DNA of 64,000 bases, taken from Gammaproteobacteria bacterium (GTDB lineage Bacteria > Pseudomonadota > Gammaproteobacteria > Steroidobacterales > Rariloculaceae). The position numbers and the translations under genes are program-made. This document shows, piece after piece, positions 1 to 64,000 of the stretch. The stretch's first letter is position 1; every line of letters begins with the position of its first letter. The stretch covers positions 33,061 to 97,060 of the forward strand of contig DASWKF010000094.1 of assembly GCA_036396795.1 (NCBI GenBank). The letters run 5' to 3'. The notes beneath the pieces are model-generated. The model made no database searches. It saw only the letters and a program-made list of their open reading frames with translations, and was not told the DNA's origin.

Positions 1-1
1 G

Positions 2-343
2 GTCCTGGTCAATCAGCGGCTGCCGGGACGCCATATGGCGGGTTACTGGGAGTTTCCGGGCGGCAAGCGGCGCGCAGGCGAGGCGCCGTTGGCCGCGCTC
101 AAGCGTGAGCTTGCCGAGGAGCTCGGCATCGAGGTGCTTGCGGCCGAGCCGTTCATGCGGCTGGCGCACGACTACGGCGATCGGCGGGTGGCGCTTAGCG
201 TTTGGGCCGTGCGGCGGTATTCGGGATTGCCGCGCGCCCTCGAGGGCCAGCCGCTCCGATGGCTTGCGCCTGCCGCGCTGGCGAAGCTCGAGCTGCTGCC
301 GGCCGACGCGGAGATCGTCGAGGCCTTAGCTCAAAGCGAATAG
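2..343 (+). CDS. mutT: 8-oxo-dGTP diphosphatase MutT / NUDIX hydrolase, 5'-truncated by window edge
   Basis: Frame open from nt 2. Nudix box visible: GYWEFPGGKRRAGEAPLAALKRELAEELGIEV. Position next to zapD-coaE matches enterobacterial synteny. Confidence 0.8.
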   Translation, partial: VLVNQRLPGRHMAGYWEFPGGKRRAGEAPLAALKRELAEELGIEVLAAEPFMRLAHDYGDRRVALSVWAVRRYSGLPRALEGQPLRWLAPAALAKLELLPADAEIVEALAQSE

Positions 344-1078
344 GAAACGAATGTCCTGGTTGATCTGCGTCGGACGCAGGTCGACGCCGTGCCACTTGAC
401 GAAGCGCACCGTGACACGGTGGCGTCCGGCTGAGATCTCCGGATAGAAATCCACGCCGCGCGGGATCGTCACGCGGACGAGGTTGGGCTGGACATTGCGC
501 TCCATCGTGTGTTGATACATACCGCCGCCGGCCAACCGCTCGACAGGCTCGCTGGTTTCGCGCACGAGCCAGGCGATCTCCGACACCGCATTGCAGACCG
601 GCTGTATGATCCGGGTCCAGCGCCCGAACTGCGCCGCTCGCTCGGCCTGCGGCAGCCGCAGCCAATAGGCGTAGTCGGGCAGATCGAACACGCAGGTGCC
701 GCCGGGGATCGAGCTGCGATGCTTGATGGTGTTGAGGAACTCGCAGTCCTTGAGCGCGTTCATGAAGTTCGGGCCGCTGTCCTTGATCGCGATCTTCAGG
801 TCGTTGACGTCGCTGAGCAGCTTTTGCAGGCGCTGCTGGTCGACGCCGCGCTGGCGGCCGTAGGCGGCGAGCAAAGTCGCCTGCCGCTCGAGCTCCTTGA
901 GCACGTCGGCGCGAACGTCGCCGCGGCCGAGTATCGCCATGATCTCGAGCAGGCTCGCGACCGCGGCCCGCGCGCTGAAGTCCCGGAGATTCTCGCCATG
1001 ATAGACCGCCTGCCGGTAGAGGAATTCGATCCTCAGAAAGGTCCGCATCCTCTCGGACAGCGGCTGCTCGAATTCCAT
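326..1078 (-). CDS. zapD: Cell division protein ZapD (YacF family)
   Basis: 250 aa from ATG 1078 (MEFEQPLSERMRTFLRIEFLY...), typical ZapD N-terminus and length. Sits downstream of coaE. The ORF-track N-terminal extension was trimmed. Confidence 0.85.
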   Translation of the reverse strand: MEFEQPLSERMRTFLRIEFLYRQAVYHGENLRDFSARAAVASLLEIMAILGRGDVRADVLKELERQATLLAAYGRQRGVDQQRLQKLLSDVNDLKIAIKDSGPNFMNALKDCEFLNTIKHRSSIPGGTCVFDLPDYAYWLRLPQAERAAQFGRWTRIIQPVCNAVSEIAWLVRETSEPVERLAGGGMYQHTMERNVQPNLVRVTIPRGVDFYPEISAGRHRVTVRFVKWHGVDLRPTQINQDIRFLFALS

Positions 1079-1204
1079 CGCGCCGGGGTCGGAGGACTCG
1101 CCGACGAGCTCGCTCGCGATACTAGAACCGGGCGCGGCCATGCGGGATGCTGAGATGGGCTCTAGACATGAGCCTATTCTGCGCGAGCCGGCGCGGATCG
1201 GCAA

Positions 1205-1801
1205 TCAATCGCCGGCGAGCTCCATGTATCGCGTATGCAGCGCGGCGACGCGCGTTTTCAATTGCTCGATATCGCCGCTGTTGTCGATGATGTCGTCGGC
1301 TTGCGACAGCCGCGCTCGCCTGTCGAGCTGAGCATCGAGCATCGCTTGCGCGTCCGACCCCTCGAGCCCGTCGCGGCGCTGCAAGCGCGCAAGCTGCGTC
1401 GCCTCCGGGCAATCGACGACGGCGGTGCGGTCCACAAGCGTATCGAAGCCGGTCTCGAACATCAGCGGTACGACGACGATCGCATAAGGCGCAGCGAGCT
1501 CGGCGAGGCGTTGCGCCGTGCGGGCGCGAATCAGCGGGTGCAGGATGGCCTCGAGACGTTTGCGTCGCTCGGGTTGGCGGAATACGAGCTCGCGCAGCGC
1601 GCGGCGATCGAGCTCTCCGGAGCTCTGGAGGATAGCGTCGCCGAATTCCGCCGCGACGGCCTCGAGCCCGGGCTCGCCGAAGTCGACGACCTCGCGTGCG
1701 ACCGCGTCGGTATCGACGATGCCGGCGCCGAGCTCCGCGAACAGCTTCGCCGCCGTGCTCTTGCCGCTGGCGACGCCGCCCGTCAGGCCGACGCGAAACA
1801 T
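1205..1801 (-). CDS. coaE: Dephospho-CoA kinase
   Basis: MFRVGLTGGVASGKST P-loop at the N-terminus, ~199 aa, directly downstream of pilD as in many gamma/beta-proteobacteria. Confidence 0.9.
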   Translation of the reverse strand: MFRVGLTGGVASGKSTAAKLFAELGAGIVDTDAVAREVVDFGEPGLEAVAAEFGDAILQSSGELDRRALRELVFRQPERRKRLEAILHPLIRARTAQRLAELAAPYAIVVVPLMFETGFDTLVDRTAVVDCPEATQLARLQRRDGLEGSDAQAMLDAQLDRRARLSQADDIIDNSGDIEQLKTRVAALHTRYMELAGD

Positions 1802-1832
1802 GCCGCCGAGGCCGCGCTCGAGTCGGGCGCGC

Positions 1833-2726
1833 TCAGAAGAAGGCCTCCACGTACCAGCGCGTGAGCTCTCCGCCCCAGAGCAAGGTGATCCAGCCGGCCG
1901 CCGCGAGATAAGGTCCGAAAGGTATCGGCGTCTGGCGGGACTTGCCACCGAGCGCCAGCAGTGCGCCGCCGAGCAGCGCGCCGACCGCGGCCGACAGCAG
2001 GATCACGAGCGGCAGCAGTTGCCAGCCCAGCCATGCGCCGAGCGCCGCGAGCAACTTGAAATCGCCGTAGCCCATGCCCTCCTTGCCGGTCGCGAGCTTG
2101 AACAGCTGGTAGACCGACCAGAGGCTCAAATACCCCGCGGCGGCGCCGATCACGGCCGAGTTGAGGTCCGTGAACAGCGGCTCGCCGGCGCCGCTCAGAG
2201 CGGCGACGAGCAGACCCGCCCAGAGCAGCGGCAAGGTCAGCGAATCCGGCAGATACTGACGGTCGATGTCGATGAGGCTGAGCGCGAGCAACGTCCAGGT
2301 AACCGGAAGCAGGATCAGCGTCTGCCAGCTGGGCCCGAAAACCGAAACCACGGCGAGCCCGAGCAACGCGGCGCCGGCTTCGACGAGCGGGTAGCGCGCC
2401 GAGATCGTCGCGCCGCAGTGCCGGCAACGCCCGCGCAGGCTCAGGTAGCTCACCAGCGGAACGTTGTCGTAGGCGGCCACGGAGGCGCCGCAGCTCGGGC
2501 AGCCGGAGCGTGGCCGCCATAGATCGAAGGCTTGCCCTTCTTCGGCGTGCGGCGGCTCTTTGAGCTGCTCCGCGGCGAGCTCCGCGCATTGCCGCCGCCA
2601 GGCACGCTCCATCATGATCGGCAGCCGATAAGCGACGACGTTGAGGAAGCTGCCGACGAGCAGGCCCATGAGCCCGACGGCGATGAACAGCACGCCCGGA
2701 TAGAGCTCGAGAAACTCGGCGTACAT
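1833..2726 (-). CDS. pilD: Prepilin leader peptidase / N-methyltransferase PilD
   Basis: 297 aa polytopic membrane protein. N-terminal Cys pairs (CPSCG...CRHCG) and a GMGYGDFKLLAALG aspartyl-protease motif. Confidence 0.92.
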   Translation of the reverse strand: MYAEFLELYPGVLFIAVGLMGLLVGSFLNVVAYRLPIMMERAWRRQCAELAAEQLKEPPHAEEGQAFDLWRPRSGCPSCGASVAAYDNVPLVSYLSLRGRCRHCGATISARYPLVEAGAALLGLAVVSVFGPSWQTLILLPVTWTLLALSLIDIDRQYLPDSLTLPLLWAGLLVAALSGAGEPLFTDLNSAVIGAAAGYLSLWSVYQLFKLATGKEGMGYGDFKLLAALGAWLGWQLLPLVILLSAAVGALLGGALLALGGKSRQTPIPFGPYLAAAGWITLLWGGELTRWYVEAFF

Positions 2727-2744
2727 CCGCCGGAGCTGCCCGGG

Positions 2745-3965
2745 TTAGACGACTTGCCCCATCTTGAAGATCGGCAGGTACATGGCGATGACGAGACCGC
2801 CGACGAGCACACCGAGTATCGACATGATCAGCGGCTCGAGCAGGCTCGACATGCTGTCGACGGCGTTGTCGACCTCTTCCTCGTAGAAATCCGCGACCTT
2901 GCTCGCCATCTCATCGAGCGAGCCCGACTCCTCGCCGACGGCGATCATTTGATTCACCATGTTGGGGAACAGATTGGTGTTCTCCATCGCGCGCTGCAGG
3001 CGCTGGCCGGTCGCGACCTCGTCGCGCATCCTGAGCACGGCTTCCTCGTAGATGATGTTGCCGGTGGCGCCGGCGACGGATTCGAGCGCCTCGACCAGCG
3101 GCACGCCGGCAGCGAAAGTCGTTGCCAGGGTGCGCGAATAGCGGGCCACGGCGGACTTGTTCAGGATCACGCCGATGACCGGAATCTTGAGGCTCACGCG
3201 GTCGACGAAATGATGCACGGCGCGGTAACGCTTCTTCGCATGCAGAAATCCGACCACGCCGCCGACGATGAGCGCCAGCAGCAGCCAGCCGGTGGTTCTG
3301 ACGAAATTGGAGATGTCGATCACGAGGCGGGTGAAGGCCGGCAGATCGGCGCCGAAGCCTTGGAACAACGATTCGAACTCCGGGATCACGAAGATCATCA
3401 GGATCGCCGTGACGACGAGCGCGACCACGACGACCGCCGCTGGATAGAACAGCGCCTTCTTGATCTTTTTCTTGATCGCCTCGGTCTTTTCCTTATAGGT
3501 CGCGATCTTGTCGAGCAGCGTCTCGAGCGCACCGGCCTGCTCGCCGGCGGCGACCAGATTGACGAAGAGGTCGTCGAAGTGCATCGGATGCTTGGCCAGG
3601 GCGGCGGCGAGCGCGGTGCCGCCCTCGACATCGGACTTGATCGCGAGGATCAGCTTCTGCATCGCCGGGTTGTCGTGGCCGGCACCGACGATCTCGAAGG
3701 CCTGCACCATGGGGATACCGGCGCTCATCATCGTCGCGAGCTGCCGCGAGAACACCGCGATGTCCGCGGGCGTGACCTTGCCCCTCTTGACGAAAAGCTG
3801 CGACTGCTTGCGCACTCTCGTCGGCATGACGCCCTGGCGTCGCAGCTCGCTGCGCAGCAGCGCCTCGCTCGCGGCCACGGTCTTGCCGCGGATCTTCTTG
3901 CCGGCGCGGTCGGTGCCTTCCCAGGTGAACGGAAATTGTCTGGTTGCTATTGCGGATTGAGCCAT
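2745..3965 (-). CDS. pilC: Type IV pilus platform protein PilC (GspF family)
   Basis: About 406 aa, duplicated GspF-type domains with three TM segments, between pilB and pilD. ATG at 3965 preferred over TTG at 3974. Confidence 0.92.
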   Translation of the reverse strand: MAQSAIATRQFPFTWEGTDRAGKKIRGKTVAASEALLRSELRRQGVMPTRVRKQSQLFVKRGKVTPADIAVFSRQLATMMSAGIPMVQAFEIVGAGHDNPAMQKLILAIKSDVEGGTALAAALAKHPMHFDDLFVNLVAAGEQAGALETLLDKIATYKEKTEAIKKKIKKALFYPAAVVVVALVVTAILMIFVIPEFESLFQGFGADLPAFTRLVIDISNFVRTTGWLLLALIVGGVVGFLHAKKRYRAVHHFVDRVSLKIPVIGVILNKSAVARYSRTLATTFAAGVPLVEALESVAGATGNIIYEEAVLRMRDEVATGQRLQRAMENTNLFPNMVNQMIAVGEESGSLDEMASKVADFYEEEVDNAVDSMSSLLEPLIMSILGVLVGGLVIAMYLPIFKMGQVV

Positions 3966-4007
3966 CGTTGCCAAATCTCCTGGGTTGCCCGCGTCGGTGG
4001 AATCGAG

Positions 4008-5729
4008 CTACTCGATTGTAACCCGGTTGATCTCCTCCAAGCTGGTAAGGCCGTCCTTGACTTTCTTGAGCCCGGATTGCCTCAGGTCCGGGATCGAATC
4101 GGCGGCGGCTTGGTCCGCTATCTGCATCGCGTTGCCGCCTTCCATGATGATCCGACCGATGGCATCGGTCACGGGCATGACTTGATAGATGCCGACGCGA
4201 CCCTTGTAGCCGGCCGTGCATTGACTGCAGCCCTTGGCATGGAAGATCGCCAGGCCCTTGCCGATGTCGGCTTCGGTGAAGCCTTCCTTGAGCAGCGCCT
4301 CGGTCGGGACGTCGACGGGCTCCTTGCAGTTGGAGCAGAGCCTGCGCGCCAGCCTCTGGGCGATGATCAGGCTCACCGAGCTTGCGATCGCGTAGGGCTT
4401 GACGCCCATGTCGACGAGCCTCGTCAAGGTCTTGGGCGCGTCGTTGGTATGCAGGGTCGAGAGCACCAGATGGCCCGTCTGCGCCGCCTTGATCGCGATC
4501 TCGGCGGTTTCGAGGTCGCGGATCTCGCCGACCATGATGATGTCGGGGTCCTGGCGCAGGAAGGCGCGCAGCGCCGAGGCGAAGGTCAGGCCGACGCGCG
4601 GGTTGACGTTGACCTGGTTGACGCCGGGCATGTTGATCTCGGCCGGATCCTCGGCGGTCGAGATGTTGCGGTCCTGCGTGTTGAGAATGTTGAGCCCCGT
4701 ATACAACGACACGGTCTTGCCGCTGCCCGTGGGGCCGGTGACGAGAATCATGCCGTAGGGCTTGGCGAGCTGCTCCAGATACAGCCTCTTCTGAAAATCC
4801 TCGTAGCCCAGAGCGTCGATGCCGAGCTGGGCGCTGGCCGGATCGAGCAGACGGCAGACGACCTTCTCGCCGAACAAGGTCGGGCAGGTATTGACGCGAA
4901 AGTCGATCGCGCGGTTCTTCGACAGCCGCAGCTTGATGCGGCCGTCCTGAGGCACGCGCCGCTCGGCGATGTCGAGCCTCGCCATGACCTTGAGGCGCGC
5001 GGCGACCTTGATCGCCAACGCCGCCGGCGGGCGCGCGACCTCGGCCAGCACCCCGTCCTGCCGCACGCGGATGCGGAAGTATTTCTCGTACGGCTCGAAG
5101 TGAATGTCCGACGCGCCGCGCTTGATCGCGTCGATCATGACCTTGTTGACGAAGCGCACCACCGGCGCGTCGTCGATGTCGGCGCGCGAAACCTCCTCGC
5201 CGCGATCCTCGTCGCCGCCGGAGATCTCGAGATTCTCGAGGTCGAAGTCGCCCTCCTCGAAGGACGACATGCTGGTGTCGACGGCCTCGATCGCCTTGGA
5301 GACGTGGCGGTCGAGCTTGTTCTGCTCGACGACGATGGGCTCGACCCTGAGGCTGGTCTGAAAGCCGATGTCGTCGAGGGCCTGGAGAGTGGTCGGGTCG
5401 GAGACGCCGACGTAGAGGCGCTTGCCGCGCTGCATCAGCGGCAGCACGCGGTGGCGGCTCAGGAGCTTTTCCGAGACCAGCTTGACGACGTCGAGATCGA
5501 CCTCGACGGCGTCCAGATCGAGCAGCGGCACGCCGAACTCGTGAGCCGCAGCGACCGCGATCTTGCGCGGATCGCCGAGGTCGTTGGCCACCAGATAGGC
5601 GACCAGCGAGCCGCTCTTCCCCTTGGTCGCTTCGAGGGCCTGGTTGAGCGCGTCCTCGGAGACGACGCTGTCCTGGACCAGTCGCCTGGGCAGTCCGGTC
5701 AGGGGGCCTAGAGTTGCGGTCGCGGCCAT
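4008..5729 (-). CDS. pilB: Type IV pilus assembly ATPase PilB
   Basis: 573 aa. Walker A GPTGSGKT, GspE-type N-terminal domain and a tetracysteine region (CSNC...CSQC). Confidence 0.93.
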   Translation of the reverse strand: MAATATLGPLTGLPRRLVQDSVVSEDALNQALEATKGKSGSLVAYLVANDLGDPRKIAVAAAHEFGVPLLDLDAVEVDLDVVKLVSEKLLSRHRVLPLMQRGKRLYVGVSDPTTLQALDDIGFQTSLRVEPIVVEQNKLDRHVSKAIEAVDTSMSSFEEGDFDLENLEISGGDEDRGEEVSRADIDDAPVVRFVNKVMIDAIKRGASDIHFEPYEKYFRIRVRQDGVLAEVARPPAALAIKVAARLKVMARLDIAERRVPQDGRIKLRLSKNRAIDFRVNTCPTLFGEKVVCRLLDPASAQLGIDALGYEDFQKRLYLEQLAKPYGMILVTGPTGSGKTVSLYTGLNILNTQDRNISTAEDPAEINMPGVNQVNVNPRVGLTFASALRAFLRQDPDIIMVGEIRDLETAEIAIKAAQTGHLVLSTLHTNDAPKTLTRLVDMGVKPYAIASSVSLIIAQRLARRLCSNCKEPVDVPTEALLKEGFTEADIGKGLAIFHAKGCSQCTAGYKGRVGIYQVMPVTDAIGRIIMEGGNAMQIADQAAADSIPDLRQSGLKKVKDGLTSLEEINRVTIE

Positions 5730-5861
5730 ACAGGGGCTCTACGTAAAGCTTTCGGAGTCTTTTGACGACAAACGGATACTTTCAACGCTGCTCGTGAGCC
5801 TGTCAACCGGGCGCTTCTCCATTTGTGACAGAGGTTTAGATGTGCGCCGGGCTTCGGGCAA

Positions 5862-5897
5862 ACGAAAAAGGGCTCCCGCGCTGCCGCGGGAGCCCTT
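5862..5897 (-). terminator. Intrinsic terminator downstream of pilA
   Basis: Minus strand reads AAGGGCTCCCGCG-GCAG-CGCGGGAGCCCTT followed by TTTCGTTT: a 13-bp perfect GC-rich stem, 4-nt loop and T-rich tail, ~40 nt after the pilA stop. Confidence 0.75.
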
Positions 5898-5934
5898 GGA
5901 TTCCGCCGTTCGGCGGAGCGGTTTCCGTCAAGAA

Positions 5935-6438
5935 TTACGGACGGCAAGCCGCCGGCATATACTGGTCAAGGAGAGTCGGCGCGACATACGCGGTAGCCGC
6001 ACCGCCGGAGGTCCCCATGAGGGCCGCGCCCGTAGGTGCCGGAGCATTTCCACAGCGCCAGACCACGCTCAGGTCGACGGATTCGTACGGCGTGATGGTC
6101 AACGTATCTCCAGCGATCTGTGCGTTGACCTCGGGACCACCGTAGGTAATAGTGATCACGCCATCTAAGACGCCCACGCTCGAAACGTACTTTCCGCTCG
6201 TGTCGGCCGCATTGGGGGACATGCCAGCGTCCGTCCGATCATCCGGGGGCACGCCCTCGTTCAAGAAGTCTTCTGCCACGGCGGTCTTCGCGGCGGCGGC
6301 CAGGCTCAAGCCTTCGGACACCTGCGCGCGAATCGTGTAGTCCTGATAGGCGGGAATCGCGATCGCGGCCAAAATGCCGATGATGGCGACGACGATCATC
6401 AACTCGATGAGCGTGAAGCCCTTTTGCAACGTTCTCAT
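5935..6438 (-). CDS. pilA: Type IVa major pilin PilA
   Basis: [34 protein letters not shown]: class III signal peptide (G|FTLIELM) and hydrophobic alpha1 helix. C-terminal Cys pair. GAGGAG Shine-Dalgarno upstream of ATG 6438. Confidence 0.9.
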
Positions 6439-6513
6439 GGATATAGCTCCTCTAAGCGAAATAGGGTCATCGAAAGAATTCAACGTGGCGCAAGGCCGCC
6501 GCTTGCCGATAAG

Positions 6514-6529
6514 TGCAATCGCCGTGCCA
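6514..6529 (-). promoter_or_regulatory. Sigma-54 (-24/-12) promoter for pilA
   Basis: Minus strand reads TTGGCACGGCGATTGCACTT, an exact TGGCAC-N5-TTGCA match, ~75 nt upstream of the pilA ATG. The sigma-54 activator pilR lies immediately upstream. Confidence 0.75.
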
Positions 6530-6680
6530 ACCGTGCGGCGACCAATCGGAAAAAATGTAAATTCATGGACTTAGACGTGTCACTCCAGGTTGCCACCGTG
6601 CCGATTGAACATATTGCCCCAGCAGCGGGCCGAGGCTTAGCCGAATATGCGGCACAAACTGACCAAAATTGTCACCCCGC

Positions 6681-8006
6681 CTACTCGATGCCGAGCTTCT
6701 TGACGCGATAGCGCAGCGCCCGAAAGCTGATGCCGAGCAGCTTCGCGGCCGCGGTCTTGTTGTAGCGTGTCTGCTCGAGCGCCTTGACGATCGCGTCGCG
6801 CTCGATGTCCTCGAGCTGCGTTTCCAGCGGCGCATCTTCGTCGAGGCCTGCATGAGCGTCCTGAGCGTCGGTGCGAAGCTGAATGTCGCCGACGTCGATC
6901 GTAAGACCCGAGGCCAAGGTCATCGCGCGCTCGAGGATGTTCTCGAGCTCGCGAACGTTGCCCGGAAAGCGGTAAGCGAGCAGTGCTTTCTCGGCCGCCG
7001 GCGTCAGCTTAGGCTCGGGCACGCCGAGCTCGACCGAGAGCCGGGTCAGGAACTCGCCGGCGAGCAGCAGCATGTCGCGGCCGCGGTCGCGGAGCGGCGG
7101 CACGTGAAGCTCGATGACGTTGATCCGATAATAGAGGTCCTCGCGGAACTCGCCGCGACCGACGAGCTCGCCAAGCTCGCGGTGGGTGGCGCTCAGGATG
7201 CGCACGTCGACGGGAATCTCGGTAGCGCTGCCGACCGGACGCACGTTCTTCTCCTGGATCACGCGCAGCAGCTTGACCTGCATGTGCAGCGGCAGGTCGG
7301 CGACCTCGTCGAGAAACAAGGTGCCGCCCTCAGCCGACTGCACCAGACCGGTCTTATCGCCGACCGCGCCGGTGAAGCTGCCCTTGCGGTGGCCGAAGAG
7401 CTCGCTTTCCATGAGCTCGGTCGGGATGGCGCCGCAGTTGATCGGCACGAACGGGCCGTCGCGGCGCGGGCCCGCCTCGTGGATCATGCGCGCGACCAGC
7501 TCCTTGCCGGTGCCGGATTCCCCGGAGATGTGCACGGGCGCCTGGCTGCGGGCGACCTTCACGATCATGCTGCGGACGTCGGCGATCGCCTGCGAGCCGC
7601 CGATCAGGGCGTGCGTCACGGCGCCTTTCAGCGCGCTCGCACCCCTGAGCCGCAATGCCGCCGTGACGAGCTTGCGCAGGTCGTTGAGATCCAGAGGCTT
7701 GGAGACGAAATCGAACGCGCCGAGCTTGAGCGCTTTGACGGCGGTCGCGACGCTGCCGTGGGCGGTGATCACGGCAACGGGCGTGCCGGCGCTCTCGAGC
7801 TGTATCCATTCGACGAGCTCGAGGCCGTCGCCGTCGGGCAGGCGCATGTCGGTCAGACAGAGGTCGTAGGCCTGTTGCTTGAGCAGGCGCTTGGCGCTCG
7901 CGACGTCCTCGCAGGCTCTGGTCGCGATGTCCATACGCTCGAGCGTGATCGACAAGAGCTCGCGGATGTCGGGCTCGTCGTCGACGACGAGAGCGGTGGG
8001 CTTCAT
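6681..8006 (-). CDS. pilR: Sigma-54-dependent response regulator PilR (NtrC family)
   Basis: Receiver domain (VVDDEPDIRELL...D...K), AAA+ domain with GESGTGKE and the GSFTGA sigma-54 contact motif, C-terminal Fis-type HTH. Confidence 0.92.
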   Translation of the reverse strand: MKPTALVVDDEPDIRELLSITLERMDIATRACEDVASAKRLLKQQAYDLCLTDMRLPDGDGLELVEWIQLESAGTPVAVITAHGSVATAVKALKLGAFDFVSKPLDLNDLRKLVTAALRLRGASALKGAVTHALIGGSQAIADVRSMIVKVARSQAPVHISGESGTGKELVARMIHEAGPRRDGPFVPINCGAIPTELMESELFGHRKGSFTGAVGDKTGLVQSAEGGTLFLDEVADLPLHMQVKLLRVIQEKNVRPVGSATEIPVDVRILSATHRELGELVGRGEFREDLYYRINVIELHVPPLRDRGRDMLLLAGEFLTRLSVELGVPEPKLTPAAEKALLAYRFPGNVRELENILERAMTLASGLTIDVGDIQLRTDAQDAHAGLDEDAPLETQLEDIERDAIVKALEQTRYNKTAAAKLLGISFRALRYRVKKLGIE

Positions 8007-8016
8007 GGGGCCTTGC

Positions 8017-9684
8017 TCACTGCCAGCGATTGAGATCGGCGAAAACGATGCGAAACACGCTGCCGCCGCCGGCGCGCGGCTGATAGCTCAAGGAAGCGCC
8101 GTTCGAGTCGCAGAGCTCGCGGGAGATAAAGAGCCCGAGGCCGGTGCCGCCGTCCTTGCCGGTATAAAACGGCTCGAAAACCTCCTCGGCCTTGTCCGGA
8201 TCGATGCCGGGGCCGCGGTCGGCGATCTCCAGAAACACCCTCCCCGAGTGCTCGAGGCGGCCGCCGCTGATCTCCACCGCGATCGCGCCGGCGGTCGCGC
8301 TCGCGTATTTGACGGCGTTGTCGCAGAGGTTCCAGACGACCTGGTGCAGATGCGTCGGGTCCATGCGCGCGACCAGATCATCCGGGCACTGGGTGCAGCC
8401 GACCGCCGCTTCGAACAGCTCCAGAGTCTGCACGAACTCGCGACAGAACTGCATGAGCCACGGCGCAAGCTCGATGCGTTCGGGCCGCGTCGTCTGGCGC
8501 CGCGACAGCGCCAGAATGCTCTCGACGATCTGGCTGACGCGCGTTGAGTTGACGCGAATGATGTCGGTGAGGCGCTTCTCGTCGCTGCCGATCGTCGGTG
8601 ATTCCGCGAGCAGCTGGCCCGCATGGCTCATGGCGCCGATGGGGTTGCGGATCTCGTGCGCGATGCTCGCCGAGAGCCTTCCCAGCGACGCGAGCTTGAT
8701 GTTCTGAGTGCGCTCGGCGAGCATCGACATGTCCTCGAGGAAGATCAGCGTGCCCCCCGTGCGTTCGCCGCCGAGCCCGGCGAAATGCGGCCGGATGGTC
8801 GAGGCGCCGTCGGCGGAGCTGAATTGCGCCGGCGGCTTGCCCGGCGGACGCCCTTGCACGCGCCAGACCTCGAGCCGGTTGGCGAGCTCGGGGGAGACCT
8901 CGCGCAACGGTTGCCCGGCTCGCCGGCTCGCCGCGCCCAGATGTATCGCCGCGGAATCGTTCATGAGCCGAACGCGGTCGTCGCCGTCGACCACGACGAT
9001 GCTCTCGCGCAGGTGCCGAACGATATATTGGTTGAGCTCGGCCAGATTGCGCAGGTCGACGCCGCGCTGCTCGGCGAGCGCCTCCGTTTCGCGCATCCGG
9101 TGCCGCAGCGCCTGCACCAAAGCGGTGATGACGAAGATCACGGCGCCGAGGATGCCGGCCGGCGCGTATTGCGCGGTGCCGGCCGAACCCTGCAAAAGCA
9201 ACGTCGTCTGCGCGCCGAGTATCGTCAGCGTGGCCAGCGCGGCCATCAGGAAGGCCTGCTCGCCGTTGACCAGCAGCGCGAGCACACCGATCGACACGAT
9301 CAACAACCCGCCGATGCCGCTGGACACGCCGCCGCTGGCATGCATCAGCAGCGTGATCGTGGCGATATCGAGCGCAACTTGCAGGAAGATCTGCGCCGCC
9401 GCCGAGGGTTGGCGGAGACGGATGAGCCAGACGTTGGCGACGCTCGAGCTCATCATCGCCAGCATCGCGCCCAGCGCCAGGCGCGGATTGACGTCGCCGA
9501 CGATCGTCGGATCGCGGATCAGGAAAAATGCGGCGAGCAGCAGCGCGCTCAATCCGAGCCGGAACAGATTCAGAAGCCCGAGGACCCGCCAGGCGAAGTC
9601 CTCCGACCCCGGCACGGCGGCCGGGCCGCGGGTGGGCCGGATCGAGACCGTATCCCGGCTATCGAGGGCTTCGACGGCGGACAT
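8017..9684 (-). CDS. pilS: Sensor histidine kinase PilS
   Basis: Multi-TM N-terminus, PAS-like linker, H-box SASIAHEIRNPI, and N/G boxes (DNAVKY, DRGPGI, GTGLGL). ATG 9684 preferred; alternative TTG at 9714. Confidence 0.85.
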   Translation of the reverse strand: MSAVEALDSRDTVSIRPTRGPAAVPGSEDFAWRVLGLLNLFRLGLSALLLAAFFLIRDPTIVGDVNPRLALGAMLAMMSSSVANVWLIRLRQPSAAAQIFLQVALDIATITLLMHASGGVSSGIGGLLIVSIGVLALLVNGEQAFLMAALATLTILGAQTTLLLQGSAGTAQYAPAGILGAVIFVITALVQALRHRMRETEALAEQRGVDLRNLAELNQYIVRHLRESIVVVDGDDRVRLMNDSAAIHLGAASRRAGQPLREVSPELANRLEVWRVQGRPPGKPPAQFSSADGASTIRPHFAGLGGERTGGTLIFLEDMSMLAERTQNIKLASLGRLSASIAHEIRNPIGAMSHAGQLLAESPTIGSDEKRLTDIIRVNSTRVSQIVESILALSRRQTTRPERIELAPWLMQFCREFVQTLELFEAAVGCTQCPDDLVARMDPTHLHQVVWNLCDNAVKYASATAGAIAVEISGGRLEHSGRVFLEIADRGPGIDPDKAEEVFEPFYTGKDGGTGLGLFISRELCDSNGASLSYQPRAGGGSVFRIVFADLNRWQ

Positions 9685-9785
9685 TGCGCGGAATTTTACC
9701 TGATTGGCGCTCAAGCACCGGAACGCAGTTCACTTTGCCGGGGTATTTATGGACAATACCGCCGCGCTCCGTCTCGAGGCATCCC

Positions 9786-10958
9786 TTGAATCTTCACGAG
9801 TACCAATCCAAGGCCCTGTTCGCCGAGTTTGCCATCCCTGTGCCGCAAGGACGCGTCGCGGCCAGCGCCGCAGAGGCCGCCGCAGCCGCCGAGGCCCTCG
9901 GCGGCGAGCTCTGGGTCGTCAAGGCGCAGGTCCACGCCGGCGGCAGAGGCAAGGCCGGCGGCGTGCGCCTGGCCCGATCGGTGAACGAGGTCCGCGAGCA
10001 CGCCGCGGCATTGCTGGGCACGCGCCTGGTCACCCACCAGAGCGGCCCCGAAGGACTGCCCGTCGACGCCGTCTACGTCGAGCAGGGCTCGAAAATCGCG
10101 CGCGAGCTCTACTTGAGCTTGCTCGTCGATCGCGGCAAGGAGCGCATCGTCATCATGGGCTCGGCGGCCGGCGGCATGGATATCGAAGCCGTCGCCGCAC
10201 AGACGCCCGAGAAGATCCTGAGCACGGCCATCCATCCGGCCGTGGGGCTCTCGGATTACCAGGCGCGCGAGCTCGGTTACGCCTTGGGCCTCGACCAACA
10301 GCAACAGCGAGAGCTGCATGACATCCTCGCCAAGCTCGTCGAGCTCTTCGACCGCTGCGATGCGAGCCTCGTCGAGATCAACCCGCTGATCGTCACCGAG
10401 TCCGGCGAGGTCGTCGCGCTCGATGCGAAGATCAACGTCGAGGACAACGCGCTGTTTCGCCAGCAACGCCTCGAGGCGCTGCGCGACGAGGCCCAGGAAA
10501 ACGAGCAGGAGCGCGCGGCGCGCGGTCACGACCTCAACTACGTCTCGCTGGACGGCAATATCGCCTGCATGGTCAACGGTGCGGGGCTCGCGATGGCGAC
10601 GATGGACCTCATCAAGCTGCACGGCGGGCAGCCCGCGAACTTTCTCGACGTCGGCGGCGGTGCCACCGCGCGCCGCGTGACCGAGGCGTTCAAGATCATT
10701 CTCGCCAATCCCAGGGTCGAGGCGATACTCGTCAACATCTTCGGCGGCATCGTGCGCTGCGATCTCATCGCCGAAGGCATCGTCGGCGCGGTCAAGGAAG
10801 TCGGCGTCAACCTTCCCGTGGTCGTGCGTCTCGAGGGCACCAACGTCGAGCAGGGCCGCCGCTTGCTCGCCGCAAGCCGGCTCGACATCGTCGCCGCCAA
10901 GGACCTGACCGACGCGGCCAAGAAAGTCATCAGCCTGGCCGGTCGAGGCGGCTCATGA
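9786..10958 (+). CDS. sucC: Succinyl-CoA synthetase beta subunit
   Basis: TTG start gives (M)[21 protein letters not shown], the canonical SucC N-terminus, ~390 aa. The ORF-track upstream extension from 9528 was rejected. Confidence 0.93.
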
Positions 10959-11824
10959 GCGTCCTCGTCGATACAAGCTCCAAGGTCATCTGCCAGGGGA
11001 TCACCGGGCGCCAGGGCAGCTTCCATAGCGAGCAGTGCCTGGCCTACGGCACGCAGGTCGTCGCCGGGGTCACGCCCGGCCGCGGCGGCCAGCAGCATCT
11101 GGGGCTCGCGGTCTACGACACCGTGCGCGAAGCCGTCAAGGCGACGGGCGCCACTGTGAGCATGATCTATGTCCCAGCCCCCTACGCCGCCGACGCCGTG
11201 CTCGAGGCCGCCGACGCAGGGCTAGAGCTCATCGTCTGCATCACCGAAGGCGTGCCGGTGCTCGACATGGTGCGCGTCAAAGCGGCCCTCGCAGGGGCGC
11301 CCTGTCGCCTCATCGGGCCGAACTGCCCGGGGATCATCACGCCCGGCGGCGCGAAGATCGGTATCATGCCCGGGTTCATTCATTCGCCAGGCTCAGTCGG
11401 CATCATCTCGCGCTCAGGCACTTTGACCTACGAAGCCGTGTTGCAGACGACCACGCGCGGTCTGGGTCAAACCACCTGCATCGGCATCGGCGGCGACCCG
11501 GTGCGCGGCATGAACTTCATCGACTGCCTGGCGCTGTTCGAGGCCGATCCCGACACCCGCGGCATCATCATGGTCGGCGAGATCGGCGGCGCCGATGAGG
11601 AAGCCGCCGCGGAGTACATAGAAAGCCACGTCACCAAGCCCGTGGTCGCCTACATCGCCGGCGTGACCGCGCCGCCGGGCAAGCGCATGGGGCACGCCGG
11701 CGCGATCATCTCCGGCGGCAAGGGCACGGCGGAGGAGAAATACCGCGCCTTGGAAAAGGCCGGTGCCCGCACCGTGCGCTCTCCCGCCGATCTCGGAGTG
11801 GCGATGGCCGAGGCGCTGGAGTGA
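10955..11824 (+). CDS. sucD: Succinyl-CoA synthetase alpha subunit
   Basis: 289 aa. SRSGTLTYE and the phosphohistidine loop [14 protein letters not shown]. Start overlaps the sucC stop. Confidence 0.95.
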
Positions 11825-13416
11825 AGATCGGGCTGGCGCAGATCAACACCCATGTGGGTGCGATCAGCACCAATACCCAGGTCGTGCTCGACACCGCCCG
11901 CCGCGCCCGCGACGACTTGGGCTGCGACGTCGTGGTCTTCCCCGAGCTCGCGCTCTCAGGCTATCCGCCTGAGGATCTGCTCTTCCACCGCGGCATGCGC
12001 TTGCGCGTCGAGGCGGCGCTCGACAGCTTGCTCAACAACCTCGAAGGCATCGCCGTCTACGTCGGTTATCCGGAATATTCCGACACCGCGATCTACAACG
12101 CCGCCGCATTCCTGTACAACGGCGAGATCCTCGCACGGCACCGCAAGATCGTGCTGCCGAACTATGCAGTCTTCGACGAAAAGCGCTATTTCCAGCCCGG
12201 CGAGGGAGCCACCGTGATCGAGTTCGGCGGCTTGCGCCTGGGTCTTACGATCTGCGAGGACGTATGGGAGCCAGAGCCGGTGCTGGCGGCGAAGGCGGCC
12301 GGCGCCGAGCTGCTGCTGGTGTGCAACGGCTCACCCTACCACCTCGGCAAGCAACAAAGCCGCGAGCGGCTGCTTGCCGAGCGCTGCCGCAGCACAAATC
12401 TTCCGATCGTCTACGTCAATATGGTCGGCGGGCAGGACGAGCTGGTATTCGACGGCGGCTCGGTCGTGCTCGACGCCAAAGGCGAGCTCAGGTACCGCGC
12501 CCCGGCCTTCGCCGAAGGCCTGTTCGCGATCGAGCTCGACGCCGCCGAAGTCCCGCAGCAGGAGCTCGCGCCGCTGTTGCCGCTCACCGAGAGCATCTAT
12601 GCGGCGCTGACGACCGGCACCCGCGATTACGTCAACAAGAACGGCTTCCAGAGCGTGGTGCTGGGTCTTTCCGGCGGCGCCGATTCGGCGCTGACGCTGT
12701 GCGTCGCGGTCGACGCGCTCGGCGCCGACCGCGTGCACGCGGTGATGATGCCGTCGCGGTACACCTCGGCGATGAGCCTCGAGGACGCCGAGCTTCAGAC
12801 GCAGTCGCTCGGCGTGCGCTACGACGTCTTGAGCATAGAGCCGATCTTCGAGACGACGCAGAGCGTGCTCGCGGAGGTATTCACCGGGCTGCCTGCAGAT
12901 GCCACCGAGGAGAACATGCAGGCGCGCTGCCGCGGCATCCTGCTGATGGCGCTGTCCAACAAGCTCGGCCGCCTGTTGCTGACCACCGGCAACAAGAGCG
13001 AGATGGCCGTGGGCTATGCGACTTTGTACGGCGACATGGCCGGCGGCTTCGCGCCGCTCAAGGACTGCACCAAGACGCTCGTCTACCAGCTTGCCCACTA
13101 CCGTAACGGGCTCGCGACCGTGATTCCCCAGCGCGTCCTCACGCGCGAGCCCACGGCGGAGCTTCGGCCCGACCAGAAGGACGTCGACTCGCTGCCGCCC
13201 TATGAGGTCCTCGATCCGATACTCGAAGCCTTCATCGAAAAGGATTATTCCGTCGATCAGATCGCCGAGCTCGGCTTCGACCGGGCGATCGTGGGCCGCG
13301 TGCTGGAGATGGTCAAACGCGCCGAGTACAAGCGCCGTCAGGCGCCGCCGGGTGTGCGTGTATCGGGCCGCGCCTTCGGCCGGGATTGGCGCTATCCGAT
13401 CACGTCGGGTTATTGA
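11821..13416 (+). CDS. nadE: Glutamine-dependent NAD+ synthetase
   Basis: 531 aa. N-terminal CN-hydrolase domain plus a C-terminal synthetase domain with [11 protein letters not shown]-loop. GTG start overlaps the sucD stop. Confidence 0.9.
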
Positions 13417-14171
13417 GCCGCGGCGAGCTCGCTGCGCGTGGCGTTGAGCACGCGGCGAGCATCCGCCGCCAGATCCATCATGCCGAGCGTCTCATAAGCT
13501 TCGACCATGATCTCGAGCGCCCTCTCGACCTGGGGAGCGCCGGGGTAATGCTCCACGGTGTATTTGGCGCGATTCACCGCCGCGACGTAGGCCTCGCGGC
13601 GCATGTAGTACTCGGCGACGTGGTTCTCGTAGGCGGCGAGGCGGTTGCGTAAGAAGATCATGCGCTCGCGCGCGTCGGCCACGTATTGACTCTCGGGGAA
13701 GCGCCGCAGCAGCTCCTGAAAGACGCTGAAGGCCTGCAAGGTATCGCGCGGCGGGCGTTCCGTGAGATCGACGCGAAACACGCGCTCGACCCAGTTCGGC
13801 GCCTGATCGAAGTGCGCGAGGCCGCGCATGTATAAGCAGTAATCCACGCGCGGGTGGGTCGGATTCTCGCGTTCGAAAGCCTCGGCGGCGTCGATGGCCG
13901 ACTCCCGCTCGCGATTTCTATAATAAGCGTAGATCATGTCGAGCTGCGCCTGGCGGGTGACGTTGGCGAACGGGTAACGTGCCTGCAGCGCCTGGAAATA
14001 CAACAATGCGTCGCGGAAGTCGCCGGCCTGCATGGCCTCGACGCCGAGCCCATAGATGACTTCCGGGCCCTCGCCCGGCAGGATGGCGCTGCGGCGGTTG
14101 TTGCAACCGGCGACCGCCATGGCCGCCAATAGACCGAGCAGCAGTGTTTTCAGCAAAGTACGCACGCCCAA
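13410..14171 (-). CDS. bamD: Outer membrane protein assembly factor BamD (lipoprotein, TPR-like)
   Basis: Lipobox LAAMAVAGC, then a YfiO/BamD-type TPR sequence. Divergent from rluD as in E. coli. Start is TTG 14171 or GTG 14165. Confidence 0.88.
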   Translation of the reverse strand: MGVRTLLKTLLLGLLAAMAVAGCNNRRSAILPGEGPEVIYGLGVEAMQAGDFRDALLYFQALQARYPFANVTRQAQLDMIYAYYRNRERESAIDAAEAFERENPTHPRVDYCLYMRGLAHFDQAPNWVERVFRVDLTERPPRDTLQAFSVFQELLRRFPESQYVADARERMIFLRNRLAAYENHVAEYYMRREAYVAAVNRAKYTVEHYPGAPQVERALEIMVEAYETLGMMDLAADARRVLNATRSELAAAQ

Positions 14172-14259
14172 TTCGCCTCATCGCCGTGTTTGCGCCACGG
14201 CTACCTGCTTGGTGTTGCAGTATAGCGAAAAGTTTCCCCGGCTCTGAGGTGCCTCGAGC

Positions 14260-15243
14260 GTGAGCCGCATCAGCCGGGAGACCCGCGTGCCGGCGAATCT
14301 CGCCGGGCGGCGCTTCGATCAGGCGGCCGCCGAGCTGATCCCGGAGTTCTCGAGAAGCCTTCTCAAGACCTGGATCGAATCCGGGGAGCTCACGCTCGCG
14401 GGTCGGCAGGCAAAGCCTAAGACCCGCGTCGCCGGGGGCGAGGCGATCCGCCTGGATGCTGAGCCGGCGCTCGAGGTCGAGCTCGAGCCCGAGGCGATCG
14501 CGCTCACGCTCGTCTACGAGGATCGCGAGCTGCTGGTGATCGACAAGCCCGCCGGCCTGGTTGTGCACCCCGGCGCCGGTAACCGCTCGGGCACGCTGCA
14601 AAACGCCCTGCTCGCTCACGATCCCGCGCTCGGCATAGTGCCGCGCGCCGGCATCGTCCACCGTCTCGACAAGGACACCACGGGGCTGCTGCTGATCGCG
14701 CGGACGCTGCCGGCGCACCAGGCGCTCGTCGCTCAGCTCGAGCGACGCGAGATCCGGCGCGTTTATCGAGGCGTTTGCCAGGGTGTGCTCACGGGCGGCG
14801 GCACGGTCGAGGCGCCCATCGGCCGGCATCCGCGCAATCGCGTGCGCATGGCCGTCAGCGAGCGCGGCCGCGAGGCCGTCACCCGCTATCGCGTGGTGGA
14901 ACGCTTTCGCGCCCAAACGCAGCTCGAGCTCACGCTCGAAACCGGGCGCACGCACCAGATCCGCGTGCATATGGCGCACCTGCGCCACCCGCTCGTCGGC
15001 GATCCGCTCTACGGCGGGCGGCCGCGCTGGCCCAAGGCGCCGAGCGCCGGCCTCTCCGAGGCGCTCAAAGATTTTCGCCGCCAGGCCCTGCACGCCGTGC
15101 GGCTCGAGCTCGAGCACCCGCTCTCGGGCCGGCCGCTCGAGCTCGAAAGCGCGCTGCCCGACGACATGAGCTCGCTGCTCGAGGCGCTGCGCGCCGATGC
15201 GATGCCGCCCGTCGAGCGTTCCGCCGGAGCCGGCCATGATTGA
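14260..15243 (+). CDS. rluD: 23S rRNA pseudouridine synthase RluD
   Basis: S4 domain at the N-terminus, catalytic HRLDKDTTGLLL motif, 327 aa, GTG start. Confidence 0.9.
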   Translation: MSRISRETRVPANLAGRRFDQAAAELIPEFSRSLLKTWIESGELTLAGRQAKPKTRVAGGEAIRLDAEPALEVELEPEAIALTLVYEDRELLVIDKPAGLVVHPGAGNRSGTLQNALLAHDPALGIVPRAGIVHRLDKDTTGLLLIARTLPAHQALVAQLERREIRRVYRGVCQGVLTGGGTVEAPIGRHPRNRVRMAVSERGREAVTRYRVVERFRAQTQLELTLETGRTHQIRVHMAHLRHPLVGDPLYGGRPRWPKAPSAGLSEALKDFRRQALHAVRLELEHPLSGRPLELESALPDDMSSLLEALRADAMPPVERSAGAGHD

Positions 15244-15958
15244 GCCGGACTGGCCGGCGCCGCCGCGCGTCAGGGCCGTCTCGACGCAACGCTCGGGCGG
15301 CATCAGCCGCGGCGCTTATACGAGCCTCAATCTCGCCGCCCACGTCGGCGACGACCCGAGGCGCGTCGCAGCGAACCGCCGCGCGCTCACTGAGGCGCTC
15401 GGGCTTGCCGGCGAGCCTGCGTGGCTTACGCAAGTGCATGGCACGACCATCGTCGATCTCGACAGCGAAGCGGCCGGCGAGGCCGACGGCGCCGTGACCG
15501 GCCGCGCCGGCAAAGTCTGCGTCGTCATGACCGCTGATTGCCTACCGGTGCTGTTGACGAATCGCGCCGGCTCCCGGGTGGCCGCCGCGCATGCGGGCTG
15601 GCGCGGCCTGCTCGCGGGCGTGCTGCCGGCCACCGTCCGGCGCCTGGGCGGGCCGCCGGAGGAGATCCTCGCCTGGCTGGGTCCGGCGATTGGTCCGGCG
15701 AGCTACGAGGTCGGCCCCGAGCTCAAAGCCGCCTTCGACGCCGCGGACCCCGGCTCGGAGCGGTATTTCCGGCCAGGGCGCGGCGACCGCTGGCTCGCCG
15801 ACCTCTACGGCTTGGCGAGCTCGAGCCTGCGTGCCGCGGGGGTCACGACGATCCATGGCGGGGGTTTTTGCACCTACGCCGAATCCAAGCGATTCTTCTC
15901 CCACCGTCGCCAGGCCCCTTGCGGCCGGATGGCGACCTTGATATGGCTCGGCGAGTAG
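15236..15958 (+). CDS. pgeF: Peptidoglycan editing factor PgeF (YfiH / laccase-domain family)
   Basis: MIEPDWPAP...VHG...ADC..V... pattern of the YfiH family. ATGA overlap with the rluD stop. bamD-rluD-yfiH-clpB synteny. Confidence 0.85.
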   Translation: MIEPDWPAPPRVRAVSTQRSGGISRGAYTSLNLAAHVGDDPRRVAANRRALTEALGLAGEPAWLTQVHGTTIVDLDSEAAGEADGAVTGRAGKVCVVMTADCLPVLLTNRAGSRVAAAHAGWRGLLAGVLPATVRRLGGPPEEILAWLGPAIGPASYEVGPELKAAFDAADPGSERYFRPGRGDRWLADLYGLASSSLRAAGVTTIHGGGFCTYAESKRFFSHRRQAPCGRMATLIWLGE

Positions 15959-15977
15959 GCGCCGGGCAGGCTTGCGG

Positions 15978-16005
15978 CTTGAACTCGCGCGCCGCGGGCC
16001 CCATA
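15978..16005 (+). promoter_or_regulatory. Putative sigma-32 (RpoH) heat-shock promoter of clpB
   Basis: CTTGAAC-N14-CCCCATAC, 35-60 nt upstream of the clpB ATG. Matches the CTTGAAA / CCCCATNT consensus. Confidence 0.55.
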
Positions 16006-16038
16006 CACTCAACGATTCCGACATAGGACCCGATCCGC

Positions 16039-18636
16039 ATGCGCATGGACAAACTCACGAGCAAGTTCCAGCTGGCCCTTGCGGACGCCCAGTCGCTGGC
16101 CGTCGGGCGCGACCATCAGTTCATCGAGCCCGTGCATCTCATGTCCGCGCTGCTCGAGCAGGAGGGCGGGGGCATCACGGGCCTTCTGACCAAGGTCGGC
16201 GTCAACATGCGCCAGCTGCGCTCGCAGCTCGGCGAGGCCTTGGACCGGTTGCCGACCGTCGAAGGTACCGAGCCCGGCGAGCTGCACATCTCCAACGAGC
16301 TCGGCAAATTGCTCAACGTAGCCGACAAGCTCGCCCAGCAGCGTGGCGATTCCTACGTTTCGAGTGAATTGTTCGTGCTTGCGGCGTTGCAGGGCCGGGG
16401 TGACCTCGCGCGGCTTCTCGAAGCCGCGGGCGCCGTCAAAGGCGCGCTCGAAAAGGCCGTCGACGAGCTGCGCGGCGGCGCGACCGTCGAAGATCCGAAC
16501 GCCGAGGAGACGCGCCAGGCGCTCGACAAGTACACCATCGACCTCACCGACCGCGCCGAGCGCGGCAAGCTCGATCCGGTGATCGGCCGAGACGATGAGA
16601 TCCGGCGCACGATTCAGGTCCTGCAGCGACGCACCAAGAACAACCCGGTGCTGATCGGCGAGCCGGGCGTCGGCAAGACCGCGATCGTCGAGGGGCTCGC
16701 GCAGCGCATCGTCAACGGCGAGGTGCCCGAAGGGCTCAAGTCCAAACGCATCCTCGCGCTCGATCTCGGCGCCCTGATCGCCGGCGCCAAGTTTCGCGGC
16801 GAGTTCGAGGAGCGGCTCAAGGCCGTGCTCAACGAGCTCGCCAAGCAGGAAGGCCAGATCATTCTGTTCGTCGACGAGCTGCACACCATGGTCGGCGCGG
16901 GCAAGGCCGAAGGCGCGATGGACGCCGGCAATATGCTCAAACCCGCGCTTGCGCGCGGCGAGCTGCATTGCGTCGGCGCGACCACGCTCGATGAGTATCG
17001 CAAGTACGTCGAGAAGGACGCGGCGCTCGAGCGCCGCTTCCAGAAAGTCCTCGTCGACGAGCCTTCCGTCGAGGACACGATCGCGATCCTGCGCGGCTTG
17101 AAGGAACGCTACGAGGTGCACCACGGCGTCGAGATCACCGATCCCGCGATCGTCGCCGCGGCGACGCTGTCGCACCGCTATATCAGCGACCGGCAGCTGC
17201 CCGACAAGGCCATCGACCTCATCGACGAGGCCGCCTCGCGCATTCGCATGGAGATCGACTCCAAGCCCGAGGAGCTGGACCGGCTCGAGCGGCGGCTCAT
17301 CCAGCTCAAGATCGAGCGCGAGGCGCTGAAGAAGGAATCCGACGACGCCTCCAAGCGCCGTCTCGGCGATCTCGAAGCCGAGATCGGCAAGCTCGAGCGC
17401 GAGTTCGCCGACCTCGAGGACGTCTGGAGGGCCGAGAAGGCCGCGATGCAGGGCGCGACGCACCTCAAGGAGGAACTCGAGCGCGCCAAGGTCGAACTCG
17501 AGCAGGCGCATCGCGCCGGCGATCTCGGCCGCATGTCGGAGCTGCAATACGGCCGCATTCCGGAGCTCGACAAGTCCCTCGCCGAGGCGCTCGCCCGTGA
17601 GCAGGACGAATACCGGCTGCTGCGCAATCGCGTCACCGAGGAAGAGGTCGCCGAGGTGGTGTCGAAGTGGACCGGTATTCCGATCACCAAGATGCTCGGG
17701 AGCGAGAAGGACAAGCTGCTCAAGATGGAGGCCTTCCTCGAGACGCGCGTCGTCGGCCAGGCCGAAGCGCTCACGACCGTGGCGAACGCGATCCGCCGCT
17801 CGCGCGCGGGGCTTTCCGATCCGCACCGGCCCAACGGCTCGTTCCTGTTTCTAGGGCCCACCGGTGTCGGCAAGACCGAGCTGACCAAGGCGCTCGCGAG
17901 CTTCATGTTCGACACCGACGAGGCGATGGTGCGCATCGACATGTCGGAGTTCATGGAGCAGCATTCGGTCGCCAGGCTCATCGGCGCGCCGCCCGGCTAC
18001 GTCGGCTATGAGGAAGGCGGCTACCTCACCGAGGCCGTGCGCCGCCGGCCGTACTCCGTGGTGCTGCTCGACGAGATCGAGAAAGCGCATCCGGACGTGT
18101 TCAACGTGCTGCTGCAGGTGCTCGACGACGGCCGCTTGACCGACGGCCACGGCCGCACCGTGGATTTCCGCAACACCGTGATCATCATGACCTCGAATCT
18201 CGGCAGCCAGCGTATCCAGGAGCTCGCCGGCGAGGAGAACTACGCGCGCATGAAGGCCGCCGTCATGGAGGTCGTCACGCAGCATTTTCGCCCCGAGTTC
18301 ATCAATCGCATCGACGACGTCGTCGTGTTCCACCCGCTGAACTCGGTGCATCTGCGCAAGATCGTCGACATTCAGCTCAGGTTTCTGCACGATCGGCTCG
18401 CCGAGCGCGACATGGGCCTGAGCCTCGACGACGCCGCGCGCGAGCGGCTCGCCGATGCCGGTTTCGATCCGGTCTACGGCGCCCGGCCGCTGAAGCGCGC
18501 GATCCAGCAGCAGCTCGAGAACCCGCTGGCGCAGCGCATCTTGAGCGGCGACTTCGAGCCCGGGGACACGATACGCGTGACCGCGAAGGCGGGCGGGCTC
18601 GATTTCGTCAAGGGCGAATCCGCCGCGGCCGCCTGA
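16039..18636 (+). CDS. clpB: Chaperone disaggregase ClpB
   Basis: 865 aa. [12 protein letters not shown]-terminus, two AAA+ modules ([18 protein letters not shown]) and a long middle coiled-coil. Confidence 0.97.
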
Positions 18637-18730
18637 GCGATGCTCGAAATTCCAAAGTCAGCCCTTGAAATGCCGGCGTATGCCTCTAAGAATACGCGAC
18701 CGAAAAATCCGATGAGTTGAGAGCGGACCG

Positions 18731-19069
18731 ATGCCTATCTACGAGTATCGCTGCCAGTCTTGCGGCCACGAGCTGGACGCTCTGCAAAAGCTCAGCGACG
18801 CGCCGCTGACGGTTTGTCCCGGCTGCGAGCAGCCGGCGCTGCGGCGGCTCGTCTCGGCGCCGCGGTTCCGCTTGAAGGGCGGCGGCTGGTACGAGACTGA
18901 TTTCAAGTCCGACAAGGAAACCAAGCGCAATCTGGCCGAAAGCCCCGCGGACAAGCCCGCCGCGAGCGACGCCAAGCCGAAGGACGCCGCGACCAAGGAC
19001 ACCCAATCCAGCGACGCGCCCGCCAAGCCCGCGGCGGCCAAGACCGATCCCGGCAACGCGGCGGCTTGA
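18731..19069 (+). CDS. FmdB-family zinc-ribbon protein
   Basis: MPIYEYRCQSCGHE...CPGC zinc ribbon (CxxC...CxxC) with a low-complexity C-terminal tail. Confidence 0.8.
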   Translation: MPIYEYRCQSCGHELDALQKLSDAPLTVCPGCEQPALRRLVSAPRFRLKGGGWYETDFKSDKETKRNLAESPADKPAASDAKPKDAATKDTQSSDAPAKPAAAKTDPGNAAA

Positions 19070-19084
19070 GTCCGCCCCAGGCAC

Positions 19085-19747
19085 GTGAAGCTTCACTTAC
19101 GCCGGTATCTCGTGGCGGGCTTGCTCGTCTGGCTGCCCATCGGCGTGACCATCCTGGTGTTCTCGCTGATGTTCGACCTCATGGACCGGCTGCTGCTGTT
19201 GTTGCCGAGCGCCTATCGGCCCGAGCAGCTGCTGGGGTTTCGGATACCGGGTCTCGGCGCCATCCTCGCGGTCATCGTGCTGCTCGCCACGGGGCTTGCG
19301 GCGGCGAACCTGCTTGGCCGGCGATTGGTGACGAGCTACGAAAGGCTGCTCGGGCGAATACCGATCGTGCGCAGCATCTACAGCGGCGTCAAGCATTTCG
19401 CCGAGGTGGTGTTCAGCGACTCCAACGCCTCGTTCAAGAAGGTGTTGCTGATCGAATACCCGCGCCCGGGCCTCTACAGCATCGCGTTTCAAACTTCGGA
19501 GAATCCCGAGGAAGTGCAGGCGCGCACGGGCGATGAGATCGTCACGGTGTTCTTGCCGACGACGCCGAACCCGACCTCGGGCTTCATGCTGTTCGTGCCG
19601 CGCAGCGCGGTCACCGAGCTCGACATGCCGGTCGAGGACGCTCTGAAGATGGTCATCTCGCTCGGCGTGGTGCTGCCGCGCTGGCACCCGGCGCACCCGA
19701 ACCGTGACGGCGGTGCCGAGCTTGCGCAGCCTCAGGCTTCCCCGTAA
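19085..19747 (+). CDS. DUF502-family membrane protein
   Basis: Two N-terminal TM helices, then conserved IPIVRSIYSGVK and TTPNPTSGF motifs typical of DUF502. GTG start. Confidence 0.75.
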   Translation: MKLHLRRYLVAGLLVWLPIGVTILVFSLMFDLMDRLLLLLPSAYRPEQLLGFRIPGLGAILAVIVLLATGLAAANLLGRRLVTSYERLLGRIPIVRSIYSGVKHFAEVVFSDSNASFKKVLLIEYPRPGLYSIAFQTSENPEEVQARTGDEIVTVFLPTTPNPTSGFMLFVPRSAVTELDMPVEDALKMVISLGVVLPRWHPAHPNRDGGAELAQPQASP

Positions 19748-19813
19748 CATCCGCCGTCTCTCGCGCTTTGCGCCTTGTCTTTCAATAGGTTGGCTCCTAC
19801 AAGGTTGGCCCCC

Positions 19814-21586
19814 ATGCGCACTCATTACTGCGGCCAAGTCACCGACGCGCTCATCGGCCAGGACGTCACGGTCGCCGGCTGGGTACACCGGCGCCGCGAC
19901 CACGGCGGCGTGATCTTCATCGATCTGCGGGATCGAGAGGGCCTGCTGCAAATCGTTTGCGATCCCGATTTCGCCGAGGTGTTCAGCGCCGCCGAGAAAG
20001 TGCGCAGCGAGTACGTGCTGACGATCACAGGCAAGCTGCGCGAGCGCCCCGAGGGCACGATCAATCCCGACTTGCCCACGGGCCGGGTGGAGCTGCTCGC
20101 GCATACGCTGACGATACTCAACGAGTCGAAGACGCCGCCGCTGCACCACGACGAGCACGCCGGCGAGGAGCTGCGCCTGCGCTATCGCTATCTCGACCTG
20201 CGCCGCGAGCAAATGCAGAAGAACCTTCGATTGCGTCATCGCGTCGCCAAGTCGGTGCGCGATTTTCTCGACGGCGCGGGTTTCATCGAGATGGAAACTC
20301 CGATCCTGACGAAGACCACGCCCGAAGGCGCGCGCGATTACCTCGTGCCGAGCCGCACGCATCCGGGCAAGTTTTTCGCCTTGCCGCAATCGCCGCAGCT
20401 GATGAAGCAGCTGCTCATGATGTCGGGCTTCGACCGCTACTATCAGATCGTCAAGTGCTTCCGCGACGAGGATTTGCGCGCCGACCGCCAGCCCGAGTTC
20501 ACGCAGATCGACGTCGAGACCGCGTTTCTCGACGAGGGCGCGATCATGGACGTCATGGAAACGATGATCCGCGAGATCTTCAAGCGCGTGCTCGAGGTCG
20601 ATTTGCCCACGCCCTTCCCGCGCCTCACCCATGCGCAGGCGATGCAGAGCTTCGGCCGCGACGCGCCCGATCTCAGGAACCCGTTGCGGCTCGTCGAGGT
20701 CGCCGATCTGCTTGCCGACGTCGAGTTCAAGGTCTTCGCCGGTCCCGCGGCCGATCCAGAGAGCCGCGTCGCAGCGATTCGGTTGCCGGGCGGCGCCAAG
20801 CTCACACGCAAGGAGATCGACGGCTACACCGACTTGGTCGGGCGCCACGGCGCCAAGGGCCTGGCTTATATAAAGGTGAACGACGCCCGCGCAGGCCTCG
20901 CCGGATTGCAATCGCCGATCCTGAAGTTCCTGCCCGAGGCGGCGGTGCGCGCGGTGCTCGAGCGCCTCGCTGCGGCGAGCGGCGATCTGCTGTTCTTCGG
21001 CGCCGACAAGGCCGCCGTCGTCAACGCGAGCTTAGGCGCGCTGCGCGACCAGCTCGGGCTCGACCTCGGATTGCTCGAAGGCGCGTGGCAGCCGCTGTGG
21101 GTGGTCGACTTCCCGGTGTTCGAGAAGGCTGCCGACGGCGGCTGGACGTCCTCGCATCATCCGTTCACGGCGCCGTATACGGCATCGGTGCAAGAGCTCA
21201 AGCGCGACCCGGGACGGACGCTTTCGCGCGCCTATGACATGGTGCTCAACGGCATCGAGATCGGCGGCGGATCGATCCGCATCCACCGTCCGGACATGCA
21301 GTCGGCGGTGTTCGAGGTGCTCGGGATCGGCGCGGAGGAAGCCGAGGCCAAGTTCGGATTTCTGTTGACGGCGATGGACTACGGCTGCCCGCCGCACGGC
21401 GGCATCGCTTTCGGCCTGGACCGGCTGGTGATGCTCATGGCGGGCGCCGAGACCATCCGCGACGTGATTGCGTTTCCGAAGACCCAAACCGCCAGCGATC
21501 TCCTGACCGGTGCGCCCAGCGAGGCTGCGGCCTCGCAGCTCGAAGAGGTCGGCATCCGCTTGCGCGCCCCGCCCCCGCGTGAGTGA
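19814..21586 (+). CDS. aspS: Aspartate--tRNA ligase
   Basis: MRTHYCGQV... N-terminus, class II motifs ([26 protein letters not shown]), 590 aa from ATG 19814. Confidence 0.95.
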
Positions 21587-22025
21587 GACGCGAAGCTACA
21601 AGCGTCCCGAATCGGTGCTCGTCGTCGTGCATACGCAGGACCTCGAATGTCTGCTGCTCGAACGCGTGCATCCGCAAGGCTTCTGGCAATCGGTGACCGG
21701 CAGCCTGCGCTGGGACGAGACGCCGCTTGATGCCGCCGCGCGCGAGCTTGAGGAGGAGACGGGCCTCGATCCCGCAGGTATGGCCGACGCCGGGACCGAG
21801 AGAAGCTTTCCGATTCTGCCGGCCTGGCGGCATCGTTATCCGCCCGACGTGAGCGCAAATCTCGAGCACTGGTTTTACCTCGCGATTCCGCAAGCCTGCG
21901 CGGTGCGCCTCAATCCCGGCGAGCACCGCGGCTACGAGTGGCTGGCGCTCGAGCCTGCGATCGAGCGCGCGAGCTCGTGGACCAATCGCGAGGCGCTGCA
22001 GCGGCTGCGCGGCGGTGGCGGCTGA
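21579..22025 (+). CDS. nudB: Dihydroneopterin triphosphate diphosphatase NudB (NUDIX)
   Basis: Nudix box [22 protein letters not shown], ~148 aa from GTG 21579 overlapping the aspS end. aspS-nudB adjacency as in E. coli. Confidence 0.75.
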
Positions 22026-22031
22026 AGCGTC

Positions 22032-22661
22032 GTGGCGATGACGCCGGTGATCGTCGTGCACGGCCTGTGGATGCCCGGCGCCGAGACCTGGTTTTTGCGG
22101 CGGCGTCTGCGCAGAGCCGGCTTCGACCCGCTGCAGTTTCGCTACCCGACCGTCACCGAGGACGTCACTCAGGGGGCCGCGCGTCTCGAGTCGTTTCTCG
22201 CGAGCGTGCCGGGCGAGACGCGGCATCTGATCGGCCATAGCCTGGGCGGCCTGGTGATCCTCGAGATGCTAGAGCGGCATGCGCCGCCTGGTGTCGGCCG
22301 GCTGGTGCTGCTCGGCAGCCCGTTGCGCGGCAGCGCCGCGGCGGCGAATCTGCTTCGCTATCCGGGTGGCTGCCGGCTGCTGGGGCGTGCCATGGCCCAA
22401 TGTCTCGCCGACGGGGGCAGGCGCCGCTGGGCGGGGCCGCAGCCGCTCGGCGTGATCGCAGGCAGCCGGCCGGTCGGCCTCGGCCGGCTGCTCGGGCCGA
22501 TGCCGGTACCGCACGACGGCACCGTGGCCGTGGCCGAGACCCGGATCGAAGGCGCCGCCGATCACCTGGTGCTGCCGGTGACTCATCTTTCGATGCTGTG
22601 GTCGGCGGCCGTCGCCGATCAGGCCGTGCATTTTCTTCGCGAGGGCCGCTTCGCTCACTAG
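22032..22661 (+). CDS. Alpha/beta-fold hydrolase (esterase/lipase-like)
   Basis: VIVVHGLWM oxyanion region and GHSLGG nucleophile elbow, ~209 aa. Confidence 0.7.
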
Positions 22662-25249
22662 CTCCGCTCGCGGGCGTGCTCCGCGAGCTCCTGCAACAGC
22701 GCCCAGGCATCCCGCGGCGACAGGCCGTCGGCGTCCAGCGATGCCAGGCGCGCACGCAGCTCCTCGGCGACGGCGTCGCTTTCCGGCACTGCGCCGAAAG
22801 GCAAGCGTGCTTGCGGGCCGGCGCCGCGCAGGTCCTCGAGCTCGCGCTCGAGCTGGCCGAGGTAGCGGCGCGCCGCGTCGATGACGGCCTGCGGCACGCC
22901 GGCAAGCCTGGCGACGTGCAGGCCGTAGCTCTGATTCGCCGGGCCTTGCTTGACGCTGTGCAGGAAGATCAGCTCCTCGCCGTGCTCGGTAGCGTCGAGG
23001 TGCACGTTGGCCGTCGCCGGCAGCTCCTCGGCGAGGCCCGTGAGCTCGAAGTAGTGGGTCGCGAACAAGGTGAACGCGCGCGGCCCCTGAGCGATGAAAC
23101 GCGCCGCCGCCCAAGCCAGCGACAAGCCGTCGAAGGTGCTGGTGCCGCGGCCGATCTCGTCCATGATCACGAGGCTCGAATCGGTCGCGTTATTCAGAAT
23201 GTTTGCCGTCTCGGTCATCTCGACCATGAAGGTCGAGCGCCCGGCGGCGAGATCGTCGCCCGCGCCGATGCGCGTGAAGATCCGGTCGACCGGGCCGATC
23301 ACGGCCGAGGCGGCCGGCACGAAGCTGCCGATGTGGGCGAGGATCACGATCAACGCTGTCTGGCGCATATAGGTCGACTTGCCGCCCATGTTCGGCCCGG
23401 TGATCACGAGCAGGCGGCGCTGATCGTCGAGCGTCAGATCGTTGGGCACGAACGGCGCCGAGCTCGCCTGCTCGACGCTCAGATGGCGGCCGTCCGCATA
23501 GCGGATCTCGGGGCGCTCGCTGAGCTTTGGACGCACGAGGCTCAAGCGCAGCGCCCGCTCCGCAAGATTGCCGAGCACGTCGACCTCGGCGAGCGCCGCC
23601 GCCGTGTGTTGCAGCGCCGCCAGCGACTCGTTGAGGCGATCGAGCAGCGCCTCGTAGAGCGCCCGCTCGCGCGCCAGCGCCCGCTCGCGCGCGCCGAGAA
23701 CCTTGTCCTCGAATTCCTTGAGCTGCGGCGTCACGTAGCGCTCGGCGCTCTTCAAGGTCTGGCGGCGCACGTAGTCCGCCGGCGCCGCCTCGGCCTGCGC
23801 CCGCGAGATCTCGATGTAGTAGCCGTGCACGCGGTTGTAGCCCAGCCGCAAGCCGCTCAAGCCGGTGCGCTCGCGTTCCCGGGTCTCGAGCTCGTCGAGA
23901 AAACGCTTCGCGTCCTGGCTGATCGCGCGCAGCTCGTCGAGCTCGGCGTCGTGGCCGGCGGCGATCACGCCACCGTCGCGAATCGAGACCGGCGGCTCGG
24001 CGACGACGGCCCGCTCGAGCAGCGCCTGCTCCTGCGCGTGCGGGCCGATGCACAGACAGAGCTCCTCGAGCCGCGGCACGCCCGCAAGCGCATCCAAGGC
24101 ACCGCGTATCGCCGGCAGCCTGGCGAGGGCTTCGCGCAGCCTCGAGAGGTCGCGCGGCCTCGCCGAGCGCAGCGCGACGCGCGCGAGTATGCGCTCGAGG
24201 TCGCCGATCTCGTCGAGCTCGGCGCGAAGCTCCGATGGTCTCGCCTGCGTCAACGCCGCCACCGCGTCCTGGCGCGCGTGCAACACGCTGCGGTCGCGAA
24301 TCGGCTGATTGAGCCAGTGCCGTAGCAGCCGGCTGCCCATCGGTGTCGCGCAGCGGTCCATGAGCCCCGCGAGCGTGAACTCATCGCGCTTGCCCAGGCT
24401 CGTCTCGAGCTCGAGGTTGCGCCGCGTCGCTGCGTCCATGATCAGGGTGCTCTCGAGGCGCTGGCGCGTGAGCCCGCGAACGTGCGGCACCGCGGCGAGC
24501 TGCGTGTCCTTGAGGTATTGCAGCAGCGCGCCCGCGGCCGCCACGCCCAAGGGCGCGTCCTCGACGTCGAAGCCCGAAAGATCGCGTGTGGCGAATTGGC
24601 GGCAGAGGTGCTCGCGCCCGGTATCGCTACGGAAATGCCAGCTGGGTCGTTCGCGCAGCCGCGCGCGCCCGGCGAGGCCTTCGGGCCGCTCGCCGTCCTC
24701 GGCGACGAGAAGCTCGGCGGGCCTGAGCCGCTCGAGCTCGGCATTGAGCGCCTCGGCATTCTCGAGCGCGGTGACCCAGAAGCGCCCGCTCGCCAGATCC
24801 AGCCAGGCGAGACCGTAGCTCGGCGGGCTCTGTGGCGCGCCCACGGCGAGGGCGGCGAGATAGCTCGAGCGCTTGGCGTCGAGCAGGGCCTCGTCGGTCA
24901 GGGTGCCGGGCGTGACGACCCGAACGACCCGGCGCTCCACCGGCCCCTTGGCGGCACGCGGATCGCCGATCTGCTCGCAGATCGCCACCGATTCGCCGAG
25001 CCGCACCAGGCGCGCGAGGTAGTTGTCGACGGAGTGCGCCGGCACGCCGGCCATCGGAATCGGCTGGCCGGCCGACTCGCCGCGGGTCGTCAGGGCGATG
25101 TCGATGAGCTTGGCGGCGCGGCGCGCGTCGTCGTAGAAGAGCTCGTAGAAATCCCCCATGCGATAGAGCAGCAGCGTGTCCGGGAACCCGGCCTTGAGGC
25201 TCAGGTACTGCTGCATCATCGGCGTATGGGCTTTGGTCGCGGCGTTCAT
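22658..25249 (-). CDS. mutS: DNA mismatch repair protein MutS
   Basis: 863 aa. TPMMQQYL...GDFYELF mismatch-binding motif, Walker [10 protein letters not shown]. Confidence 0.97.
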
Positions 25250-25290
25250 CGGCAGACCGCTATTGTAAGCGCGCGGGTTAAGATCGGCGC

Positions 25291-26388
25291 ATGCGCGTTG
25301 TCCATCTCGAAGCCGGCATGCAGCTCTTCGGCGGCGTGCGGCAGCTACGCTATCTCGTCCAGGGCCTCGGGCGCCTCGGCGTCGACAACGTGCTGCTCTG
25401 CCCCCGGGGCAGCGCGATCGCGGGCTCGGGAACGCCGGCCGAGGTCATCGAGCTTGCGATGCGCGGCGATCTCGATTTCGGAATGCGCCGCCGGATCGCC
25501 GAGGTGCTGCGCGCCGTGCGGCCGGATCTCCTGCACGTGCATTCACGCCGCGGCGCGGACCTCTACGGCGGCTTCGCCGCGCGTCGCGCCGGCGTCGCCG
25601 CGGTGCTGACGCGCCGGGTCGAGAGCGTCGAGCCCGGCCCCTGGGCACGCTTCAAGTACGCCGCTTACGATCGCGTCATCGCGATCTCAAGGGCGATTCG
25701 CGCGCAACTCGTCGACGACGTCGGGCTTGCGCCCGGCCGGGTCGCGCTCGTGCCCAGTGCCGTGGACACCGAGCTGTTTCATCCCACCGGCACGCGCGGG
25801 CGCTTGACGGACGCCTTCGGCCTGCCGGCGGACGCGCGCGTGCTCGGCTGCATCGCGCAGCTGATCCCGCGCAAGGGGCATGAGCTCCTATTGCGCAGCT
25901 TCGCGCGCCTGGCGGCGCGCTTTCGGCGCTTGCATCTGGTGTGCTTCGGCGAGGGCGGCTTGCGCGCGACGCTCCAGCGCCGCATCGAAACCTTGGGCCT
26001 GAGCTCGCAGGTCAGGCTCGCGGGCTTCAGAACGGACATCGCCGAGCTGATTCCTGAGCTCGATCTGCTGGTGCATCCGGCCGAGCGCGAGGGGCTCGGC
26101 GTGGCGGTGCTCGAGGCCATGGCTGCCTGTGTGCCGGTCGTCGCCTGCAGCGTCGGCGGCGTCGTCGACCTCATCGAGGACGGGGTGACCGGCTTGCTCG
26201 TGCGCCCGGGCGACGAGCTCGGCCTCACCGATGCGATCCAACGCGCGCTCACCGACTCGGCGCTGCGGACCCGTCTTGCGGACCGCGCGCGGCGAGTGGC
26301 CGAGACGGAGTTTTCGGTCGCGCGCATGGTAGAAGCTAATCTCGAGATCTATCGACAGGTGCGACGGGAACATGGCCGAAACCGATGA
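25291..26388 (+). CDS. Glycosyltransferase family 4 (GT-B fold)
   Basis: 365 aa. C-terminal [20 protein letters not shown]...G motif typical of GT4/GT1 retaining transferases. Confidence 0.8.
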
Positions 26389-26875
26389 GGCGCTGGCGGC
26401 GCTCGCGCGCGAGCTCGGCGGCGCCTTGAGGAAGGCGGGCGTCAAGGTCGCGACCGCGGAGTCCTGCACGGGCGGCTGGCTCGCCAAGAGCATCACCGAC
26501 GTCGCCGGCAGCTCGGCGTGGTTCGGCTGGGGCGTCGTCAGCTATTCGAACGCGGCCAAGGCGAGCCTGCTGGGGGTGCCCGAGACGCTGCTGGCGGCGC
26601 ACGGCGCGGTCAGCGAGCCGGTGGTCAAGGCAATGGCGGAAGCCGCGCGACGCAGCGGCGGCGCCGACCTCGGCGTCGGCATCAGCGGCATCGCCGGGCC
26701 CGACGGCGCGACCCCCGGCAAGCCCGTCGGCACGGTCTGGGTCGCTTGGGCGAGCGGTGACGGCACTCGGGCCGAGCATCGCCTGTTCGCGGGCGACCGC
26801 GACGCCGTGCGCCGGCAGAGCGTCGCGCTGGCGCTCTGTGGGCTCTTGGCCGAGCTCGACCGGCGCCCGGCTTGA
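26372..26875 (+). CDS. pncC: Nicotinamide-nucleotide amidohydrolase PncC (CinA C-terminal domain)
   Basis: VATAESCTGGWLA...GVVSYSNAAK...GISGIAGPDG motifs, 167 aa. Immediately upstream of the recA region, as in pseudomonads. Confidence 0.88.
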   Translation: MAETDEALAALARELGGALRKAGVKVATAESCTGGWLAKSITDVAGSSAWFGWGVVSYSNAAKASLLGVPETLLAAHGAVSEPVVKAMAEAARRSGGADLGVGISGIAGPDGATPGKPVGTVWVAWASGDGTRAEHRLFAGDRDAVRRQSVALALCGLLAELDRRPA

Positions 26876-27423
26876 CGGCGCCGGTTTCGGCAGCGCAGGC
26901 CGGAGGCCCGGCGCCGCGCCGGCGGGTGTTCTTCGCGCTCTGGCCGGACGCGGCGACGCGCAAGGCGATCGTGCGTGCGAGCCGCCAGGCGGTGCGCCGC
27001 AGCGGCGGGCGGGCGGTGCCGGAGGCGAATCTGCACATCACGCTCGCGTTCCTCGGCCCGATCACGCCCGAGGATCTCGATCGCGTGCTGGCGATCGAGC
27101 CGCCGCCTTGCCGACCCTTCGGGCTCAGGCTCGAGCGCCTCGGCTTCTGGGACGGCTCGCGCGTGCTTTGGATCGGCCCGGCGGAGACCCCGCCGGCGTT
27201 GCTCGAGTTCGAGCAAGCGCTTTGGGACGGGCTCGTGGCGCTCGGCTTTACGCGCGAGCGGCGCATTTACCAGCCGCACCTGACGGTGGCGCGCAAGGCG
27301 CAGGCGGCGCGCGGCGAGGTGACGGCCGTGACCTGGCCGGTGTCGGGCATCGCGCTGGTCGAGTCGCGGCCGAGCCCGCGCAGCGCGCGCTACGAGGTGC
27401 TGCGCGAGTGGGCTTTCGCGTGA
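26872..27423 (+). CDS. thpR: RNA 2',3'-cyclic phosphodiesterase ThpR (LigT, 2H family)
   Basis: Two HxT/S motifs (HITLAFLG and HLTVARK). TTG start overlaps the pncC stop; start uncertain. Confidence 0.78.
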   Translation: MTAPVSAAQAGGPAPRRRVFFALWPDAATRKAIVRASRQAVRRSGGRAVPEANLHITLAFLGPITPEDLDRVLAIEPPPCRPFGLRLERLGFWDGSRVLWIGPAETPPALLEFEQALWDGLVALGFTRERRIYQPHLTVARKAQAARGEVTAVTWPVSGIALVESRPSPRSARYEVLREWAFA

Positions 27424-27430
27424 GGCTGTC

Positions 27431-27516
27431 GGAAGACGCGGGAGCGGCGATATAGGCCCTCTCGGTCAGAGTTTCACATTCCCTCGAGGACCTATATCCC
27501 CGCTCCCGCGTCCTCC
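27431..27516. repeat. Hairpin unit 1 of the paired element upstream of recA
   Basis: Arms 27431-27456 and 27491-27516 are 24/26 complementary. They enclose a 34-nt loop containing core CTCTCGGTCAGAGTTTCACATTCCCTCGA (27459-27487). Confidence 0.8.
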
Positions 27517-27533
27517 GGGTCGCCGTGGCGTTT

Positions 27534-27615
27534 GGGGCGTGAAGGCGGCGCCATGGGTGCTCGAAGGAATGTGAAACTCTGACTGAGAGCGCCCATGGCG
27601 CCGCCTTTACGCCGC
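27534..27615. repeat. Hairpin unit 2 of the paired element upstream of recA
   Basis: Arms 27534-27560 and 27589-27615 are 24/27 Watson-Crick complementary (26/27 counting G-U). Loop 27561-27589 is the reverse complement of the unit 1 core (27/29). Confidence 0.8.
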
Positions 27616-27727
27616 GCGGAGTAATTCTCGGTCGAGCGGCGAAAAAGCAGCGATGTTCCGGCTCCGAATCTGTGGAATAATCGAGCGCACATCTTTCTTC
27701 GTAGCACTCATAGCCCGGGACACACAT

Positions 27728-28751
<1,024 letters not shown>

Positions 28752-28774
<23 letters not shown>

Positions 28775-29240
28775 TCCGGACGCGGATCCGGCCGACGCCG
28801 AGCGGCGTTGCCGCCGGCAGGCCATGGACTTGCTGGCGAGGCGCGAGCACAGCCGGCTCGAGCTCGAGCGCAAGCTCGCTACCGGCGGCTTCGAGCCGCT
28901 CCTGATAGCGGCCGTGCTCGACGGCTTGCAGCGGGACCGCCTGTTGGAGGAAAGCCGCTACCTCGAGAGCTTCATCCGCGCGCATGCGCGCAAGGGCAAG
29001 GGCCCGGCGCGCATCCGCCTCGAGCTCAAGGAGCGCGGCGTCGCCGACGGCCCGATCCGCGACGCGCTGGCGCTCGCCGGCTTCGACTGGGTGGCGCTCG
29101 CGGCCGAGGCCCGGGCGAAACGCTTCGGAATGGTTCGGCCGAAAGACTTCAAGGAACGTGCGCGGCAGGCGAGATTCCTGCAATACCGGGGCTTTACGAC
29201 CGATCAAATCAATGCGGCACTGGATCTTGCGGCCGATTAG
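28752..29240 (+). CDS. recX: RecA regulator RecX
   Basis: [19 protein letters not shown] and three-repeat helical RecX pattern, ~162 aa from GTG 28752 (alternative ATG 28824). Directly after recA. Confidence 0.85.
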
Positions 29241-29291
29241 CATTAGCGTGCGTTCCCCGACGCCGGGGGCACCCGCGAGAGCCGTAGTCCA

Positions 29292-31898
29292 GTGAACCGC
29301 ACCAGCAACGAGCTGCGCCGAGCCTTTCTCGACTTCTTCGCCGCGCGCGACCACGAAATCGTGCCGGGCTCGTCGCTGGTGCCCCACGACGATCCGACGC
29401 TGCTGTTCACCAACGCCGGCATGGTGCAGTTCAAGGACGCCTTTCTCGGCCGCGAGCAGCGCAAGCTGCCGCGCGCGGCGAGCGCGCAACGCTGTGTGCG
29501 CGCCGGCGGCAAGCACAACGATCTCGAGAACGTCGGCTACACCGCGCGCCATCACACTTTGTTCGAGATGCTCGGCAATTTCAGCTTCGGCGATTATTTC
29601 AAGCACGAAGCGATTCACTACGCCTGGGAATTCGTCACCCGCGTGCTCGAGCTCCCGCCCGAGCGGCTCTGGTGCACGGTGTTCGAGGACGACGAGCTCG
29701 CCGCGCGCATTTGGCTCGAGGACATCGGCATCGATCCGAAGCGCTTCCGCCGGTTGGGGCTCGAGGACAACTTCTGGGCGATGGGCGACACGGGGCCTTG
29801 CGGTCCTTGCAGCGAGATTTTTTACGACCACGGGCCGCAGATCGCCGGCGGCCCGCCCGGCTCGCCCGAGGAGGACGGCGACCGTTACGTCGAGATCTGG
29901 AATCTCGTGTTCATGCAGTTCGAGCGCGACGCCGAAGGCACGCTCGCGCCTCTGCCCAAGCCCTCCGTCGACACCGGCATGGGGCTCGAGCGGCTCGCCG
30001 CGGTGATGCAGGGCGTCCATTCCAACTACGAGACCGACCTCTTCGCCGCGCTCATCGAGGACGCGATGGAGCTCACGCGCACGCCGGACGCGGCAAGCAA
30101 GTCCCTGCGCGTGATCGCCGATCACATCCGCGCCTGTTCGTTTCTGATCGCCGACGGCGTGCTGCCGGGCAACGAGGGCCGCGGCTACGTCCTGCGCCGC
30201 ATCATCCGCCGCGCCGTTCGGCACGGCTACAAGCTCGGCACCGAGGAGCCGTTCTTCCACCGGCTCGTCGCCTCCCTCGAGGCGCAGATGGGCGGGGCGT
30301 ATCCCGAGCTCAAGGTGCAGCGCACGCACGTCGAGCGGGTGCTGCGGCAGGAAGAGGAGCGCTTCGCCGAGACGCTGTCGCACGGGATGGGGATACTCGA
30401 GGAAGCCATCGCAGCGCTTCCGGCAGGCGCGCGCATCCCGGGAGAGACGGTGTTCAAGCTCTACGACACTTTCGGTTTCCCCGAGGACCTGACGGCCGAC
30501 ATCGCCCGCGAGCGGGGCCTTACGATCGACCACGCCGGCTTCGAGCAGGCGATGGACGCGCAGCGCGAGCGCGCGCGCAAGGCGAGCCGCTTTGCCGTCG
30601 GCGACAGCAAGCTGCCGCAAGTCGACGCGGCGACGAGCTTCGTCGGCTACGAGACGCTCGAAGCGGCGGCGATGGTCGTCGCGCTCTACGCCGGCAGCGA
30701 GCCGGTCGACTCGCTCGAGACGGGCGAGAACGGCATCGTGGTGCTCGACGCCACGCCCTTCTACGCCGAGAGCGGCGGGCAGGTCGGCGACAGCGGCGCG
30801 CTCGTGTCTCAAACCGCCGAGTTTCAGGTCGAGGACACGCAGAAGCTCAAGCTCGCGCACGGGCATATCGGCCGCGTGCGACGCGGCCGGCTCACCGTCG
30901 GCGATCGCGTGCAAGCCCGCGTCGATGCGCCGCGCCGCGAGGCGATCGTGCTGCATCACTCGGCGACACATCTGCTGCACGCGGCGCTGCGCAAAGTGCT
31001 CGGACCTCACGTGCAGCAGAAAGGCTCGCTGGTCGCGCCGGACCGCCTGCGTTTCGACTTCTCGCACTACCAGGCCGTGAGCCCGGCCGAGCTCGAAACC
31101 GTCGAGCGGCTCGTGAACGCGCAGATCCGCGGCAACGCCGCGGCCGAGATCCGCGAGATGCCCTACAGCCAAGCGATCGCCGCCGGCGCGCTGGCGTTCT
31201 TCGGCGATAAGTACGCGGACGAGGTGCGCGTGCTCAAGCTCGGCCCGCTCTCGACGGAGCTTTGCGGCGGCACCCACGTGAGTCGCACCGGCGACATCGG
31301 CGGCTTCAAGATCACCTCCGAGAGCGGCATTGCAGCCGGCGTCAGGCGCATCGAAGCGGTGACCGGCGCGGTCGCCGAGGCCTGGCTCGGCGCCAACCAG
31401 CAGCGGCTGCAAGACGTCGCCGCCCTGCTCAAGAGCGCGCCTGAGGAGGTTGTCGACAAGGTCGGCCAGCTACTCGAGCGCCAGCGCGGCCTCGAGCGCG
31501 AGCTCGAGGGCCTCAGAGGCCGACTCGCCTCGGGCGACGGCCGCGACCTGCTCGAGCGCGCCGTGGAGGTCAAAGGCGTCAAAGTGCTCGCCGCGCGGCT
31601 CGACGGTGCCGATTCCAAGGCGCTCAGGACCGCCGCCGATCAGCTCAAGGACCGTCTCGGCTCGGGAGTGGTCGTGCTCGGCGCGGTCGAGGCCGGCAAG
31701 GTGCGCCTCGTCGCCGGCGTGACCGCGGATCTGACGGCGACCCTCAAGGCCGGCGAGCTCATCCGGCCGGTCGCCGAGCACGTCGGCGGCCGCGGCGGCG
31801 GCAGGGCGGATTTCGCCCAGGCCGGCGGCAACGAGCCCGAGAAGCTCGACGCGGCGCTGGCGCTGGTCCCCGGCCAGGTGGCCGCGGCCCTACCCTGA
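29292..31898 (+). CDS. alaS: Alanine--tRNA ligase
   Basis: 868 aa. [29 protein letters not shown], editing-domain HSATHLLH, C-terminal DHHA1-like region. GTG start. Confidence 0.97.
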
Positions 31899-32178
31899 GC
31901 TCTGGAGTCGATCCGAACAAGTCGTTGCCCCCGGGGCAAAATGGATTAACATAGGTCCACCGGAGCGTTGCGTGCAGCGTTCCGGTCACAAGGGGGGCCG
32001 GCCGCAACTTAACAAGACCAAGGCCGGCCAAGCCCGGACGCTCCTGAGCTTCGCAGCTCGCTGCGGGCCTGATTCTAAAGCTCCGGTGCCGAAGGGCGGT
32101 CACGAGCGCTTCAGCGAACAAGCCGCGCGGGACGACGTGGCGGGCGCTCGGTGACGACGACCGAGAAGGAGTTTGGCT

Positions 32179-32391
32179 ATGCTGATCTTGACCCGGCGGG
32201 TGGGGGAGACGGTGGTGATTGGCGACGACGTCACCGTGACTGTTCTTGGCGTAAAAGGCAATCAGGTGCGTTTGGGTGTGAACGCGCCGAAGCAAGTCGC
32301 CGTGCATCGCGAGGAAATCTACGAGCGCATCAGGCGCGAGCAAGCCCACGAAGAAGCCGCGCCGGCGCAAGCCGTAGGCGCCGGCCGCTAA
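32179..32391 (+). CDS. csrA: Carbon storage regulator CsrA
   Basis: [44 protein letters not shown] Shine-Dalgarno 9 nt upstream of ATG 32179. Longer Ala-rich C-terminal tail than E. coli CsrA. Confidence 0.95.
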
Positions 32392-32502
32392 CGGCTCGAG
32401 CGCCAGCGACAACGCACTCGTCGCATTCGTGCTCAAAGCATGGGACCCGGCGCGCCGCGCGCTCGCCTGGCTGCGGTTTGCTCGTTAGAATCAAGATTGC
32501 GC

Positions 32503-32595
32503 GGAGAGGTGGCTGAGTGGTCGAAAGCGCTCCCCTGCTAAGGGAGTAAGGGCACAAAACGCCCTTCGAGGGTTCGAATCCCTCCCTCTCCGCCA
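32503..32595 (+). tRNA. tRNA-Ser (anticodon GCU), class II with long variable arm, CCA encoded
   Basis: Hand-folded. Acceptor GGAGAGG/CCTCTCC. Anticodon stem CTCCC/GGGAG with loop CTGCTAA. Variable stem AGGGC/GCCCT. T arm GAGGG-TTCGAAT-CCCTC, then discriminator G + CCA. Same position as serV after csrA in E. coli. Confidence 0.93.
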
Positions 32596-32609
32596 TACTG
32601 CCTTATTAG

Positions 32610-33110
32610 TCAGTATGTTACCTGACATGTGCCGGGTCTGTCCCACATCAAGTCCCACAAACATTCGAAGAGACGATCGGTACATTTGCCTACCTTTCGG
32701 CGCGATGCGGTCAAGGCCCTGCGGACTGCCGCTGGAAAAATAACTTCCCTTCGTCGGTTGCCGCTTTCGAAACGACGATCGCGCGCGACGTTGCCGAGAG
32801 AAGCCATCGGATCATCCGTACCGTTCGCTACATGGAATTGTCAGCCGATCGATTCGCCATCCGCTGGATCTACGACTCCAGTCTTCTCTGGTATTCGCGC
32901 CCCAGGTGACGTGCCACCGGTCGTTTGCAACCAAACGGTCAATCAGCAGGGTATCGCGACCGGCCGTCTCGGAGTACCCCGGTCACTGGAACGACCAAAC
33001 GAGCTGAAACCGTGCGTCGGAACTCGGCCAGCTGCGGCCCTTATTCGACTTGCCGAGGACTGCTACGAAGCCGTCCGTGTAGCGGGAGCCTTGAACGGCT
33101 TGCAATGCGC
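32610..33110 (-). pseudogene. Possible decayed tyrosine-recombinase (integrase) remnant
   Basis: Weak. Minus-strand frames interrupted by stops contain FVAVLGKSNKGRSWPSS (resembles the GKGxKxRxVP integrase motif) and a C-terminal piece ending ...GTCQVTY* abutting the tRNA. Motif-level evidence only. Confidence 0.25.
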
Positions 33111-33186
33111 GCTCCTACGAGTGCCCCGACCGGTTCTGAGGCCGGGCAATGCCGAAGGCAGCTGGTGAGCTAGCGTCCGTCCCTGC

Positions 33187-33435
33187 TCAGGGCGTGGCCC
33201 GTATCGATGGCCGCCTGGCCCTGCGCCGCGTCAGCAAGCGTGAGATATGAAAAACGTTCAACGCGACGAAGAACAAGTTCCACCAGACGACAGTCATGAG
33301 CGGCTCCGGTTGCAGATAGAAATAGCCGACCAGACACATCGCGGCCGTGATCGTGAGCGCGCGCAGGCGCAATATGTCCTGCACGAAGTAGGACGCCAAA
33401 TAGAGCGTATTCGCGATATAGATTAAGGCTTCCAT
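33187..33435 (-). CDS. Small hypothetical membrane protein (2 TM)
   Basis: 82-aa ORF with two clear hydrophobic helices and a basic tail, co-directional with the upstream methyltransferase. No recognisable family. Confidence 0.4.
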   Translation of the reverse strand: MEALIYIANTLYLASYFVQDILRLRALTITAAMCLVGYFYLQPEPLMTVVWWNLFFVALNVFHISRLLTRRRARRPSIRATP

Positions 33436-33532
33436 TGTTTTGGCTTACCCTTACCGAATGATGGCCCGGCCGGTCCGCTCACCCCGGCGCACAAGACACA
33501 GGGGTTCGCGGTGCCGGAGCCGCGGGACGGTA

Positions 33533-34387
33533 TCAGGCGGATCGCTTGGTGACGACAACCTCCACATACTCGGCCGGGACGACCATCGTGCCGTCATGGG
33601 CGACGTTGCAGCGGTCGATCAACGCGAGCAGGTCGATGGTAAGCTGCTCCTGCGCGGCCTCCTCGAGGGCGCCGAACGCCTTTTGCAGCGGACCATAGAC
33701 CTCGCGCCAGAGCTCGAGCCAGTGGCGCGGCGACTTGTAGCGCCACACGTAGGTCTCTGCGGTGATTTCGATCGTGTTTGAATCCGTGTCGAATAGCTCG
33801 TTGAGGCGGTCCCTCGTGCCCCAGAGCGCCGGGGACTTGAGTCCCGCGGGCGGCGGCAGGTGTTTGCCGATCGTCTTGAACAACTGGCCGATGAAGCTCT
33901 CCGGCGTCCAGTTCGCGAGACCAATTTTCCCACCCGGACGGGTGACGCGCAGCATTTCGGCCGCGGCGCGATCCTGATCGGGTGCAAACATCACCCCGAA
34001 GCTCGAGGTGACGATGTCGAACGAGGCATCGGCGAACGACAGCTGCTCGGCATCAGCCTCTTGAAACGAAATCTCGAGACCTTCGCTTTCGGCGCGTTGT
34101 CTGCCGCGCTCGAGGAGCGCGGGCACGTAGTCGGTCGACGTCACGTCGCAGAAGCGGCGTGCGGCGGCGAGCGAGACGTTGCCGTTGCCGGCGGCCACAT
34201 CGAGGACGCGCTGGCCGGAGCGGACATCGAGTGTCTCGCAGAGGCGCTCGCCCACGATCTGGAGCGTGGTGCCGACTACGGAGTAGTCGCCAGCGGTCCA
34301 GGCCGCGCGTTGTTTGGACTTGATCGCGACAAAATCCGGCGTGGCGGATGGGGCGGGGGCGATCGATATTGTGTTGAGGTTGGTCAT
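33533..34387 (-). CDS. Class I SAM-dependent methyltransferase (Methyltransf_11-like)
   Basis: SAM motif I VLDVAAGNG, acidic post-I loop TSTDY, motif II/III FDIVTSSFGVMF...LRVTRPGGKI, 284 aa. Confidence 0.85.
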   Translation of the reverse strand: MTNLNTISIAPAPSATPDFVAIKSKQRAAWTAGDYSVVGTTLQIVGERLCETLDVRSGQRVLDVAAGNGNVSLAAARRFCDVTSTDYVPALLERGRQRAESEGLEISFQEADAEQLSFADASFDIVTSSFGVMFAPDQDRAAAEMLRVTRPGGKIGLANWTPESFIGQLFKTIGKHLPPPAGLKSPALWGTRDRLNELFDTDSNTIEITAETYVWRYKSPRHWLELWREVYGPLQKAFGALEEAAQEQLTIDLLALIDRCNVAHDGTMVVPAEYVEVVVTKRSA

Positions 34388-34556
34388 TCTGGTATCTCCT
34401 TGTATTGTGGGACTGCGGGGTTGACAGCGACTTCGAGATGTCCATATTCAGGAATACGCCGCGGGGAAGCTTGCAGGCGGAATGGAGAATTCCTGCAGAC
34501 CCCCTGTAGAACGCCCGTTTGACCCCCGCCACCTTCTACGAAAATGGTGTTCCCCG

Positions 34557-36137
34557 ATGGTTTACCGCTTCGACACCTTTGAGTTGGACATGGATCGCTT
34601 TGAATTGCGAAGAGACGGCGCGCCTGTGGCGGTCGAGCCCCAGGTGTTTGCGTTGCTGGCGCTGTTGGTCACCAATCGTGAACGCATGGTCCCTAAGGAC
34701 GAGATCCACGAGAGGATATGGAGTGGCCGGATCGTGTCCGAGGCCGCTTTGAGCAGTCGGATCCGGTCGGTTCGGCACGCCATAGGCGACGATGGCGGTG
34801 CCCAGCGCTTGATCCGCACAGTACACGGAAGGGGATTCCGATTTGTCGGGGAAGTCACTGATGTCATGGGCGTGGTGACATCACCCGACCAGTCCAACGC
34901 GAAGCTCGTGCCTGATAGCGCCGCAGCCGGGTCGGACACGACGCGCCCCGTCATCGCCGTGCAGCCGTTCGCCAACTTGTCGGACGCCGCCGAGCAGGCG
35001 TATTTTTCCGATGCCATCACGACCGACATCGTCACCAACCTGTCGAAGCACCGTTGGCTGGACGTGATCGCGCGCAACGCGATGCTCGGCAGCGACGGCA
35101 AACCGGGCGATGTCCGGCAACTCGCCCGCGAGCTCGGGATCGCGTATGTCGTGGAGGGGAGCGTGCGCCGGGCGGGGAGCCGAATACGCGTGACGGCGCA
35201 GCTGCACGATGCCACCACCGGTATCAACCTCTGGTCCGATCGCTACGATCGCGGTCTCGAGGATGTATTTGCCGTCCAGGACGAGATCACTGCAATGATC
35301 GCGGCTCGCGTGGAACCGGAGATCGGGCTGGCGGAGCGGCAGAAAGTGTTGCGAGCCGGCAGCCGCGACCTGCGCGCTTGGGACTGTTACCACCTCGGCT
35401 TGGCGCAGTTCTTCCGGTTCACCACCGAGGGGAGCCGGGAAGCGCAACGGCTGCTTCAGCAGAGTTGCGAACTCGATCCGAACTTCGGCGAGGCGCATGC
35501 GTGGTGGGCGTACGCCGTGGTTCTCGGGATGGTCTATTGGGACACGGAACCCACTGACGACCTGCTTGACCGGGCACTGGCCGCGACGAGACGGGCGCTC
35601 GATCTCGACGATCAGAACGCCGTGTTCTATGCGCTGAAGGCTCGCGTGCAACTCGCGCGGGGAGAATACGAGAGCGCGATCGCCGAGAACGAGATCGCGA
35701 TCAGCCTGAACCCGACCCTCGCCGCCGCTCATTGCGGGCTGGCTGATTCGCTCGCCTATGAAGGGCGCTATGAGGAGGCGATTGAAGGGTTTCAACGCGC
35801 CATCGACCTCAGCCCGAACGACCCCCAGCGCTGGGCGTTTCTCACCTACGGGGCACTCGCGCTGATCCTCATGGGCGACTACGAAGCCGCGATTACATGG
35901 GCCGATCGCGCGAGCCTGATTCCAAACTGTCAATACTGGACGACCGCGCACAAGGCCGTGGCACTCGCCCTTCTCGACCGGCGCGACGAGGCGCGCAAGA
36001 CCCTCGATCGACTCCTGGAGGAGAAGCCGGAGTTTTCGCGCATGTTTGCCCGGAAGAAACTCTTCTATCTGAAACGACCCGAGCAAGTGCGGCTCTATCT
36101 CGACGGGCTCAAGGAGGCCGGCGTGCCGGATCGGTAA
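34557..36137 (+). CDS. Winged-helix (OmpR/CadC-type) DNA-binding protein with TolB-N-like and TPR domains
   Basis: N-terminus YRFDTFELDMDRFELRRDG...IRTVHGRGFRF (trans_reg_C). Central PVIAVQPFANLSD...YVVEGSVRRAGSRIRVTAQL region, then C-terminal TPR repeats. 526 aa. Confidence 0.8.
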   Translation: MVYRFDTFELDMDRFELRRDGAPVAVEPQVFALLALLVTNRERMVPKDEIHERIWSGRIVSEAALSSRIRSVRHAIGDDGGAQRLIRTVHGRGFRFVGEVTDVMGVVTSPDQSNAKLVPDSAAAGSDTTRPVIAVQPFANLSDAAEQAYFSDAITTDIVTNLSKHRWLDVIARNAMLGSDGKPGDVRQLARELGIAYVVEGSVRRAGSRIRVTAQLHDATTGINLWSDRYDRGLEDVFAVQDEITAMIAARVEPEIGLAERQKVLRAGSRDLRAWDCYHLGLAQFFRFTTEGSREAQRLLQQSCELDPNFGEAHAWWAYAVVLGMVYWDTEPTDDLLDRALAATRRALDLDDQNAVFYALKARVQLARGEYESAIAENEIAISLNPTLAAAHCGLADSLAYEGRYEEAIEGFQRAIDLSPNDPQRWAFLTYGALALILMGDYEAAITWADRASLIPNCQYWTTAHKAVALALLDRRDEARKTLDRLLEEKPEFSRMFARKKLFYLKRPEQVRLYLDGLKEAGVPDR

Positions 36138-36180
36138 AGTAATGAACCAGGCTGTCGGTCGACCGCCGCCATACGTAAGC

Positions 36181-36480
36181 TCACACCCCGGCGACAGCCT
36201 CGAAATCAGCCAAGTCCCGCGCATATTTCAAACAGGCGACAACGTCCTCCGCCGTGATATCCGGATACTCGCGCAGGATGTCCTCCGTGGACTCGCCGGC
36301 GGCGACGTAGCCGAGGATCAATGCCACAGGTATGCGTGTCCCCTTGATGCACGGCTTGCCGTGCAGAATCTGGGGATCAACCTCAATGTGATCGTGCCAA
36401 TCGGGTTCATGACGTCTGACTCTCGGGCCAAAGCGAGGCGGACCCAGGGTCGGAATCGGCATTTCTGCGCCGCGATTCAT
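36181..36480 (-). CDS. DUF433 domain protein (antitoxin-like HTH), orphan
   Basis: DPQILHGKPCIKGTRIPVALILGYVAAGESTEDILREYPDITAEDVVACLKYA is the DUF433 signature. Start uncertain (ATG 36480 or 36462, or TTG 36501). No partner toxin ORF seen. Confidence 0.72.
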   Translation of the reverse strand: MNRGAEMPIPTLGPPRFGPRVRRHEPDWHDHIEVDPQILHGKPCIKGTRIPVALILGYVAAGESTEDILREYPDITAEDVVACLKYARDLADFEAVAGV

Positions 36481-36830
36481 CAGCTCCGAGCGCGCATTCA
36501 ATCTTCACCGACCTTTATCGGAGGCATTTCCGACGCCCCATCACACTTGAACGCCCGCGAGTCGTTAGGCCCGGCTCGACCGATTCTGTGGAAAAACCCT
36601 GCTTCTCGCGAGGGGTCATATTTCAGTTGCGCGTTGAGCGACTTTCCCTACTCTAGATACAAGGGGGTAGCGATCAGGAGGTGAAGACTCGCTCAGACGC
36701 CCCTCAGGAGCTGAGACAGCAGCTCCAGGTTGCGCGTCTGATCTTCGAAAAAAATCGCATCGAATTTCGTCAGTGAAGAATTTCGGAGTTTTTCAACGGT
36801 ATCGGCCAGAACGTGACGCTCGGTTTCGTC

Positions 36831-37340
36831 TCAGAATCGGTAACGCATGTGGCAACTCGTCAGCGAGACATCCGGGCCCATCTGAATATCGAAAACTCCG
36901 ATTCGCTCGAAACCCAAAGCGGAGTAAAAGCACTCTGCATTTAAGGACGAGTAGCACTCAAACTCGCGAATGCCAGACGCGCGGGCGTCCTCTTCACATC
37001 TCCGAAAGATGGCGCGTCCGATCCCTTTCCTGGTCCAGTCGGGGTGAGTTCCAAAGTGCCGAATATGGCCTACACCTTCCACTGCGGTCTCTCCCCCCGG
37101 ATGTTCTCGAGTCCAGCCACCGCAGCCAACAGCGGTCCCGTCCTCTGACTCTGCCACGTAGAACGTGCCAGACGAGAGTAGTTTAGGGTTGGCGCGAGTC
37201 ATTTGCTCCAGCGCGGGGTCAAGCATCGCGGAATCGTAGGTTGACTTCATCAGTATCGGATACGACGCTTGAAGTAGCTCGGATACAGTCGCGATATCAT
37301 CGGCATCGGCTTTCCTGACTGAGTATCTGGTCTGAACCAT
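36831..37340 (-). CDS. GNAT family N-acetyltransferase
   Basis: 169 aa. Acetyl-CoA motif A HPDWTRKGIGRAIFRRCEEDA, motif B YSALGFE. Confidence 0.85.
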   Translation of the reverse strand: MVQTRYSVRKADADDIATVSELLQASYPILMKSTYDSAMLDPALEQMTRANPKLLSSGTFYVAESEDGTAVGCGGWTREHPGGETAVEGVGHIRHFGTHPDWTRKGIGRAIFRRCEEDARASGIREFECYSSLNAECFYSALGFERIGVFDIQMGPDVSLTSCHMRYRF

Positions 37341-37582
37341 TTACGACCAATCCAATAAGTTCGTGACAGTCCGGTTCGGGTCGTACTGAGCCTGCCGCAT
37401 CATACCGCCCGACCGACAGCCTTCGGGGAATCGCGGTCGCCCGAATGGCCGAACTGGGGACAATCGCCCGTCAGCCCACGGCCAGCGGGTGTTGGGTCAG
37501 GGTGTGCGATCGAACGGTCAACAGGCGTTGAGGGCCGAGAACGTACGTGAGCTTGCGTTTCCACGCCAAGGGGCGCTGACGG

Positions 37583-37611
37583 TTTCGCAAAATACGAAAG
37601 TTTCGTATAAT
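37583..37611 (+). promoter_or_regulatory. Putative sigma-70 promoter with overlapping palindromic operator for the Phd/PemK-like pair
   Basis: TTTCGC-N17-TATAAT. Perfect palindrome TACGAAA-G-TTTCGTA (37593-37607) overlaps the -10. 32 nt upstream of ATG 37643. Confidence 0.5.
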
Positions 37612-37642
37612 GCGGACATCGTTTTGCTTTGGGAGATGGGCT

Positions 37643-37897
37643 ATGGCCAGAGTCCCTGCCAGCGAATTTCAGCGCGAGTTTGGCCGCCTACGGGGCGTGG
37701 CCCATCGGGAAGCGGTGATTGTGACCAGTCACGGTCGCGATGATGTAGTGTTGCTGTCGGCCGAGGAATACCAGCGCCTGCGAAGCCTGGATCGACGGGC
37801 CATGCATGTCTCCGAGCTCACCGACGACGATCTTGCCGCGCTGGATGCAGTGGAGATCCCAGCAGAAGCCGCGCGCTACAACCACGAAATGACCTGA
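37643..37897 (+). CDS. Phd/YefM-family type II antitoxin
   Basis: MARVPASEFQREFGRLRGVAHREAVIVTSHGRDDVVLLSAEEYQRL is the typical Phd/YefM N-terminal fold sequence, 84 aa. GGGAGA Shine-Dalgarno. Confidence 0.7.
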   Translation: MARVPASEFQREFGRLRGVAHREAVIVTSHGRDDVVLLSAEEYQRLRSLDRRAMHVSELTDDDLAALDAVEIPAEAARYNHEMT

Positions 37898-37907
37898 CCA
37901 CCCCACG

Positions 37908-38336
37908 ATGGCCCTTCCACTCCCCCAACCGGGTGAGGTCATCCGTTATGCCTATCTCTGGTGGAACGAAGCACGCATGGGCGGGGAGGATGGGGCCAAG
38001 GACCGTCCGTGCAGCGTCGTGCTGACCCGCATCACCGATGCCGGTCGTACGGTGGCGTATGTTCTTCCCATCACGCACACGCCACCCCTCAAAAAGGAAG
38101 ACGGCGTAGAAATCCCGCAAGCCACCAAACGGCGTCTCGGATTGGATATCGAACGGTCGTGGATCATAACGACGGAACTCAATCGATTCACTTGGCCTGG
38201 CCCTGATCTGAGACCGACCGCTGCCGGCGAATACGTCTACGGCTATTTGCCGGAGAAACTGATGCGCATTGTGTTGAGGCAGGTCAAGGAACACGCTCGG
38301 GAGAAACAACTCAAGAGTGTTGTGAGAACGGAGTGA
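37908..38336 (+). CDS. Putative toxin, PemK/MazF-like N-terminal pattern (unclassified)
   Basis: Starts 10 nt after the antitoxin stop. PGEVIRYAYLWWNEARMGGEDGAKDRPCSVVL resembles the MazF/PemK G-[DE]-[IV]...G.E..K.RP..V[VL] strand pattern. The remaining ~100 aa were not recognised. Confidence 0.45.
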   Translation: MALPLPQPGEVIRYAYLWWNEARMGGEDGAKDRPCSVVLTRITDAGRTVAYVLPITHTPPLKKEDGVEIPQATKRRLGLDIERSWIITTELNRFTWPGPDLRPTAAGEYVYGYLPEKLMRIVLRQVKEHAREKQLKSVVRTE

Positions 38337-38529
38337 CCAGCTACATCGCCAGCGTCAAGGCGCAACTTCCGGAGCTGGGGTGCGCAAAGTGAGTAACTAC
38401 CTATGACGCGGCCTGCTTGTTCGGTTTGGCTCTGGCGGGCTATGGCGCCAACGAACCCACGGGCGGATATTCTGGCGCCGCACAACCGGGTGGGCTCGGC
38501 CAACGAGCTGCGCTGAATCCGCGGACGAA

Positions 38530-38553
38530 GGTTCGAATCCTCCCTCTCCGCCA
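38530..38553 (+). repeat. Direct repeat of the tRNA-Ser 3' end (putative attR)
   Basis: 24 nt identical to tRNA positions 32571-32595 except one missing C. No matching 5' tRNA half upstream, so not a functional tRNA. Confidence 0.65.
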
Positions 38554-38572
38554 TCACCTCCTGCGGAGGATT

Positions 38573-39037
38573 TTATCGCTTCTCCTGTACGGACCAGCCC
38601 GATCGGCTCGCGGCAACCAGGCTCGCCCAATCATCCGGCGGATTGCCTCGTTCGAGCATCTTCTCGAACACCGCGTAGGGATCGGACTTGCTGCCCGCCG
38701 CGCGCAGCGTCTGCTCGTCGTTCACCCAGGCAAACACGATCGTCTTCACCTTGGAATCGTAACGAAAGAACAACCGAAACCGCCGACCGATCTTCGCACG
38801 ACGCCAGTGACGATGGGCCGGCCCCAACGTGTTGCCCTGCCGGTACTCGTCCCGTGCCGGGTCGCTGGGCACGGCCTCCAGGATCAACAGGCTCAGTGCG
38901 CGGAACAGCTTGACGTTGGCGTTGCGCGTGAAGCCCTTCGGGTCGCTGCGCTCTGCGCGCTCGGCCGCAGTGTGCAACTTCCGCAGTTGCTCCACGATGC
39001 ACTCATGGAACAGCAGTATCCAGCCATGACGCTGCAT
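38573..39037 (-). CDS. yhaV: Type II toxin YhaV (ribonuclease)
   Basis: RRFRLFFRYDSKVKTIVFAWVNDEQTLRAAGSKSDPYAVFEKMLERGNPPDDW closely parallels E. coli YhaV (RYRLFFRYSEKEKVIILGWMNDENTLRTYGKKTDAYTVFSKMLKRGHPPADW). Its ATG overlaps the prlF TGA (TGATG). Confidence 0.85.
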   Translation of the reverse strand: MQRHGWILLFHECIVEQLRKLHTAAERAERSDPKGFTRNANVKLFRALSLLILEAVPSDPARDEYRQGNTLGPAHRHWRRAKIGRRFRLFFRYDSKVKTIVFAWVNDEQTLRAAGSKSDPYAVFEKMLERGNPPDDWASLVAASRSGWSVQEKR

Positions 39038-39354
39038 CAAAGCGCGACTTCGCCCTCGATCTCTTCACCGAGGTCTTCGGCGTGGCCGACGTTGGCGAGC
39101 ATGGCCCGCGCGAGCTCCTCCGGGAGTGCTCGGACGTTTCGGCACTCGCGGATTTCGGCTTCCAGCAAGCCCAGGAAAGCGCCGATCGCCGGGTCCTCGT
39201 GCTCGGTCTCGGCACGGGTGACGACGACTTCGCCGTCGCGCAGCTCGAACGCCACCTTGCCGCCGGTGGTCACACCCAGGGCCTGCCGGATCGACTTGGG
39301 CAAGGTGATCTGCCCCTTGGACGTGAGCCTGGCGAGCTCGTGGATGCTGGGCAT
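39037..39354 (-). CDS. prlF: Type II antitoxin PrlF (AbrB/SpoVT-fold)
   Basis: LTSKGQITLPKSIRQALGV..GGKVAFEL AbrB-type swapped hairpin, plus the AFLGLLEAEI segment as in E. coli PrlF. Acidic C-terminus. Confidence 0.82.
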   Translation of the reverse strand: MPSIHELARLTSKGQITLPKSIRQALGVTTGGKVAFELRDGEVVVTRAETEHEDPAIGAFLGLLEAEIRECRNVRALPEELARAMLANVGHAEDLGEEIEGEVAL

Positions 39355-39390
39355 GCTCGGGTTCCTATCTCTCGTTCTCATGCCCAGAGA

Positions 39391-39416
39391 GTAAGGAATA
39401 TTCCTTACCTTGTCAA
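39391..39416 (-). promoter_or_regulatory. prlF-yhaV promoter with 18-bp perfect palindromic operator
   Basis: Minus strand reads TTGACA-AGGTAAGGAATATTCCT-TACTCT (17-nt spacer). The perfect palindrome GTAAGGAATATTCCTTAC (39391-39408) spans the spacer and the -10. Confidence 0.55.
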
Positions 39417-39681
39417 TCCAGGCGAAAATCGGTTCGGTTCAGGGTCACGAGAATCAACCGCCTTACCGCGTTCCGCTTCGCGCACGAGCCGTCGATTTTC
39501 GCGAGCTGCGCGCTTGCTTTCCGCTAGGGAATGGCGCAGGCTGATCTGCATAATCTAGCCTTTTGGCTGCCTCGTCACTAGCCGCCCGCTCCCGGGCGCG
39601 CCATTCAAGACACCCACAACGAGCCTGATTATTCGCTCTCTGCGCCCGATTCGCGCGCGGTATCTGCATTTGGAGGCCTTG

Positions 39682-39885
39682 ATGGCTATCGGAACAGTCA
39701 AGTTTTTTGACGCAGCAAGGGGATTTGGATTCATACAGCCGGAAGACGGCGCGAAAGACGTGTTCGTGCATAAGAGCGCCGTTGAGAGCGCCGGCATGAC
39801 GACGCTCTCGGAAGGTCAGCGTGTCAGCTATGAGATCGTCACCGAGCGCGGTAAAACAGCGGCCGGTAAATTAGCGGCGGCTTAG
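39682..39885 (+). CDS. Cold-shock protein (CspA family)
   Basis: [30 protein letters not shown] with RNP1/RNP2 motifs, 67 aa. GGAGG upstream. Confidence 0.93.
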
Positions 39886-39934
39886 GCGCCCTGGCCGGAG
39901 CCGCAGTCGAGTGCGGCCCGGTTCGGACGCAAGC

Positions 39935-40186
39935 ATGAGCACGCGACTCCACATAGGCAATTTGCCCTCCTCTGCCACGGAAGCCGATCTCCGCTCAAAG
40001 TTCGGGCAGTTCGGAACCGTTGAGTCGGCCATCGTGGTCACCAATGCCCAGACGGGTCGCAGCACGCGCTTCGGCATCGTCGAGATGGCGAATGACGTCG
40101 AGGCGCGGGCGGCCATCAACCGGCTGAATATGACTCAGTACGAGGACGTCATCATGTCGGTCAGTGCGATTCGGGTCGGCGGGTAG
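39935..40186 (+). CDS. RRM-type RNA-binding protein
   Basis: RLHIGNL (RNP2) and RFGIVEM (RNP1-like), 83 aa, single RRM domain. Confidence 0.82.
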   Translation: MSTRLHIGNLPSSATEADLRSKFGQFGTVESAIVVTNAQTGRSTRFGIVEMANDVEARAAINRLNMTQYEDVIMSVSAIRVGG

Positions 40187-40209
40187 AAACCGCCGGGAGC
40201 AGCGCCGCT

Positions 40210-40353
40210 ATGGCAGGACCAGGTCCGGAAACGCATGCCAAGCGACAACGTGAGCATGCAAAGCGCGAAAAACGTCGCTCGAAAGACGAGCGGCGTGCGG
40301 CGCGAAAAGCCGCGAAGCATTCCGACAAGCAGGTGGGCGAGCAGCCCTCTTGA
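40210..40353 (+). CDS. Candidate small, highly basic protein (47 aa)
   Basis: ATG-initiated ORF below the ORF-track cutoff: MAGPGPETHAKRQREHAKREKRRSKDERRAARKAAKHSDKQVGEQPS. Starts 21 nt after the RRM gene stop. No homology recognised. Confidence 0.3.
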   Translation: MAGPGPETHAKRQREHAKREKRRSKDERRAARKAAKHSDKQVGEQPS

Positions 40354-40359
40354 GCATCC

Positions 40360-41400
40360 TTACGACGACTGCGTCACCTCTGCCCTCACTTTTGGCAGTG
40401 CCTCGGGATAGTTCTCCTGCAGGAAGGTGATCAGCTTCTCGCGCACCTCGCAGCGCAGATCCCAGGCGGCGCCGCCGTTCTTGGCGCTCATCAGGGCTCT
40501 AAGCTCCAGCGTGCTCTCCTTGCAGTCGGTGACGACCAGGCCGCTGACGCGGCCGTCCCAGTGGGGCGACGCCACGAGGATACGGTCGAGCTCGGCTCGC
40601 AGCGCCTCGATCGGGACGCGATAATCGGTATAGAGGAACACCGTGCCGAGCAACTCCGAGGACTGCCGCGTCCAGTTCGTGAACGGATGCTCGAGGAAAT
40701 AGCTGATCGGTAGTATCAAGCGGCGGTCGTCCCAGATCCTGACGACGACATAAGTCAGCGTGATTTCTTCGATCCGGCCCCATTCGCCCTCGATGACGAC
40801 AACGTCGTCGAGCCGGATCGGTTGGGTGACTGCAATCTGAAAGCCTGCGAACAGATTGCCGAGCGCGCGCTGCGCGGCGAGGCCGACGACGAGCCCCGCG
40901 ATGCCGGCGGAAGCGAGCAGGCCCGCGCCGATCTGCCTGAAGCCCGGCAGAAACAACAACAGCACGATGACCGCCGTGAACGAGACGAAGGCGACCAGCA
41001 CGCCGCGCAGGACGCGCAGCTGCGTGTAGATCCGCCGTGCCTCGAGATTATCGGCCTGCTCGAGCCCGAGCCTTGAGGAGATGAAATCCTCGGCGCCGTA
41101 TATCACCCGAATCAGCAGGTAGGCCGACACCGCGATCAAAAGCACGGTCAGACCGAGCCGCAGTCGTACGAGCAGCAGCCCTTCGAGCGCCAGAGGCAGA
41201 CTCAGGTAGACGCCGAGCAGCGGCAGCAGCACTCGTAGGCTACCGGAGCAGCTCTCGAAGAACGCCTCGGCGGCGGTGCGCCACGACTCCGACCGCATCG
41301 ACGTCGGCGCGAACCGCAAGGCGCCATAGACCGCAAAACCCAAGGCCGCGCCGGCCGCTATCACGGCCATCGCGAGCAGAGCTTCAGTCAGCCGGCCCAC
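40360..41400 (-). CDS. Mechanosensitive ion channel family protein (MscS-like)
   Basis: Several TM helices, then LGNLFAGFQIAVTQPIRLDDVVVIEGEWGRIEEITLTYVVVR, the MscS pore-helix/beta-domain signature. Start is GTG 41400 or ATG 41370. Confidence 0.85.
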   Translation of the reverse strand: MGRLTEALLAMAVIAAGAALGFAVYGALRFAPTSMRSESWRTAAEAFFESCSGSLRVLLPLLGVYLSLPLALEGLLLVRLRLGLTVLLIAVSAYLLIRVIYGAEDFISSRLGLEQADNLEARRIYTQLRVLRGVLVAFVSFTAVIVLLLFLPGFRQIGAGLLASAGIAGLVVGLAAQRALGNLFAGFQIAVTQPIRLDDVVVIEGEWGRIEEITLTYVVVRIWDDRRLILPISYFLEHPFTNWTRQSSELLGTVFLYTDYRVPIEALRAELDRILVASPHWDGRVSGLVVTDCKESTLELRALMSAKNGGAAWDLRCEVREKLITFLQENYPEALPKVRAEVTQSS

Positions 41401-41405
41401 GCCAC

Positions 41406-42650
41406 TCAGCCGCGCCGCTCACCGTTGCGGCGGATCCGAATGCGCTCGGCGCGCCGCTGCGTTGCCGACAGCACCTCGAACCTGAAGCCGTTCCACGCGA
41501 CGACGTCGCCCGCGACCGGGATCCGCCCGACGAGCTCCGCGACGAGGCCGCCGGGCGTGGTGATCTCCGCCGTCGGCGGCCAATCGAATCCCAAGCTCTC
41601 GCCGATCTTGCGCATCTCCACCGAGGCGAGCACCTCGAGCGAGCCGTCGTCGCCCCGCCACATGTCCTCGACCTGGCTGTCGCTTTCGTCGGCGATCTCG
41701 CCGACGATCTCCTCGAGGACGTCCTCGAGCGTGACGATGCCCTTCACGCCGCCGTACTCATCGACGACGATGGCGAGATGGCTCCTCGATTCCTGGAACA
41801 TTCTGAGCAGGCTGTTGAGCGGCTTGCCGTCCGGGATGATCAGCGGCTCGCGGATGATCGCATCCCAATCGACGGGCTCGCCGGGCCGCTCCTGGACGTG
41901 CACGAGCAGCTCCTTGGCGAGCACCATGCCCGCGACCTGATCGAGATCGTCGGTCCTCGAGAACGGCAGGCGGCTGTGCTGCGACGACTTGATGATCTCG
42001 AGGTTCTCCGCGAGGCTGAGCTCCGCGGACAGGAAAGTGACGTCTTGCCGTGGCACCATGACCTGGTGCACGCGCATCTGCGCAAGCCGCGTGGCGCCGA
42101 CGATCATCCCGGCAGTCTTGGGCCCGAACACGCCTTCGCTGCGCGCCAGTGCGGCGAGCAGGCGAATTTCCTCGATCGAGGTCGTAGGATTACGGTCGGC
42201 GCGGCGCAAACGCCGCGAGATCGTCCCCGTGAGCGCGACCAGCGGCCTGAGCGCTAGAGTCAACACGCGGATGCTGTAGGCGACGGGCTCGGCAAGCCGC
42301 TTGGCGTTCGCAACGCCCAAGGTTTTCGGAATGATCTCGGTGAACAGCAGCACCGCGATCGTGAACACGATCGTGAATATCCACAGGGTCTCGGCGTTGA
42401 AGGCGTCCTCGTAGCTCGCGCCCGCAACCGCGGCGCCGACCGTGTGGGCCATCGTGTTGACGATCAGGATCGCGGCGATCGGCACGTCGATGCTGCGCTT
42501 GAAATCCTTGAGGAGCTTCCCTGAGGGCTTGCCGGCGGCGACCAGCGCCTCGACGTCGGCGGCGCCGATCGAAAGCAGCACCGATTCCATGATGGAGCAT
42601 AGGAACGACATGACCAGCGCCAGCGATACCGCGGCGACGAAAGTCAACAT
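41406..42650 (-). CDS. CNNM/HlyC-CorC family transporter-like protein (DUF21-CBS pair-CorC_HlyC)
   Basis: N-terminal DUF21 membrane domain, tandem CBS region (VMVPRQDV...AIVVDEYGGVKGIVTLEDVLEEIVGEI) and a C-terminal CorC_HlyC domain. 414 aa. Confidence 0.88.
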   Translation of the reverse strand: MLTFVAAVSLALVMSFLCSIMESVLLSIGAADVEALVAAGKPSGKLLKDFKRSIDVPIAAILIVNTMAHTVGAAVAGASYEDAFNAETLWIFTIVFTIAVLLFTEIIPKTLGVANAKRLAEPVAYSIRVLTLALRPLVALTGTISRRLRRADRNPTTSIEEIRLLAALARSEGVFGPKTAGMIVGATRLAQMRVHQVMVPRQDVTFLSAELSLAENLEIIKSSQHSRLPFSRTDDLDQVAGMVLAKELLVHVQERPGEPVDWDAIIREPLIIPDGKPLNSLLRMFQESRSHLAIVVDEYGGVKGIVTLEDVLEEIVGEIADESDSQVEDMWRGDDGSLEVLASVEMRKIGESLGFDWPPTAEITTPGGLVAELVGRIPVAGDVVAWNGFRFEVLSATQRRAERIRIRRNGERRG

Positions 42651-42727
42651 GAAGCCCTCCGGCGCAGTCGTTGAGTGAGCGTCTAGGGTAACGCGCCTGC
42701 CGGCGACGCGCGACAGGCACGCGCCGC

Positions 42728-42759
42728 AAAAAAAACGGCGCCCCGTCGGGAGGCGCCGT
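42728..42759 (-). terminator. Intrinsic terminator downstream of the TonB-dependent receptor gene
   Basis: Minus strand reads ACGGCGCC-TCCCGACG-GGCGCCGT followed by TTTTTTT. Confidence 0.75.
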
Positions 42760-42787
42760 CGTCAGTCTCTAAGCTCGTCGAGGCTTT

Positions 42788-45388
42788 CTAGTTGGAGGCA
42801 CCGAAACGCGCCGTGAACTCGACGCCCCAGATATCGGGAGCCTGGTAACCGACCTCCCACACGCCCGAGCGGCCCGCGCCGCAGAGATTGATGATCCGCT
42901 CGTCGGTGATGTTGTAGCCGAATACCGAGGCCTCCCAGTTGCCCGCGGGCGGCGCGTAGGTCGCGCGCAGGCGCCACTTCGAATAGCCGTCCTGCAGGCA
43001 CTGGGTCGAGTTCTGGCCGACGACCTCCTGGCCGTAGTCGTACTCGTCCTGGATGTAGACGCCGAGCTGCGGACGCAGCGTGCCGCCGTTGGCAAGCGTG
43101 AACTCGTGCTCGATGAACGCGTTGATCGTCCACTCGGGTATACGGGCCAGGATTGCCGTATCCGACAGATCGTCGAAGCCGAAGGTATCGGGATTGAAGG
43201 CCACGAACGAGCTGTACTCCTGATCGAGCATGCCGAGGTCGACCGACAGGAAGCCGTTGTCCCAGGGTACGGCACGAAGCTCGAGCTCGATGCCGGTGAT
43301 GTCGACGTCGGATACGTTCTGCGTGAGCTCGATGTTCTGATCCGGGCCGAAGATGCCGTCGGGGTTTGCGAGCGTGATCGACTCCTGCTTGTCCGTGTAC
43401 TTCATGAAGAACACGTCGGCCGCCATGCGCAGGCGCCCGTCGAGCAGCGAGCCCTTGAAGCCGACCTCGTAGTTCGTCACGAACTCGGCGCCGAAGGCCT
43501 TGAGCGGCGCGAACTCGGGTACCAGGTTGACGTTGAGCTCGTCGTTGAACGCGCCCGTCAGATAACCCTCCGAGATCAGGAAGTAGACGATGCCGCTGTC
43601 GATGGTATCGCCCGGCGTCAGGTGGCGCGTCAGGCTCGCCATGAACGTGGGCTCGCTGTAGGTCGCGCGCTCGTTGTTATAGACGCCGTTCTCGAGCACC
43701 TGCTCCCGGTTCAGCAAGATCGTCGGCGCGCACATCTCGGTCGGTGGCGGGTCGCCGGGGTTGTTGTGGCTGCAAGATCCTTGGACGACCGTGACCTCGA
43801 CGTTCTCGAGCGTACGCGTGTCGTCCGTGTAGCGGCCGCCGACGGCGAGCTCCCAGGCCTCGCTGATTGTGTAGTTGAAGTGCGCGTAGACGGCGTTCGA
43901 CTCGGCCGTCACGTAGTCGTTGTTGGCGTTGATGCCGTCGAAGACAGAGTCCGGCAGGCGCTCGAAGATGTCCTGACCGGCGAGCGCGCAGAAGACGTCG
44001 TCGTCCGGCAGGCCGTTGATCGTGTCGGCGACCGGGTCGTAGGCTGCCTGCCATTGGCTCAGGCAAGTGCGATCGCCGGCCTTGCTGACGTCGTCGAGGT
44101 AATAGAAGCCCGCGACCATGTTCAGGCGCTCGTTGATATCGCCCGTGAAGAGCACCTCGAACTCGTTCGATGCGCGGTTCTGGCCGCGCGCGCCGAACGG
44201 GCTCATGCCGACGCCGTCGATCTTGAACTCCGTGAAGTCGCGGTCCTGAAGATAGCGGTACTCGTTGTAGCGGCGCGCGGCCTTGAACTGCCAGTTGCCG
44301 TTCTCGAACGGACCGTAGGCCTCGCCGGTGTCGTAGGTCGCGTCGATCGTGATCCACTCGTTGTCGACGTAGGACTTGGTGTCGAAGTCCTGGGAGGTCA
44401 CGTAGTCGCCCATCGAGCGCGTGATCTGGCAGGACTCCATCGCGGCGAGCGTCGTGCCGGGGCCGAGAAACTCGACGTTGCCGATGCCGTTGTTGGAGCC
44501 GCCCCAAGCGCCGTTGCCGTCGGCGAAGGGACCGGGCAAGCCGGAAATATCCTGGCCGTCGGCTTCGAGCGCGTCGAGCAGGTCGGCGTCCGGATAGGCG
44601 TAGCAGGAGTTGGCGAGATCGTCGTCGCGGTCGTACATGAGATTGATCCGCGTGTCGATCGTCCAGTTGTCGCTCGGCAGCCAGCGCAGCGCCGCGCCGA
44701 AGGTCTGGGTTTCCGTGCCGGCCGTGTCCTCGCCGAGATGGCGGTTGTACCAGTAGCCGTCATGGCTCTCGTGGCCCAAGTTGAAGCGCGCGTAGAGGTT
44801 GTCGGTGATCGGCGTGTTGATCATGCCGCGCACGTCGGCGCGGCCGTAGTCGCCGGCGCGCAGCGTGAGCTCGGAGGCGAAGTCCGGGCCGGGCTTGGCC
44901 GTGATGATGTTGACCGCGCCGCCGGTCACGTTCCGGCCGAACAGCGTGCCCTGCGGGCCGCGCAGCACTTCGATGCGCTCGACATCGGCGGTGCTGTTGA
45001 AAGCACCCAAGTTGCCGACCTGGATGTGGCCGTCGATGTAGACCGCGGTGCCGAACACCTGAGCCGGGTTCGAGAAGCCGCCGCCGAGTCCGCGGATCCA
45101 GAGCTCCGTGTCGTTCGCGCGCACGTCCTCGGCGAGCGCGATGTTCGGCACGACCTCGGACATGTCGATCAGGTTGTAGACGCCCTGCGCCTGCATCGCG
45201 TCGGCCGTGATCGCCGCGACCGAGAGCGGCAGGCTCTCAAGACTCTCCTCGCGCCGTCGCGCCGTGACGACGATTTCTTCGAGCATCGCCTGCGCCGAGG
45301 CCGATTGCGCCTGCACGGGCGCCGATTCGAACATCAGCGCGCCGACGCAGAGCAAGCCGGAAGTGCGTAAGACAGGATGAATAGTCAT
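42788..45388 (-). CDS. TonB-dependent outer membrane receptor
   Basis: Signal peptide, plug domain start EEIVVTARRREESLESLPLSV, and long beta-barrel with alternating aromatic/Gly pattern. 866 aa, strong GGGGGAGAG Shine-Dalgarno. Substrate unknown. Confidence 0.9.
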   Translation of the reverse strand: MTIHPVLRTSGLLCVGALMFESAPVQAQSASAQAMLEEIVVTARRREESLESLPLSVAAITADAMQAQGVYNLIDMSEVVPNIALAEDVRANDTELWIRGLGGGFSNPAQVFGTAVYIDGHIQVGNLGAFNSTADVERIEVLRGPQGTLFGRNVTGGAVNIITAKPGPDFASELTLRAGDYGRADVRGMINTPITDNLYARFNLGHESHDGYWYNRHLGEDTAGTETQTFGAALRWLPSDNWTIDTRINLMYDRDDDLANSCYAYPDADLLDALEADGQDISGLPGPFADGNGAWGGSNNGIGNVEFLGPGTTLAAMESCQITRSMGDYVTSQDFDTKSYVDNEWITIDATYDTGEAYGPFENGNWQFKAARRYNEYRYLQDRDFTEFKIDGVGMSPFGARGQNRASNEFEVLFTGDINERLNMVAGFYYLDDVSKAGDRTCLSQWQAAYDPVADTINGLPDDDVFCALAGQDIFERLPDSVFDGINANNDYVTAESNAVYAHFNYTISEAWELAVGGRYTDDTRTLENVEVTVVQGSCSHNNPGDPPPTEMCAPTILLNREQVLENGVYNNERATYSEPTFMASLTRHLTPGDTIDSGIVYFLISEGYLTGAFNDELNVNLVPEFAPLKAFGAEFVTNYEVGFKGSLLDGRLRMAADVFFMKYTDKQESITLANPDGIFGPDQNIELTQNVSDVDITGIELELRAVPWDNGFLSVDLGMLDQEYSSFVAFNPDTFGFDDLSDTAILARIPEWTINAFIEHEFTLANGGTLRPQLGVYIQDEYDYGQEVVGQNSTQCLQDGYSKWRLRATYAPPAGNWEASVFGYNITDERIINLCGAGRSGVWEVGYQAPDIWGVEFTARFGASN

Positions 45389-45709
45389 GTGGCTCTCCCC
45401 CTAGGATAGCTGATCATGCCGCGCGGTTGTGTCAAGGCTACAACGCGAACCCGCCGGCAACCTGTGGGGTGCGCTCGAACAGTGCGACCCCCCACGGGAG
45501 TGAAGCTACCCAAGAAATGGCCGTCTTGCAAGGAATTTCGGTCGAGACCCCGGGGCTGAAAGCGGCCTCGGAAAGGCGGGGATCCCGTGGCCTTATCCCA
45601 AGGCCGGTTCCGGCGTTGCGTTAAAGCGACGAAAAGCCCGGCATGTTACGTAAACAATTCGGGGGCGCGCACGGCCGGCGCAACGCAGCGAGCGCTGGGG
45701 GTGTCGCCG

Positions 45710-46663
45710 TTAGAGGCCCGCAAGCCAGTCGGCGTCCGAGCCCTCGGCGACGTCGTCGAACAGGAAAGAGCTGAGGTAGCGCTCGCCGGTATCCGGCAGC
45801 ATCACCAGCAGCACCGAGCCGGCCGGGGCTTGCTCTGCGACCTTGAAGCCCGCGGCGAGCGTGGCGCCGGAGGAGATGCCGACGAAGATGCCTTCCTCGG
45901 CCGCGAGCCGGCGCGCCACCGTCTTGCCTTCATCGTCGGTCACGGGCAGGAGCTGGTCGTGCAGGTCGGTGCGCAGCACGTCGGGCAGAAAATCCGGCGT
46001 CCAGCCCTGGATCTTGTGCGGCTTCCACTCGGCGCCGCCGATCAGCGAGGCGCCGGCGGGCTCGGTGGCGATGATCTTGACCTCGGGGCGGGCGAGCCTG
46101 ATGACCTCGCCGGCGCCGGTGAGCGTGCCGCCCGTGCCCCAGCCCGTCACCCAATAGTCGAGCCGTTTGCCTGCAAAATCGCGCAGAATTTCCGCTCCCG
46201 TGGTCTGGCGGTGAAACGCCGGGTTGGCGGGGTTGTCGAACTGCCGCGCGAGGAACCAGCCGTGCTTCTCGGCGAGCTCCTTGGCGAGCCTGACCATGCC
46301 GGTGCCGCGCTCGGCGGCCGGCGTGAGGATCACCTTGGCGCCGAGCGCGCGCATGATCTTGCGCCGCTCTACCGAGAAGGTCTCGACCATGGTGGCGACG
46401 AAGCCGTAGCCCTTGGCCGCGGCGACCATCGCCAGCGCGATGCCGGTGTTGCCGGAGGTCGCCTCGACGATCGTCTGCCCGGGCGCCAGCAGCCCCTTGC
46501 GCTCGGCATCGTCGACGATCGCGAACGCGAGGCGGTCCTTGACGGACCCCAGCGGGTTGAAGGCTTCGATCTTGACGTAGATCGTGACGTGCTTGGGCGC
46601 GATGCGCTGCAAGCGGACGACGGGCGTATTGCCGATCGTCTCCAGAATGCTGTCGTAGATCAT
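45710..46663 (-). CDS. cysK: Cysteine synthase A (O-acetylserine sulfhydrylase)
   Basis: NPLGSVKDR PLP-lysine motif, TSGNTGIALA, 317 aa. Confidence 0.95.
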   Translation of the reverse strand: MIYDSILETIGNTPVVRLQRIAPKHVTIYVKIEAFNPLGSVKDRLAFAIVDDAERKGLLAPGQTIVEATSGNTGIALAMVAAAKGYGFVATMVETFSVERRKIMRALGAKVILTPAAERGTGMVRLAKELAEKHGWFLARQFDNPANPAFHRQTTGAEILRDFAGKRLDYWVTGWGTGGTLTGAGEVIRLARPEVKIIATEPAGASLIGGAEWKPHKIQGWTPDFLPDVLRTDLHDQLLPVTDDEGKTVARRLAAEEGIFVGISSGATLAAGFKVAEQAPAGSVLLVMLPDTGERYLSSFLFDDVAEGSDADWLAGL

Positions 46664-46675
46664 AGGTTTTGTTCT

Positions 46676-48121
46676 TCAGACCACGAGGCGTTGTCGTTGG
46701 CTTTGCGCGTGGTAGCCGCCCTTATAATGCACGAATCCCTCGGGCGCAAACCAGCGGTAGCGCGCGGCAAGCTCGGTCGTCGCACCGACGAGCAACAATG
46801 CCGGGCTCTCGACGTCGAGCTCGGCCGAGGCTTCCGCGAGATCGCCGAGCGCGCAAACGATGACGCGCTGCTCGAGCGTCGTGCCGCGCTCGACGATCGC
46901 GACGGGCAATGACGGCGAGTTGCCGGCCGCGATGAGCTCGGCGGCGATCGGCGTGTAACGCGAAACACCCATGTAGAGCGCCAGCGTCTGGCCCGGATCG
47001 AGCGTTCCTAAGCCCGGGGCGCCCTTGGCGTGGCCGTGACCGGTGGTCAACAGCAGCGTCGAGGCTGCGCCGCGCAAGGTCAGCGGGATCCCGGCATAGG
47101 CTGCGCAGCCGGTGACCGCCGAGACGCCCGGCACGACCTGGAAAGCCAGGCCGGCGCCGGCGAGCGCTTCGAGCTCCTCGCCGCCGCGGCCGAAAATCAT
47201 CGGGTCGCCGCCCTTGAGCCGGCAGACGCGCTTGCCGCTCTTGACGCGCTCGACCAGCAGCCGGTTGATCTGCTTTTGCGTGATCGAAGGCGTGCCTGCA
47301 CGCTTGCCGACGAAGATGAGCTCGGCGTCGCGGCGCGCGTAATCGAGCACCGCGGGCTCGACCAGCCGGTCGTAGAGCACGACCTCTGCCTGCGCGAGCA
47401 GTTGGCGGCCGCGCAAGGTGATGAGGTCGGGGCTGCCGGGGCCGGCGCCGACGAGATAGGCCTCGCCGGCTCGCCGGCCGCCGTTTGCCCGCCAAGCGGC
47501 GAGCGCCTCATCCAGCGCCGCCTCGGCGCCGGCCTCGTCGCCCGCGTAGCAGCGCTCAGGCACGCTGCTCTCGAGCAGCGTTTCCCAGAAGCGCCTGCGT
47601 AAGTCCATGTCGGGGATGGCGCTCTTGACGCGCTCACGCCAGCTTCCTGCGAGCCGCGCGAAGCGCCCGAGCTCGGCCGGCAGCACCGCTTCGATGAGGC
47701 CCTTGACCCAGCGGGCGATCACCGGCGAGCTGCCGCCGGTCGACACCGCGATCGTCACCGGGTCGCGGCGCAGCACCGCCGGCGAGATGAAGGAGCTTTG
47801 GCCTGCGTCGTCGACGACGTTGCAGAACCGCTGTTGTGCCTCGGCGGCCGCAAACACGCGCGCGTTCAACGCCCGATCGCTGGTCGCGGCGACGACCAGC
47901 CACTGGCCCTGAAGCCGGTCCTCGGCGAAGGGCTCGGCGATCCAGCGGATCTCGCCCGAGTCGGCCAGGCCCTCGAGCGAGCGCGTGAGGCTCGGGCTCA
48001 CGACGCTGACCTCGGCGCCGCAGGCCAGAAGCTCGCGCGCCTTGCGCTCGGCGACGCGGCCGCCGCCGATCACGATGCAGGGGCGGCCGTCGAGCCGGGT
48101 GAACAGGGGCAGGTATTCCAT
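46676..48121 (-). CDS. cysG: Siroheme synthase CysG (precorrin-2 dehydrogenase/ferrochelatase + SUMT)
   Basis: N-terminal Rossmann IVIGGGRVAERK, C-terminal methylase GAGPGSPDLITLRG...GGDPMIFGRGGEE. 481 aa. Confidence 0.92.
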   Translation of the reverse strand: MEYLPLFTRLDGRPCIVIGGGRVAERKARELLACGAEVSVVSPSLTRSLEGLADSGEIRWIAEPFAEDRLQGQWLVVAATSDRALNARVFAAAEAQQRFCNVVDDAGQSSFISPAVLRRDPVTIAVSTGGSSPVIARWVKGLIEAVLPAELGRFARLAGSWRERVKSAIPDMDLRRRFWETLLESSVPERCYAGDEAGAEAALDEALAAWRANGGRRAGEAYLVGAGPGSPDLITLRGRQLLAQAEVVLYDRLVEPAVLDYARRDAELIFVGKRAGTPSITQKQINRLLVERVKSGKRVCRLKGGDPMIFGRGGEELEALAGAGLAFQVVPGVSAVTGCAAYAGIPLTLRGAASTLLLTTGHGHAKGAPGLGTLDPGQTLALYMGVSRYTPIAAELIAAGNSPSLPVAIVERGTTLEQRVIVCALGDLAEASAELDVESPALLLVGATTELAARYRWFAPEGFVHYKGGYHAQSQRQRLVV

Positions 48122-48214
48122 GAGGTCCAGTCGCAGCTGCCGGGCCGGTCACGATACCGCCCCGCCGAGGGCCGTCCCAAGACCGTGTATGTCTTCGCTT
48201 ATTCCAAAGAGCTA

Positions 48215-48245
48215 TTGACTGGTTGATCTAACGAATGGTTATATA
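48215..48245 (+). promoter_or_regulatory. Possible sigma-70 promoter of cysB in the cysG-cysB divergent region
   Basis: TTGACT, 18-19 nt spacer, then TTATAT/TATATA, about 25 nt upstream of ATG 48269. Spacer longer than optimal. Confidence 0.35.
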
Positions 48246-48268
48246 GCTCCTACCCCCGGCCGCCGCTC

Positions 48269-49279
48269 ATGACGCTCAAGCAACTCAGATACCTGATCGC
48301 GATCGTCGATTGCGGTCTCAACATCACCTCCGCCGCGGAGCGGCTGTTCACCAGCCAGCCCGGCATCTCCAAGCAGCTCAAGCAGCTCGAGGCCGAGCTC
48401 GGGATGCAGCTCTTCACCCGCAAGGGCAAGAGTCTCGCGGCCGTGACCCCCGCCGGCACCGAGGTCCTCGAGCGCGCCCGCCGCGTGCTGCGCGAGGTCG
48501 AGAACATCACCAACCTGTCGCGCGAGCTCACCGGCGAGCAGGCCGGAACGCTGTCGATCGCGACCACGCACACCCAGGCACGCTACGTGCTGCCCGACGT
48601 CATTGCCGCCTTCACCGAGCGTTATCCCAAGGTCGATTTGGAGCTGCATCAAGGCACCTCGGAGCAGATCGCCGAGCTGGTCGCGGCGCATCGCGTCGAT
48701 TTCGCGATCGCCAGCGGCTCGCTGAAGCTCTTCTCCAACCTGACGGTGCTGCCGATCTACCACTGGCACCGCATCGCGCTGGTGCCGAAGAACCATCCGC
48801 TCGCGACCGACAACAGCCCGCTGACGCTGAAGACGCTGGCGGCCTATCCGCTGGTCACCTACGTCTTCAGCCTGACCGGCGAGTCGTCGTTCAAGCAGGC
48901 TTTCCAGGCGCAGGGCCTGGATCCGCGCGTGGCGTTCACGGCGCGCGACGCCGACATCATCAAGACCTATGTGCGCATGGGCATGGGCGTCGGCATCATC
49001 GCCTCGATGGCCTACGAGTGCCCGGATCAAAAGGACCTCACGGCCATCGACGCCAAAGGCCTGTTCCCGCAGATCACGACCTGGCTCGGGTTTCCCAAGG
49101 ACATGGTGCTGCGCAGCTACATGGTGGATTTCATCAATCTGCTCGCGCCGCATCTGCCGGTGCGCTGGATCCGCGACGTCGCCGGCGCCGAGACCCCGGA
49201 GGCAGTGGCCGAGCTGCTCGAGGGCATCGAGCTGCCGGTGCGCGGCGGCTGCGAGGAAGACGCCGCGGCCGCGGCCTAA
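48269..49279 (+). CDS. cysB: LysR-family transcriptional regulator CysB
   Basis: MTLKQLRYLIAIVDCGLNITSAAERLFTSQPGISKQLKQLE closely follows the CysB/Cbl N-terminus. 336 aa, divergent from cysG-cysK. Confidence 0.9.
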   Translation: MTLKQLRYLIAIVDCGLNITSAAERLFTSQPGISKQLKQLEAELGMQLFTRKGKSLAAVTPAGTEVLERARRVLREVENITNLSRELTGEQAGTLSIATTHTQARYVLPDVIAAFTERYPKVDLELHQGTSEQIAELVAAHRVDFAIASGSLKLFSNLTVLPIYHWHRIALVPKNHPLATDNSPLTLKTLAAYPLVTYVFSLTGESSFKQAFQAQGLDPRVAFTARDADIIKTYVRMGMGVGIIASMAYECPDQKDLTAIDAKGLFPQITTWLGFPKDMVLRSYMVDFINLLAPHLPVRWIRDVAGAETPEAVAELLEGIELPVRGGCEEDAAAAA

Positions 49280-50640
49280 GCGCTCGAGATCTCCGCGGCG
49301 GCGCGCTCGCCCGATTCCATCGCGGCTTCCATGCCGCGCGCCGCCTCGCTCAGGTGCTCGCCGCAGAAATGCAGGCGGCCGTGCGCGCGGCCCATCTCGG
49401 CGGCGAGCTCGGTGACCTGCCCGGGGCGAAAATACGCCCAGCCGCCGAGCGCGAACGGGTCGCTGCCCCAGGACTTTATTCCTGCGAGCTCGAGCCGGCC
49501 GCGCGCCGCCGGCCGGATCGCTTCGATCGCCTCGATCACCAGGCGCCCGGCGTCTTTCTCGGGCAGCACGTCGAGCCGGCGGGCGTTGGGCCCCATCGTC
49601 CAGGCAGTGAAGCTCGTGACCTCGTCGGGATCCTCGCCGTTGCGCGCCGCCGCGAGCATGCCGGCGACGCCGTCGGTGTAGAGGCTCGGCGCGTAGCCGT
49701 CGTCGTTCCAGAACTCAGCCGTGTGCGTGAGGTAGACCTGCGTCATCGCCTGATAGGGCAGCGTCTGCACGGCGCGCGCTTGCGCACCGCTAAGCGGCGG
49801 ATCGATGGCGATGTTTCCGAGCACCGGGAACGGCAGCGCGCAGACGACCGCGCGGGCGGCGTAGCGGCTGCCGTCGGCGCAGCGAACCAGCGCTGCATCG
49901 TCGCCGCTTTCGATCGCGACGACTACTTTGTCGAGCAGCACGCCGGGCGCAAGCGCCTCGGCCATCGCCTCGGGGATGCGCTGCACGCCGTCGCGGGCGG
50001 TGTAGCCGATCACATCGCCGGCAGCCTCGGCTCGCTGTGCGGTCGAGAACGCCGCGCGAAACAGCATCAACAGCGCCGAGACGTCGGCGGCGTTCTCGCC
50101 GTAGCCCACGTTGATGCCATAGCTCATATCGATGAGCTCGTCCGCGCATCCTAAGCCGCGCATCCAGTCGCGCAGCGAGATGTCGTGAATCGCCTGCTTG
50201 GGATCCAGCCAGTCGGCCGGTTTTGCGAGCGGGTTCTCGCGGGCCGTGAGCACGCGGTGATGCATCCACGGCATCAGCGCGCGGTCCGGCTCGGGAAACG
50301 GATTGGCCGGATGCGACGGCCACTCGGACTGGCGAATGATCTGTCGGCCCAGCACCAGCTCCTGCTCGCGAAAAAACTTGCAGATCGGCGTGACGTCGAT
50401 GAGCTCGACGCCGTGGCGCTCGGCGGCGGCGATGAGGCGCGTGTAACCGGCGCCGATGTAGGTGCCGCCGGCCTCGGCGGTGCTTGCGAGCTGGCGCATC
50501 GAGTGCACCCGGCCGCCGACGCGCGCTTGCGCTTCGAGCACGCGGGCATCCAGCCCGGCGCGCTTGAGCGCGAGCGCGGCCGAGAGCCCGGCGAGCCCCG
50601 CGCCGACGACGACGACCTCGTGCCGCTCCGCCCGGCTCAC
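49276..50640 (-). CDS. FAD-dependent amine-oxidase-fold flavoprotein; by context a candidate copro/protoporphyrinogen oxidase (HemY/CgoX role)
   Basis: GxGxxG VVVVGAGLAGLSAALAL...VLEAQARVGGRV and C-terminal LHFCGEH...GMEAAMESGERAA (flavin amine oxidase-like). GTG start overlaps the hemH stop (GTGA). Last gene of the heme operon. Confidence 0.6.
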   Translation of the reverse strand: MSRAERHEVVVVGAGLAGLSAALALKRAGLDARVLEAQARVGGRVHSMRQLASTAEAGGTYIGAGYTRLIAAAERHGVELIDVTPICKFFREQELVLGRQIIRQSEWPSHPANPFPEPDRALMPWMHHRVLTARENPLAKPADWLDPKQAIHDISLRDWMRGLGCADELIDMSYGINVGYGENAADVSALLMLFRAAFSTAQRAEAAGDVIGYTARDGVQRIPEAMAEALAPGVLLDKVVVAIESGDDAALVRCADGSRYAARAVVCALPFPVLGNIAIDPPLSGAQARAVQTLPYQAMTQVYLTHTAEFWNDDGYAPSLYTDGVAGMLAAARNGEDPDEVTSFTAWTMGPNARRLDVLPEKDAGRLVIEAIEAIRPAARGRLELAGIKSWGSDPFALGGWAYFRPGQVTELAAEMGRAHGRLHFCGEHLSEAARGMEAAMESGERAAAEISSA

Positions 50641-51746
50641 GGCGTCGAGACACCGTCGGCGACGCCGGCGAGCGACGGCCTCGGCGCCCCGGGCCGCCCC
50701 GACAGGCAGCAGTTGACCGGGCAGAAATCGTGGCTCGCGCCGAAATCGCCGAGCGCGCGGCGCTCGGGATCCTCGGTCATGCGCTCATCGATGAGCTCGC
50801 GCACCATCGCGACGTAGCTCGGGTGGCTGCCGACGGTCGCGGCGCGAAGCATGTTCAAGCCGAGCTCGCTCGCGCGCTTTTTCGCGTCGACGTCGAGATC
50901 GAGCACGACTTCCATGTGATCGCAGACGAAGCCGATGGGGGCGACCACGACGTCACGCGCACTGCGCGCGGCGAGCTTCTCGAGCACGGCGTCGATCGAC
51001 GGCGACAGCCAGGCATCGCCGTAAGCGGTGTTGTGGCTCTGGTAGGCGAGCTCCCAAGGCGGCGCGGCGATGCTTGCGGCGACGAGCCGGCAGGCTTCGT
51101 GCAGCTGGCTCTGATACGGCGCGTGGCGCGCCATCGACTCGGGCAGGCTGTGCGCGGTGAACACCAGCGGCGCGGCGGCGCGCGCGTGCTCCGGCAGCTC
51201 GGCGTAGGCCTCGCGCACGCGCGAGCTTACGGCTTCGATGAAGCCCGGATGGTTGTAGCCGTGGCGCAGCTTGTCGATGACGGGTGCCGCGTCGAGACCC
51301 GCGACCGCCGCGTAGAGATCCTCGCGGTAACGGCGGCAGCCGCTGTAGGAGCCGAAGGTGCTGGTGACGTAGGCGATCGCGCGGCGCACGCCGTCGTCGC
51401 GCATGCGCTTCACTGTGTCGGGCAAGAGCGGATGCCAATTGCGATTGCCCCAGTAGACCGGAAGATCGAGCCCCGACGTCTCGAGCTCGCGCTCGAGCGC
51501 GCCGATGAAGGCGCGCGTGTGCGCGTTGATCGGGCTGACGCCGCCGAAAGCCGCGTAGCGCTCGGCGATCTTGGCTTTGGCTTGCGGCGGCAGCTTCAAG
51601 CCCTCGAGCACCTTGTCGAGGAAGGGCATGACGTCGCCGGGTCCCTCGGGACCGCCGAAAGACACCACCAGCACGGCGTCGTAGGCGTGCGCCGCGGTGT
51701 CGATGAGCCCCAGGGGCGGGGCCGCCGGACGCGGGCCCTCAGGCAT
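50637..51746 (-). CDS. hemH: Ferrochelatase (actinobacterial/CpfC-like, Cys-rich C-terminus)
   Basis: DAVLVVSFGGPEGPGDVMPFL, YWGNRNWHPLL, HSLP motifs. Internal SGCRRY and C-terminal FCPVNCC cysteines. ATG 51746 (alternative GTG 51755) overlaps the upstream gene. Confidence 0.9.
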   Translation of the reverse strand: MPEGPRPAAPPLGLIDTAAHAYDAVLVVSFGGPEGPGDVMPFLDKVLEGLKLPPQAKAKIAERYAAFGGVSPINAHTRAFIGALERELETSGLDLPVYWGNRNWHPLLPDTVKRMRDDGVRRAIAYVTSTFGSYSGCRRYREDLYAAVAGLDAAPVIDKLRHGYNHPGFIEAVSSRVREAYAELPEHARAAAPLVFTAHSLPESMARHAPYQSQLHEACRLVAASIAAPPWELAYQSHNTAYGDAWLSPSIDAVLEKLAARSARDVVVAPIGFVCDHMEVVLDLDVDAKKRASELGLNMLRAATVGSHPSYVAMVRELIDERMTEDPERRALGDFGASHDFCPVNCCLSGRPGAPRPSLAGVADGVSTP

Positions 51747-52491
51747 CCGCGCCACCGGCCGGGCTCGCGCTCTGCCAGGCGACCTTGCCGACGAAGAACG
51801 GCCCGAGGCTCGTCAGGTATTGCGAGGTCTGCTCGGTCTTGCGCATTTCCTGCACCACCGCCGACAGCGGATAGAGCTGCGGGCCCAAAAGCCCGATGAT
51901 GAAATCGTTGTCGTGCTTGTCGAGACCGTGGCAGGCGAGGCGGATGTCCGCCGCGAGCCCGGCGAAGCCGAAGCGCTTGGCGAGGCTGCCGTGCTCGCCG
52001 AGGATCTGGCGCTGCTTGGCCGCGGGCAGGGTTTGGAACGACTTGGCGCGCTGCAAGGGATACCAGACGGCCCAGGGGAATTTGGCGTTGGTGACTTTGG
52101 CGCGGGGCTTGGCGAACAGCGCGTCCTCGAGATCGGGCTCATAGCCGAGCGTATAGGTGCGCCCGAGCATGTCGAAGTCGGGCTTGCGCGTCATCGAGAC
52201 GAACGGCGGCGCGTTCAACAGTGCGCGCAGCGGGCCTACGAAGTAATCGGGATCCTCGCTCATGACGACGAGCCCGATGCCCACTGGATCGTTGACGTCG
52301 AGATACAACGCGCCGTCGACACCGGCGTGCTCGAGCGCTTTCACCGCGGGCGCGGGATGCTGGCATCCGCCGTAGGCCATGAACTGCATGAACAGGCGCC
52401 GATCGAGCGCGATCGGCTTGCCGTCCTTGAGGCCCTTCTCGCTCAGATCCAGGCTCGACTCCTGCCCGGTTTCGTGCTCCGTTGCGCTCAT
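51739..52491 (-). CDS. Chlorite dismutase-family protein, HemQ/ChdC (coproheme decarboxylase) candidate
   Basis: 250 aa. Cld-family pattern WAVWYPLQR...QRQILGEHG (proximal His region) ...GLDKHDNDFIIGL. Sits between hemE and hemH. Confidence 0.7.
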   Translation of the reverse strand: MSATEHETGQESSLDLSEKGLKDGKPIALDRRLFMQFMAYGGCQHPAPAVKALEHAGVDGALYLDVNDPVGIGLVVMSEDPDYFVGPLRALLNAPPFVSMTRKPDFDMLGRTYTLGYEPDLEDALFAKPRAKVTNAKFPWAVWYPLQRAKSFQTLPAAKQRQILGEHGSLAKRFGFAGLAADIRLACHGLDKHDNDFIIGLLGPQLYPLSAVVQEMRKTEQTSQYLTSLGPFFVGKVAWQSASPAGGADA

Positions 52492-52501
52492 CGTTTGACC
52501 C

Positions 52502-53524
52502 TCATAGCTTCTCTTCGTGCACGGCCTCGACCAGCGCCGCGACGCTTGCGAGCGGCGTGCCGGGCAGGATGCCGTGCCCCAGGTTGACGATATGCCCGCG
52601 CGCGGCGACGCGCTCGAGCAGCTCGCGCGCCGCGGCGCGCGTGACCTCGGCGCCGCCGAGCAGCAGCGCCGGATCGAGGTTGCCCTGCAGCGCGCGGCTG
52701 CCGTCGAGACGCTGTTGCAGCGCCGCGAGGTCGACGCGCCAGTCGCAGGCGAGCACCTCGGCCGGAAGCTGTGCGTAGGCGTCGGTCAGATGCGGCGCGT
52801 TTTGCAGGAACAGGATACGCGGCAGGCCCGCCTCGCCCACCTTGCTCAGCAGGCGCAGCAGGTGCGGGCGGATCTGCCGCTGCCACTGCGCCAGCGACAG
52901 CACCCCGGCCCAGGAATCGAAAATCTGCACGGCATCGGCGCCGGCTTCGCCCTGGCGGATCAGATACGCCGCCAGCAGATCGGTGAGCCTCGCCAACAGC
53001 GCGTCGAGCGCCTCGGGCTGGGCCGCAGCGAAGGCGCGCAGCGTCGGGAAATCCTTGACCCCGCGGCCTTCGACGAGGTAAGCCGCGAGCGTCCAGGGCG
53101 CGCCGCAAAAGCCGAGCAAGGCGACCTCGGCGGGCAACGCACGGCGCGCGCTTGCAAGCGCCCCCATGACCTCGGGCGCGACCGCCTCGTCATCGGGCTC
53201 GAGCAGAGCCTCGACGTCGGCCTTGCTGCGGATCGGGTTTGCGACCACCGGCCCCGGAGCGAAATCGAACTCGATGCCGAGCGCCGGTATCGGGCTCATG
53301 ATGTCGGCAAACACAATGGCGGCATCGAGCGCAAAGCGCTTGAACGGCAGCAGCGTCACCTCGGTCGCGAGCTCGGGAGTAGAGGCGAGCGCCTTGAAGC
53401 TGTGGCGCGCGCGCAGCTCGCGGTACTCCGGCAAGTAACGGCCGGCCTGGCGCATGATCCACAGCGGCCGGCGCGGAAGCTCCGCTAGCTCGATCGCGTC
53501 GAGTAGCAGCGGGCGCATGCTCAC
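52502..53524 (-). CDS. hemE: Uroporphyrinogen decarboxylase
   Basis: PLWIMRQAGRYLPEYRE signature, 340 aa. GTG 53524 (alternative ATG 53518) lies 1 nt after the response-regulator stop. Confidence 0.95.
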   Translation of the reverse strand: MSMRPLLLDAIELAELPRRPLWIMRQAGRYLPEYRELRARHSFKALASTPELATEVTLLPFKRFALDAAIVFADIMSPIPALGIEFDFAPGPVVANPIRSKADVEALLEPDDEAVAPEVMGALASARRALPAEVALLGFCGAPWTLAAYLVEGRGVKDFPTLRAFAAAQPEALDALLARLTDLLAAYLIRQGEAGADAVQIFDSWAGVLSLAQWQRQIRPHLLRLLSKVGEAGLPRILFLQNAPHLTDAYAQLPAEVLACDWRVDLAALQQRLDGSRALQGNLDPALLLGGAEVTRAAARELLERVAARGHIVNLGHGILPGTPLASVAALVEAVHEEKL

Positions 53525-53525
53525 C

Positions 53526-54254
53526 TCAACCGGCCTCGGCGTCGCCGCTGCTGACCTCGGGCGCCGGCGTGAAGCGGTAACCGACGCCGCGCACGGTGTG
53601 GAAGTGCGAAGGAATCTCCGGGTTGCGCTCGAAGCGCTTGCGCAGCCGCACGATGAAGTTGTCGATGGTGCGCGTCGACGGGAACACCTCGTAGCCCCAG
53701 ACCCGGTCGAGTATGTCCTCGCGCGGTACGATGCTGCCGGCGCGCTCCGACAGAACTTTGAGGATCATGGCCTCCTTGTGCGTCAACGCGTGCTCGCTGC
53801 CGTCCCAGGCGCGGGCTTGATAGGTCTTGAAATCGACCTCGTTGCCGCTGAAGCTCAAAGCCGCGCGGCTGGCGTGGTACCAGTCGCTGCGCCTCAAGAT
53901 GGCGGCGACGCGCAACAGCAGCTCCTTCAAGTGGAACGGCTTGGCGAGATAGTCGTCGCCGCCGGCTTCGAGCCCGCGGATCCGGTCGGCGGGCTCGCCT
54001 TTGACCGTAAGGAACAACACCGGCGTCTGTAAGCCTTCGCGCCTGAGCTCCTCGCAGACCCGAAGGCCGTCGAGCTTGGGCATCATGACGTCGAGCACGA
54101 CGAGGTCGAAGTGCGTGGCGCGCAGCTTCTCGAGCCCCTCGGCGCCGTCGTGCGCGACCTCGGCGGCGTAGCCCTCGGCCGCGAGGTTCTCGCTGATGCC
54201 GGCGGCGAGATGCGCCTCGTCGTCGACGACCAGGATATGCGCTTGTGCGCTCAT
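53526..54254 (-). CDS. OmpR-family response regulator
   Basis: Receiver ILVVDDE...LVVLDVMMPKLDG...KPF plus winged-helix output (TRTIDNFIVRLRKRFE...HTVRGVGYRF). Its ATG overlaps the kinase stop (ATGA). Confidence 0.9.
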   Translation of the reverse strand: MSAQAHILVVDDEAHLAAGISENLAAEGYAAEVAHDGAEGLEKLRATHFDLVVLDVMMPKLDGLRVCEELRREGLQTPVLFLTVKGEPADRIRGLEAGGDDYLAKPFHLKELLLRVAAILRRSDWYHASRAALSFSGNEVDFKTYQARAWDGSEHALTHKEAMILKVLSERAGSIVPREDILDRVWGYEVFPSTRTIDNFIVRLRKRFERNPEIPSHFHTVRGVGYRFTPAPEVSSGDAEAG

Positions 54255-55330
54255 GCCTTGCCTGCCAGCGGCCAATCGAGCGTAATCGTCGCGCCGCGAT
54301 TGGGGCCATCGCTGTGCGCGGTGATGCTGCCGCCGGAGAGCTCCACCAGGCGCTTGACGATGTAGAGCCCGAGCCCGGTGCCCGGCGTCGAGCGGCGCAG
54401 CTCATCGCCCAAGCGAAAGAATTTCTCGAAGATCAGGCCGCCGTCCTCGGGCGGAAAGCCGAGGCCGTCGTCGCCAACGACGATCGTCGCATGCTCGCCG
54501 CTGCGCGCCGCCTGAAGCACGATCTTCGAGCCCGCGCCCGCGATGCAGGCCTTGAGCGCGTTGTCGAGCACGTTGCGCAGCACCGATTCCAGGCTCGTAT
54601 GGTCGGCGTGCAAGGTCAGGTCGGCGGGCACCTGGGCCTCGATCGCGATGCCGTTCGCCTTGGCGCGCTCGGCGATCTCGTCGATGCACGCCTGCGCGAC
54701 GCTGGCGAGCGCGACCGGCTCGCTGACGATGGTGTGGCGGCCTTCCTCGAGCCGCGCGGTGTCGAGCAGATTGTCGACCATGCGCAACAGCCGCTCGCCG
54801 TCGTCGAGGATGCGCCGGCCGAGGCGCTGGGTATCGGCATCGCTGACCCGCATCAGCAAGGTCTCGGCCGACAGCCGCATGCTCGCGAGCGGGCTCTTGA
54901 ACTCATGCGACACCGCGGCGAGGAAATTCTGCTGGCGCTTTCTGAGCTCGGCGTCGTGACGGATGGTGCGCGTCAGCACCGCCATGCCGCCGATCAGCAC
55001 CAGCAGAAAAAACCCGCCCTCCCAGGTGAAGCGGTTGATGCGCGATTCGGCCTCCTCCTCGAGCGCGTCGATCGCCTCGACGCGGACCGTCGCAAGCCCT
55101 GTGCCGACGTTCAGATGCGGCAGGAGCTCCTCGAAGCGATCCGTGCGCCCGGCATTGACCGCGGTCACGACCTGGGCGTCGGCGTCGTAGAGCCGCGCGA
55201 TGCGGTCGCGCACGTCGCGCGCGTAGCTGACGTGATCGGCCATCCACCAGGCGACCGTCGCCGCCGACAGCACCAGCAGCGCGAGGAAGCCGATCTGCAA
55301 CGCCTTGACGGGCTCACGTCTGAGAGCCAT
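54251..55330 (-). CDS. Sensor histidine kinase (two TM, ~75-aa outside loop, no HAMP recognised)
   Basis: TM1 residues ~10-30, TM2 GGFFLLVLIGGMAVL, H-box AAVSHEFKSPL, N box LDNALK, G boxes DDGLGF and GTGLGL. Start overlaps the hemL end by 17 nt. Confidence 0.88.
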   Translation of the reverse strand: MALRREPVKALQIGFLALLVLSAATVAWWMADHVSYARDVRDRIARLYDADAQVVTAVNAGRTDRFEELLPHLNVGTGLATVRVEAIDALEEEAESRINRFTWEGGFFLLVLIGGMAVLTRTIRHDAELRKRQQNFLAAVSHEFKSPLASMRLSAETLLMRVSDADTQRLGRRILDDGERLLRMVDNLLDTARLEEGRHTIVSEPVALASVAQACIDEIAERAKANGIAIEAQVPADLTLHADHTSLESVLRNVLDNALKACIAGAGSKIVLQAARSGEHATIVVGDDGLGFPPEDGGLIFEKFFRLGDELRRSTPGTGLGLYIVKRLVELSGGSITAHSDGPNRGATITLDWPLAGKA

Positions 55331-56651
55331 GGGTACCTCCCGAAGCGGTATGCGGAACGAGGTTGGCGAGCACCTGGCTCAAGGTCGCGCAGAGCTGCTC
55401 GATGTCCTCGCGCTGATGCGCGAGCGAGACGAAGCCGATCTCGTACGCCGACGGCGGGAGCGCCACCCCGCGCGCGAGCAGGCCGTGGAAGATCTCGGCG
55501 TAGAGCGCCCCGGCGTCCGCCGGAAGCGCCTCGGCGGAGCGCGGCGGCGTGTCGCTGAGCCAGGCGATCCAGAACATCGAGCCGAGCCGCACGAGGCTGG
55601 CGCTGACGCCGCTTTGACGCAAGCATTCGGTGAGAAGCTGCTCGAGATATTGGCCGCGCGCCTCCAACTGCTTCCAGCCGTCCTGCGCCGCCAGCAGCCT
55701 CAAGGTCGAAAGCCCCGCGGCCATCGCCACCGGATTGCCGGACAGCGTGCCGGCCTGATAGACGGATCCCAGCGGCGCAAGCTCGGCCATCAGCGCCTTG
55801 CAGCCGCCGAAGGCGCCGACCGGCATGCCGCCACCGATGACCTTACCGAAGGTGGCGAGATCCGGCGTGATGCCGTAGTGCGCCGCCGCGCCGCCCGGGC
55901 CGAGACGAAAGCCCGAGATAACCTCGTCGAAGATCAGCAAGCTCCCGTGCGCTTGCGTGAGCGCGCGGAGCTTGGCGAGGAACTCCGGCCGTTGCAGCAA
56001 CAGCCCGTTGTTCGCCGGCACCGGCTCGATGATGAGCGCGGCGATGCGCGCGCCTTCCTCGGCGAACAGCCGCTCGAGCTCGAGCGTGTCGTCGAGCCGC
56101 AGCACCCGTGTCAGCGCGGTGAAGTCTTGCGGCACGCCGGCCGACGACGGCTTGCCGAAAGTCGCAAGCCCCGAGCCCGCGGCGACCAGCAGCGAATCCA
56201 CGTGGCCGTGATAGCAGCCGGAGAACTTGACGATCAGGTCGCGGCCGGTCGCGCCGCGCGCCAGCCGGATCGCGCTCATGACGGCCTCGGTGCCCGAAGA
56301 CACGAAGCGCAGCTGCTCGAGCCCCGGATAGCTCGCGACCACGGTTTCGGCGAGCTCGATCTCCCCCGGGCAGGGTGCGCCGTAGGACGTGCCGCGGCGC
56401 GCCGCCCGCTCGATCGCCTCGACCACCGACGGGTGCGCGTGGCCGAGGATCAACGGCCCCCAGGAGCCGACGAAATCGAGGTAGCTTCTGCCGTCGACGT
56501 CGGTCATGTAGGCGCCCTTGGCGGACTCGATCACCAATGGCGTGCCGCCGACGGCACCGTATGCGCGCACCGGCGAGCTCACGCCGCCGGGCAGGCGCGC
56601 GCGCGCCCGGTCGAACCACTGTGCCGAGCTCGGTCCGGCGGAGTTGCTCAC
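55314..56651 (-). CDS. hemL: Glutamate-1-semialdehyde 2,1-aminomutase
   Basis: LPGGVSSPVRAY, GSWGPLILGH, PLP lysine in TFGKVIGGG. GTG 56651 overlaps the hemB stop (GTGA). The ORF-track 650-aa extension was trimmed. Confidence 0.93.
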   Translation of the reverse strand: MSNSAGPSSAQWFDRARARLPGGVSSPVRAYGAVGGTPLVIESAKGAYMTDVDGRSYLDFVGSWGPLILGHAHPSVVEAIERAARRGTSYGAPCPGEIELAETVVASYPGLEQLRFVSSGTEAVMSAIRLARGATGRDLIVKFSGCYHGHVDSLLVAAGSGLATFGKPSSAGVPQDFTALTRVLRLDDTLELERLFAEEGARIAALIIEPVPANNGLLLQRPEFLAKLRALTQAHGSLLIFDEVISGFRLGPGGAAAHYGITPDLATFGKVIGGGMPVGAFGGCKALMAELAPLGSVYQAGTLSGNPVAMAAGLSTLRLLAAQDGWKQLEARGQYLEQLLTECLRQSGVSASLVRLGSMFWIAWLSDTPPRSAEALPADAGALYAEIFHGLLARGVALPPSAYEIGFVSLAHQREDIEQLCATLSQVLANLVPHTASGGTHGSQT

Positions 56652-57652
56652 AGCCAGCGTCCCCGGATCGCATCGGCGGCGTGATAAGTGATGATCTGGT
56701 CGGCGCCGGCGCGGCGGATCGCGAGCAGGTTCTCGCGCACCACCTGCGCCTCGTCGATCCAGCCCTGCGCGGCCGCGGCCTTGACCATCGCGTATTCGCC
56801 GGAGACGTTGTAGGCGGCGAGCGGCAGGCCGGTCGATTCGCGCACGCGCGCGATCACGTCGAGATAGGCGAGCGCCGGCTTGACCATCAGAATGTCCGCG
56901 CCTTCGGCCGCATCCAGCGCGGTCTCGCGCAGCGCCTCGCGGGCGTTGCGGCAGTCCATCTGATAGCTCTGGCGGTCGCCCTGCTGTGGCGCCGAGCCCG
57001 CCGCGTCGCGAAACGGCCCGTAGTAGCCGGAGGCGTATTTGACCGCGTAGGCCATCAGGATCACGTCGCTGAAGCCTTGAGCGTCCAAGGCGTCGCGAAT
57101 GGCGGCGATGCGCCCGTCCATCATGTCCGACGGCGCGATCACGTCGGCGCCGGCCTCGGCGTGGCTGAGCGCGGTCTTGACGATGGGCTCGAGCGAGACG
57201 TCGTTGGCGATGCGGCCCTGCTCGATGAGCCCGCAGTGGCCGTGATCGGTGTAGGCGCACAGGCACACGTCGGTCATGACGATGAGATCGTCGCCGAAAG
57301 CCCGTTTGAGCCGCATCGTTGCCTGCTGCACCGCGCCGTTGGGATCCCAGGCGAGGCGGCCGTCGGCGGTTTTCGCGGCGCCCGCCTCGGGGTGGCCGAA
57401 CAAGAGCGCTGCGCGGATGCCGAGCGAGAGCTCCGCCTCGACGGTCGCAAGCAGCGTCGTGAAGCCGAGCTGCTTAAGCCCCGGCAGCGACGCGAACGGC
57501 TCGACGGCATCGTCGGCGGGCAGCACGAAGCGCGGCACGATGAATTGCGACGGCGCGATGTGGGTCTCGGCGACGAGATTTCGCAGCGCCTTGCTGCGCC
57601 GCAGCCGCCGCGGCCGCACGCGGCCCGGTGTCGTCACGTTGAGCTTGCGCAT
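56648..57652 (-). CDS. hemB: Porphobilinogen synthase (Zn-type)
   Basis: RPRRLR, Cys-rich metal site DVCLCAYTDHGHCG, Schiff-base lysines (MVKPA, YAVKYAS). 334 aa from ATG 57652, overlapping the hemD stop. Confidence 0.95.
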   Translation of the reverse strand: MRKLNVTTPGRVRPRRLRRSKALRNLVAETHIAPSQFIVPRFVLPADDAVEPFASLPGLKQLGFTTLLATVEAELSLGIRAALLFGHPEAGAAKTADGRLAWDPNGAVQQATMRLKRAFGDDLIVMTDVCLCAYTDHGHCGLIEQGRIANDVSLEPIVKTALSHAEAGADVIAPSDMMDGRIAAIRDALDAQGFSDVILMAYAVKYASGYYGPFRDAAGSAPQQGDRQSYQMDCRNAREALRETALDAAEGADILMVKPALAYLDVIARVRESTGLPLAAYNVSGEYAMVKAAAAQGWIDEAQVVRENLLAIRRAGADQIITYHAADAIRGRWL

Positions 57653-58374
57653 CACATCGCCTCCATGAGCCCTTCCAGGCTCGGGCTTTCCGCCTGCGCC
57701 TTGACCTCGAGATCCGCGGCGTGGGCGGCGGCGGTCGTCGACGGCCCGATCGTGAAAATATCCGCGTCGGCGTCGAGCTCGACCTGATTGACGAAGCCGG
57801 TCACCGCGCTCGGGCTCGCGAGCAGCACCGCGTCGACGCCGAGCGTCGAGAGCTTGGTCTTGCGGTCCGAGGGCTCGGCCGGCACGGTATGGTAGACGTC
57901 GAGGCGCACGCAGCGCACGCCCGCGTGCCCGAGCCGGTCCTCGATCGTCGCCGGCGCGTTCTCGGCCAGCACCAGGATCACGCTGCGCCCGGCGACGTCG
58001 GCGCGCATCGCCAGCGCCTCGGCCAAGGAGGCCGCCGTGCCCGCCTCGCTGACGAGATCGACGCGCCCCAGCAGCGCCCTGGCCGCGGCGGCGGTCGCGG
58101 GCCCGACGGCGGCGACCTTGACGCGCGCGGGCAGGAGCTGCGGGTGCAGCCGCGTGAACGACTCGATGCCGCGGCGCGAGGTGAACACCAGCCAGTCGGC
58201 GCGCGGCAGCTCGACGACGATGCGGCCGGTGAGCGCGGCGCTGCGGCGGTCCTCGACGCGCAGGCAGGGCAGGATCACCGGGATCGCGCCGGCATCGCGC
58301 AGGATCGCGGCCCAGGTCTCGCTGTCCTCGAGGTTGCGCGTGACCAGCACGCGTCTGCCTTTGACCTTGCTCAT
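57652..58374 (-). CDS. hemD: Uroporphyrinogen-III synthase
   Basis: 240 aa, VLVTR...W..FTS..G two-lobed HEM4 pattern. Positioned between hemC and hemB with ATGA overlap to hemC. Confidence 0.82.
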   Translation of the reverse strand: MSKVKGRRVLVTRNLEDSETWAAILRDAGAIPVILPCLRVEDRRSAALTGRIVVELPRADWLVFTSRRGIESFTRLHPQLLPARVKVAAVGPATAAAARALLGRVDLVSEAGTAASLAEALAMRADVAGRSVILVLAENAPATIEDRLGHAGVRCVRLDVYHTVPAEPSDRKTKLSTLGVDAVLLASPSAVTGFVNQVELDADADIFTIGPSTTAAAHAADLEVKAQAESPSLEGLMEAM

Positions 58375-59276
58375 GGCTCGAGCTCCTTCCAGACGCGCTC
58401 GGCGAGCGCCTGCGCATCGGGCCCGTCGGCGCTGGCGCGCTCGAGCTTGCCTTGACGCTCGAGCATTGCGACGAATTCGAAGCCGCCGTTCGAAGCTAGG
58501 CAATACGCGCCGAGCGCGAGCTCGCAGCCGCCTTCGACGCGCGCGAGCAAGGCCCGCTCGGCATCGACGCAGGCGCGGCTCGCCGCATCGTCGAGCGGGG
58601 CGAGCGCCTCGCGTATCGCGGCATCTTGGGTCCGGCATTGCACCGCGAGCGCGCCTTGCGCCGGTGCCGGCGGAAAGTCGCGGATTGCGAGCGCCGCGAC
58701 GACGCGATCGCCCAGCGCGATCGCGGGCTGCCCGAGCGTCGCCGCTTGCAGGCGCTCGATGCCCGCGGCGGCGAGCACCACGGCATCGACGCGCTCGCCG
58801 ACCCGCTGGATGCGCGTCGGCACGTTGCCGCGCAGCGGCTGGACCTTGAGATCCGGGCGCAGATGCCTGATCCACGCCTGACGCCGCGCCGATGCCGTGC
58901 CGACCGTGACCCCCTGGCGCAGCGGCAGCACCGCGGCGCTCGCATCCGCCGCGGCTCTGGTGGCGACGACGACGTCGGCGGCGGCGTGACGCCGCGGCAC
59001 TGCGGCGACGACGAGCCCGCGCGGCGAGCTCGTCGGCAGGTCCTTGTACGAATGCACCGCGACATCGACGGCGCCCGCGATGAGCGCCTGCTCGATCTCG
59101 CGGACGAACACGCCCTGCGGACCGATGCTGCCGAAAAACGGCGCGTCGGAGCGATCGCCTGCGGTGCGGATGATCACCAGCTCGGTGCCGATGCCCTGTG
59201 CGGCAAGCGCGGCGGCGATGCCGGCGGCCTGGGTGCGCGCGAGCTGCGAGCCGCGCGTGCCGATCTTGAGCATCAT
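58371..59276 (-). CDS. hemC: Hydroxymethylbilane synthase (porphobilinogen deaminase)
   Basis: LKIGTRGSQLARTQ, HSYKDLP, cofactor-Cys region EGGCELALGAY. 301 aa. Its ATG overlaps the hemA stop (ATGA). Confidence 0.93.
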   Translation of the reverse strand: MMLKIGTRGSQLARTQAAGIAAALAAQGIGTELVIIRTAGDRSDAPFFGSIGPQGVFVREIEQALIAGAVDVAVHSYKDLPTSSPRGLVVAAVPRRHAAADVVVATRAAADASAAVLPLRQGVTVGTASARRQAWIRHLRPDLKVQPLRGNVPTRIQRVGERVDAVVLAAAGIERLQAATLGQPAIALGDRVVAALAIRDFPPAPAQGALAVQCRTQDAAIREALAPLDDAASRACVDAERALLARVEGGCELALGAYCLASNGGFEFVAMLERQGKLERASADGPDAQALAERVWKELEP

Positions 59277-60604
59277 GCCTTGGCTCCGCCGTCGCCCGCG
59301 GCGCGCTGCTTCAGGGCGGCGCGCAGCTCGTCGGCGAACTCGGGCTCGAGGCCCGCGAGAAACGCGTCGATCGAGCCGGCCGGGCCCTGCTTGAGCAGGC
59401 CGCGCAGGCCGGCGCAGGGGATGTGCGCGAAACGCCGCGCGAGCACCTCGGCCCAGGTCGAGATCGCCTCGCGCTCGGCGGAGCCTAAGCCCTTGAGCTC
59501 CTTGCCGAGCAGCCGCTCGACGCCTTGGCGCGCGGTGTGCCGGTAGCGGTTCTGCAGCGTGCCGAACAACGGTCCGAAGATGCGCTCGGCGAAACGCTCG
59601 TAGAGCCGCTCGAGCGCGGCATCGACGAGCTCGCGCGCCTGGGCCGCCTCGACCAGCCGCGCGGCGCGGTTCTCCTCGGTGGCGGCGACGATCTCGTCCA
59701 TGCCGATGCGCTCGAGCCCGAGCCTTTTCGCTGCGGCCGCGTCGATGTCGGGCGGCACCGCCATGTCGATCAAAAGCGGCGCCTCGCCCGAGGGCGTGCG
59801 CGCCGCGAGCCGCTCGAGCACCGAGGCATCCAGCAGCGCGCTGCCCGCGCCGGTTGCCGTCAGCACGCCCTCGACGGCGGGCGGCTCGGCGTGGAACTCG
59901 GCGAGCGAGCAATGCGCGGCGCCGTGCTCGCGTGCAAGCATGGCGGCCTTGTCGGCGGAGCGGTTGACGACGATGAGCTCGATGCCGGATTTGGCGAGCG
60001 CCAGCGCCGCGCGCTCGGTCATCGCGCTGATGCCGATCAGCGCGACTGCGCCGCCGGTGCGCGCGATGCGCTCGCGCAGCTTATCGACGGCGATCTCGGC
60101 CAGCGACACGCGGCCGGCGCCGACGCGGGTCTCGCCGCGCACCTGTCTGGCGATCTTGAGCGCTTCCTCGAACAACAGCTCGAGCTTGGGGCCGATCGAG
60201 CCCGTCGCCTGCGCTTGTTCGCGGCAGTCGCGCACCTGGCCGGTGATCTCGACCTCGCCGACGGCCGCCGAGTCGAGCCCCGCGGCGACCAGAAACAGGT
60301 GCTCGCAGGCGCCTTCGCCCTGCCAGGCGCGCAAGCGGCGCTCGGCCTGGCCGGGGACGGGCGCATTCCCGGTCAGAAGCTCGAAGGCGGCGGCGCGGAT
60401 GTCGCGCGGCGTGGTCGCGCCGCGCGAGAAAATCAGCTCGACGCGGTTGCAGGTCGCCAGATACGCAAGCTCGGCCAAGCTGAGCCGCGCGGCGAAATCG
60501 CGCAGGCGCGCGGCCTGATCCTCCGCGGGCAACAGGAAGCCTTGCAGGCTTTCGCTGCCGTTCTGGCGCCAGGAAACGCCGACGATGCCGAGGTCTTCGA
60601 GCAC
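59273..60604 (-). CDS. hemA: Glutamyl-tRNA reductase
   Basis: Catalytic ATCNRVE motif, NADPH domain VALIGISAMTE, long C-terminal dimerisation helix. 443 aa, GTG start. Confidence 0.92.
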   Translation of the reverse strand: MLEDLGIVGVSWRQNGSESLQGFLLPAEDQAARLRDFAARLSLAELAYLATCNRVELIFSRGATTPRDIRAAAFELLTGNAPVPGQAERRLRAWQGEGACEHLFLVAAGLDSAAVGEVEITGQVRDCREQAQATGSIGPKLELLFEEALKIARQVRGETRVGAGRVSLAEIAVDKLRERIARTGGAVALIGISAMTERAALALAKSGIELIVVNRSADKAAMLAREHGAAHCSLAEFHAEPPAVEGVLTATGAGSALLDASVLERLAARTPSGEAPLLIDMAVPPDIDAAAAKRLGLERIGMDEIVAATEENRAARLVEAAQARELVDAALERLYERFAERIFGPLFGTLQNRYRHTARQGVERLLGKELKGLGSAEREAISTWAEVLARRFAHIPCAGLRGLLKQGPAGSIDAFLAGLEPEFADELRAALKQRAAGDGGAKA

Positions 60605-60635
60605 GCCGACTAGCCTAGGCTCCGCCCGTCCCGGT

Positions 60636-60653
60636 GTGTCACACGAGTGTCAC
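60636..60653 (-). promoter_or_regulatory. Tandem direct repeat GTGACAC-N4-GTGACAC upstream of hemA (candidate regulator site)
   Basis: Plus strand has GTGTCAC at 60636-60642 and 60647-60653, with 11-bp periodicity, 32-49 nt upstream of the hemA GTG. Confidence 0.3.
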
Positions 60654-60664
60654 CGCGGGCCCGC

Positions 60665-61744
60665 TCAGCGCGAAAACGCGACCTCGGTCGCAGCCAGGAT
60701 CGCGGTCCACTGCTCGCGGATGCTCGAGGACAGCGCCAGCTGCGCGGCGGCGCGCGCGAGGTTGTGCTCGCTCGCCGAGCCGTAGCGCGCCTCGTTCCAG
60801 GCGAAGTAGCGCTCGTTGAGCGCATCGGCGCAGAAGCGCGCCGCGAGCTCGACCGCGATCGTGAGCAGGCCCGCCGGGATCGCGCGCCATTCGGGCTCGG
60901 CGATGAACGCGCGCGCGGGCGCGGCATAGCCTGCGAGCGCGGCGCGATAGACGTCGAGGTCCAGGCGCGCCTGCGGCGCATCCTCGCCCTCGAGGTTGCA
61001 CCAGGAGCGCAGCGCATCGCCGAGCTCGAGCTGAACCGGCATACGCGCGAGCGTGTCGAGATCGACCAGGCACACGGCCTTGCCGCTTTGCGCATCGAAA
61101 ATCACGTTGGAGATCTTCGGATCGCCGTGGACGATGCGGTCTTTGGTCTGCGGCAGCGCCGGCACGGCCGCCGCGAGCTTCAGTATCTCGCCGGCGACGG
61201 CGCGCACGGCCTCGTAGTCGGCGTGCGCCTCATGCTCGACGAGCGTCCGCTCGAGATACTCAAGATGCTTGGCCGTGTCGTGCACGCCGAGGCGCGCGTT
61301 GGCGAAGGCGTGCTCGAGATCGGCGAGCGCGGCGTGGAAGCGGCCGAGCAGCCTGCCGGCCTCGCGCGCCTGCGCGGCGCCTTGCAGCCGCTCGTAGGTC
61401 ACGCCCGGGACATAGCTCAAGGTCCGCCAGACGGCGCCTTCGATCCGCTGCCAGCGCTCGCCTTGCGGCAGCGGCAGCAGCCGCGGCGTTACGAGCCCCT
61501 TGGCCTCGAGATGCCGGGTGACCACGTCGATGTCGTCGTTGATGCCGGGCGGGAAGATCGCGTTCACGCGCTGCAGCACGCGCCGCTCGCCGCCCGGCAA
61601 AGTCGCGAGCCAGCTCGAGTTGATCCAACCGGAGTCGAAGCGCTCGAGCGTCGCCCCGGCTAGGCCCAAGGCGGCGAGGGTGGCCGGCGGCGGCGGAGAT
61701 CGATCGCCCATGGGGTCGGCATCATACCTTCCCCGCGAGCTCAA
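60665..61744 (-). CDS. Phosphotransferase enzyme family protein (APH/homoserine-kinase-II-like kinase fold)
   Basis: Catalytic loop IVHGDPKISNVIFD and downstream LVDLDT (DxD). ~350 aa. Start is TTG 61744 or ATG 61711. Confidence 0.72.
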   Translation of the reverse strand: MSSRGRYDADPMGDRSPPPPATLAALGLAGATLERFDSGWINSSWLATLPGGERRVLQRVNAIFPPGINDDIDVVTRHLEAKGLVTPRLLPLPQGERWQRIEGAVWRTLSYVPGVTYERLQGAAQAREAGRLLGRFHAALADLEHAFANARLGVHDTAKHLEYLERTLVEHEAHADYEAVRAVAGEILKLAAAVPALPQTKDRIVHGDPKISNVIFDAQSGKAVCLVDLDTLARMPVQLELGDALRSWCNLEGEDAPQARLDLDVYRAALAGYAAPARAFIAEPEWRAIPAGLLTIAVELAARFCADALNERYFAWNEARYGSASEHNLARAAAQLALSSSIREQWTAILAATEVAFSR

Positions 61745-61747
61745 GCC

Positions 61748-62464
61748 TCAACCGAACTCGGACAGGATCCTGCGCGTGCCGGTGGCGCAATCGTCCTGGG
61801 AGATCGCGTCGTCCGCGCGCAGGCGGTAGTGCTCGCGCATCTCCAGGCGCAGATAATCCGAGCGGTTCTGGATGTTCTGCGCCTGCGCCTTCTCGATCGC
61901 CTCGACGATCCGGGGCGCGATCGCGCGGCAGCGGGTGAACGCGTCCGCGGTGCCGAGCAGCGTCAGGACGCCGACGTTGCCCGAGGCCGTGTAGAAGCGG
62001 GTTTTCTCATGGCTGCGGTAGAGAAACACGAACAGCGCCACCGCGGCGCCGAGGAAGCCGGCCACGGCCGCGGGCACGAACAAGCGGTCCAGCGACGTGA
62101 GCGCGGCCAGCAGGGTGTTGAAGAGCCCGAAGGCCGCGAACGCGCCCGCCGCGTACATCGTGCGCCGCGCGATCCGGCGGCTCGATCTCGGCTTCGGATT
62201 CAGGAAACGCAGGCTCAGCATGTAGTCGGCGCCGAGCTTGTTGCGCTGCCATTTGCGCACGCGCACGAAACCCTCCTCGTAGAGCGTCAGCTGCATGCGC
62301 TTGCCGGCGATGCGGTTCAAAATCTCGAAGCGCTCGCTGACGATGCGCGGCTCGGTGAACGTGAGGCCGTCGTCGCCGCCGAGCGAGATGTGCTCGGTGG
62401 CTTGGGTTTTCTCGATCCGATGAAAATAATCCGCCGTCAGTGTCGCTGTATGGTCTAGCGGCAT
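61748..62464 (-). CDS. Hypothetical membrane protein (soluble N-domain, 2 TM, soluble C-domain)
   Basis: ATG 62464 (MPLDHTATL...). Two hydrophobic helices (MYAAGAFAAFGLFNTLLAAL, FVPAAVAGFLGAAVALFVFLY). No family recognised. Its stop is 3-36 nt from the kinase-like gene start. Confidence 0.5.
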   Translation of the reverse strand: MPLDHTATLTADYFHRIEKTQATEHISLGGDDGLTFTEPRIVSERFEILNRIAGKRMQLTLYEEGFVRVRKWQRNKLGADYMLSLRFLNPKPRSSRRIARRTMYAAGAFAAFGLFNTLLAALTSLDRLFVPAAVAGFLGAAVALFVFLYRSHEKTRFYTASGNVGVLTLLGTADAFTRCRAIAPRIVEAIEKAQAQNIQNRSDYLRLEMREHYRLRADDAISQDDCATGTRRILSEFG

Positions 62465-62624
62465 GCAGACCTCGCCGTCGTCGTCGTAGTCATTCGCCCC
62501 GTGTGTCGCTCGCAATCTACGACGTTCGCGCAGCCTTGGCTGTTAAGGGTTTCACAAACGGTCGCAGAACGGCGACAGCGAAACGAAAAAATCGCGGCGA
62601 TATGTCAAGCGATCGTGCGTGATG

Positions 62625-64000
62625 TCAAAAACCGAGCGGCACGGGCGTGCCGTTGAGCGTGAGCTCGCCGCCGGCAAAACGCGCCTGCGCGGCATAACCC
62701 GCATCGGTGCTGTCGAGCATGCCCTGCGCCACCAGGCCGGCGAGCACGACGCCGGCTTGCAGCTGCGCCATCGCTTCGAGATCGGTCTCTGGAATCGGCT
62801 CGCCGTTGGCCGCGGCGGAGCGCTGCAGCTGATACATCATGCCCTGCGTCGCGACCCAGGTCGCGAGAGGCTCGGATAGCGCGAGCGTCGCGTCGATCGA
62901 CACCAGGCTCGCGAACAGCAGCGGATTCATCACCGTGAACACCGGCCGCGGCGGCAGCCCGGGGCCGTCGACGGCGATGCGCAAGCTGGCATCCACGGGC
63001 TCGTCGTCGACGAGGAAGCGCAGCGCGCTCACGTCGATCACCGGCGAGCCTTGCAGCAGGCGGTAGACGATGTCCTCGAGCGCGAGCTGCACGGGCGCTG
63101 CGGCGTCGGCCTGAGTGCCCACGCCCTGGCTGAGCTCGACGTACTCCGTTAGCGCCTGGACCTCGAGCCCGCTCACGGCCATCGCGAGCACGATGTCCGA
63201 CACCGCGAGCGCCTCACCCGCGCTCAAGCCGTCGGCCGAATAGTCGGCGGCCAAGCTCAGGTGCTCGCCGGCCTCATCCAGCGTGACGTCGAAGCGCGCC
63301 GCGAGCCTGGTCGCCTCCGCGCCCTGCTGCTGGATCTCGTTGCGGGCCATGACCCGATCGGCCGAGCCTTGCGAAGTGCCGAGCCAGAAATGCGGGTTGA
63401 AGCGAGTGGTGTCGCTCGAGAACTCGAAGTTCTCCATCGCGAAGCTCGAGCCCGGCGTGCGCACGCTCAGCGAGCTCGGCTCGGCCGCCGAGGTCAGGTG
63501 CCGGCTCGGGCCGTCGTAGCTGCCGGCGACTCGCAAGCCGCTGTAGGTCAGGTCGAGGTCGTCGCGCGCCAGCTCGAGCGCCGGGATCGCGGCGACGTAG
63601 TCGGACACGCCGCCGAAGCTCGTGCGCGCGTTGAGCTCGAACAGCTGCTCGACGCCGAGCTCTTGTGTGAGCTCCGCGAGACCTTGCGCTTCGGGATCGA
63701 TGACGATCGTCGTCGCCATGATGCCGACGCCGGGCTCCGCACCGAGCACCACCGGGCCGTGGCGCATCGTCACCCGCAGCGGAATCGTCTCGTGCAGGCG
63801 GTCGATAGCGGCCGGGCGTTCCTCGAGATCCGCGACCGCGCCTTCGATCGCGGCGAGCTGCGACGGGCTCAAGCCGACCGCGACTCGGGCGGTGGTCGTC
63901 GTCCAGCCGCGGTCGTAGTCGACGACCTCGACGTGGAAGCGCTCGGCGCTCTCGATGCGCGCGACGTCGGCGACGAACTGCCGCTGCGTCAAGGCGCCGG
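62625..64000 (-). CDS. DUF945 (YdgA-like) family protein, 5'-truncated by window edge
   Basis: Frame open to nt 64000. The C-terminus ...ARFAGGELTLNGTPVPLGF parallels the E. coli YdgA end (LQYANGQITLNGQKMSL). An early YDRGWTTTTARV motif resembles the YdgA Y.RG.FSS motif. Confidence 0.65.
   Translation of the reverse strand, partial: GALTQRQFVADVARIESAERFHVEVVDYDRGWTTTTARVAVGLSPSQLAAIEGAVADLEERPAAIDRLHETIPLRVTMRHGPVVLGAEPGVGIMATTIVIDPEAQGLAELTQELGVEQLFELNARTSFGGVSDYVAAIPALELARDDLDLTYSGLRVAGSYDGPSRHLTSAAEPSSLSVRTPGSSFAMENFEFSSDTTRFNPHFWLGTSQGSADRVMARNEIQQQGAEATRLAARFDVTLDEAGEHLSLAADYSADGLSAGEALAVSDIVLAMAVSGLEVQALTEYVELSQGVGTQADAAAPVQLALEDIVYRLLQGSPVIDVSALRFLVDDEPVDASLRIAVDGPGLPPRPVFTVMNPLLFASLVSIDATLALSEPLATWVATQGMMYQLQRSAAANGEPIPETDLEAMAQLQAGVVLAGLVAQGMLDSTDAGYAAQARFAGGELTLNGTPVPLGF

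Follow-up and report, generated by a model that had tools for sequence, protein, structure and literature searches.

BIMEs are built from the REP or PU units of Enterobacteria and Pseudomonas (PMC2817692; PMC3733652), and REP families are characterized by a bias of location and a grammar of dimers, some of them having no transposase (PMC3733652). REPs have been proposed to form hairpin barriers at 3′ ends (PMC3733652). REPINs are doublets of inverted hairpins, and are paired with RAYT transposases (PMC3116915; PMC3337134). Template switching that inverts a hairpin loop and restores the pairing of its stem has also been described (PMC8794818).

We examined the 304-nt spacer between thpR and recA in an uncultured gammaproteobacterium (MAG of 3.69 Mb in 134 contigs, 63.6% G+C, 97.16% complete), whose RecA is closest, among named relatives, to those of Woeseiaceae and Steroidobacteraceae MAGs (81–86% identity). 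The spacer contains two long inverted repeats. We consider it likely that the two hairpins form a single A/B doublet, joined tail to tail, and belong to a lineage-specific family of palindromic DNA repeats that are dispersed between genes and built like BIMEs or REPINs. This copy is an insertion between the thpR stop codon and the promoter region that is conserved upstream of recA, and not an element dedicated to the control of recA.

Coordinates are those of the window, the whole 64-kb stretch of DNA that was analysed. Gene order at 25291-29287 is GT4 glycosyltransferase, cinA, thpR, recA, recX, alaS; there is a 4-nt overlap between cinA and thpR (26872-26875) and, in other assemblies' gene calls, another between recX and the end of recA. 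The thpR CDS (26872..27423, plus strand; LigT-type 2′,3′-cyclic phosphodiesterase family) was assigned from its ORF, Pfam matches (LigT_PEase, 4.9e-15; 2_5_RNA_ligase2, 6.3e-13) and gene calls of other assemblies, and ends in the stop codon TGA at 27421-27423 (+). Directly 3′ of it lies the degenerate head motif of unit 1, GGCTGTCGGAA (27424..27434, +), recognized by comparison of the head motifs of 21 units, for which the family consensus is GCGNNRTCGCAC. The A-type hairpin of unit 1, GACGCGGGAG...CTCCCGCGTC, occupies 27435..27512 (+) and is supported by its inverted repeat, by the covariance model (95.5 bits, E 2.5e-17) and by folding; in this recA-upstream copy four extra pairs extend the stem to 27430-27517. 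Its non-palindromic core (27455..27492, +), delimited by family alignment and column conservation, consists of the conserved junction GGCCCTCTCGGTCAG / ATTCCCTCGAGGACC flanking the variable tip AGTTTCAC. A tail linker, CTCCGGGTCGCCGTGGCGTTTGG (27513..27535, unstranded), separates the two units and is related to the family tail linker CTCCGGGCTGCGGTGGTGGCATGGGG seen in the flanks of other tail-to-tail doublets. Unit 2 is a B-type hairpin on the minus strand (27536..27613), reading GGCGTAAAGG...CCTTCACGCC, with the same kinds of support (inverted repeat; covariance model, 93.6 bits, E 6.3e-17; fold); its core (27556..27593, −) has the tip class of unit 1, and its head motif, ATTACTCCGCGC on the minus strand, is at 27614..27625.

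The segment from 27620 to 27727 (+) is conserved in the genus, as judged by alignment with three same-genus genomes (G002, G003, G004), and is the probable promoter and leader of recA, outside the repeat. It contains the motifs CTGTGGAATAAT (27670-27681, +) and ATCTTTCTTCGTAGCA (27691-27706, +), and is followed by the recA CDS (27728..28774, +; Pfam RecA, 1.5e-145; exact protein on at least 23 contigs). The pair CTGTGRAATAAT and ATCTTTCTTCGTAGCA (27670-27706) is kept upstream of recA in four species of the genus, the latter motif lying ~20 nt 5′ of the start codon. Their possible roles are those of promoter, operator or leader, and neither motif fits the classical CTGT-N8-ACAG SOS box.

Two hairpins had been proposed here by a first-pass annotation made from the sequence, and their arms agree within 2 nt with the inverted repeats that we computed, at 27430-27461/27486-27517 (32 nt, 91%) and 27536-27562/27587-27613 (27 nt, 93%). 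It had also described the two loops as reverse complements of each other, and indeed the 18-mer GTCAGAGTTTCACATTCC occurs once per strand, at 27465-27482 (+) and 27566-27583 (−), with 0.02 matches in shuffles. The loops have this relation because the whole units are inverted copies placed tail to tail, and the loop match is unusually good (27/29) because both units carry the same tip class. The stems had been called unrelated, which proved mistaken: one whole unit, inverted, matches the other over 60 nt at 82%, ~13/22 bases are common to the two 5′ arms when aligned position by position, and the stems are two subtypes of one family, represented in the window as A (GACGCGGGAG...) and B (GGCGTGAAGG...). 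The outer ends had been described as not being inverted repeats; this fits the present copy, where the head is degenerate, but not the family, whose consensus head GCGNNRTCGCAC stands outside each hairpin.

RNA folding of the 196-nt region yields two separate hairpins at −128.6 kcal/mol (z = −10.0), and DNA folding yields −69.5 kcal/mol (z = −8.5), with 0/200 shuffles as good. Kissing loops or a long-range core-core helix had been suggested as well, an option that arises because two inverted copies adjoin. With 60-nt arms that are 82% complementary, a long hairpin of the REPIN type is indeed possible, but the doublet constrained to this fold reaches only −115.9 kcal/mol and is less stable by 12.7 kcal/mol than the pair of local hairpins. 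No Rfam family scored at its gathering threshold, the best being eukaryotic miRNA-precursor models (46 bits vs. 268); such sub-threshold matches, which included one RAGATH model, were rejected as generic long-hairpin artefacts.

The core is dispersed in the genome, as the first-pass annotation had thought worth checking: it occurs at 9 sites with ≤3 mismatches, compared with 0 for a control pattern. A covariance model of the unit was built, and iterated nhmmer together with this model found ~29 units at ~20 loci of the MAG, all intergenic; the only two within the window are those of the recA-upstream doublet. Each unit is ~100 nt long with its head, the hairpin alone being 78–88 nt, and has four parts. 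The 12-nt head GCGNNRTCGCAC is followed by a stem of ~27 bp that is of type A (GACGCGGGAGCGGGGA...) or type B (GGCGTGAAGGCGGGGA...), in which the middle 5–6 bp vary from copy to copy while complementarity is retained. Next comes the conserved asymmetric junction, GGCCCTCTCAGTCGR ... ACTCCTTCGAGSACC, and within it an 8-nt hypervariable tip that falls into few classes, such as AGCTTCGC, AGTTTCAC and GGGGCAAA. The middle of the stem (alignment columns 24-28 and 69-73) shows almost only transitions in an alternating purine-pyrimidine sequence, both arms always changing together; in type A it reads RYRYA (ATGCA, GTGTA, ACGTA and ATATA, for example).

The units follow a mosaic grammar like that of REPs and BIMEs, with alternating orientation and conserved head-to-head or tail-to-tail spacers. 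Nine tail-to-tail doublets (A, then inverted B) share the linker CTCCGGGCTGCGGTGGTGGCATGGGG, three of them completed only through metagenome contigs (two across MAG contig breaks, and one restoring an A unit lost from the MAG), and two head-to-head junctions share the linker ATGCGCGATCGCAC. MAG contigs break inside the repeats, and metagenome contigs (L030, L036, L024) join C116-C5, C63-C86 and C86-C55 across doublets, and C19:1-33 overlaps the terminal unit of C55. The spacer between putA and an aminotransferase gene (L176:396-800 = C71:54900-55340) holds an intact doublet together with older relics that comprise head and stem-foot, TCGCGCACGACGCAGGG and CGTCGTGCGACGGCGCACGGCGC among them. 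These relics suggest repeated gain and internal deletion at one site.

Several other identities were considered for the unit. Insertion of the core into pre-existing terminators was rejected, since the outer stems, heads and linkers are themselves conserved in the family. A tyrosine-recombinase-type core site, with two arms and an 8-nt spacer, was likewise rejected, the junction halves matching as inverted repeats at only 5/11 positions. Integron attC sites would have R″/R′ sequences (RYYYAAC / GTTRRRY), and none were found; the stems have GACGCG/CGCGTC or GGCGTG/CACGCC at the foot, and the dispersed units alternate in orientation. As for MITEs, the doublets do end in inverted head motifs, there is no evident duplication of the flanks, none of the alleles that lack a unit has an ancestral look, and no IS with matching ends was found. 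The family has no sequence likeness to any catalogued REP/BIME family. It is a new BIME/REPIN-like family with an unusual unit, having a long variable stem, a conserved junction and no tag.

Like REPs and BIMEs, the copies are dispersed and extragenic and lie mostly downstream of genes, on crude gene calls, most units starting 3–60 nt past a stop codon. Among 18 loci with both flanks available, 11 are convergent, 6 tandem and 1 divergent by whole-contig ORF calls, which are crude; the background of intergenic regions is 236/656/363, respectively (p = 9e-5 for the convergent excess). The lone divergent locus is the one between putA and the aminotransferase gene. At the window copy a consensus scan found no sigma-70 promoter, and a terminator scan found no terminator-like site within 27300-27800. 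The hairpins are followed by CCTCCGGG and GCGCGGAG, neither with the U-tract of an intrinsic (Rho-independent) terminator, so that the thpR terminator offered by the first-pass annotation is conceivable as a side effect only.

Pairing was examined across 27 units. Pair cells are standard in 96.2% of cases, versus 39–52% when the partners are slid, and 19/28 pairs have changed on both sides, with 127 double-changed cells compared with 39 in shuffles. Such compensatory change, the very stable fold, the conserved junction sequence and the position of most units just past a stop codon, where they would be transcribed, are all as expected of a structured RNA with a function, be it the 5′ leader of recA or a regulatory or stabilizing element of 3′-UTRs whose loop is a protein or sRNA site copied as a regulon signal. 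Against this, one-sided changes of the G-U type account for just 5/755 cells, and it is the scarcity of such cells alongside compensatory change that makes a duplex-DNA palindrome a better fit than a selected RNA. The units also lie either way round with respect to the neighbouring gene, the genes beside them are functionally unrelated, no Rfam family was found at threshold, the loop inverts between strains with nothing else changed, and natural variants lose units, hairpin 2 of the window copy included. Orthologous recA spacers all lack the structure. The structured-RNA explanation is thus, in our estimation, very improbable.

Comparison of recA loci bears on the same question. Three same-genus genomes conserve the ~110 nt nearest to recA but have an unrelated distal spacer of different length, and the covariance model found units at 0/84 other recA loci. 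Since only this proximal segment is kept, other recA loci have no units, and one natural variant does without hairpin 2, the doublet has been inserted where the spacer is variable. The structured recA 5′ leader of the first-pass annotation is therefore not supported.

The family was not found in same-genus genomes or in 230 other relatives. Its junction pattern was absent from 40 relatives, four same-genus genomes included, and the covariance model gave 0 convincing matches in 84 genomes of the taxonomic family and 150 of the order. Exact searches for the pattern were negative both in 185,579 species genomes and in viral contigs, and blastn yielded no match to the family in plasmids and phages. 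Twenty metagenome contigs do carry the family, all from the same organism at 99.5–100% identity. The family is restricted to one species. A single covariance-model match outside the species (L041; G059:C2:275595-275733; 139 nt, 38 bits, E = 5.5e-4) probably represents a long hairpin with no relation to the family. Mobility of the family is suggested by its dispersed, species-restricted distribution alone.

What might have moved it was sought among known enzymes. The first-pass annotation had raised a REPIN-like doublet recognized by a RAYT-type transposase. The doublet part is borne out, there being ~29 dispersed units that form dimers with conserved linkers after gene 3′ ends; the RAYT part is not. 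No six-frame match to the Y1_Tnp domain of RAYTs (PF01797) was found at E ≤ 0.01 in the 97.16%-complete MAG, although six control genomes were positive, and this absence from an incomplete MAG is not proof. Nor was a TnpB match found in this assembly. The search for recombinases found one serine recombinase (PF00239, C106:3027-3308) and three IS110-family transposase matches (PF02371; C76:11903-12136, C83:892-1110, C64:91-246), none adjoining a unit.

A true REPIN-RAYT system would consist of non-autonomous doublets moved in the form of single-stranded hairpins; the enzyme would be a REP-associated tyrosine (HUH) transposase whose gene the fragmented MAG happens to lack. The 134 contigs, several of them broken at repeats, leave room for such a gene, and the doublets of two inverted hairpins with a short spacer, their species-specific distribution and 3′ intergenic positions, and a conserved junction with mismatches that could be the recognition feature of the enzyme would all suit it. 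The negative PF01797 search in a nearly complete assembly counts against it, as do the lack of an unpaired GTAG or CGTC tag, a unit 2–4 times longer than REPs, and an arrangement of variable stems with a conserved junction, opposite to that of RAYT-bound REPs (PMC3733652). More than 20 assemblies of the population showed no new insertion. On balance we think a RAYT-driven system quite unlikely.

Near-identical genomes of the population differ by inversion of cores and by loss of units. Independent assemblies (JGI pipeline, MEGAHIT) were compared through exact-protein look-ups, at 99.9% identity. The 38-nt core at C90:176507 is forward in four assemblies and exactly reverse-complemented in four others, two of the four reversed cores lying inside contigs of 201 kb and 26 kb. 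Upstream of parE (C124:37725) six assemblies have the core in canonical orientation; the MAG and a MEGAHIT contig of 40.8 kb have it flipped. At both loci, then, each orientation is found inside long contigs from different assemblers, and the loop inversions are known from assembled contigs alone. A third unit, C71:55033, has the non-canonical orientation in 7/7 assemblies. Orientation is invariant at the window locus (10/10) and at C19:34540 (9/9 new assemblies), which argues against random flipping by assemblers. An apparent loop flip at C19:34540 in L020 was discarded, being at a contig end and contradicted by nine other assemblies. Small loop inversions are known in plastid non-coding hairpins.

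Deletions take several forms. The whole 85-nt unit at C90:176507 is missing in one assembly (L069), where the allele retains the head motif of the A unit, and so is read as a deletion and not as an empty target site. At the window locus 9 of 10 independent assemblies are identical, and the tenth (contig Ga0299906_10006267, locus L060) lacks the 67 nt from 27538 to 27604, nearly all of hairpin 2. Downstream of parC (C124:33400) the MAG and L080 show a deletion of a unit between CCGCG repeats, and at C63:4571 the MAG has a deletion that leaves a recombinant unit, A at its 5′ side and B at its 3′ side, in place of the full A unit of L031. New insertions were absent from the more than 20 assemblies of the population, all polymorphisms being inversions or deletions. 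At the start of one contig, upstream of parE (L081:1-95), is an A unit with the 5′ arm of the parC-downstream unit and the 3′ arm of the parE-upstream unit, which are 4.4 kb apart. It would have arisen by chimeric assembly through the core that the two units have in common or by recombination between them, and it looks like a contig-end chimera.

Exact inversion of a conserved and asymmetric 38-nt core between identical flanks, at two loci in one population with a third locus fixed in the non-canonical state, brings to mind programmed mini-invertons, in which the arms would be sites of a dedicated invertase and core orientation would switch termination or protein binding. In duplex DNA a 38-bp segment between arms of 22–27 bp is too short to synapse, given the geometry of recombinases. 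The sole serine recombinase gene and the IS110-type genes adjoin no unit, both core orientations are already present in each doublet, and the invariance of the window locus and of C19:34540 is also at odds with a switch. Stems are perfect in 3/3 of the units found non-canonical, versus 7/24 of the others, and the perfect stems of flipped units fit template switching. Mini-invertons are accordingly an extremely improbable explanation.

Our preferred reading, a family of palindromic DNA repeats, has the element acting at the DNA level. Replication template switching across the hairpin would invert the loop and copy one arm from the other, keeping complementarity, and would thereby explain the perfect stems, the multi-base compensatory changes and the lack of G-U intermediates. 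Palindrome instability may lead to the central deletions and to those of units between microhomologies. Effects on expression would be by-products: by analogy with proposals for REPs, the transcribed hairpins could be a 3′ barrier or insulator, and at the window such a barrier could end or stabilize the cinA-thpR transcript ahead of the recA promoter.

Conservation is not uniform along the unit. Identity between copies within a stem type is 88–94% for the junction, 77–84% for the arms and ~50% for the tip; the first-pass annotation was correct in setting the repeat apart from classical REPs on the ground that in those the stem is the conserved part. Conservation of the junction above that of the arms is not predicted for a purely neutral repeat, and in these alignments hints at a sequence-specific partner, a protein or an enzyme. 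The junction might be what a hairpin-binding enzyme or a host protein recognizes, in which case the conserved core, variable arms and flipping loop would define a distinct class of hairpin element with its own propagation mechanism apart from RAYT-driven REPs; we hold this stronger proposal to be unlikely.

For annotation, the structure before recA is a repeat copy partly lacking in some strains, and not a recA riboswitch, leader or SOS element. For repeat biology, the family is BIME-like with the logic of REPs reversed (junction conserved, stems variable) and no detectable RAYT. It provides a clear natural record of long palindromes in a wild population, in the form of exact loop inversions, central deletions and recombinant units, and is a convenient natural system in which to test template-switch models of how hairpins are maintained. 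A binding partner of the junction, if true, could lead to a new propagation mechanism.

Compared with BIMEs (REP/PU units; PMC2817692; PMC3733652), the family is alike in its two subtypes of intergenic palindromic unit in alternating orientation, in head-to-head and tail-to-tail dimers with conserved spacers, heterodimers being common, in a strong bias to the 3′ side of genes, between convergent or unidirectional ORFs, and in copy number and presence that vary among close relatives. It is unlike them in size, with hairpins of 78–88 nt and a stem of ~27 bp compared with 20–40 nt and 5–13 bp for REPs (PMC3733652). It has no unpaired GTAG or CGTC tag, its unpaired head being GCGNNRTCGCAC and CGTC occurring only as the paired foot of A-type stems, and it conserves junction and loop while the stem varies, in only ~29 copies. 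The CGTC-tagged REPs (PMC3733652) are similarly a palindromic family with no associated transposase gene, and A-type stems read GACG...CGTC; in those REPs, however, the tag is unpaired, stems are 8–9 bp and loops 4–5 nt, whereas the CGTC of the present family forms the paired foot of a long stem and is missing from B-type units.

REPIN-RAYT systems (PMC3116915; PMC3337134) share with the family the two inverted hairpins with a short spacer that can fold as one long hairpin, the restriction to a species, and singletons resembling decayed doublets; unlike them, the family has no RAYT gene that we could find, favors local hairpins by 12.7 kcal/mol, and gives no sign of current transposition. Template-switch mutations (PMC8794818; PMC5453318) offer another parallel, with a non-complementary loop exactly reverse-complemented between unchanged arms, multi-base compensatory stem changes that lack G-U intermediates, and perfect stems in flipped units. 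The published cases mostly concern 4–8-nt loops in rRNA or eukaryotic DNA, whereas here a 38-nt core of a bacterial repeat is found in both states in one population.

Follow-up and report, generated by a model that had tools for sequence, protein, structure and literature searches.

A heme biosynthesis operon with a putative coproporphyrin-type late branch and an embedded two-component system in uncultured Gammaproteobacteria

Eleven intact genes lying head to tail on the minus strand of a 64-kb window (the whole stretch of DNA that was analysed; positions 49276-60604) raise the question of how a gammaproteobacterium carries out the late steps of heme biosynthesis, and whether the cluster belongs to its own lineage. 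The open reading frames and product names given by the first-pass annotation were upheld by Pfam and NCBIfam searches (Table 1), with hemA scoring 196 bits against TIGR01035, slightly below the cut-off of 209.6. All ten junctions, recomputed from the sequence, were as earlier described. ATGA overlaps join hemA/hemC, hemC/hemD and kinase/regulator, GTGA overlaps (4 nt) join hemB/hemL and hemH/flavoprotein, and hemD/hemB share 1 nt (TGATG). The hemL and kinase genes overlap by 17 nt, hemE and the Cld-family gene are 10 nt apart, and the Cld-family gene overlaps hemH by 17 nt (8 nt counted from the ATG at 51746). The gap between the regulator gene and hemE is 1 nt, or 7 nt if hemE begins at the ATG at 53518, the start chosen by metagenome gene callers. 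Four-base overlaps are frequent elsewhere in this high-GC window (e.g. sucC/sucD/nadE), so the tightness of the junctions is by itself unexceptional. The strong evidence against chance comes from several dozen other species-level genomes, in which the 11 genes recur in the same order and with the same spacing.

Table 1 Features of the heme gene cluster and its upstream region (positions in the window).
Feature	Position	Strand	Evidence
hemA, glutamyl-tRNA reductase, 443 aa, GTG start	59273..60604	-	GlutR_N + Shikimate_DH + GlutR_dimer domains
hemC, hydroxymethylbilane synthase	58371..59276	-	TIGR00212, 252.5 bits (cut-off 164)
hemD, uroporphyrinogen-III synthase	57652..58374	-	Pfam HEM4, 150.6 bits
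hemB, porphobilinogen synthase	56648..57652	-	NF006762, 458.9 bits (cut-off 297)
hemL, glutamate-1-semialdehyde 2,1-aminomutase	55314..56651	-	TIGR00713, 529 bits (cut-off 527.3)
Sensor histidine kinase, 359 aa	54251..55330	-	Pfam HisKA + HATPase_c
OmpR/PhoB-family response regulator	53526..54254	-	Pfam Response_reg + Trans_reg_C (REC + winged helix)
hemE, uroporphyrinogen decarboxylase	52502..53524	-	TIGR01464, 361.5 bits (cut-off 303)
Cld-family protein, putative coproheme decarboxylase	51739..52491	-	PF06778, 46.6 bits
hemH, coproporphyrin-type ferrochelatase (CpfC-like)	50637..51755	-	Similarity to CpfC structures; four-cysteine motif
FAD amine-oxidase-family flavoprotein, 454 aa	49276..50640	-	Pfam Amino_oxidase, 197 bits, full length
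Direct repeat TGACAC-TCGTG-TGACA (RTGACA-N5-RTGACA, 11-bp period), candidate operator upstream of hemA	60637..60652	-	
-10-like hexamer TAGGCT	60612..60617	-	Read from sequence

We consider it reasonably probable that the locus encodes a one-operon coproporphyrin route with an oxidase of the monoamine oxidase (MAO) family, two-component control of its own and an old, lineage-wide origin. A single transcription unit, read from a promoter directly upstream of hemA, would then provide all the steps from glutamyl-tRNA to heme b. HemA (GluTR), HemL (GSAM), HemB (PBGS), HemC (HMBS), HemD (UROS) and HemE (UROD) would lead to coproporphyrinogen III, which the flavoprotein would oxidize to coproporphyrin III in place of HemY/CgoX. 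The CpfC-type ferrochelatase would insert iron to give coproheme, and the divergent ChdC-like protein would convert coproheme to heme b. As in the CPD pathway of Bacillota and Actinomycetota (HemY/CgoX, HemH/CpfC, HemQ/ChdC), UroD would be followed by an oxidase, a coproporphyrin-type ferrochelatase and a Cld-fold decarboxylase, and the Cld-fold protein keeps the catalytic Tyr and proximal His of ChdC. The orders hemA-C-D-B-L and hemE-hemH-oxidase match those of hemAXCDBL and hemEHY in B. subtilis. However, the host is a diderm gammaproteobacterium, every step would be encoded in one operon without hemX, the oxidase is of the MAO family and not HemY, the ChdC-like protein forms a divergent clade under the curated HemQ thresholds, and the operon also contains the genes of a two-component system.

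The late branch had been annotated as coproporphyrin-type throughout. This stood for HemH and the Cld-family protein, which are CpfC-like and ChdC-like, respectively, but not for the flavoprotein, which had been taken for HemY/CgoX. HemY models match only its residues 6-54, and both sequence and fold place it in the MAO/putrescine-oxidase (PuO)/LAAO family. Its best solved relatives are MAO-B, LAAO and PuO (profile E about 1e-50, TM about 0.75), the top 50 Foldseek matches of its AF2 model (pLDDT 90.3) are all MAO, PuO or LAAO, the FAD-binding fold is kept, and no signal peptide was found in it. Databases label the protein monoamine oxidase. It shares fold and sequence family with these enzymes, but it stands in a heme biosynthesis context and has other residues, or none, in place of the N5-proximal Lys, the covalent-FAD Cys and the two aromatic-cage tyrosines. 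MAO-B K296, C397 and Y398 correspond to Q301, G400 and W401, there is no counterpart of Y435, and all four changes are invariant in the family, which argues against ordinary amine oxidation. In every locus that yielded a full-length orthologue of the flavoprotein (59/59), its gene follows hemH.

In B. subtilis the gene order is hemE-hemH-hemY, and the flavoprotein gene stands in the place of hemY. From this position, the co-occurrence of the genes and the need for one step, we infer that the flavoprotein is a non-orthologous coproporphyrinogen III oxidase. The pathway, earlier described as complete, is so only if the flavoprotein took over the CgoX step. HemY and monoamine oxidases are members of one FAD superfamily, and CgoN (YtpQ), HemG and HemJ show that flavoenzymes have been recruited to this six-electron oxidation independently and more than once (PMC10965808). 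The latter three offer a precedent for non-orthologous porphyrinogen oxidases, although their folds are unrelated, whereas the flavoprotein here is a distinct branch of the superfamily of HemY itself.

A rather less likely reading, but the strongest competitor, keeps the coproporphyrin route, places CgoX or CgoN elsewhere in the genome and makes the flavoprotein an accessory enzyme, for example a source of H2O2 for ChdC or an amine oxidase. Such a role sits poorly with the invariant replacement or loss of the amine-oxidation residues K296, Y398 and Y435 of MAO-B, with an operon that lacks exactly one enzymatic step, with a gene that occupies the hemY position and overlaps hemH by 4 nt, and with its company of hemE-Cld-hemH in each of the 59 loci. 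It would agree with the MAO-like sequence and fold, with the database label and with the requirement of ChdC for H2O2 (PMC9953210). The genome may still encode a canonical hemY, a cgoN or a full protoporphyrin branch outside the window; none of hemF, hemN, hemG, hemJ and hemY was found among the ORFs of the 64-kb window scanned with Pfam and NCBIfam. Coproporphyrinogen oxidation by the flavoprotein is the reading that we favour.

HemH aligned over its full length with PDB 28wn, "Coproporphyrin III ferrochelatase" (240.9 bits), and scored about 130 bits against Bacillus CpfC, about 86 bits against human FECH and 36 bits against E. coli HemH (22% identity). Its cysteines C140, C345, C349 and C350, of the [2Fe-2S] kind, recur in 63 of the 64 orthologues, and the internal Cys and C-terminal C-x3-CC align with those of PDB 28wn. 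By family, HemH is thus of the CpfC type, with coproporphyrin III as its predicted substrate. The C-terminal cysteine motif of [2Fe-2S] CpfC has been described for the actinobacterial CpfC clade (PMC7340540). HemH differs from the 28wn-type enzyme in its proteobacterial host, and its cluster binding and substrate preference are predicted.

For the Cld-family protein, the sole NCBIfam matches were two HemQ models, which scored 31.6 and 24 bits (cut-offs 235 and 253). At E < 0.01 the family profile retrieved only ChdC structures from the PDB, with chlorite dismutase absent from the hits, and the top 34 Foldseek matches of the model were ChdC or ChdC-like. These results speak against a true chlorite dismutase. 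Profile placement, the check proposed with the first-pass annotation, sides with ChdC; the HemQ assignment itself held in part, in that the protein is a ChdC-like relative but lies far under both cut-offs in a separate divergent clade. The tyrosine of WAVWYP, which aligns with CdChdC Y135 and LmChdC Y147, and the proximal histidine of EHG are invariant among the orthologues. The best sequence and fold matches lie among ChdCs from diderm phyla such as Thermus thermophilus TT1485 (PDB 1VDH), the host here being diderm too, but identity to TT1485 is only about 19%, and DIRLACHGLD and DNDF are invariant motifs peculiar to the present clade. The model is weak near the heme pocket (pLDDT < 50, residues 147-182), and an invariant D181-x-R183 lies near the Cld distal arginine position, where the alignment is ambiguous. 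Homologues with 60-63% identity also occur alone, outside heme clusters, at some loci of MAGs labelled Chloroflexi, Thermodesulfobacteriota and Dadabacteria. By profile, fold and catalytic residues the protein is a divergent ChdC/HemQ relative with presumed coproheme decarboxylase activity.

The residues near the distal position, the very low HemQ scores and the solitary homologues would also suit a heme-binding chaperone, peroxidase or Cld-type enzyme, in a cell that runs the protoporphyrin route with hemF/hemN elsewhere and the flavoprotein as protoporphyrinogen oxidase. Proteobacteria normally take that route (PMC10740692, PMC5095920). We judge this improbable, as HemH resembles CpfC and differs greatly from E. 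coli PpfC, the Cld-family protein invariably keeps the catalytic tyrosine and proximal histidine of ChdC, chlorite dismutases are missing from the PDB hits of the family profile, and its gene is set between hemE and hemH by a 10-nt and an overlapping junction. A coproporphyrin route accounts better for the locus.

Among uncultured Gammaproteobacteria (Ca. Rariloculaceae and relatives), dozens of species-level genomes share the 11-gene order, and shorter versions occur in Ca. Azotimanducaceae/Pseudomonadales and some MAGs labelled Alphaproteobacteria; hemE-Cld-hemH-flavoprotein is retained in every truncated variant. Cluster proteins are 55-83% identical across many species of at least two gammaproteobacterial families, and the flanks are syntenic among relatives (an APH-family gene upstream, cysB-cysG downstream). 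The nearby cysG, earlier regarded as a co-located tetrapyrrole branch, is part of an adjoining cluster for sulfur assimilation, made up of cysG, cysK and an oppositely oriented cysB, with cysH in most relatives, and is not a co-transcribed branch of the heme genes. As previously read, the gene content of the window is typical of a diderm gammaproteobacterium, with zapD, pilBCD, pilSR, bamD-rluD, clpB, aspS, mutS, recA-recX-alaS, tRNA-Ser and a TonB receptor. A 60-aa ORF between alaS and tRNA-Ser is the putative csrA of the earlier reading. The GC3 of the cluster (0.87-0.91) is the same as in the remainder of the window, and GC likewise equals that of the surroundings.

The closest non-proteobacterial relatives of the Cld-hemH pair in the search were in MAGs labelled Chloroflexi (Caldilineaceae) and not in Firmicutes or Actinobacteria, to which the late branch had first been likened. 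The early enzymes are about equally distant from Caldilineaceae and E. coli. That a complete Gram-positive heme module was acquired horizontally in recent times, as the hemAXCDBL- and hemEHY-like order, the actinobacterial cysteine motif of HemH and the merely 26% identity of HemA to E. coli HemA might suggest, is very improbable given the matching composition, the conservation of cluster and flanks across families, the distances of the early enzymes and an oxidase that is not Gram-positive HemY. Of the two origins first put forward, lateral acquisition and a lineage-specific organisation, the latter is supported; gene order and composition mark the arrangement as old and shared across a lineage of uncultured Gammaproteobacteria (Ca. 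Rariloculaceae and relatives), without recent insertion.

Hydropathy and the orthologue alignment indicate that the kinase has two transmembrane helices (about residues 10-30 and 103-122) around a loop of about 70 aa; Pfam found no HAMP or PAS domain in it. Its top NCBIfam models (PnpS, CreC and PhoR) all scored far under their cut-offs. In most loci the regulator is better conserved than any other cluster protein (70-83% identity); it scored 167-189 bits against the RpaB, MtrA and PhoB models, all under cut-off. Across orthologues the kinase is conserved in its membrane helices and juxtamembrane segment and far less in the loop, so that its signal may plausibly be heme, a porphyrin, or a cue from the membrane or the redox state.

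A conserved direct repeat upstream of hemA, missed in the earlier reading, overlaps a -35-like GTGACA. It has a single match in the window, where 1.05 matches are expected, and is not statistically unusual within the window alone. It was present in all 44 loci holding the hemA upstream region, in one copy per locus and always immediately upstream of hemA, while the flanking bases vary. Its 11-bp period and the TGTCA core on the other strand resemble the Pho boxes bound by PhoB-type regulators, and PhoB and PhoR are among the top-scoring models for the regulator/kinase pair. The repeat is probably an operator of the operon's own OmpR/PhoB-type regulator, through which the pair would control the operon, their own genes included. 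Two-component systems tied to heme homeostasis are also represented by HrrSA/ChrSA of Corynebacterium and HssRS of Staphylococcus, which we take to be non-orthologous to the HisKA kinase and OmpR/PhoB regulator found here. The present system differs from them in being encoded within the biosynthetic operon. HrrSA represses hemA, hemE, hemH and chdC (PMC10991733). The TAGGCT hexamer lies 19 nt past the repeat and 7 nt ahead of the hemA GTG, and in most listed loci a TAnnnT hexamer was seen by eye (unscored) at a similar spacing from the repeat; the hemA mRNA is possibly leaderless or near-leaderless.

Eleven genes, all intact and all on the minus strand, make up the cluster; ORF listing with Pfam and NCBIfam searches identified them in the order hemA (GluTR), hemC, hemD, hemB, hemL, a HisKA/HATPase_c kinase, an OmpR-family response regulator, hemE, a Chlor_dismutase-family gene (Cld-family), a ferrochelatase gene (hemH) and an Amino_oxidase-family flavoprotein gene. 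Recomputation of every junction gave five 4-nt overlaps (ATGA or GTGA), one TGATG, two 17-nt overlaps and two gaps, one of 1 nt and one of 10 nt. The overlap between the Cld-family gene and hemH is 8 nt if the start is the ATG at 51746, and with the ATG at 53518 as the hemE start the 1-nt gap widens to 7 nt. The gene order and junctions had thus been described accurately in the first-pass annotation. Since overlaps of four bases are also present in other parts of this high-GC window, the tightness of the junctions alone is unremarkable. GC and GC3 of the cluster are the same as in the rest of the window. A generic scan counted 10 terminator-like sites in the region, no excess over shuffled sequences (6.6 ± 2.7), and generic promoter/terminator, Rfam and tRNA scans returned nothing cluster-specific. 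Neither hemF/hemN, hemG/hemJ/hemY nor a protoporphyrin ferrochelatase (PpfC) was found among the window ORFs scanned. The surroundings are, as had been stated, those of a diderm gammaproteobacterium, with zapD, pilBCD, pilSR, sucD, nadE, bamD-rluD, clpB, aspS, mutS, recA-recX-alaS, tRNA-Ser(GCT) and a TonB-dependent receptor.

Coordinates of features in the window and in related loci (L numbers denote loci of related genomes from the Cld-family profile scan)
Feature	Location	Position	Strand	Remark
Eleven-gene cluster	window	49276-60604	minus	hemA to flavoprotein
Kinase	window	54251-55330	minus
Response regulator	window	53526-54254	minus
Cld-family gene	window	51739-52491	minus
hemH	window	50637-51755	minus
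Flavoprotein gene	window	49276-50640	minus
Direct repeat	window	60637-60652	minus	33 nt before hemA GTG
Stretch from -10-like TAGGCT to hemA GTG	window	60605-60617		hemA GTG 7 nt after hexamer
APH-family phosphotransferase gene	window	60665-61744	minus
255-aa ORF	window	61748-62515	minus
LysR gene (cysB-like)	window	48269-49279	plus
Overlap of flavoprotein and cysB stops	window	49276-49279		4 nt, convergent
60-aa ORF	window	31972-32154		site of an earlier csrA call
tRNA-Ser(GCT)	window	32503-32595
Low-G+C stretch	window	32503-40300
Methyltransferase	window	33533-34387	minus
Winged-helix + TPR regulator	window	34482-36137	plus
YhaV/PrlF toxin-antitoxin pair	window	38573-39381	minus
Lone Cld-like orthologue	L066	9989-10711
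Lone Cld-like orthologue	L072	9941-10708
DUF169 (COG2043) gene	L044	5621-6508		~2.5 kb before hemE
DUF169 (COG2043) gene	L075	4916-5701		immediately before hemA
OmpR-type regulator	L061	8802-9599		also in L064
hemC-D-B-E-Cld-H-flavoprotein	L049	5867-13202		also in L057
cysH	L008	13249-13974
cysH	L027	8504-9310
cysH	L045	13302-14093

The assignment of the ferrochelatase to the coproporphyrin type (CpfC) rather than to PpfC is well supported by sequence comparison. The protein matched PDB 28wn, 'Coproporphyrin III ferrochelatase', with 240.9 bits (E 2e-70) and the CpfCs of Bacillus and Listeria with about 130 bits, against about 86 bits for human FECH and 36 bits for E. coli HemH (22% identity across 145 residues), both of which are PpfCs. 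C140 and the C-terminal C-x3-CC (C345, C349, C350) align with cysteines of 28wn, and 63 of the 64 orthologues keep these four cysteines. CpfCs of Actinobacteria that bear a [2Fe-2S] cluster at the C-terminus are known to form a separate clade (PMC7340540).

The Cld-family protein is best described as belonging to a divergent, putatively ChdC-like clade, and its most likely role would be coproheme decarboxylation because its gene sits between hemE and hemH. The earlier identification with HemQ/ChdC holds for the fold, for two key residues and for the structures matched, but the protein misses both HemQ cut-offs and its clade is divergent. The only NCBIfam matches were two 'hydrogen peroxide-dependent heme synthase' (HemQ) models, NF042928 (31.6 bits; cut-off 235) and NF008913 (24 bits; cut-off 253). 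Among solved structures, searches with the single sequence and with the family profile both returned at E < 0.01 only ChdCs (Thermus 1VDH first, then those of Corynebacterium, Streptomyces, Listeria and Geobacillus) and no chlorite dismutase, a family that the first-pass annotation had named as a competing assignment. The AlphaFold model shows the two-ferredoxin-like-domain fold of Cld/ChdC (Foldseek probability 1.0, TM 0.5-0.6 to ChdC structures); ChdC and ChdC-like structures rank first and Clds appear only from rank 35. Mean pLDDT of this model is 69.9, falling below 50 for residues 147-182, and the pocket including D181 and R183 is unreadable. The Tyr of WAVWYP aligns with the catalytic tyrosine (CdChdC Y135, LmChdC Y147) and the His of EHG with the proximal histidine (LmChdC H174, CdChdC H158), both being invariant in 18 family members. 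In full-length numbering these residues are Y144 and H167, which correspond to Y143 and H166 in the numbering of the alignment. D181 and R183, likewise invariant, follow the proximal histidine by 15 and 17 residues, near the position of the Cld distal arginine, where the LmChdC and CdChdC alignments differ by four residues.

Members of the ChdC-like clade share an invariant motif after the proximal histidine, D-I/V-R-L-A-C-H-G-L-D (D181, R183, C186, H187). An Asp-Arg pair close to the distal side is reminiscent of DyP peroxidases, in a region where alignment and model are unreliable. Some loci of Thermodesulfobacteriota, Dadabacteria and Anaerolineae hold a close Cld-like homologue (60-63% identity) by itself. 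Two such orthologues (~60-62% identical), one between argB/argD/argF and hslUV (L066) and one adjoining an ArsO-like flavin monooxygenase (L072), have no heme cluster.

The proposed role of the flavoprotein is the weakest and the most interesting link of the argument. The protein had been read as HemY (CgoX), and this reading is not borne out. The HemY model TIGR00562 gave 31.9 bits (cut-off 97.85) and the PRK11883 models at most 33 bits (cut-offs 517-560); the HemY-model matches shown are confined to the N-terminal FAD-binding region, at about residues 5-58, and no HemY structure was among the best 60 sequence matches or the best 50 fold matches. HemY and monoamine oxidases belong to one FAD superfamily (PMC10965808). 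Over its full length the protein matches MAO-B, MAO-A, L-amino-acid oxidases (LAAO) and putrescine oxidase (PuO), with E 1e-28 for the protein and 1e-50 for the family profile, and Pfam Amino_oxidase covers positions 1-442 of 443 with 197 bits. Its structural model (pLDDT 90.3) resembles MAO, PuO, LAAO and cyclohexylamine oxidase in all of the best 50 Foldseek matches (TM ~0.75), and its public annotation is monoamine oxidase. An ordinary amine oxidase is unlikely, however, because K296, Y398 and Y435 of MAO-B are replaced or missing and the replacements are invariant. In the alignment with MAO-B, K296 (the flavin-N5 lysine) becomes Q301, C397 becomes G400, Y398 of the aromatic cage becomes W401, and the other cage residue, Y435, falls in a gap (RG-ME). 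The MAO catalytic signature is thus absent, and no member of the flavoprotein's family departs from Q301, W401, R435, G436 and M437. A periplasmic amine oxidase was rejected since the protein has no signal peptide and its Rossmann fold begins at residue 8. A canonical HemY candidate in the Chloroflexi locus L072, a weak tblastn match, proved to be the ArsO-like flavin monooxygenase.

The flavoprotein gene follows hemH in 59 of 59 loci with a full-length orthologue and overlaps it by 4 nt in the window, a position that corresponds to the slot of hemY in the hemEHY order of B. subtilis. It is the sole candidate in the operon for the single missing step, that of CgoX. We lean slightly towards the view that the flavoprotein represents a non-orthologous displacement of CgoX.

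The conservation of the cluster was surveyed in one genome per GTDB species with the Cld-family alignment as query; 238 species matched, and 80 loci, each spanning 10 kb either side, were kept for synteny analysis by tblastn. Several dozen uncultured Gammaproteobacteria share the full eleven-gene order (Ca. Rariloculaceae, Ca. Rariloculus and numerous unnamed MAGs), usually with an APH-family gene upstream and cysB-cysG downstream. MAGs of Ca. Azotimanducaceae and Pseudomonadales have a version with hemA-kinase-regulator-hemE-Cld-hemH-flavoprotein. In two MAGs that bear the label Alphaproteobacteria the arrangement is hemC-D-B-E-Cld-H-flavoprotein, and hemA, hemL and the two-component system are missing from it; the absence of hemA and hemL fits the Shemin route of that class, in which ALA synthase replaces the C5 route (PMC10991733, Table 1). 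Protein identity to the window within Proteobacteria is 55-83%. The contig itself was found, identical, in several metagenomes, and the flavoprotein has a 100% identical counterpart at NCBI, from 'MAG TPA: Gammaproteobacteria bacterium'. The first-pass annotation had offered either lateral acquisition or a lineage-specific organisation. Judged from these sequences, the cluster is an old, lineage-wide organisation and not a recent insertion. The early enzymes are about equally distant from their E. coli and Caldilineaceae counterparts, so comparison with E. coli does not settle their origin. A DUF169 gene precedes the cluster in two loci of Pseudomonadales/Azotimanducaceae type.

Caldilineaceae (Chloroflexi) have the arrangement Regulator-Cld-hemH-hemA-C-D…B…E without the flavoprotein. 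The OmpR-type regulator directly upstream of Cld-hemH-hemA-hemC-hemD in this family is ~27% identical to that of the window. The linkage of a regulator with heme genes may be older than the proteobacterial cluster.

The two-component system comprises a kinase with HisKA and HATPase_c domains and a regulator with REC and winged-helix domains (Pfam). Two transmembrane helices of the kinase flank a poorly conserved loop of ~70 residues, the helices and the juxtamembrane segment being conserved; it has neither a HAMP nor a PAS domain that the search could detect. The regulator is the most conserved cluster protein in most loci. Both proteins score well below the NCBIfam cut-offs of all named systems, the best being RpaB, MtrA and PhoB, and PnpS, CreC and PhoR. 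Alignment of the hemA upstream regions uncovered a direct repeat, RTGACA-N5-RTGACA, which has no other match within the 64-kb window. All 44 loci holding the hemA upstream region contain the repeat; it occurs once in nearly every locus that carries it and always just before hemA, while the neighbouring bases vary. Its 11-bp period and the TGTCA core on the opposite strand make it resemble a Pho box. We propose that the operon's regulator would bind this repeat and thereby autoregulate the operon. Two-component control of coproporphyrin-dependent genes by HrrSA/ChrSA in Corynebacterium offers an analogue for this regulator (PMC10991733). About 19 nt after the repeat, a TAnnnT hexamer was recognized by eye, unscored, in most listed loci. 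The start codon follows 7-8 nt after the hexamer in the window and many relatives, and a leader of ~35 nt is present in others. Because of this short distance, the hemA mRNA may be leaderless or near-leaderless in part of the lineage.

An APH-family phosphotransferase gene lies upstream of hemA on the operon strand, as in many relatives, preceded by a 255-aa ORF without Pfam or NCBIfam match. The conserved promoter and the repeat separate both from hemA, and for this reason we do not count the APH-family gene as an operon member.

The coproporphyrin route is known from Bacillota and Actinomycetota, and ChdC also from Acidobacteria, Planctomycetes, Deinococcus-Thermus, Chloroflexi, Nitrospirota and Thermomicrobiota (PMC10740692, PMC10991733, PMC5095920, PMC7611857); in Proteobacteria HemQ is described as 'largely absent' (PMC5095920). 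Reviews up to 2026 assign the route to Gram-positive bacteria and a few early-branching diderm phyla and state that known enzymes explain heme synthesis in every heme-making organism (PMC13564367, PMC10991733, PMC10740692), and the enzyme inventory is considered complete in the 2026 review (PMC13564367). In the open-access literature we found no paper on this cluster, on a gammaproteobacterial coproporphyrin route or on a MAO-family porphyrinogen oxidase. The coproporphyrin-type late branch proposed earlier is partly supported: the CpfC-like HemH, the ChdC-like protein and the lineage-wide occurrence point to such a branch, but the oxidase is not HemY and the ChdC clade is divergent. The fuller picture, which we hold only tentatively at somewhat less than an even chance, would be that widespread uncultured Alpha- and Gammaproteobacteria make heme by the coproporphyrin-dependent route, that a MAO-family flavoprotein displaced HemY in situ and catalyses the first committed step, and that the genes form one autoregulated operon with a dedicated two-component system and a Pho-box-like repeat.

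If so, porphyrinogen oxidation would have been invented independently once more, after HemY, HemG, HemJ and CgoN, and the coproporphyrin route would extend to abundant uncultured Proteobacteria. Metagenome pathway calls would score the terminal heme steps as missing from these organisms, and the cluster proteins are now annotated as 'chlorite dismutase' and 'monoamine oxidase'. The cluster supplies a concrete, easily cloned candidate coproporphyrinogen oxidase, and it would gain in interest should the flavoprotein turn out to be that enzyme. It also provides a candidate regulator-operator pair for studying the control of heme synthesis, and a compact, self-contained operon of nine heme enzymes with possible engineering use.

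Downstream, a LysR gene converges on the flavoprotein gene; its product is CysB-like (413.7 bits; cut-off 436), and cysG (532 bits) and cysK follow. In most relatives cysH (PAPS reductase) stands between the flavoprotein gene and cysB, and it is absent from the window and from locus L017. The proximity of cysG to the heme genes had been pointed out, and this adjacency is indeed conserved, but the heme operon does not include cysG. We rejected co-transcription with the cluster and place cysG in a neighbouring cysB-cysG-cysK sulfur-assimilation cluster, because it lies with the cysB-like gene, cysK and, in most relatives, cysH.

Farther away, just 3′ of tRNA-Ser(GCT), G+C content is 0.58-0.63, compared with 0.65-0.72 elsewhere in the window. 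This stretch encodes a methyltransferase, a winged-helix regulator with TPR and a YhaV/PrlF toxin-antitoxin pair; insertion of an island at the tRNA gene is a possible origin.

Follow-up and report, generated by a model that had tools for sequence, protein, structure and literature searches.

The heme operon and its embedded two-component system

The window, that is, the whole 64-kb stretch of gammaproteobacterial DNA that was analysed, carries on its minus strand an 11-gene heme-synthesis operon in the order hemA-hemC-hemD-hemB-hemL-HK-RR-hemE-chdC-like-hemH-amine oxidase, where HK and RR stand for a sensor histidine kinase and a response regulator (Table 1). Nine out of the ten junctions between hemA and the last gene consist of overlapping start and stop codons or of a 1-nt gap, the tenth being a gap of 10 nt. 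The earlier note on this DNA had located the kinase and regulator pair between hemL and hemE, and the junctions read from the sequence agreed with that description. The hemL stop codon TGA (55316-55314) and the kinase ATG (55330) define a 17-nt overlap, with a GGAGG located 6 nt 5′ of the ATG; the kinase stop and the regulator start share an ATGA (54254-54251); and the regulator stop TGA (53528-53526) is followed, after 1 nt, by the hemE GTG (53524), an alternative hemE ATG being present at 53518. This tight coupling is, however, no peculiarity of the pair, since all 11 genes are joined equally tightly.

At the end of the operon, the slot expected for HemY/CgoX is occupied by the gene of an amine-oxidase-family protein, whose nearest PDB matches are MAO-B, L-amino-acid oxidase and putrescine oxidase and whose match to TIGR00562 (protoporphyrinogen oxidase) is confined to residues 6-54. 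This gene is kept at the operon end in related loci. Rfam gave no riboswitch or leader family in or near the operon, a tRNA-Ser being its sole match across the window, and generic scans for sigma-70 promoters and terminators returned nothing meaningful within the operon.

Table 1. Features of the heme operon and of the region upstream of hemA (coordinates are those of the window).
Feature	Coordinates	Strand	Evidence and remarks
hem-box TGACACTCGTGTGACA (TGACA-N6-TGACA), predicted binding site of the phosphorylated regulator	60637..60652	-	Motif match and conservation
Putative -10-like hexamer TAGGCT	60612..60617	-	19 nt downstream of hem-box, 7 nt upstream of hemA GTG
hemA (glutamyl-tRNA reductase), first gene of the operon	59273..60604	-	Pfam GlutR_N; NCBIfam TIGR01035 196 bits, slightly below the 209.55 cut-off; GTG start at 60604
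hemC (porphobilinogen deaminase)	58371..59276	-	Pfam Porphobil_deam 212 bits; overlaps hemA by ATGA
hemD (uroporphyrinogen-III synthase)	57652..58374	-	Pfam HEM4 151 bits; overlaps hemC by ATGA
hemB (ALA dehydratase)	56648..57652	-	Pfam ALAD 452 bits; overlaps hemD by TGATG
hemL (glutamate-1-semialdehyde aminomutase)	55314..56651	-	Pfam Aminotran_3 251 bits; overlaps hemB by GTGA
HemK-like sensor histidine kinase, 359 aa	54251..55330	-	Pfam, hydropathy, family alignment, AF2 model
HemR-like OmpR/PhoB-type response regulator, 242 aa	53526..54254	-	Pfam Response_reg and Trans_reg_C; phospho-acceptor D55
hemE (uroporphyrinogen decarboxylase)	52502..53524	-	Pfam URO-D 360 bits; TIGR01464 361 bits against a 303 cut-off
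Divergent ChdC/HemQ-like gene, chlorite-dismutase superfamily	51739..52491	-	Pfam Chlor_dismutase 46.6 bits; HemQ_actino 31.6 against a 235 cut-off; weak PDB matches
hemH (ferrochelatase)	50637..51755	-	Pfam Ferrochelatase 265 bits; start overlaps chdC-like stop
Flavin amine-oxidase family protein, last gene of the operon	49276..50640	-	Pfam Amino_oxidase 197 bits

Recurrence of the arrangement and the hem-box upstream of hemA

A neighbourhood survey of kinase homologues revealed more than 25 independent loci in which the pair is inserted at this same point, so its placement between hemL and hemE is more than a chance arrangement. About 23 MAG loci of Gammaproteobacteria showed the order hemL-HK-RR-hemE (kinase identities of 43-78%), which was also present in remoter lineages, with kinase identities of 42% (L158), 40% (L159) and 37% (L162, whose GC content is 37%). 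Loci L160 (39%) and L161 (35%) showed the order hemA-hemL-HK-RR-hemC followed by further genes and contained HemF, to which L160 adds a HemJ-like UPF0093 gene, and locus L064 (32%) presented hemD-hemL-HK-RR. The hem-linked pair was always found immediately after genes for the formation of 5-aminolevulinic acid (ALA), namely hemL or, in L018, L024 and L027, hemA.

Between hemA and an APH-family gene lie 60 nt, which contain, 33 nt upstream of the hemA GTG, a motif identical to the published hem-box of the Leptospira regulator HemR (motif definition: PMC11426443). It is the one perfect hem-box in the 64-kb window, where 0.04 would be expected by chance, and no second box with 0 or 1 mismatch was found in the window, the region upstream of the TonB-dependent receptor gene (42788-45388) included. 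We then counted the motif in the 26 related loci that include the 5′ end of hemA, 22 of them analysed first and four added later. Results showed a hem-box in all 26, perfect in 23 and with one mismatch in the other three, on the coding strand and 31-71 nt upstream of hemA. The box at hemA was the sole perfect match per locus in the 22 loci analysed first (up to ~21 kb each), and the four later ones contributed one further perfect box, upstream of hemH in L161. The pentamers are unchanged across the related loci while the N6 spacer and the flanking sequences have changed, and loci carrying the box extend down to 35% kinase identity and from 37% to 72% GC. Some homologues of 35-38% identity (L034, L036) were not hem-linked and had no box within 10 kb, as is also the case in L. 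biflexa itself.

A TAnnnT hexamer is found 19-20 nt past the hem-box in nearly all loci. A generic sigma-70 scan did not call the one of the window, TAGGCT, and the positions used below for the hemA promoter and its transcriptional start site are those that we infer. The proximal half-site, gTGACA, is identical to the -35 consensus TTGACA at five out of six positions, so that contact with sigma-70 could explain part of its conservation.

The recurrence of both the linkage and the box bears on the possibility that the pair is a generic phosphate or envelope system, similar to PhoR/SenX3, CreC or PnpS, which travels as a passenger in the operon and governs an unrelated regulon. The JGI names of homologues include PhoR and SenX3, and in NCBIfam the kinase was matched best by PnpS, CreC and PhoR, and the regulator by RpaB, MtrA and PhoB. 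The kinase scores lay far below the cut-offs (152 against 400 for PnpS, 135 against 356 for CreC and 132 against 334 for TIGR02966 phoR_proteo), all matches being limited to the DHp and CA core (residues ~115-352 for PnpS and phoR_proteo), and NCBIfam gave no equivalog at or above its cut-off for the regulator. On these scores and the lack of a PAS domain, a PhoR/SenX3-type identity was rejected. Against a passenger role also stand the linkage to hemL or hemA, maintained in many lineages down to 32-35% kinase identity, and the conserved operator of hemA, and we consider this explanation highly improbable.

Kinase architecture and comparison with Leptospira HemKR

Pfam identified a HisKA domain (residues 133-197) and a HATPase_c domain (residues 243-356) in the kinase and neither a HAMP nor a PAS domain. 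Hydropathy analysis located two transmembrane (TM) helices, TM1 at ~10-31 and TM2 at ~102-123, around an outside loop of ~70 residues, with the phospho-accepting histidine, H142, ~20 residues beyond TM2. Both analyses are in accordance with the initial description of a two-TM kinase whose H-box follows almost directly after the membrane. In the AF2 model, a single unbroken helix (residues 84-161) reaches from the periplasm across the membrane, as TM2, and continues into the DHp domain. The residue at H+4 is S146, which is invariant in close homologues and replaced by Thr in L026. The parts of the kinase conserved among orthologues are both TM helices and the flanks close to the membrane; the loop centre is prone to indels, ~35-50 residues being missing in L016, L023 and L026 and ~20 being added in L018. 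The proposal that the loop, estimated at ~75 residues in the earlier note, binds the ligand is doubtful, since its centre varies among orthologues and the loop of L. biflexa HemK can be replaced without loss of function (PMC2266917).

The note had also assumed that the known heme-responsive two-component systems are Gram-positive and lie outside biosynthesis operons. This is refuted by HemKR of the Gram-negative Leptospira: the L. interrogans pair (Hklep/Rrlep; LB014/LB015) sits between hemL and hemE, with which it is co-transcribed (PMC2266917; PMC11426443). HemK contains two TM helices and the phospho-histidine H98, and HemR is an OmpR-type regulator with D53 (PMC2266917; PMC11426443). The hem-box, TGACA-N6-TGACA, is located in Leptospira upstream of hemA, which is activated, and of hmuO, which is repressed (PMC11426443). 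The embedded arrangement is already known, and the pair of the window is probably a further member of this kind. It shares with Leptospira HemKR the hemL/hemE placement (as in L. interrogans), a two-TM HisKA kinase devoid of HAMP and PAS, an OmpR/PhoB-type regulator with D55 in place of D53, the ATGA junction between both genes and the operator upstream of hemA. In contrast, the host is here an uncultured, GC-rich gammaproteobacterium; the outside loop has ~70 residues instead of the 32 of L. biflexa, although short-loop orthologues of the window kinase exist; H+4 is Ser and not Thr; and the late genes are chdC-like, hemH and a MAO-like oxidase instead of hemN-hemY-hemH.

The HemK sequence of L. 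biflexa (LEPBIa1423/1422 pair) was compared through short fragments recovered from published primers. In these fragments, WWW 25-27, which ends TM1, corresponds to WW 28-29 of the window kinase, and FF 63-64, which starts TM2, to FF 107-108, the spacing from FF to the phospho-His being 35 residues in both proteins. The H-boxes HEMKTPIASL (L. biflexa HemK) and HEFKSPLASM (window) are identical at six out of ten positions, with T and S, respectively, at H+4. The predicted orthology to Leptospira HemKR is based on such short fragments together with the synteny and the operator. Homologue searches using these HemK fragments, whether or not joined by X linkers, yielded no candidates, and a degenerate DNA pattern of the L. 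biflexa H-box had no match in the metagenome contigs. A shorter H-box pattern retrieved 120 kinases that were unrelated and for the most part from gut Firmicutes with NVSHEMKTPIAIIKNYA; one of the 120 turned out to belong to the distant hemD-hemL-HK-RR locus L064. Neither the regulator nor the kinase sequence retrieved a PDB entry named HemR or HemK, and Leptospira was recognised neither among the top 150 representatives nor among the matches listed in a tblastn search of PLSDB with HemE.

Proposed control of the operon

The gene order, the domain architecture and the sequence and conservation of the operator were observed directly in this analysis, and they point to a HemKR-type two-component system that controls its own heme operon, a reading to which we assign a probability of about 0.75. 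The pair is probably a dedicated regulator of the operon, because the hemA promoter, in the transcription unit to which the pair belongs, carries a conserved direct-repeat operator of the OmpR type. To this extent the interpretation given in the note is supported; the heme or iron signal that had been considered for it finds no parallel in Leptospira, where the signal shown is ALA or a porphyrin metabolite derived from it, and not heme, iron or Fe3+ (PMC11426443).

In the mechanism that we propose, the kinase, whose TM2 would continue as one helix into the DHp domain, would autophosphorylate at H142 and transfer the phosphate to D55 of the regulator. As a head-to-tail dimer, the phosphorylated regulator would bind the direct repeat TGACA-N6-TGACA, whose centre would lie near position -40 of the hemA promoter, and binding would set the transcription of the whole 11-gene operon, with the ALA-synthesis genes hemA and hemL and the pair itself among its members. 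The Leptospira system suggests, by analogy, that the phosphorylated regulator would most likely act as an activator and that a rise in ALA or in a downstream porphyrin intermediate would turn the kinase into a phosphatase. The regulator would then be dephosphorylated and the operon turned down, resulting in a negative feedback on precursor supply. In Leptospira, ALA triggers the phosphatase activity of HemK in a T102-dependent manner (PMC11426443). The pair probably represents an autoregulated HemKR-type heme homeostat, with the sign of control deduced by analogy and with ALA or a porphyrin precursor probably being the signal.

The same wiring could operate with the opposite sign, the phosphorylated regulator repressing hemA by blocking its -35 region and an excess of heme or porphyrin switching the kinase on. 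Binding could compete with sigma-70, because the proximal half-site is -35-like and lies 19-20 nt from the -10-like hexamer. This spacing, on the other hand, exceeds that of a good sigma-70 promoter and fits an activator-dependent one. HemR represses hmuO through the same box (PMC11426443). In L. biflexa the control of hemA is not simple in sign, a hemKR deletion mutant expressing the hem operon ~8-fold above the wild type under iron limitation (PMC11426443). Conversely, phosphorylated HemR has been reported to activate hemA, and ALA to switch the system off with a fall in hemA (PMC11426443). On balance, we regard repression as unlikely and activation as the preferred sign.

The pair could otherwise be a direct sensor of heme or of heme toxicity, of the HssRS or ChrSA/HrrSA type, located in the operon by chance and with heme binding to the loop or the membrane part of the kinase. 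The strong genetic link to heme synthesis would be compatible with such a sensor, as would the conservation of the membrane-embedded and membrane-proximal parts of the kinase, where heme partitions. HssRS of Staphylococcus and Bacillus and ChrSA/HrrSA of Corynebacterium are Gram-positive two-component systems that sense heme itself and, as proposed for the pair of the window, tune heme homeostasis; HrrSA and ChrSA repress hemA (PMC10991733). HssS combines a HAMP domain with a large extracellular one, and its regulon is hrtAB; in ChrSA and HrrSA, a multi-pass HisKA_3 kinase is paired with a NarL-type regulator; to our knowledge, none of these systems is embedded in hem operons or uses the hem-box. 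ResDE of Bacillus subtilis (resABCDE), likewise a kinase paired with an OmpR-type regulator, is similar in that it is co-transcribed with heme-related genes, those of cytochrome c maturation, and regulates heme-linked genes, but lies outside a tetrapyrrole synthesis operon and uses another operator; ResE, with its HAMP and PAS domains, reacts to oxygen limitation or to the redox state. HssS-, ChrS- and ResE-type identities were rejected, as the domain architecture found by Pfam is wrong for them and, in the case of HssS, the kinase has no HAMP domain and merely ~20 residues between TM2 and the histidine and no ABC efflux genes adjoin the pair. A direct heme sensor is further disfavoured by the lack of a large extracytoplasmic domain like that of HssS, by the HisKA and OmpR-type composition, unlike that of ChrSA/HrrSA, by the absence of hrtAB-type efflux genes nearby, by an operator that is the HemR hem-box and by the signal shown in Leptospira, which is ALA or a derived metabolite and not Fe3+ (PMC11426443). 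We consider this possibility improbable.

In the literature searched, HemKR is named only in papers on Leptospira, and beyond this genus we found just a 'data not shown' remark that mentions the hem linkage of a like pair in Bdellovibrio (PMC2266917). A like kinase architecture, the insertion point and the exact operator are present in many uncultured Gammaproteobacteria and in other lineages. Because these features recur across lineages, the hem-box can be used as a reliable genomic marker of the HemR regulon and a comparative study becomes possible, in which the natural variants in loop length inform on the site of signal sensing. Tentatively, HemKR and the hem-box might be an old and widespread controller of the heme operon rather than a Leptospira speciality, wired after hemA or hemL in several lineages (kinase identity down to 32-35%, GC 37%-72%) and combined with late genes of either the protoporphyrin type (HemF in L160 and L161, the HemJ-like UPF0093 protein in L160) or the coproporphyrin type. 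In the present gammaproteobacterial lineage it would, on the same doubtful footing, govern a coproporphyrin-like branch, with a divergent ChdC and a MAO-like flavoprotein that replaces CgoX/HemY and could represent a class of (copro)porphyrinogen oxidase not recognised so far. The analysis flags a gammaproteobacterial heme operon that has late genes of the coproporphyrin type and encodes a non-canonical oxidase, and suggests that two-component feedback by ALA or porphyrins may be a common control of heme synthesis in environmental bacteria.

The two-component pair inside the hem operon

Assignment of genes by Pfam or NCBIfam identified an 11-gene cluster on the minus strand (49276-60604), in the order hemA-hemC-hemD-hemB-hemL-kinase-regulator-hemE-chlorite-dismutase-superfamily gene (chdC)-hemH-flavin amine-oxidase gene (oxidase). 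Direct reading of the sequence confirmed the junctions that the earlier note had described around the pair: the hemL stop codon (55316-55314) lies 17 nt within the kinase gene, and a GGAGG stands ahead of the kinase ATG (55330); an ATGA (54254-54251) is common to the kinase end and the regulator start; and a single base separates the regulator TGA from the hemE GTG (53524). Along the operon, 8 of the 10 junctions consisted of overlapping start and stop codons (three ATGA, two GTGA, one TGATG, and overlaps of 14 and 17 nt), with gaps of 1 and 10 nt at the remaining two. Scans for interruptions of the 11 genes found no Rfam element, nothing resembling an internal promoter and no convincing terminator. 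The operon thus reads as very compact and translationally coupled. Since all junctions are tight, the close coupling of the pair to the biosynthetic genes is a property of the whole operon and is not specific to the pair.

Features of the hem operon and its surroundings (window positions)
Feature	Position	Strand	Description
APH-family phosphotransferase gene	60665-61744	minus	directly upstream of hemA and hem-box
hem-box	60637-60652	minus	perfect TGACA-N6-TGACA
TAnnnT hexamer	60612-60617		TAGGCT
hemA	59273-60604	minus	first operon gene
Kinase	54251-55330	minus	359 aa; Pfam HisKA residues 133-197, HATPase_c 243-356
Regulator	53526-54254	minus	242 aa; Pfam Response_reg and Trans_reg_C
chdC	51739-52491	minus	between hemE and hemH; Pfam 46.6 bits
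HemH C-terminus	50637-50720	minus	Cys-rich tail
Oxidase	49276-50640	minus	last operon gene
LysR regulator gene	48269-49279	plus	CysB/Cbl-like; stop overlaps oxidase stop
cysG	46676-48121	minus	siroheme synthase
cysK	45710-46663	minus

Hydropathy placed the kinase TM helices at residues ~10-31 and ~102-123, around an outside loop of ~70 residues, and H142 ~20 residues C-terminal of TM2; Pfam found neither HAMP nor PAS in the kinase. Both points agree with what had been read from the DNA beforehand. In the AlphaFold model (mean pLDDT 70), TM2 is part of a single unbroken helix (84-161) that reaches out into the periplasm on one side and continues as the first DHp helix on the other. The regulator is of the OmpR/PhoB type, as its two domains indicate. 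Cut-off scores and domain architecture speak against two other identities, a PhoR/SenX3-like passenger pair and an HssS- or ChrS-type heme sensor, which were therefore rejected or considered improbable.

The premise that no heme system embedded in this way was known proved wrong. One such system, Hklep/Rrlep, was reported from Leptospira by Louvel et al. 2008; its L. interrogans genes (LB014/LB015) sit between hemL and hemE in hemACDBL-[HK-RR]-ENYH and are co-transcribed with them, and the same linkage was noted in Bdellovibrio bacteriovorus (PMC2266917). In Hklep, two TM helices flank a periplasmic loop of 32 residues (31-62), and the histidine is H98; Rrlep is phosphorylated at D53, and mutants require hemin or ALA for growth (PMC2266917). 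The system was later renamed HemKR (Morero 2014, as cited in PMC11426443). We compared the window kinase with L. biflexa HemK fragments recovered from published primers. VWWWILG (24-30) at the TM1 end and FFLSMLT (63-69) at the TM2 start have counterparts in WW at 28-29 and FF at 107-108; the H-box HEMKTPIASL (98-107) is identical at 6/10 positions to H142-EFKSPLASM, with S/T at H+4 in both; and both share the distance from FF to the phospho-His (35 residues) and an ATGA kinase/regulator junction. Such short agreements are compatible with orthology and too short as proof of it.

In its late genes the operon differs from what is usual in Gammaproteobacteria: it includes a divergent ChdC/HemQ-like gene, although coproporphyrin-pathway genes are reported as rare in diderms (PMC10991733). 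The chdC product is weakly HemQ/ChdC-like (HemQ_actino 31.6 vs a cut-off of 235), suggesting that this gammaproteobacterium has a branch of the coproporphyrin type. The oxidase, kept at the operon end in related loci, has its nearest sequence relatives in MAO-B, L-amino-acid oxidase and putrescine oxidase (PDB phmmer ~1e-28) rather than in HemY/CgoX, and TIGR00562, the protoporphyrinogen oxidase model, covers just its residues 6-54; the gene product is a candidate non-canonical copro- or protoporphyrinogen oxidase. The HemH tail (…HDFCPVNCCLSGRPG…) is reminiscent of the C-terminal [2Fe-2S] motifs of some ferrochelatases. Beyond the oxidase, the LysR gene converges on the operon, followed by cysG and cysK, a neighbourhood seen again in four related loci (L009, L023, L026 and L162).

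Conservation of the hem linkage

Full-length relatives of the kinase are many (357-367 aa, 57-84% identity) and nearly all metagenomic. In one-genome-per-species contigs, 28 loci carried relatives at 43-78% identity, their hosts being nearly all uncultured Gammaproteobacteria, e.g. Ca. Rariloculaceae and Ca. Azotimanducaceae. Wherever the sequence was long enough, the order hemA-C-D-B-L-HK-RR-hemE-chdC-hemH-oxidase was kept, apart from variants: hemA-HK-RR-hemE-chdC-hemH-oxidase in L018 (Azotimanducaceae), and hemA-HK-RR followed by unrelated genes in L024 and L027. When 1.8 billion cluster representatives were searched exhaustively, ~80 more clusters at 35-54% identity shared this architecture over their full length; under ~190 bits generic hybrid kinases dominated. 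The genomic contexts of these clusters were sampled.

Gene contexts of distant kinase homologues
Locus	Kinase identity	Context
L158	42%	hemA-hemC/D-hemB-hemL-HK-RR-hemE
L159	40%	hemD-hemB-hemL-HK-RR-hemE
L162	37%	same 11 genes as window; GC 37%
L160	39%	hemA-hemL-HK-RR-hemC-hemE-hemF-UPF0093 (HemJ-like)
L161	35%	hemH-hemA-hemL-HK-RR-hemC-hemD-hemB-hemE-hemF
L064	32%	hemD-hemL-HK-RR
L034	35%	without hem linkage
L036	38%	without hem linkage

The neighbourhood survey proposed in the earlier note thus showed that hem linkage recurs, with L034, L036 and L019 as exceptions; in L019 (Azotimanducaceae chromosome, 10001-11140) a homologue of 51% identity lies beside thyX, without adjacent regulator or hem genes. 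The constant feature of the hem-linked loci was the position of the pair directly 3′ of the ALA-forming genes (hemL, or hemA). Among the distant homologues, the cluster of P0196 includes a 606-aa member (P0275), as long as kinase and regulator together (369 + 239), which could reflect either fusion of the two genes or a frameshift artefact. The APH gene keeps its position in many related loci, AT-rich L162 included, and Rariloculaceae loci have 2-3 kb inserted between it and hemA.

The hem-box and the putative hemA promoter

The window contains exactly one perfect match to the hem-box published for HemR (PMC11426443), TGACACTCGTGTGACA, located 33 nt before the hemA GTG within the 60-nt gap upstream of this gene; shuffles gave a chance expectation of 0.04 per window, and no site with one mismatch occurred anywhere in the window. 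In all 22 related loci whose sequence covers the hemA 5′ end, the coding strand carried a hem-box 33-71 nt ahead of hemA (19 perfect, 3 with one mismatch), the box upstream of hemA being each locus's only perfect match. The box before hemA was likewise perfect in the four more distant loci that reach this 5′ end, bringing the total to 26/26. In the box-anchored alignment both pentamers were invariant while spacer and flanks had diverged, the typical look of a protein-binding site. We regard these results as strong evidence that the regulator has HemR DNA specificity and acts on its own operon's promoter. In L161, perfect boxes precede hemH and hemA (4132-4147 and 5274-5289), so the regulon may extend to hemH and perhaps, as in Leptospira, to uptake genes. 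The hemH box adjoins a divergently transcribed TonB-dependent receptor.

In nearly all loci the hem-box is followed, after 19-20 nt, by a TAnnnT hexamer, which would put the box centre near -40, the position of a class-II activator; the proximal half-site gTGACA is also similar to a -35 hexamer. In the window (60602-60652, minus strand) and about nine loci (L001, L002, L005, L007, L008, L010, L015, L017 and L018), the -10-like hexamer is followed after exactly 7 nt by the hemA start codon (GTG/ATG), and no Shine-Dalgarno sequence was found before hemA in these loci, which suggests a leaderless hemA mRNA in the window's lineage. Loci with longer spacing have GGAG- or AGG-type sequences ahead of the start.

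Sensing and regulatory logic

Within the kinase family, TM1, TM2, the SRINRYxWEGGFF motif before TM2 and the linker LTRTIRHDAxLRKRQQNFLAAVSHE are strongly conserved. The loop centre is variable, with ~35-50 residues missing in L016, L023 and L026 and ~20 extra in L018. In Leptospira, replacement of the Hklep loop preserved function, and the cytoplasmic part by itself did not complement (PMC2266917). This free variation in length and the tolerated replacement speak against ligand binding at the loop centre and point to sensing by membrane-proximal or transmembrane parts, or from the cytoplasmic side.

The proposal of a feedback sensor controlling its own operon gains a conserved predicted operator at hemA; physical binding, signal and sign we infer. 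The system would be an autoregulated homeostat: by binding to the hem-box, the phosphorylated regulator would set the transcription of all 11 genes, among them hemA, hemL and those of the pair. Build-up of ALA or a porphyrin intermediate would flip the kinase to a phosphatase, and expression would fall; PMC11426443 describes a T102-dependent phosphatase mode of HemK in response to ALA or a derived metabolite. We give a probability of about 0.6-0.7 to the phosphorylated regulator being an activator; the less favoured reading makes it a repressor of the hemA promoter.

In the literature searched, no paper naming HemKR or Hklep outside Leptospira was found. A HemKR-type system is in itself already known, and what is new here is its host range and the conservation of its operator across lineages, a breadth that is useful to specialists in heme regulation, though not very surprising.
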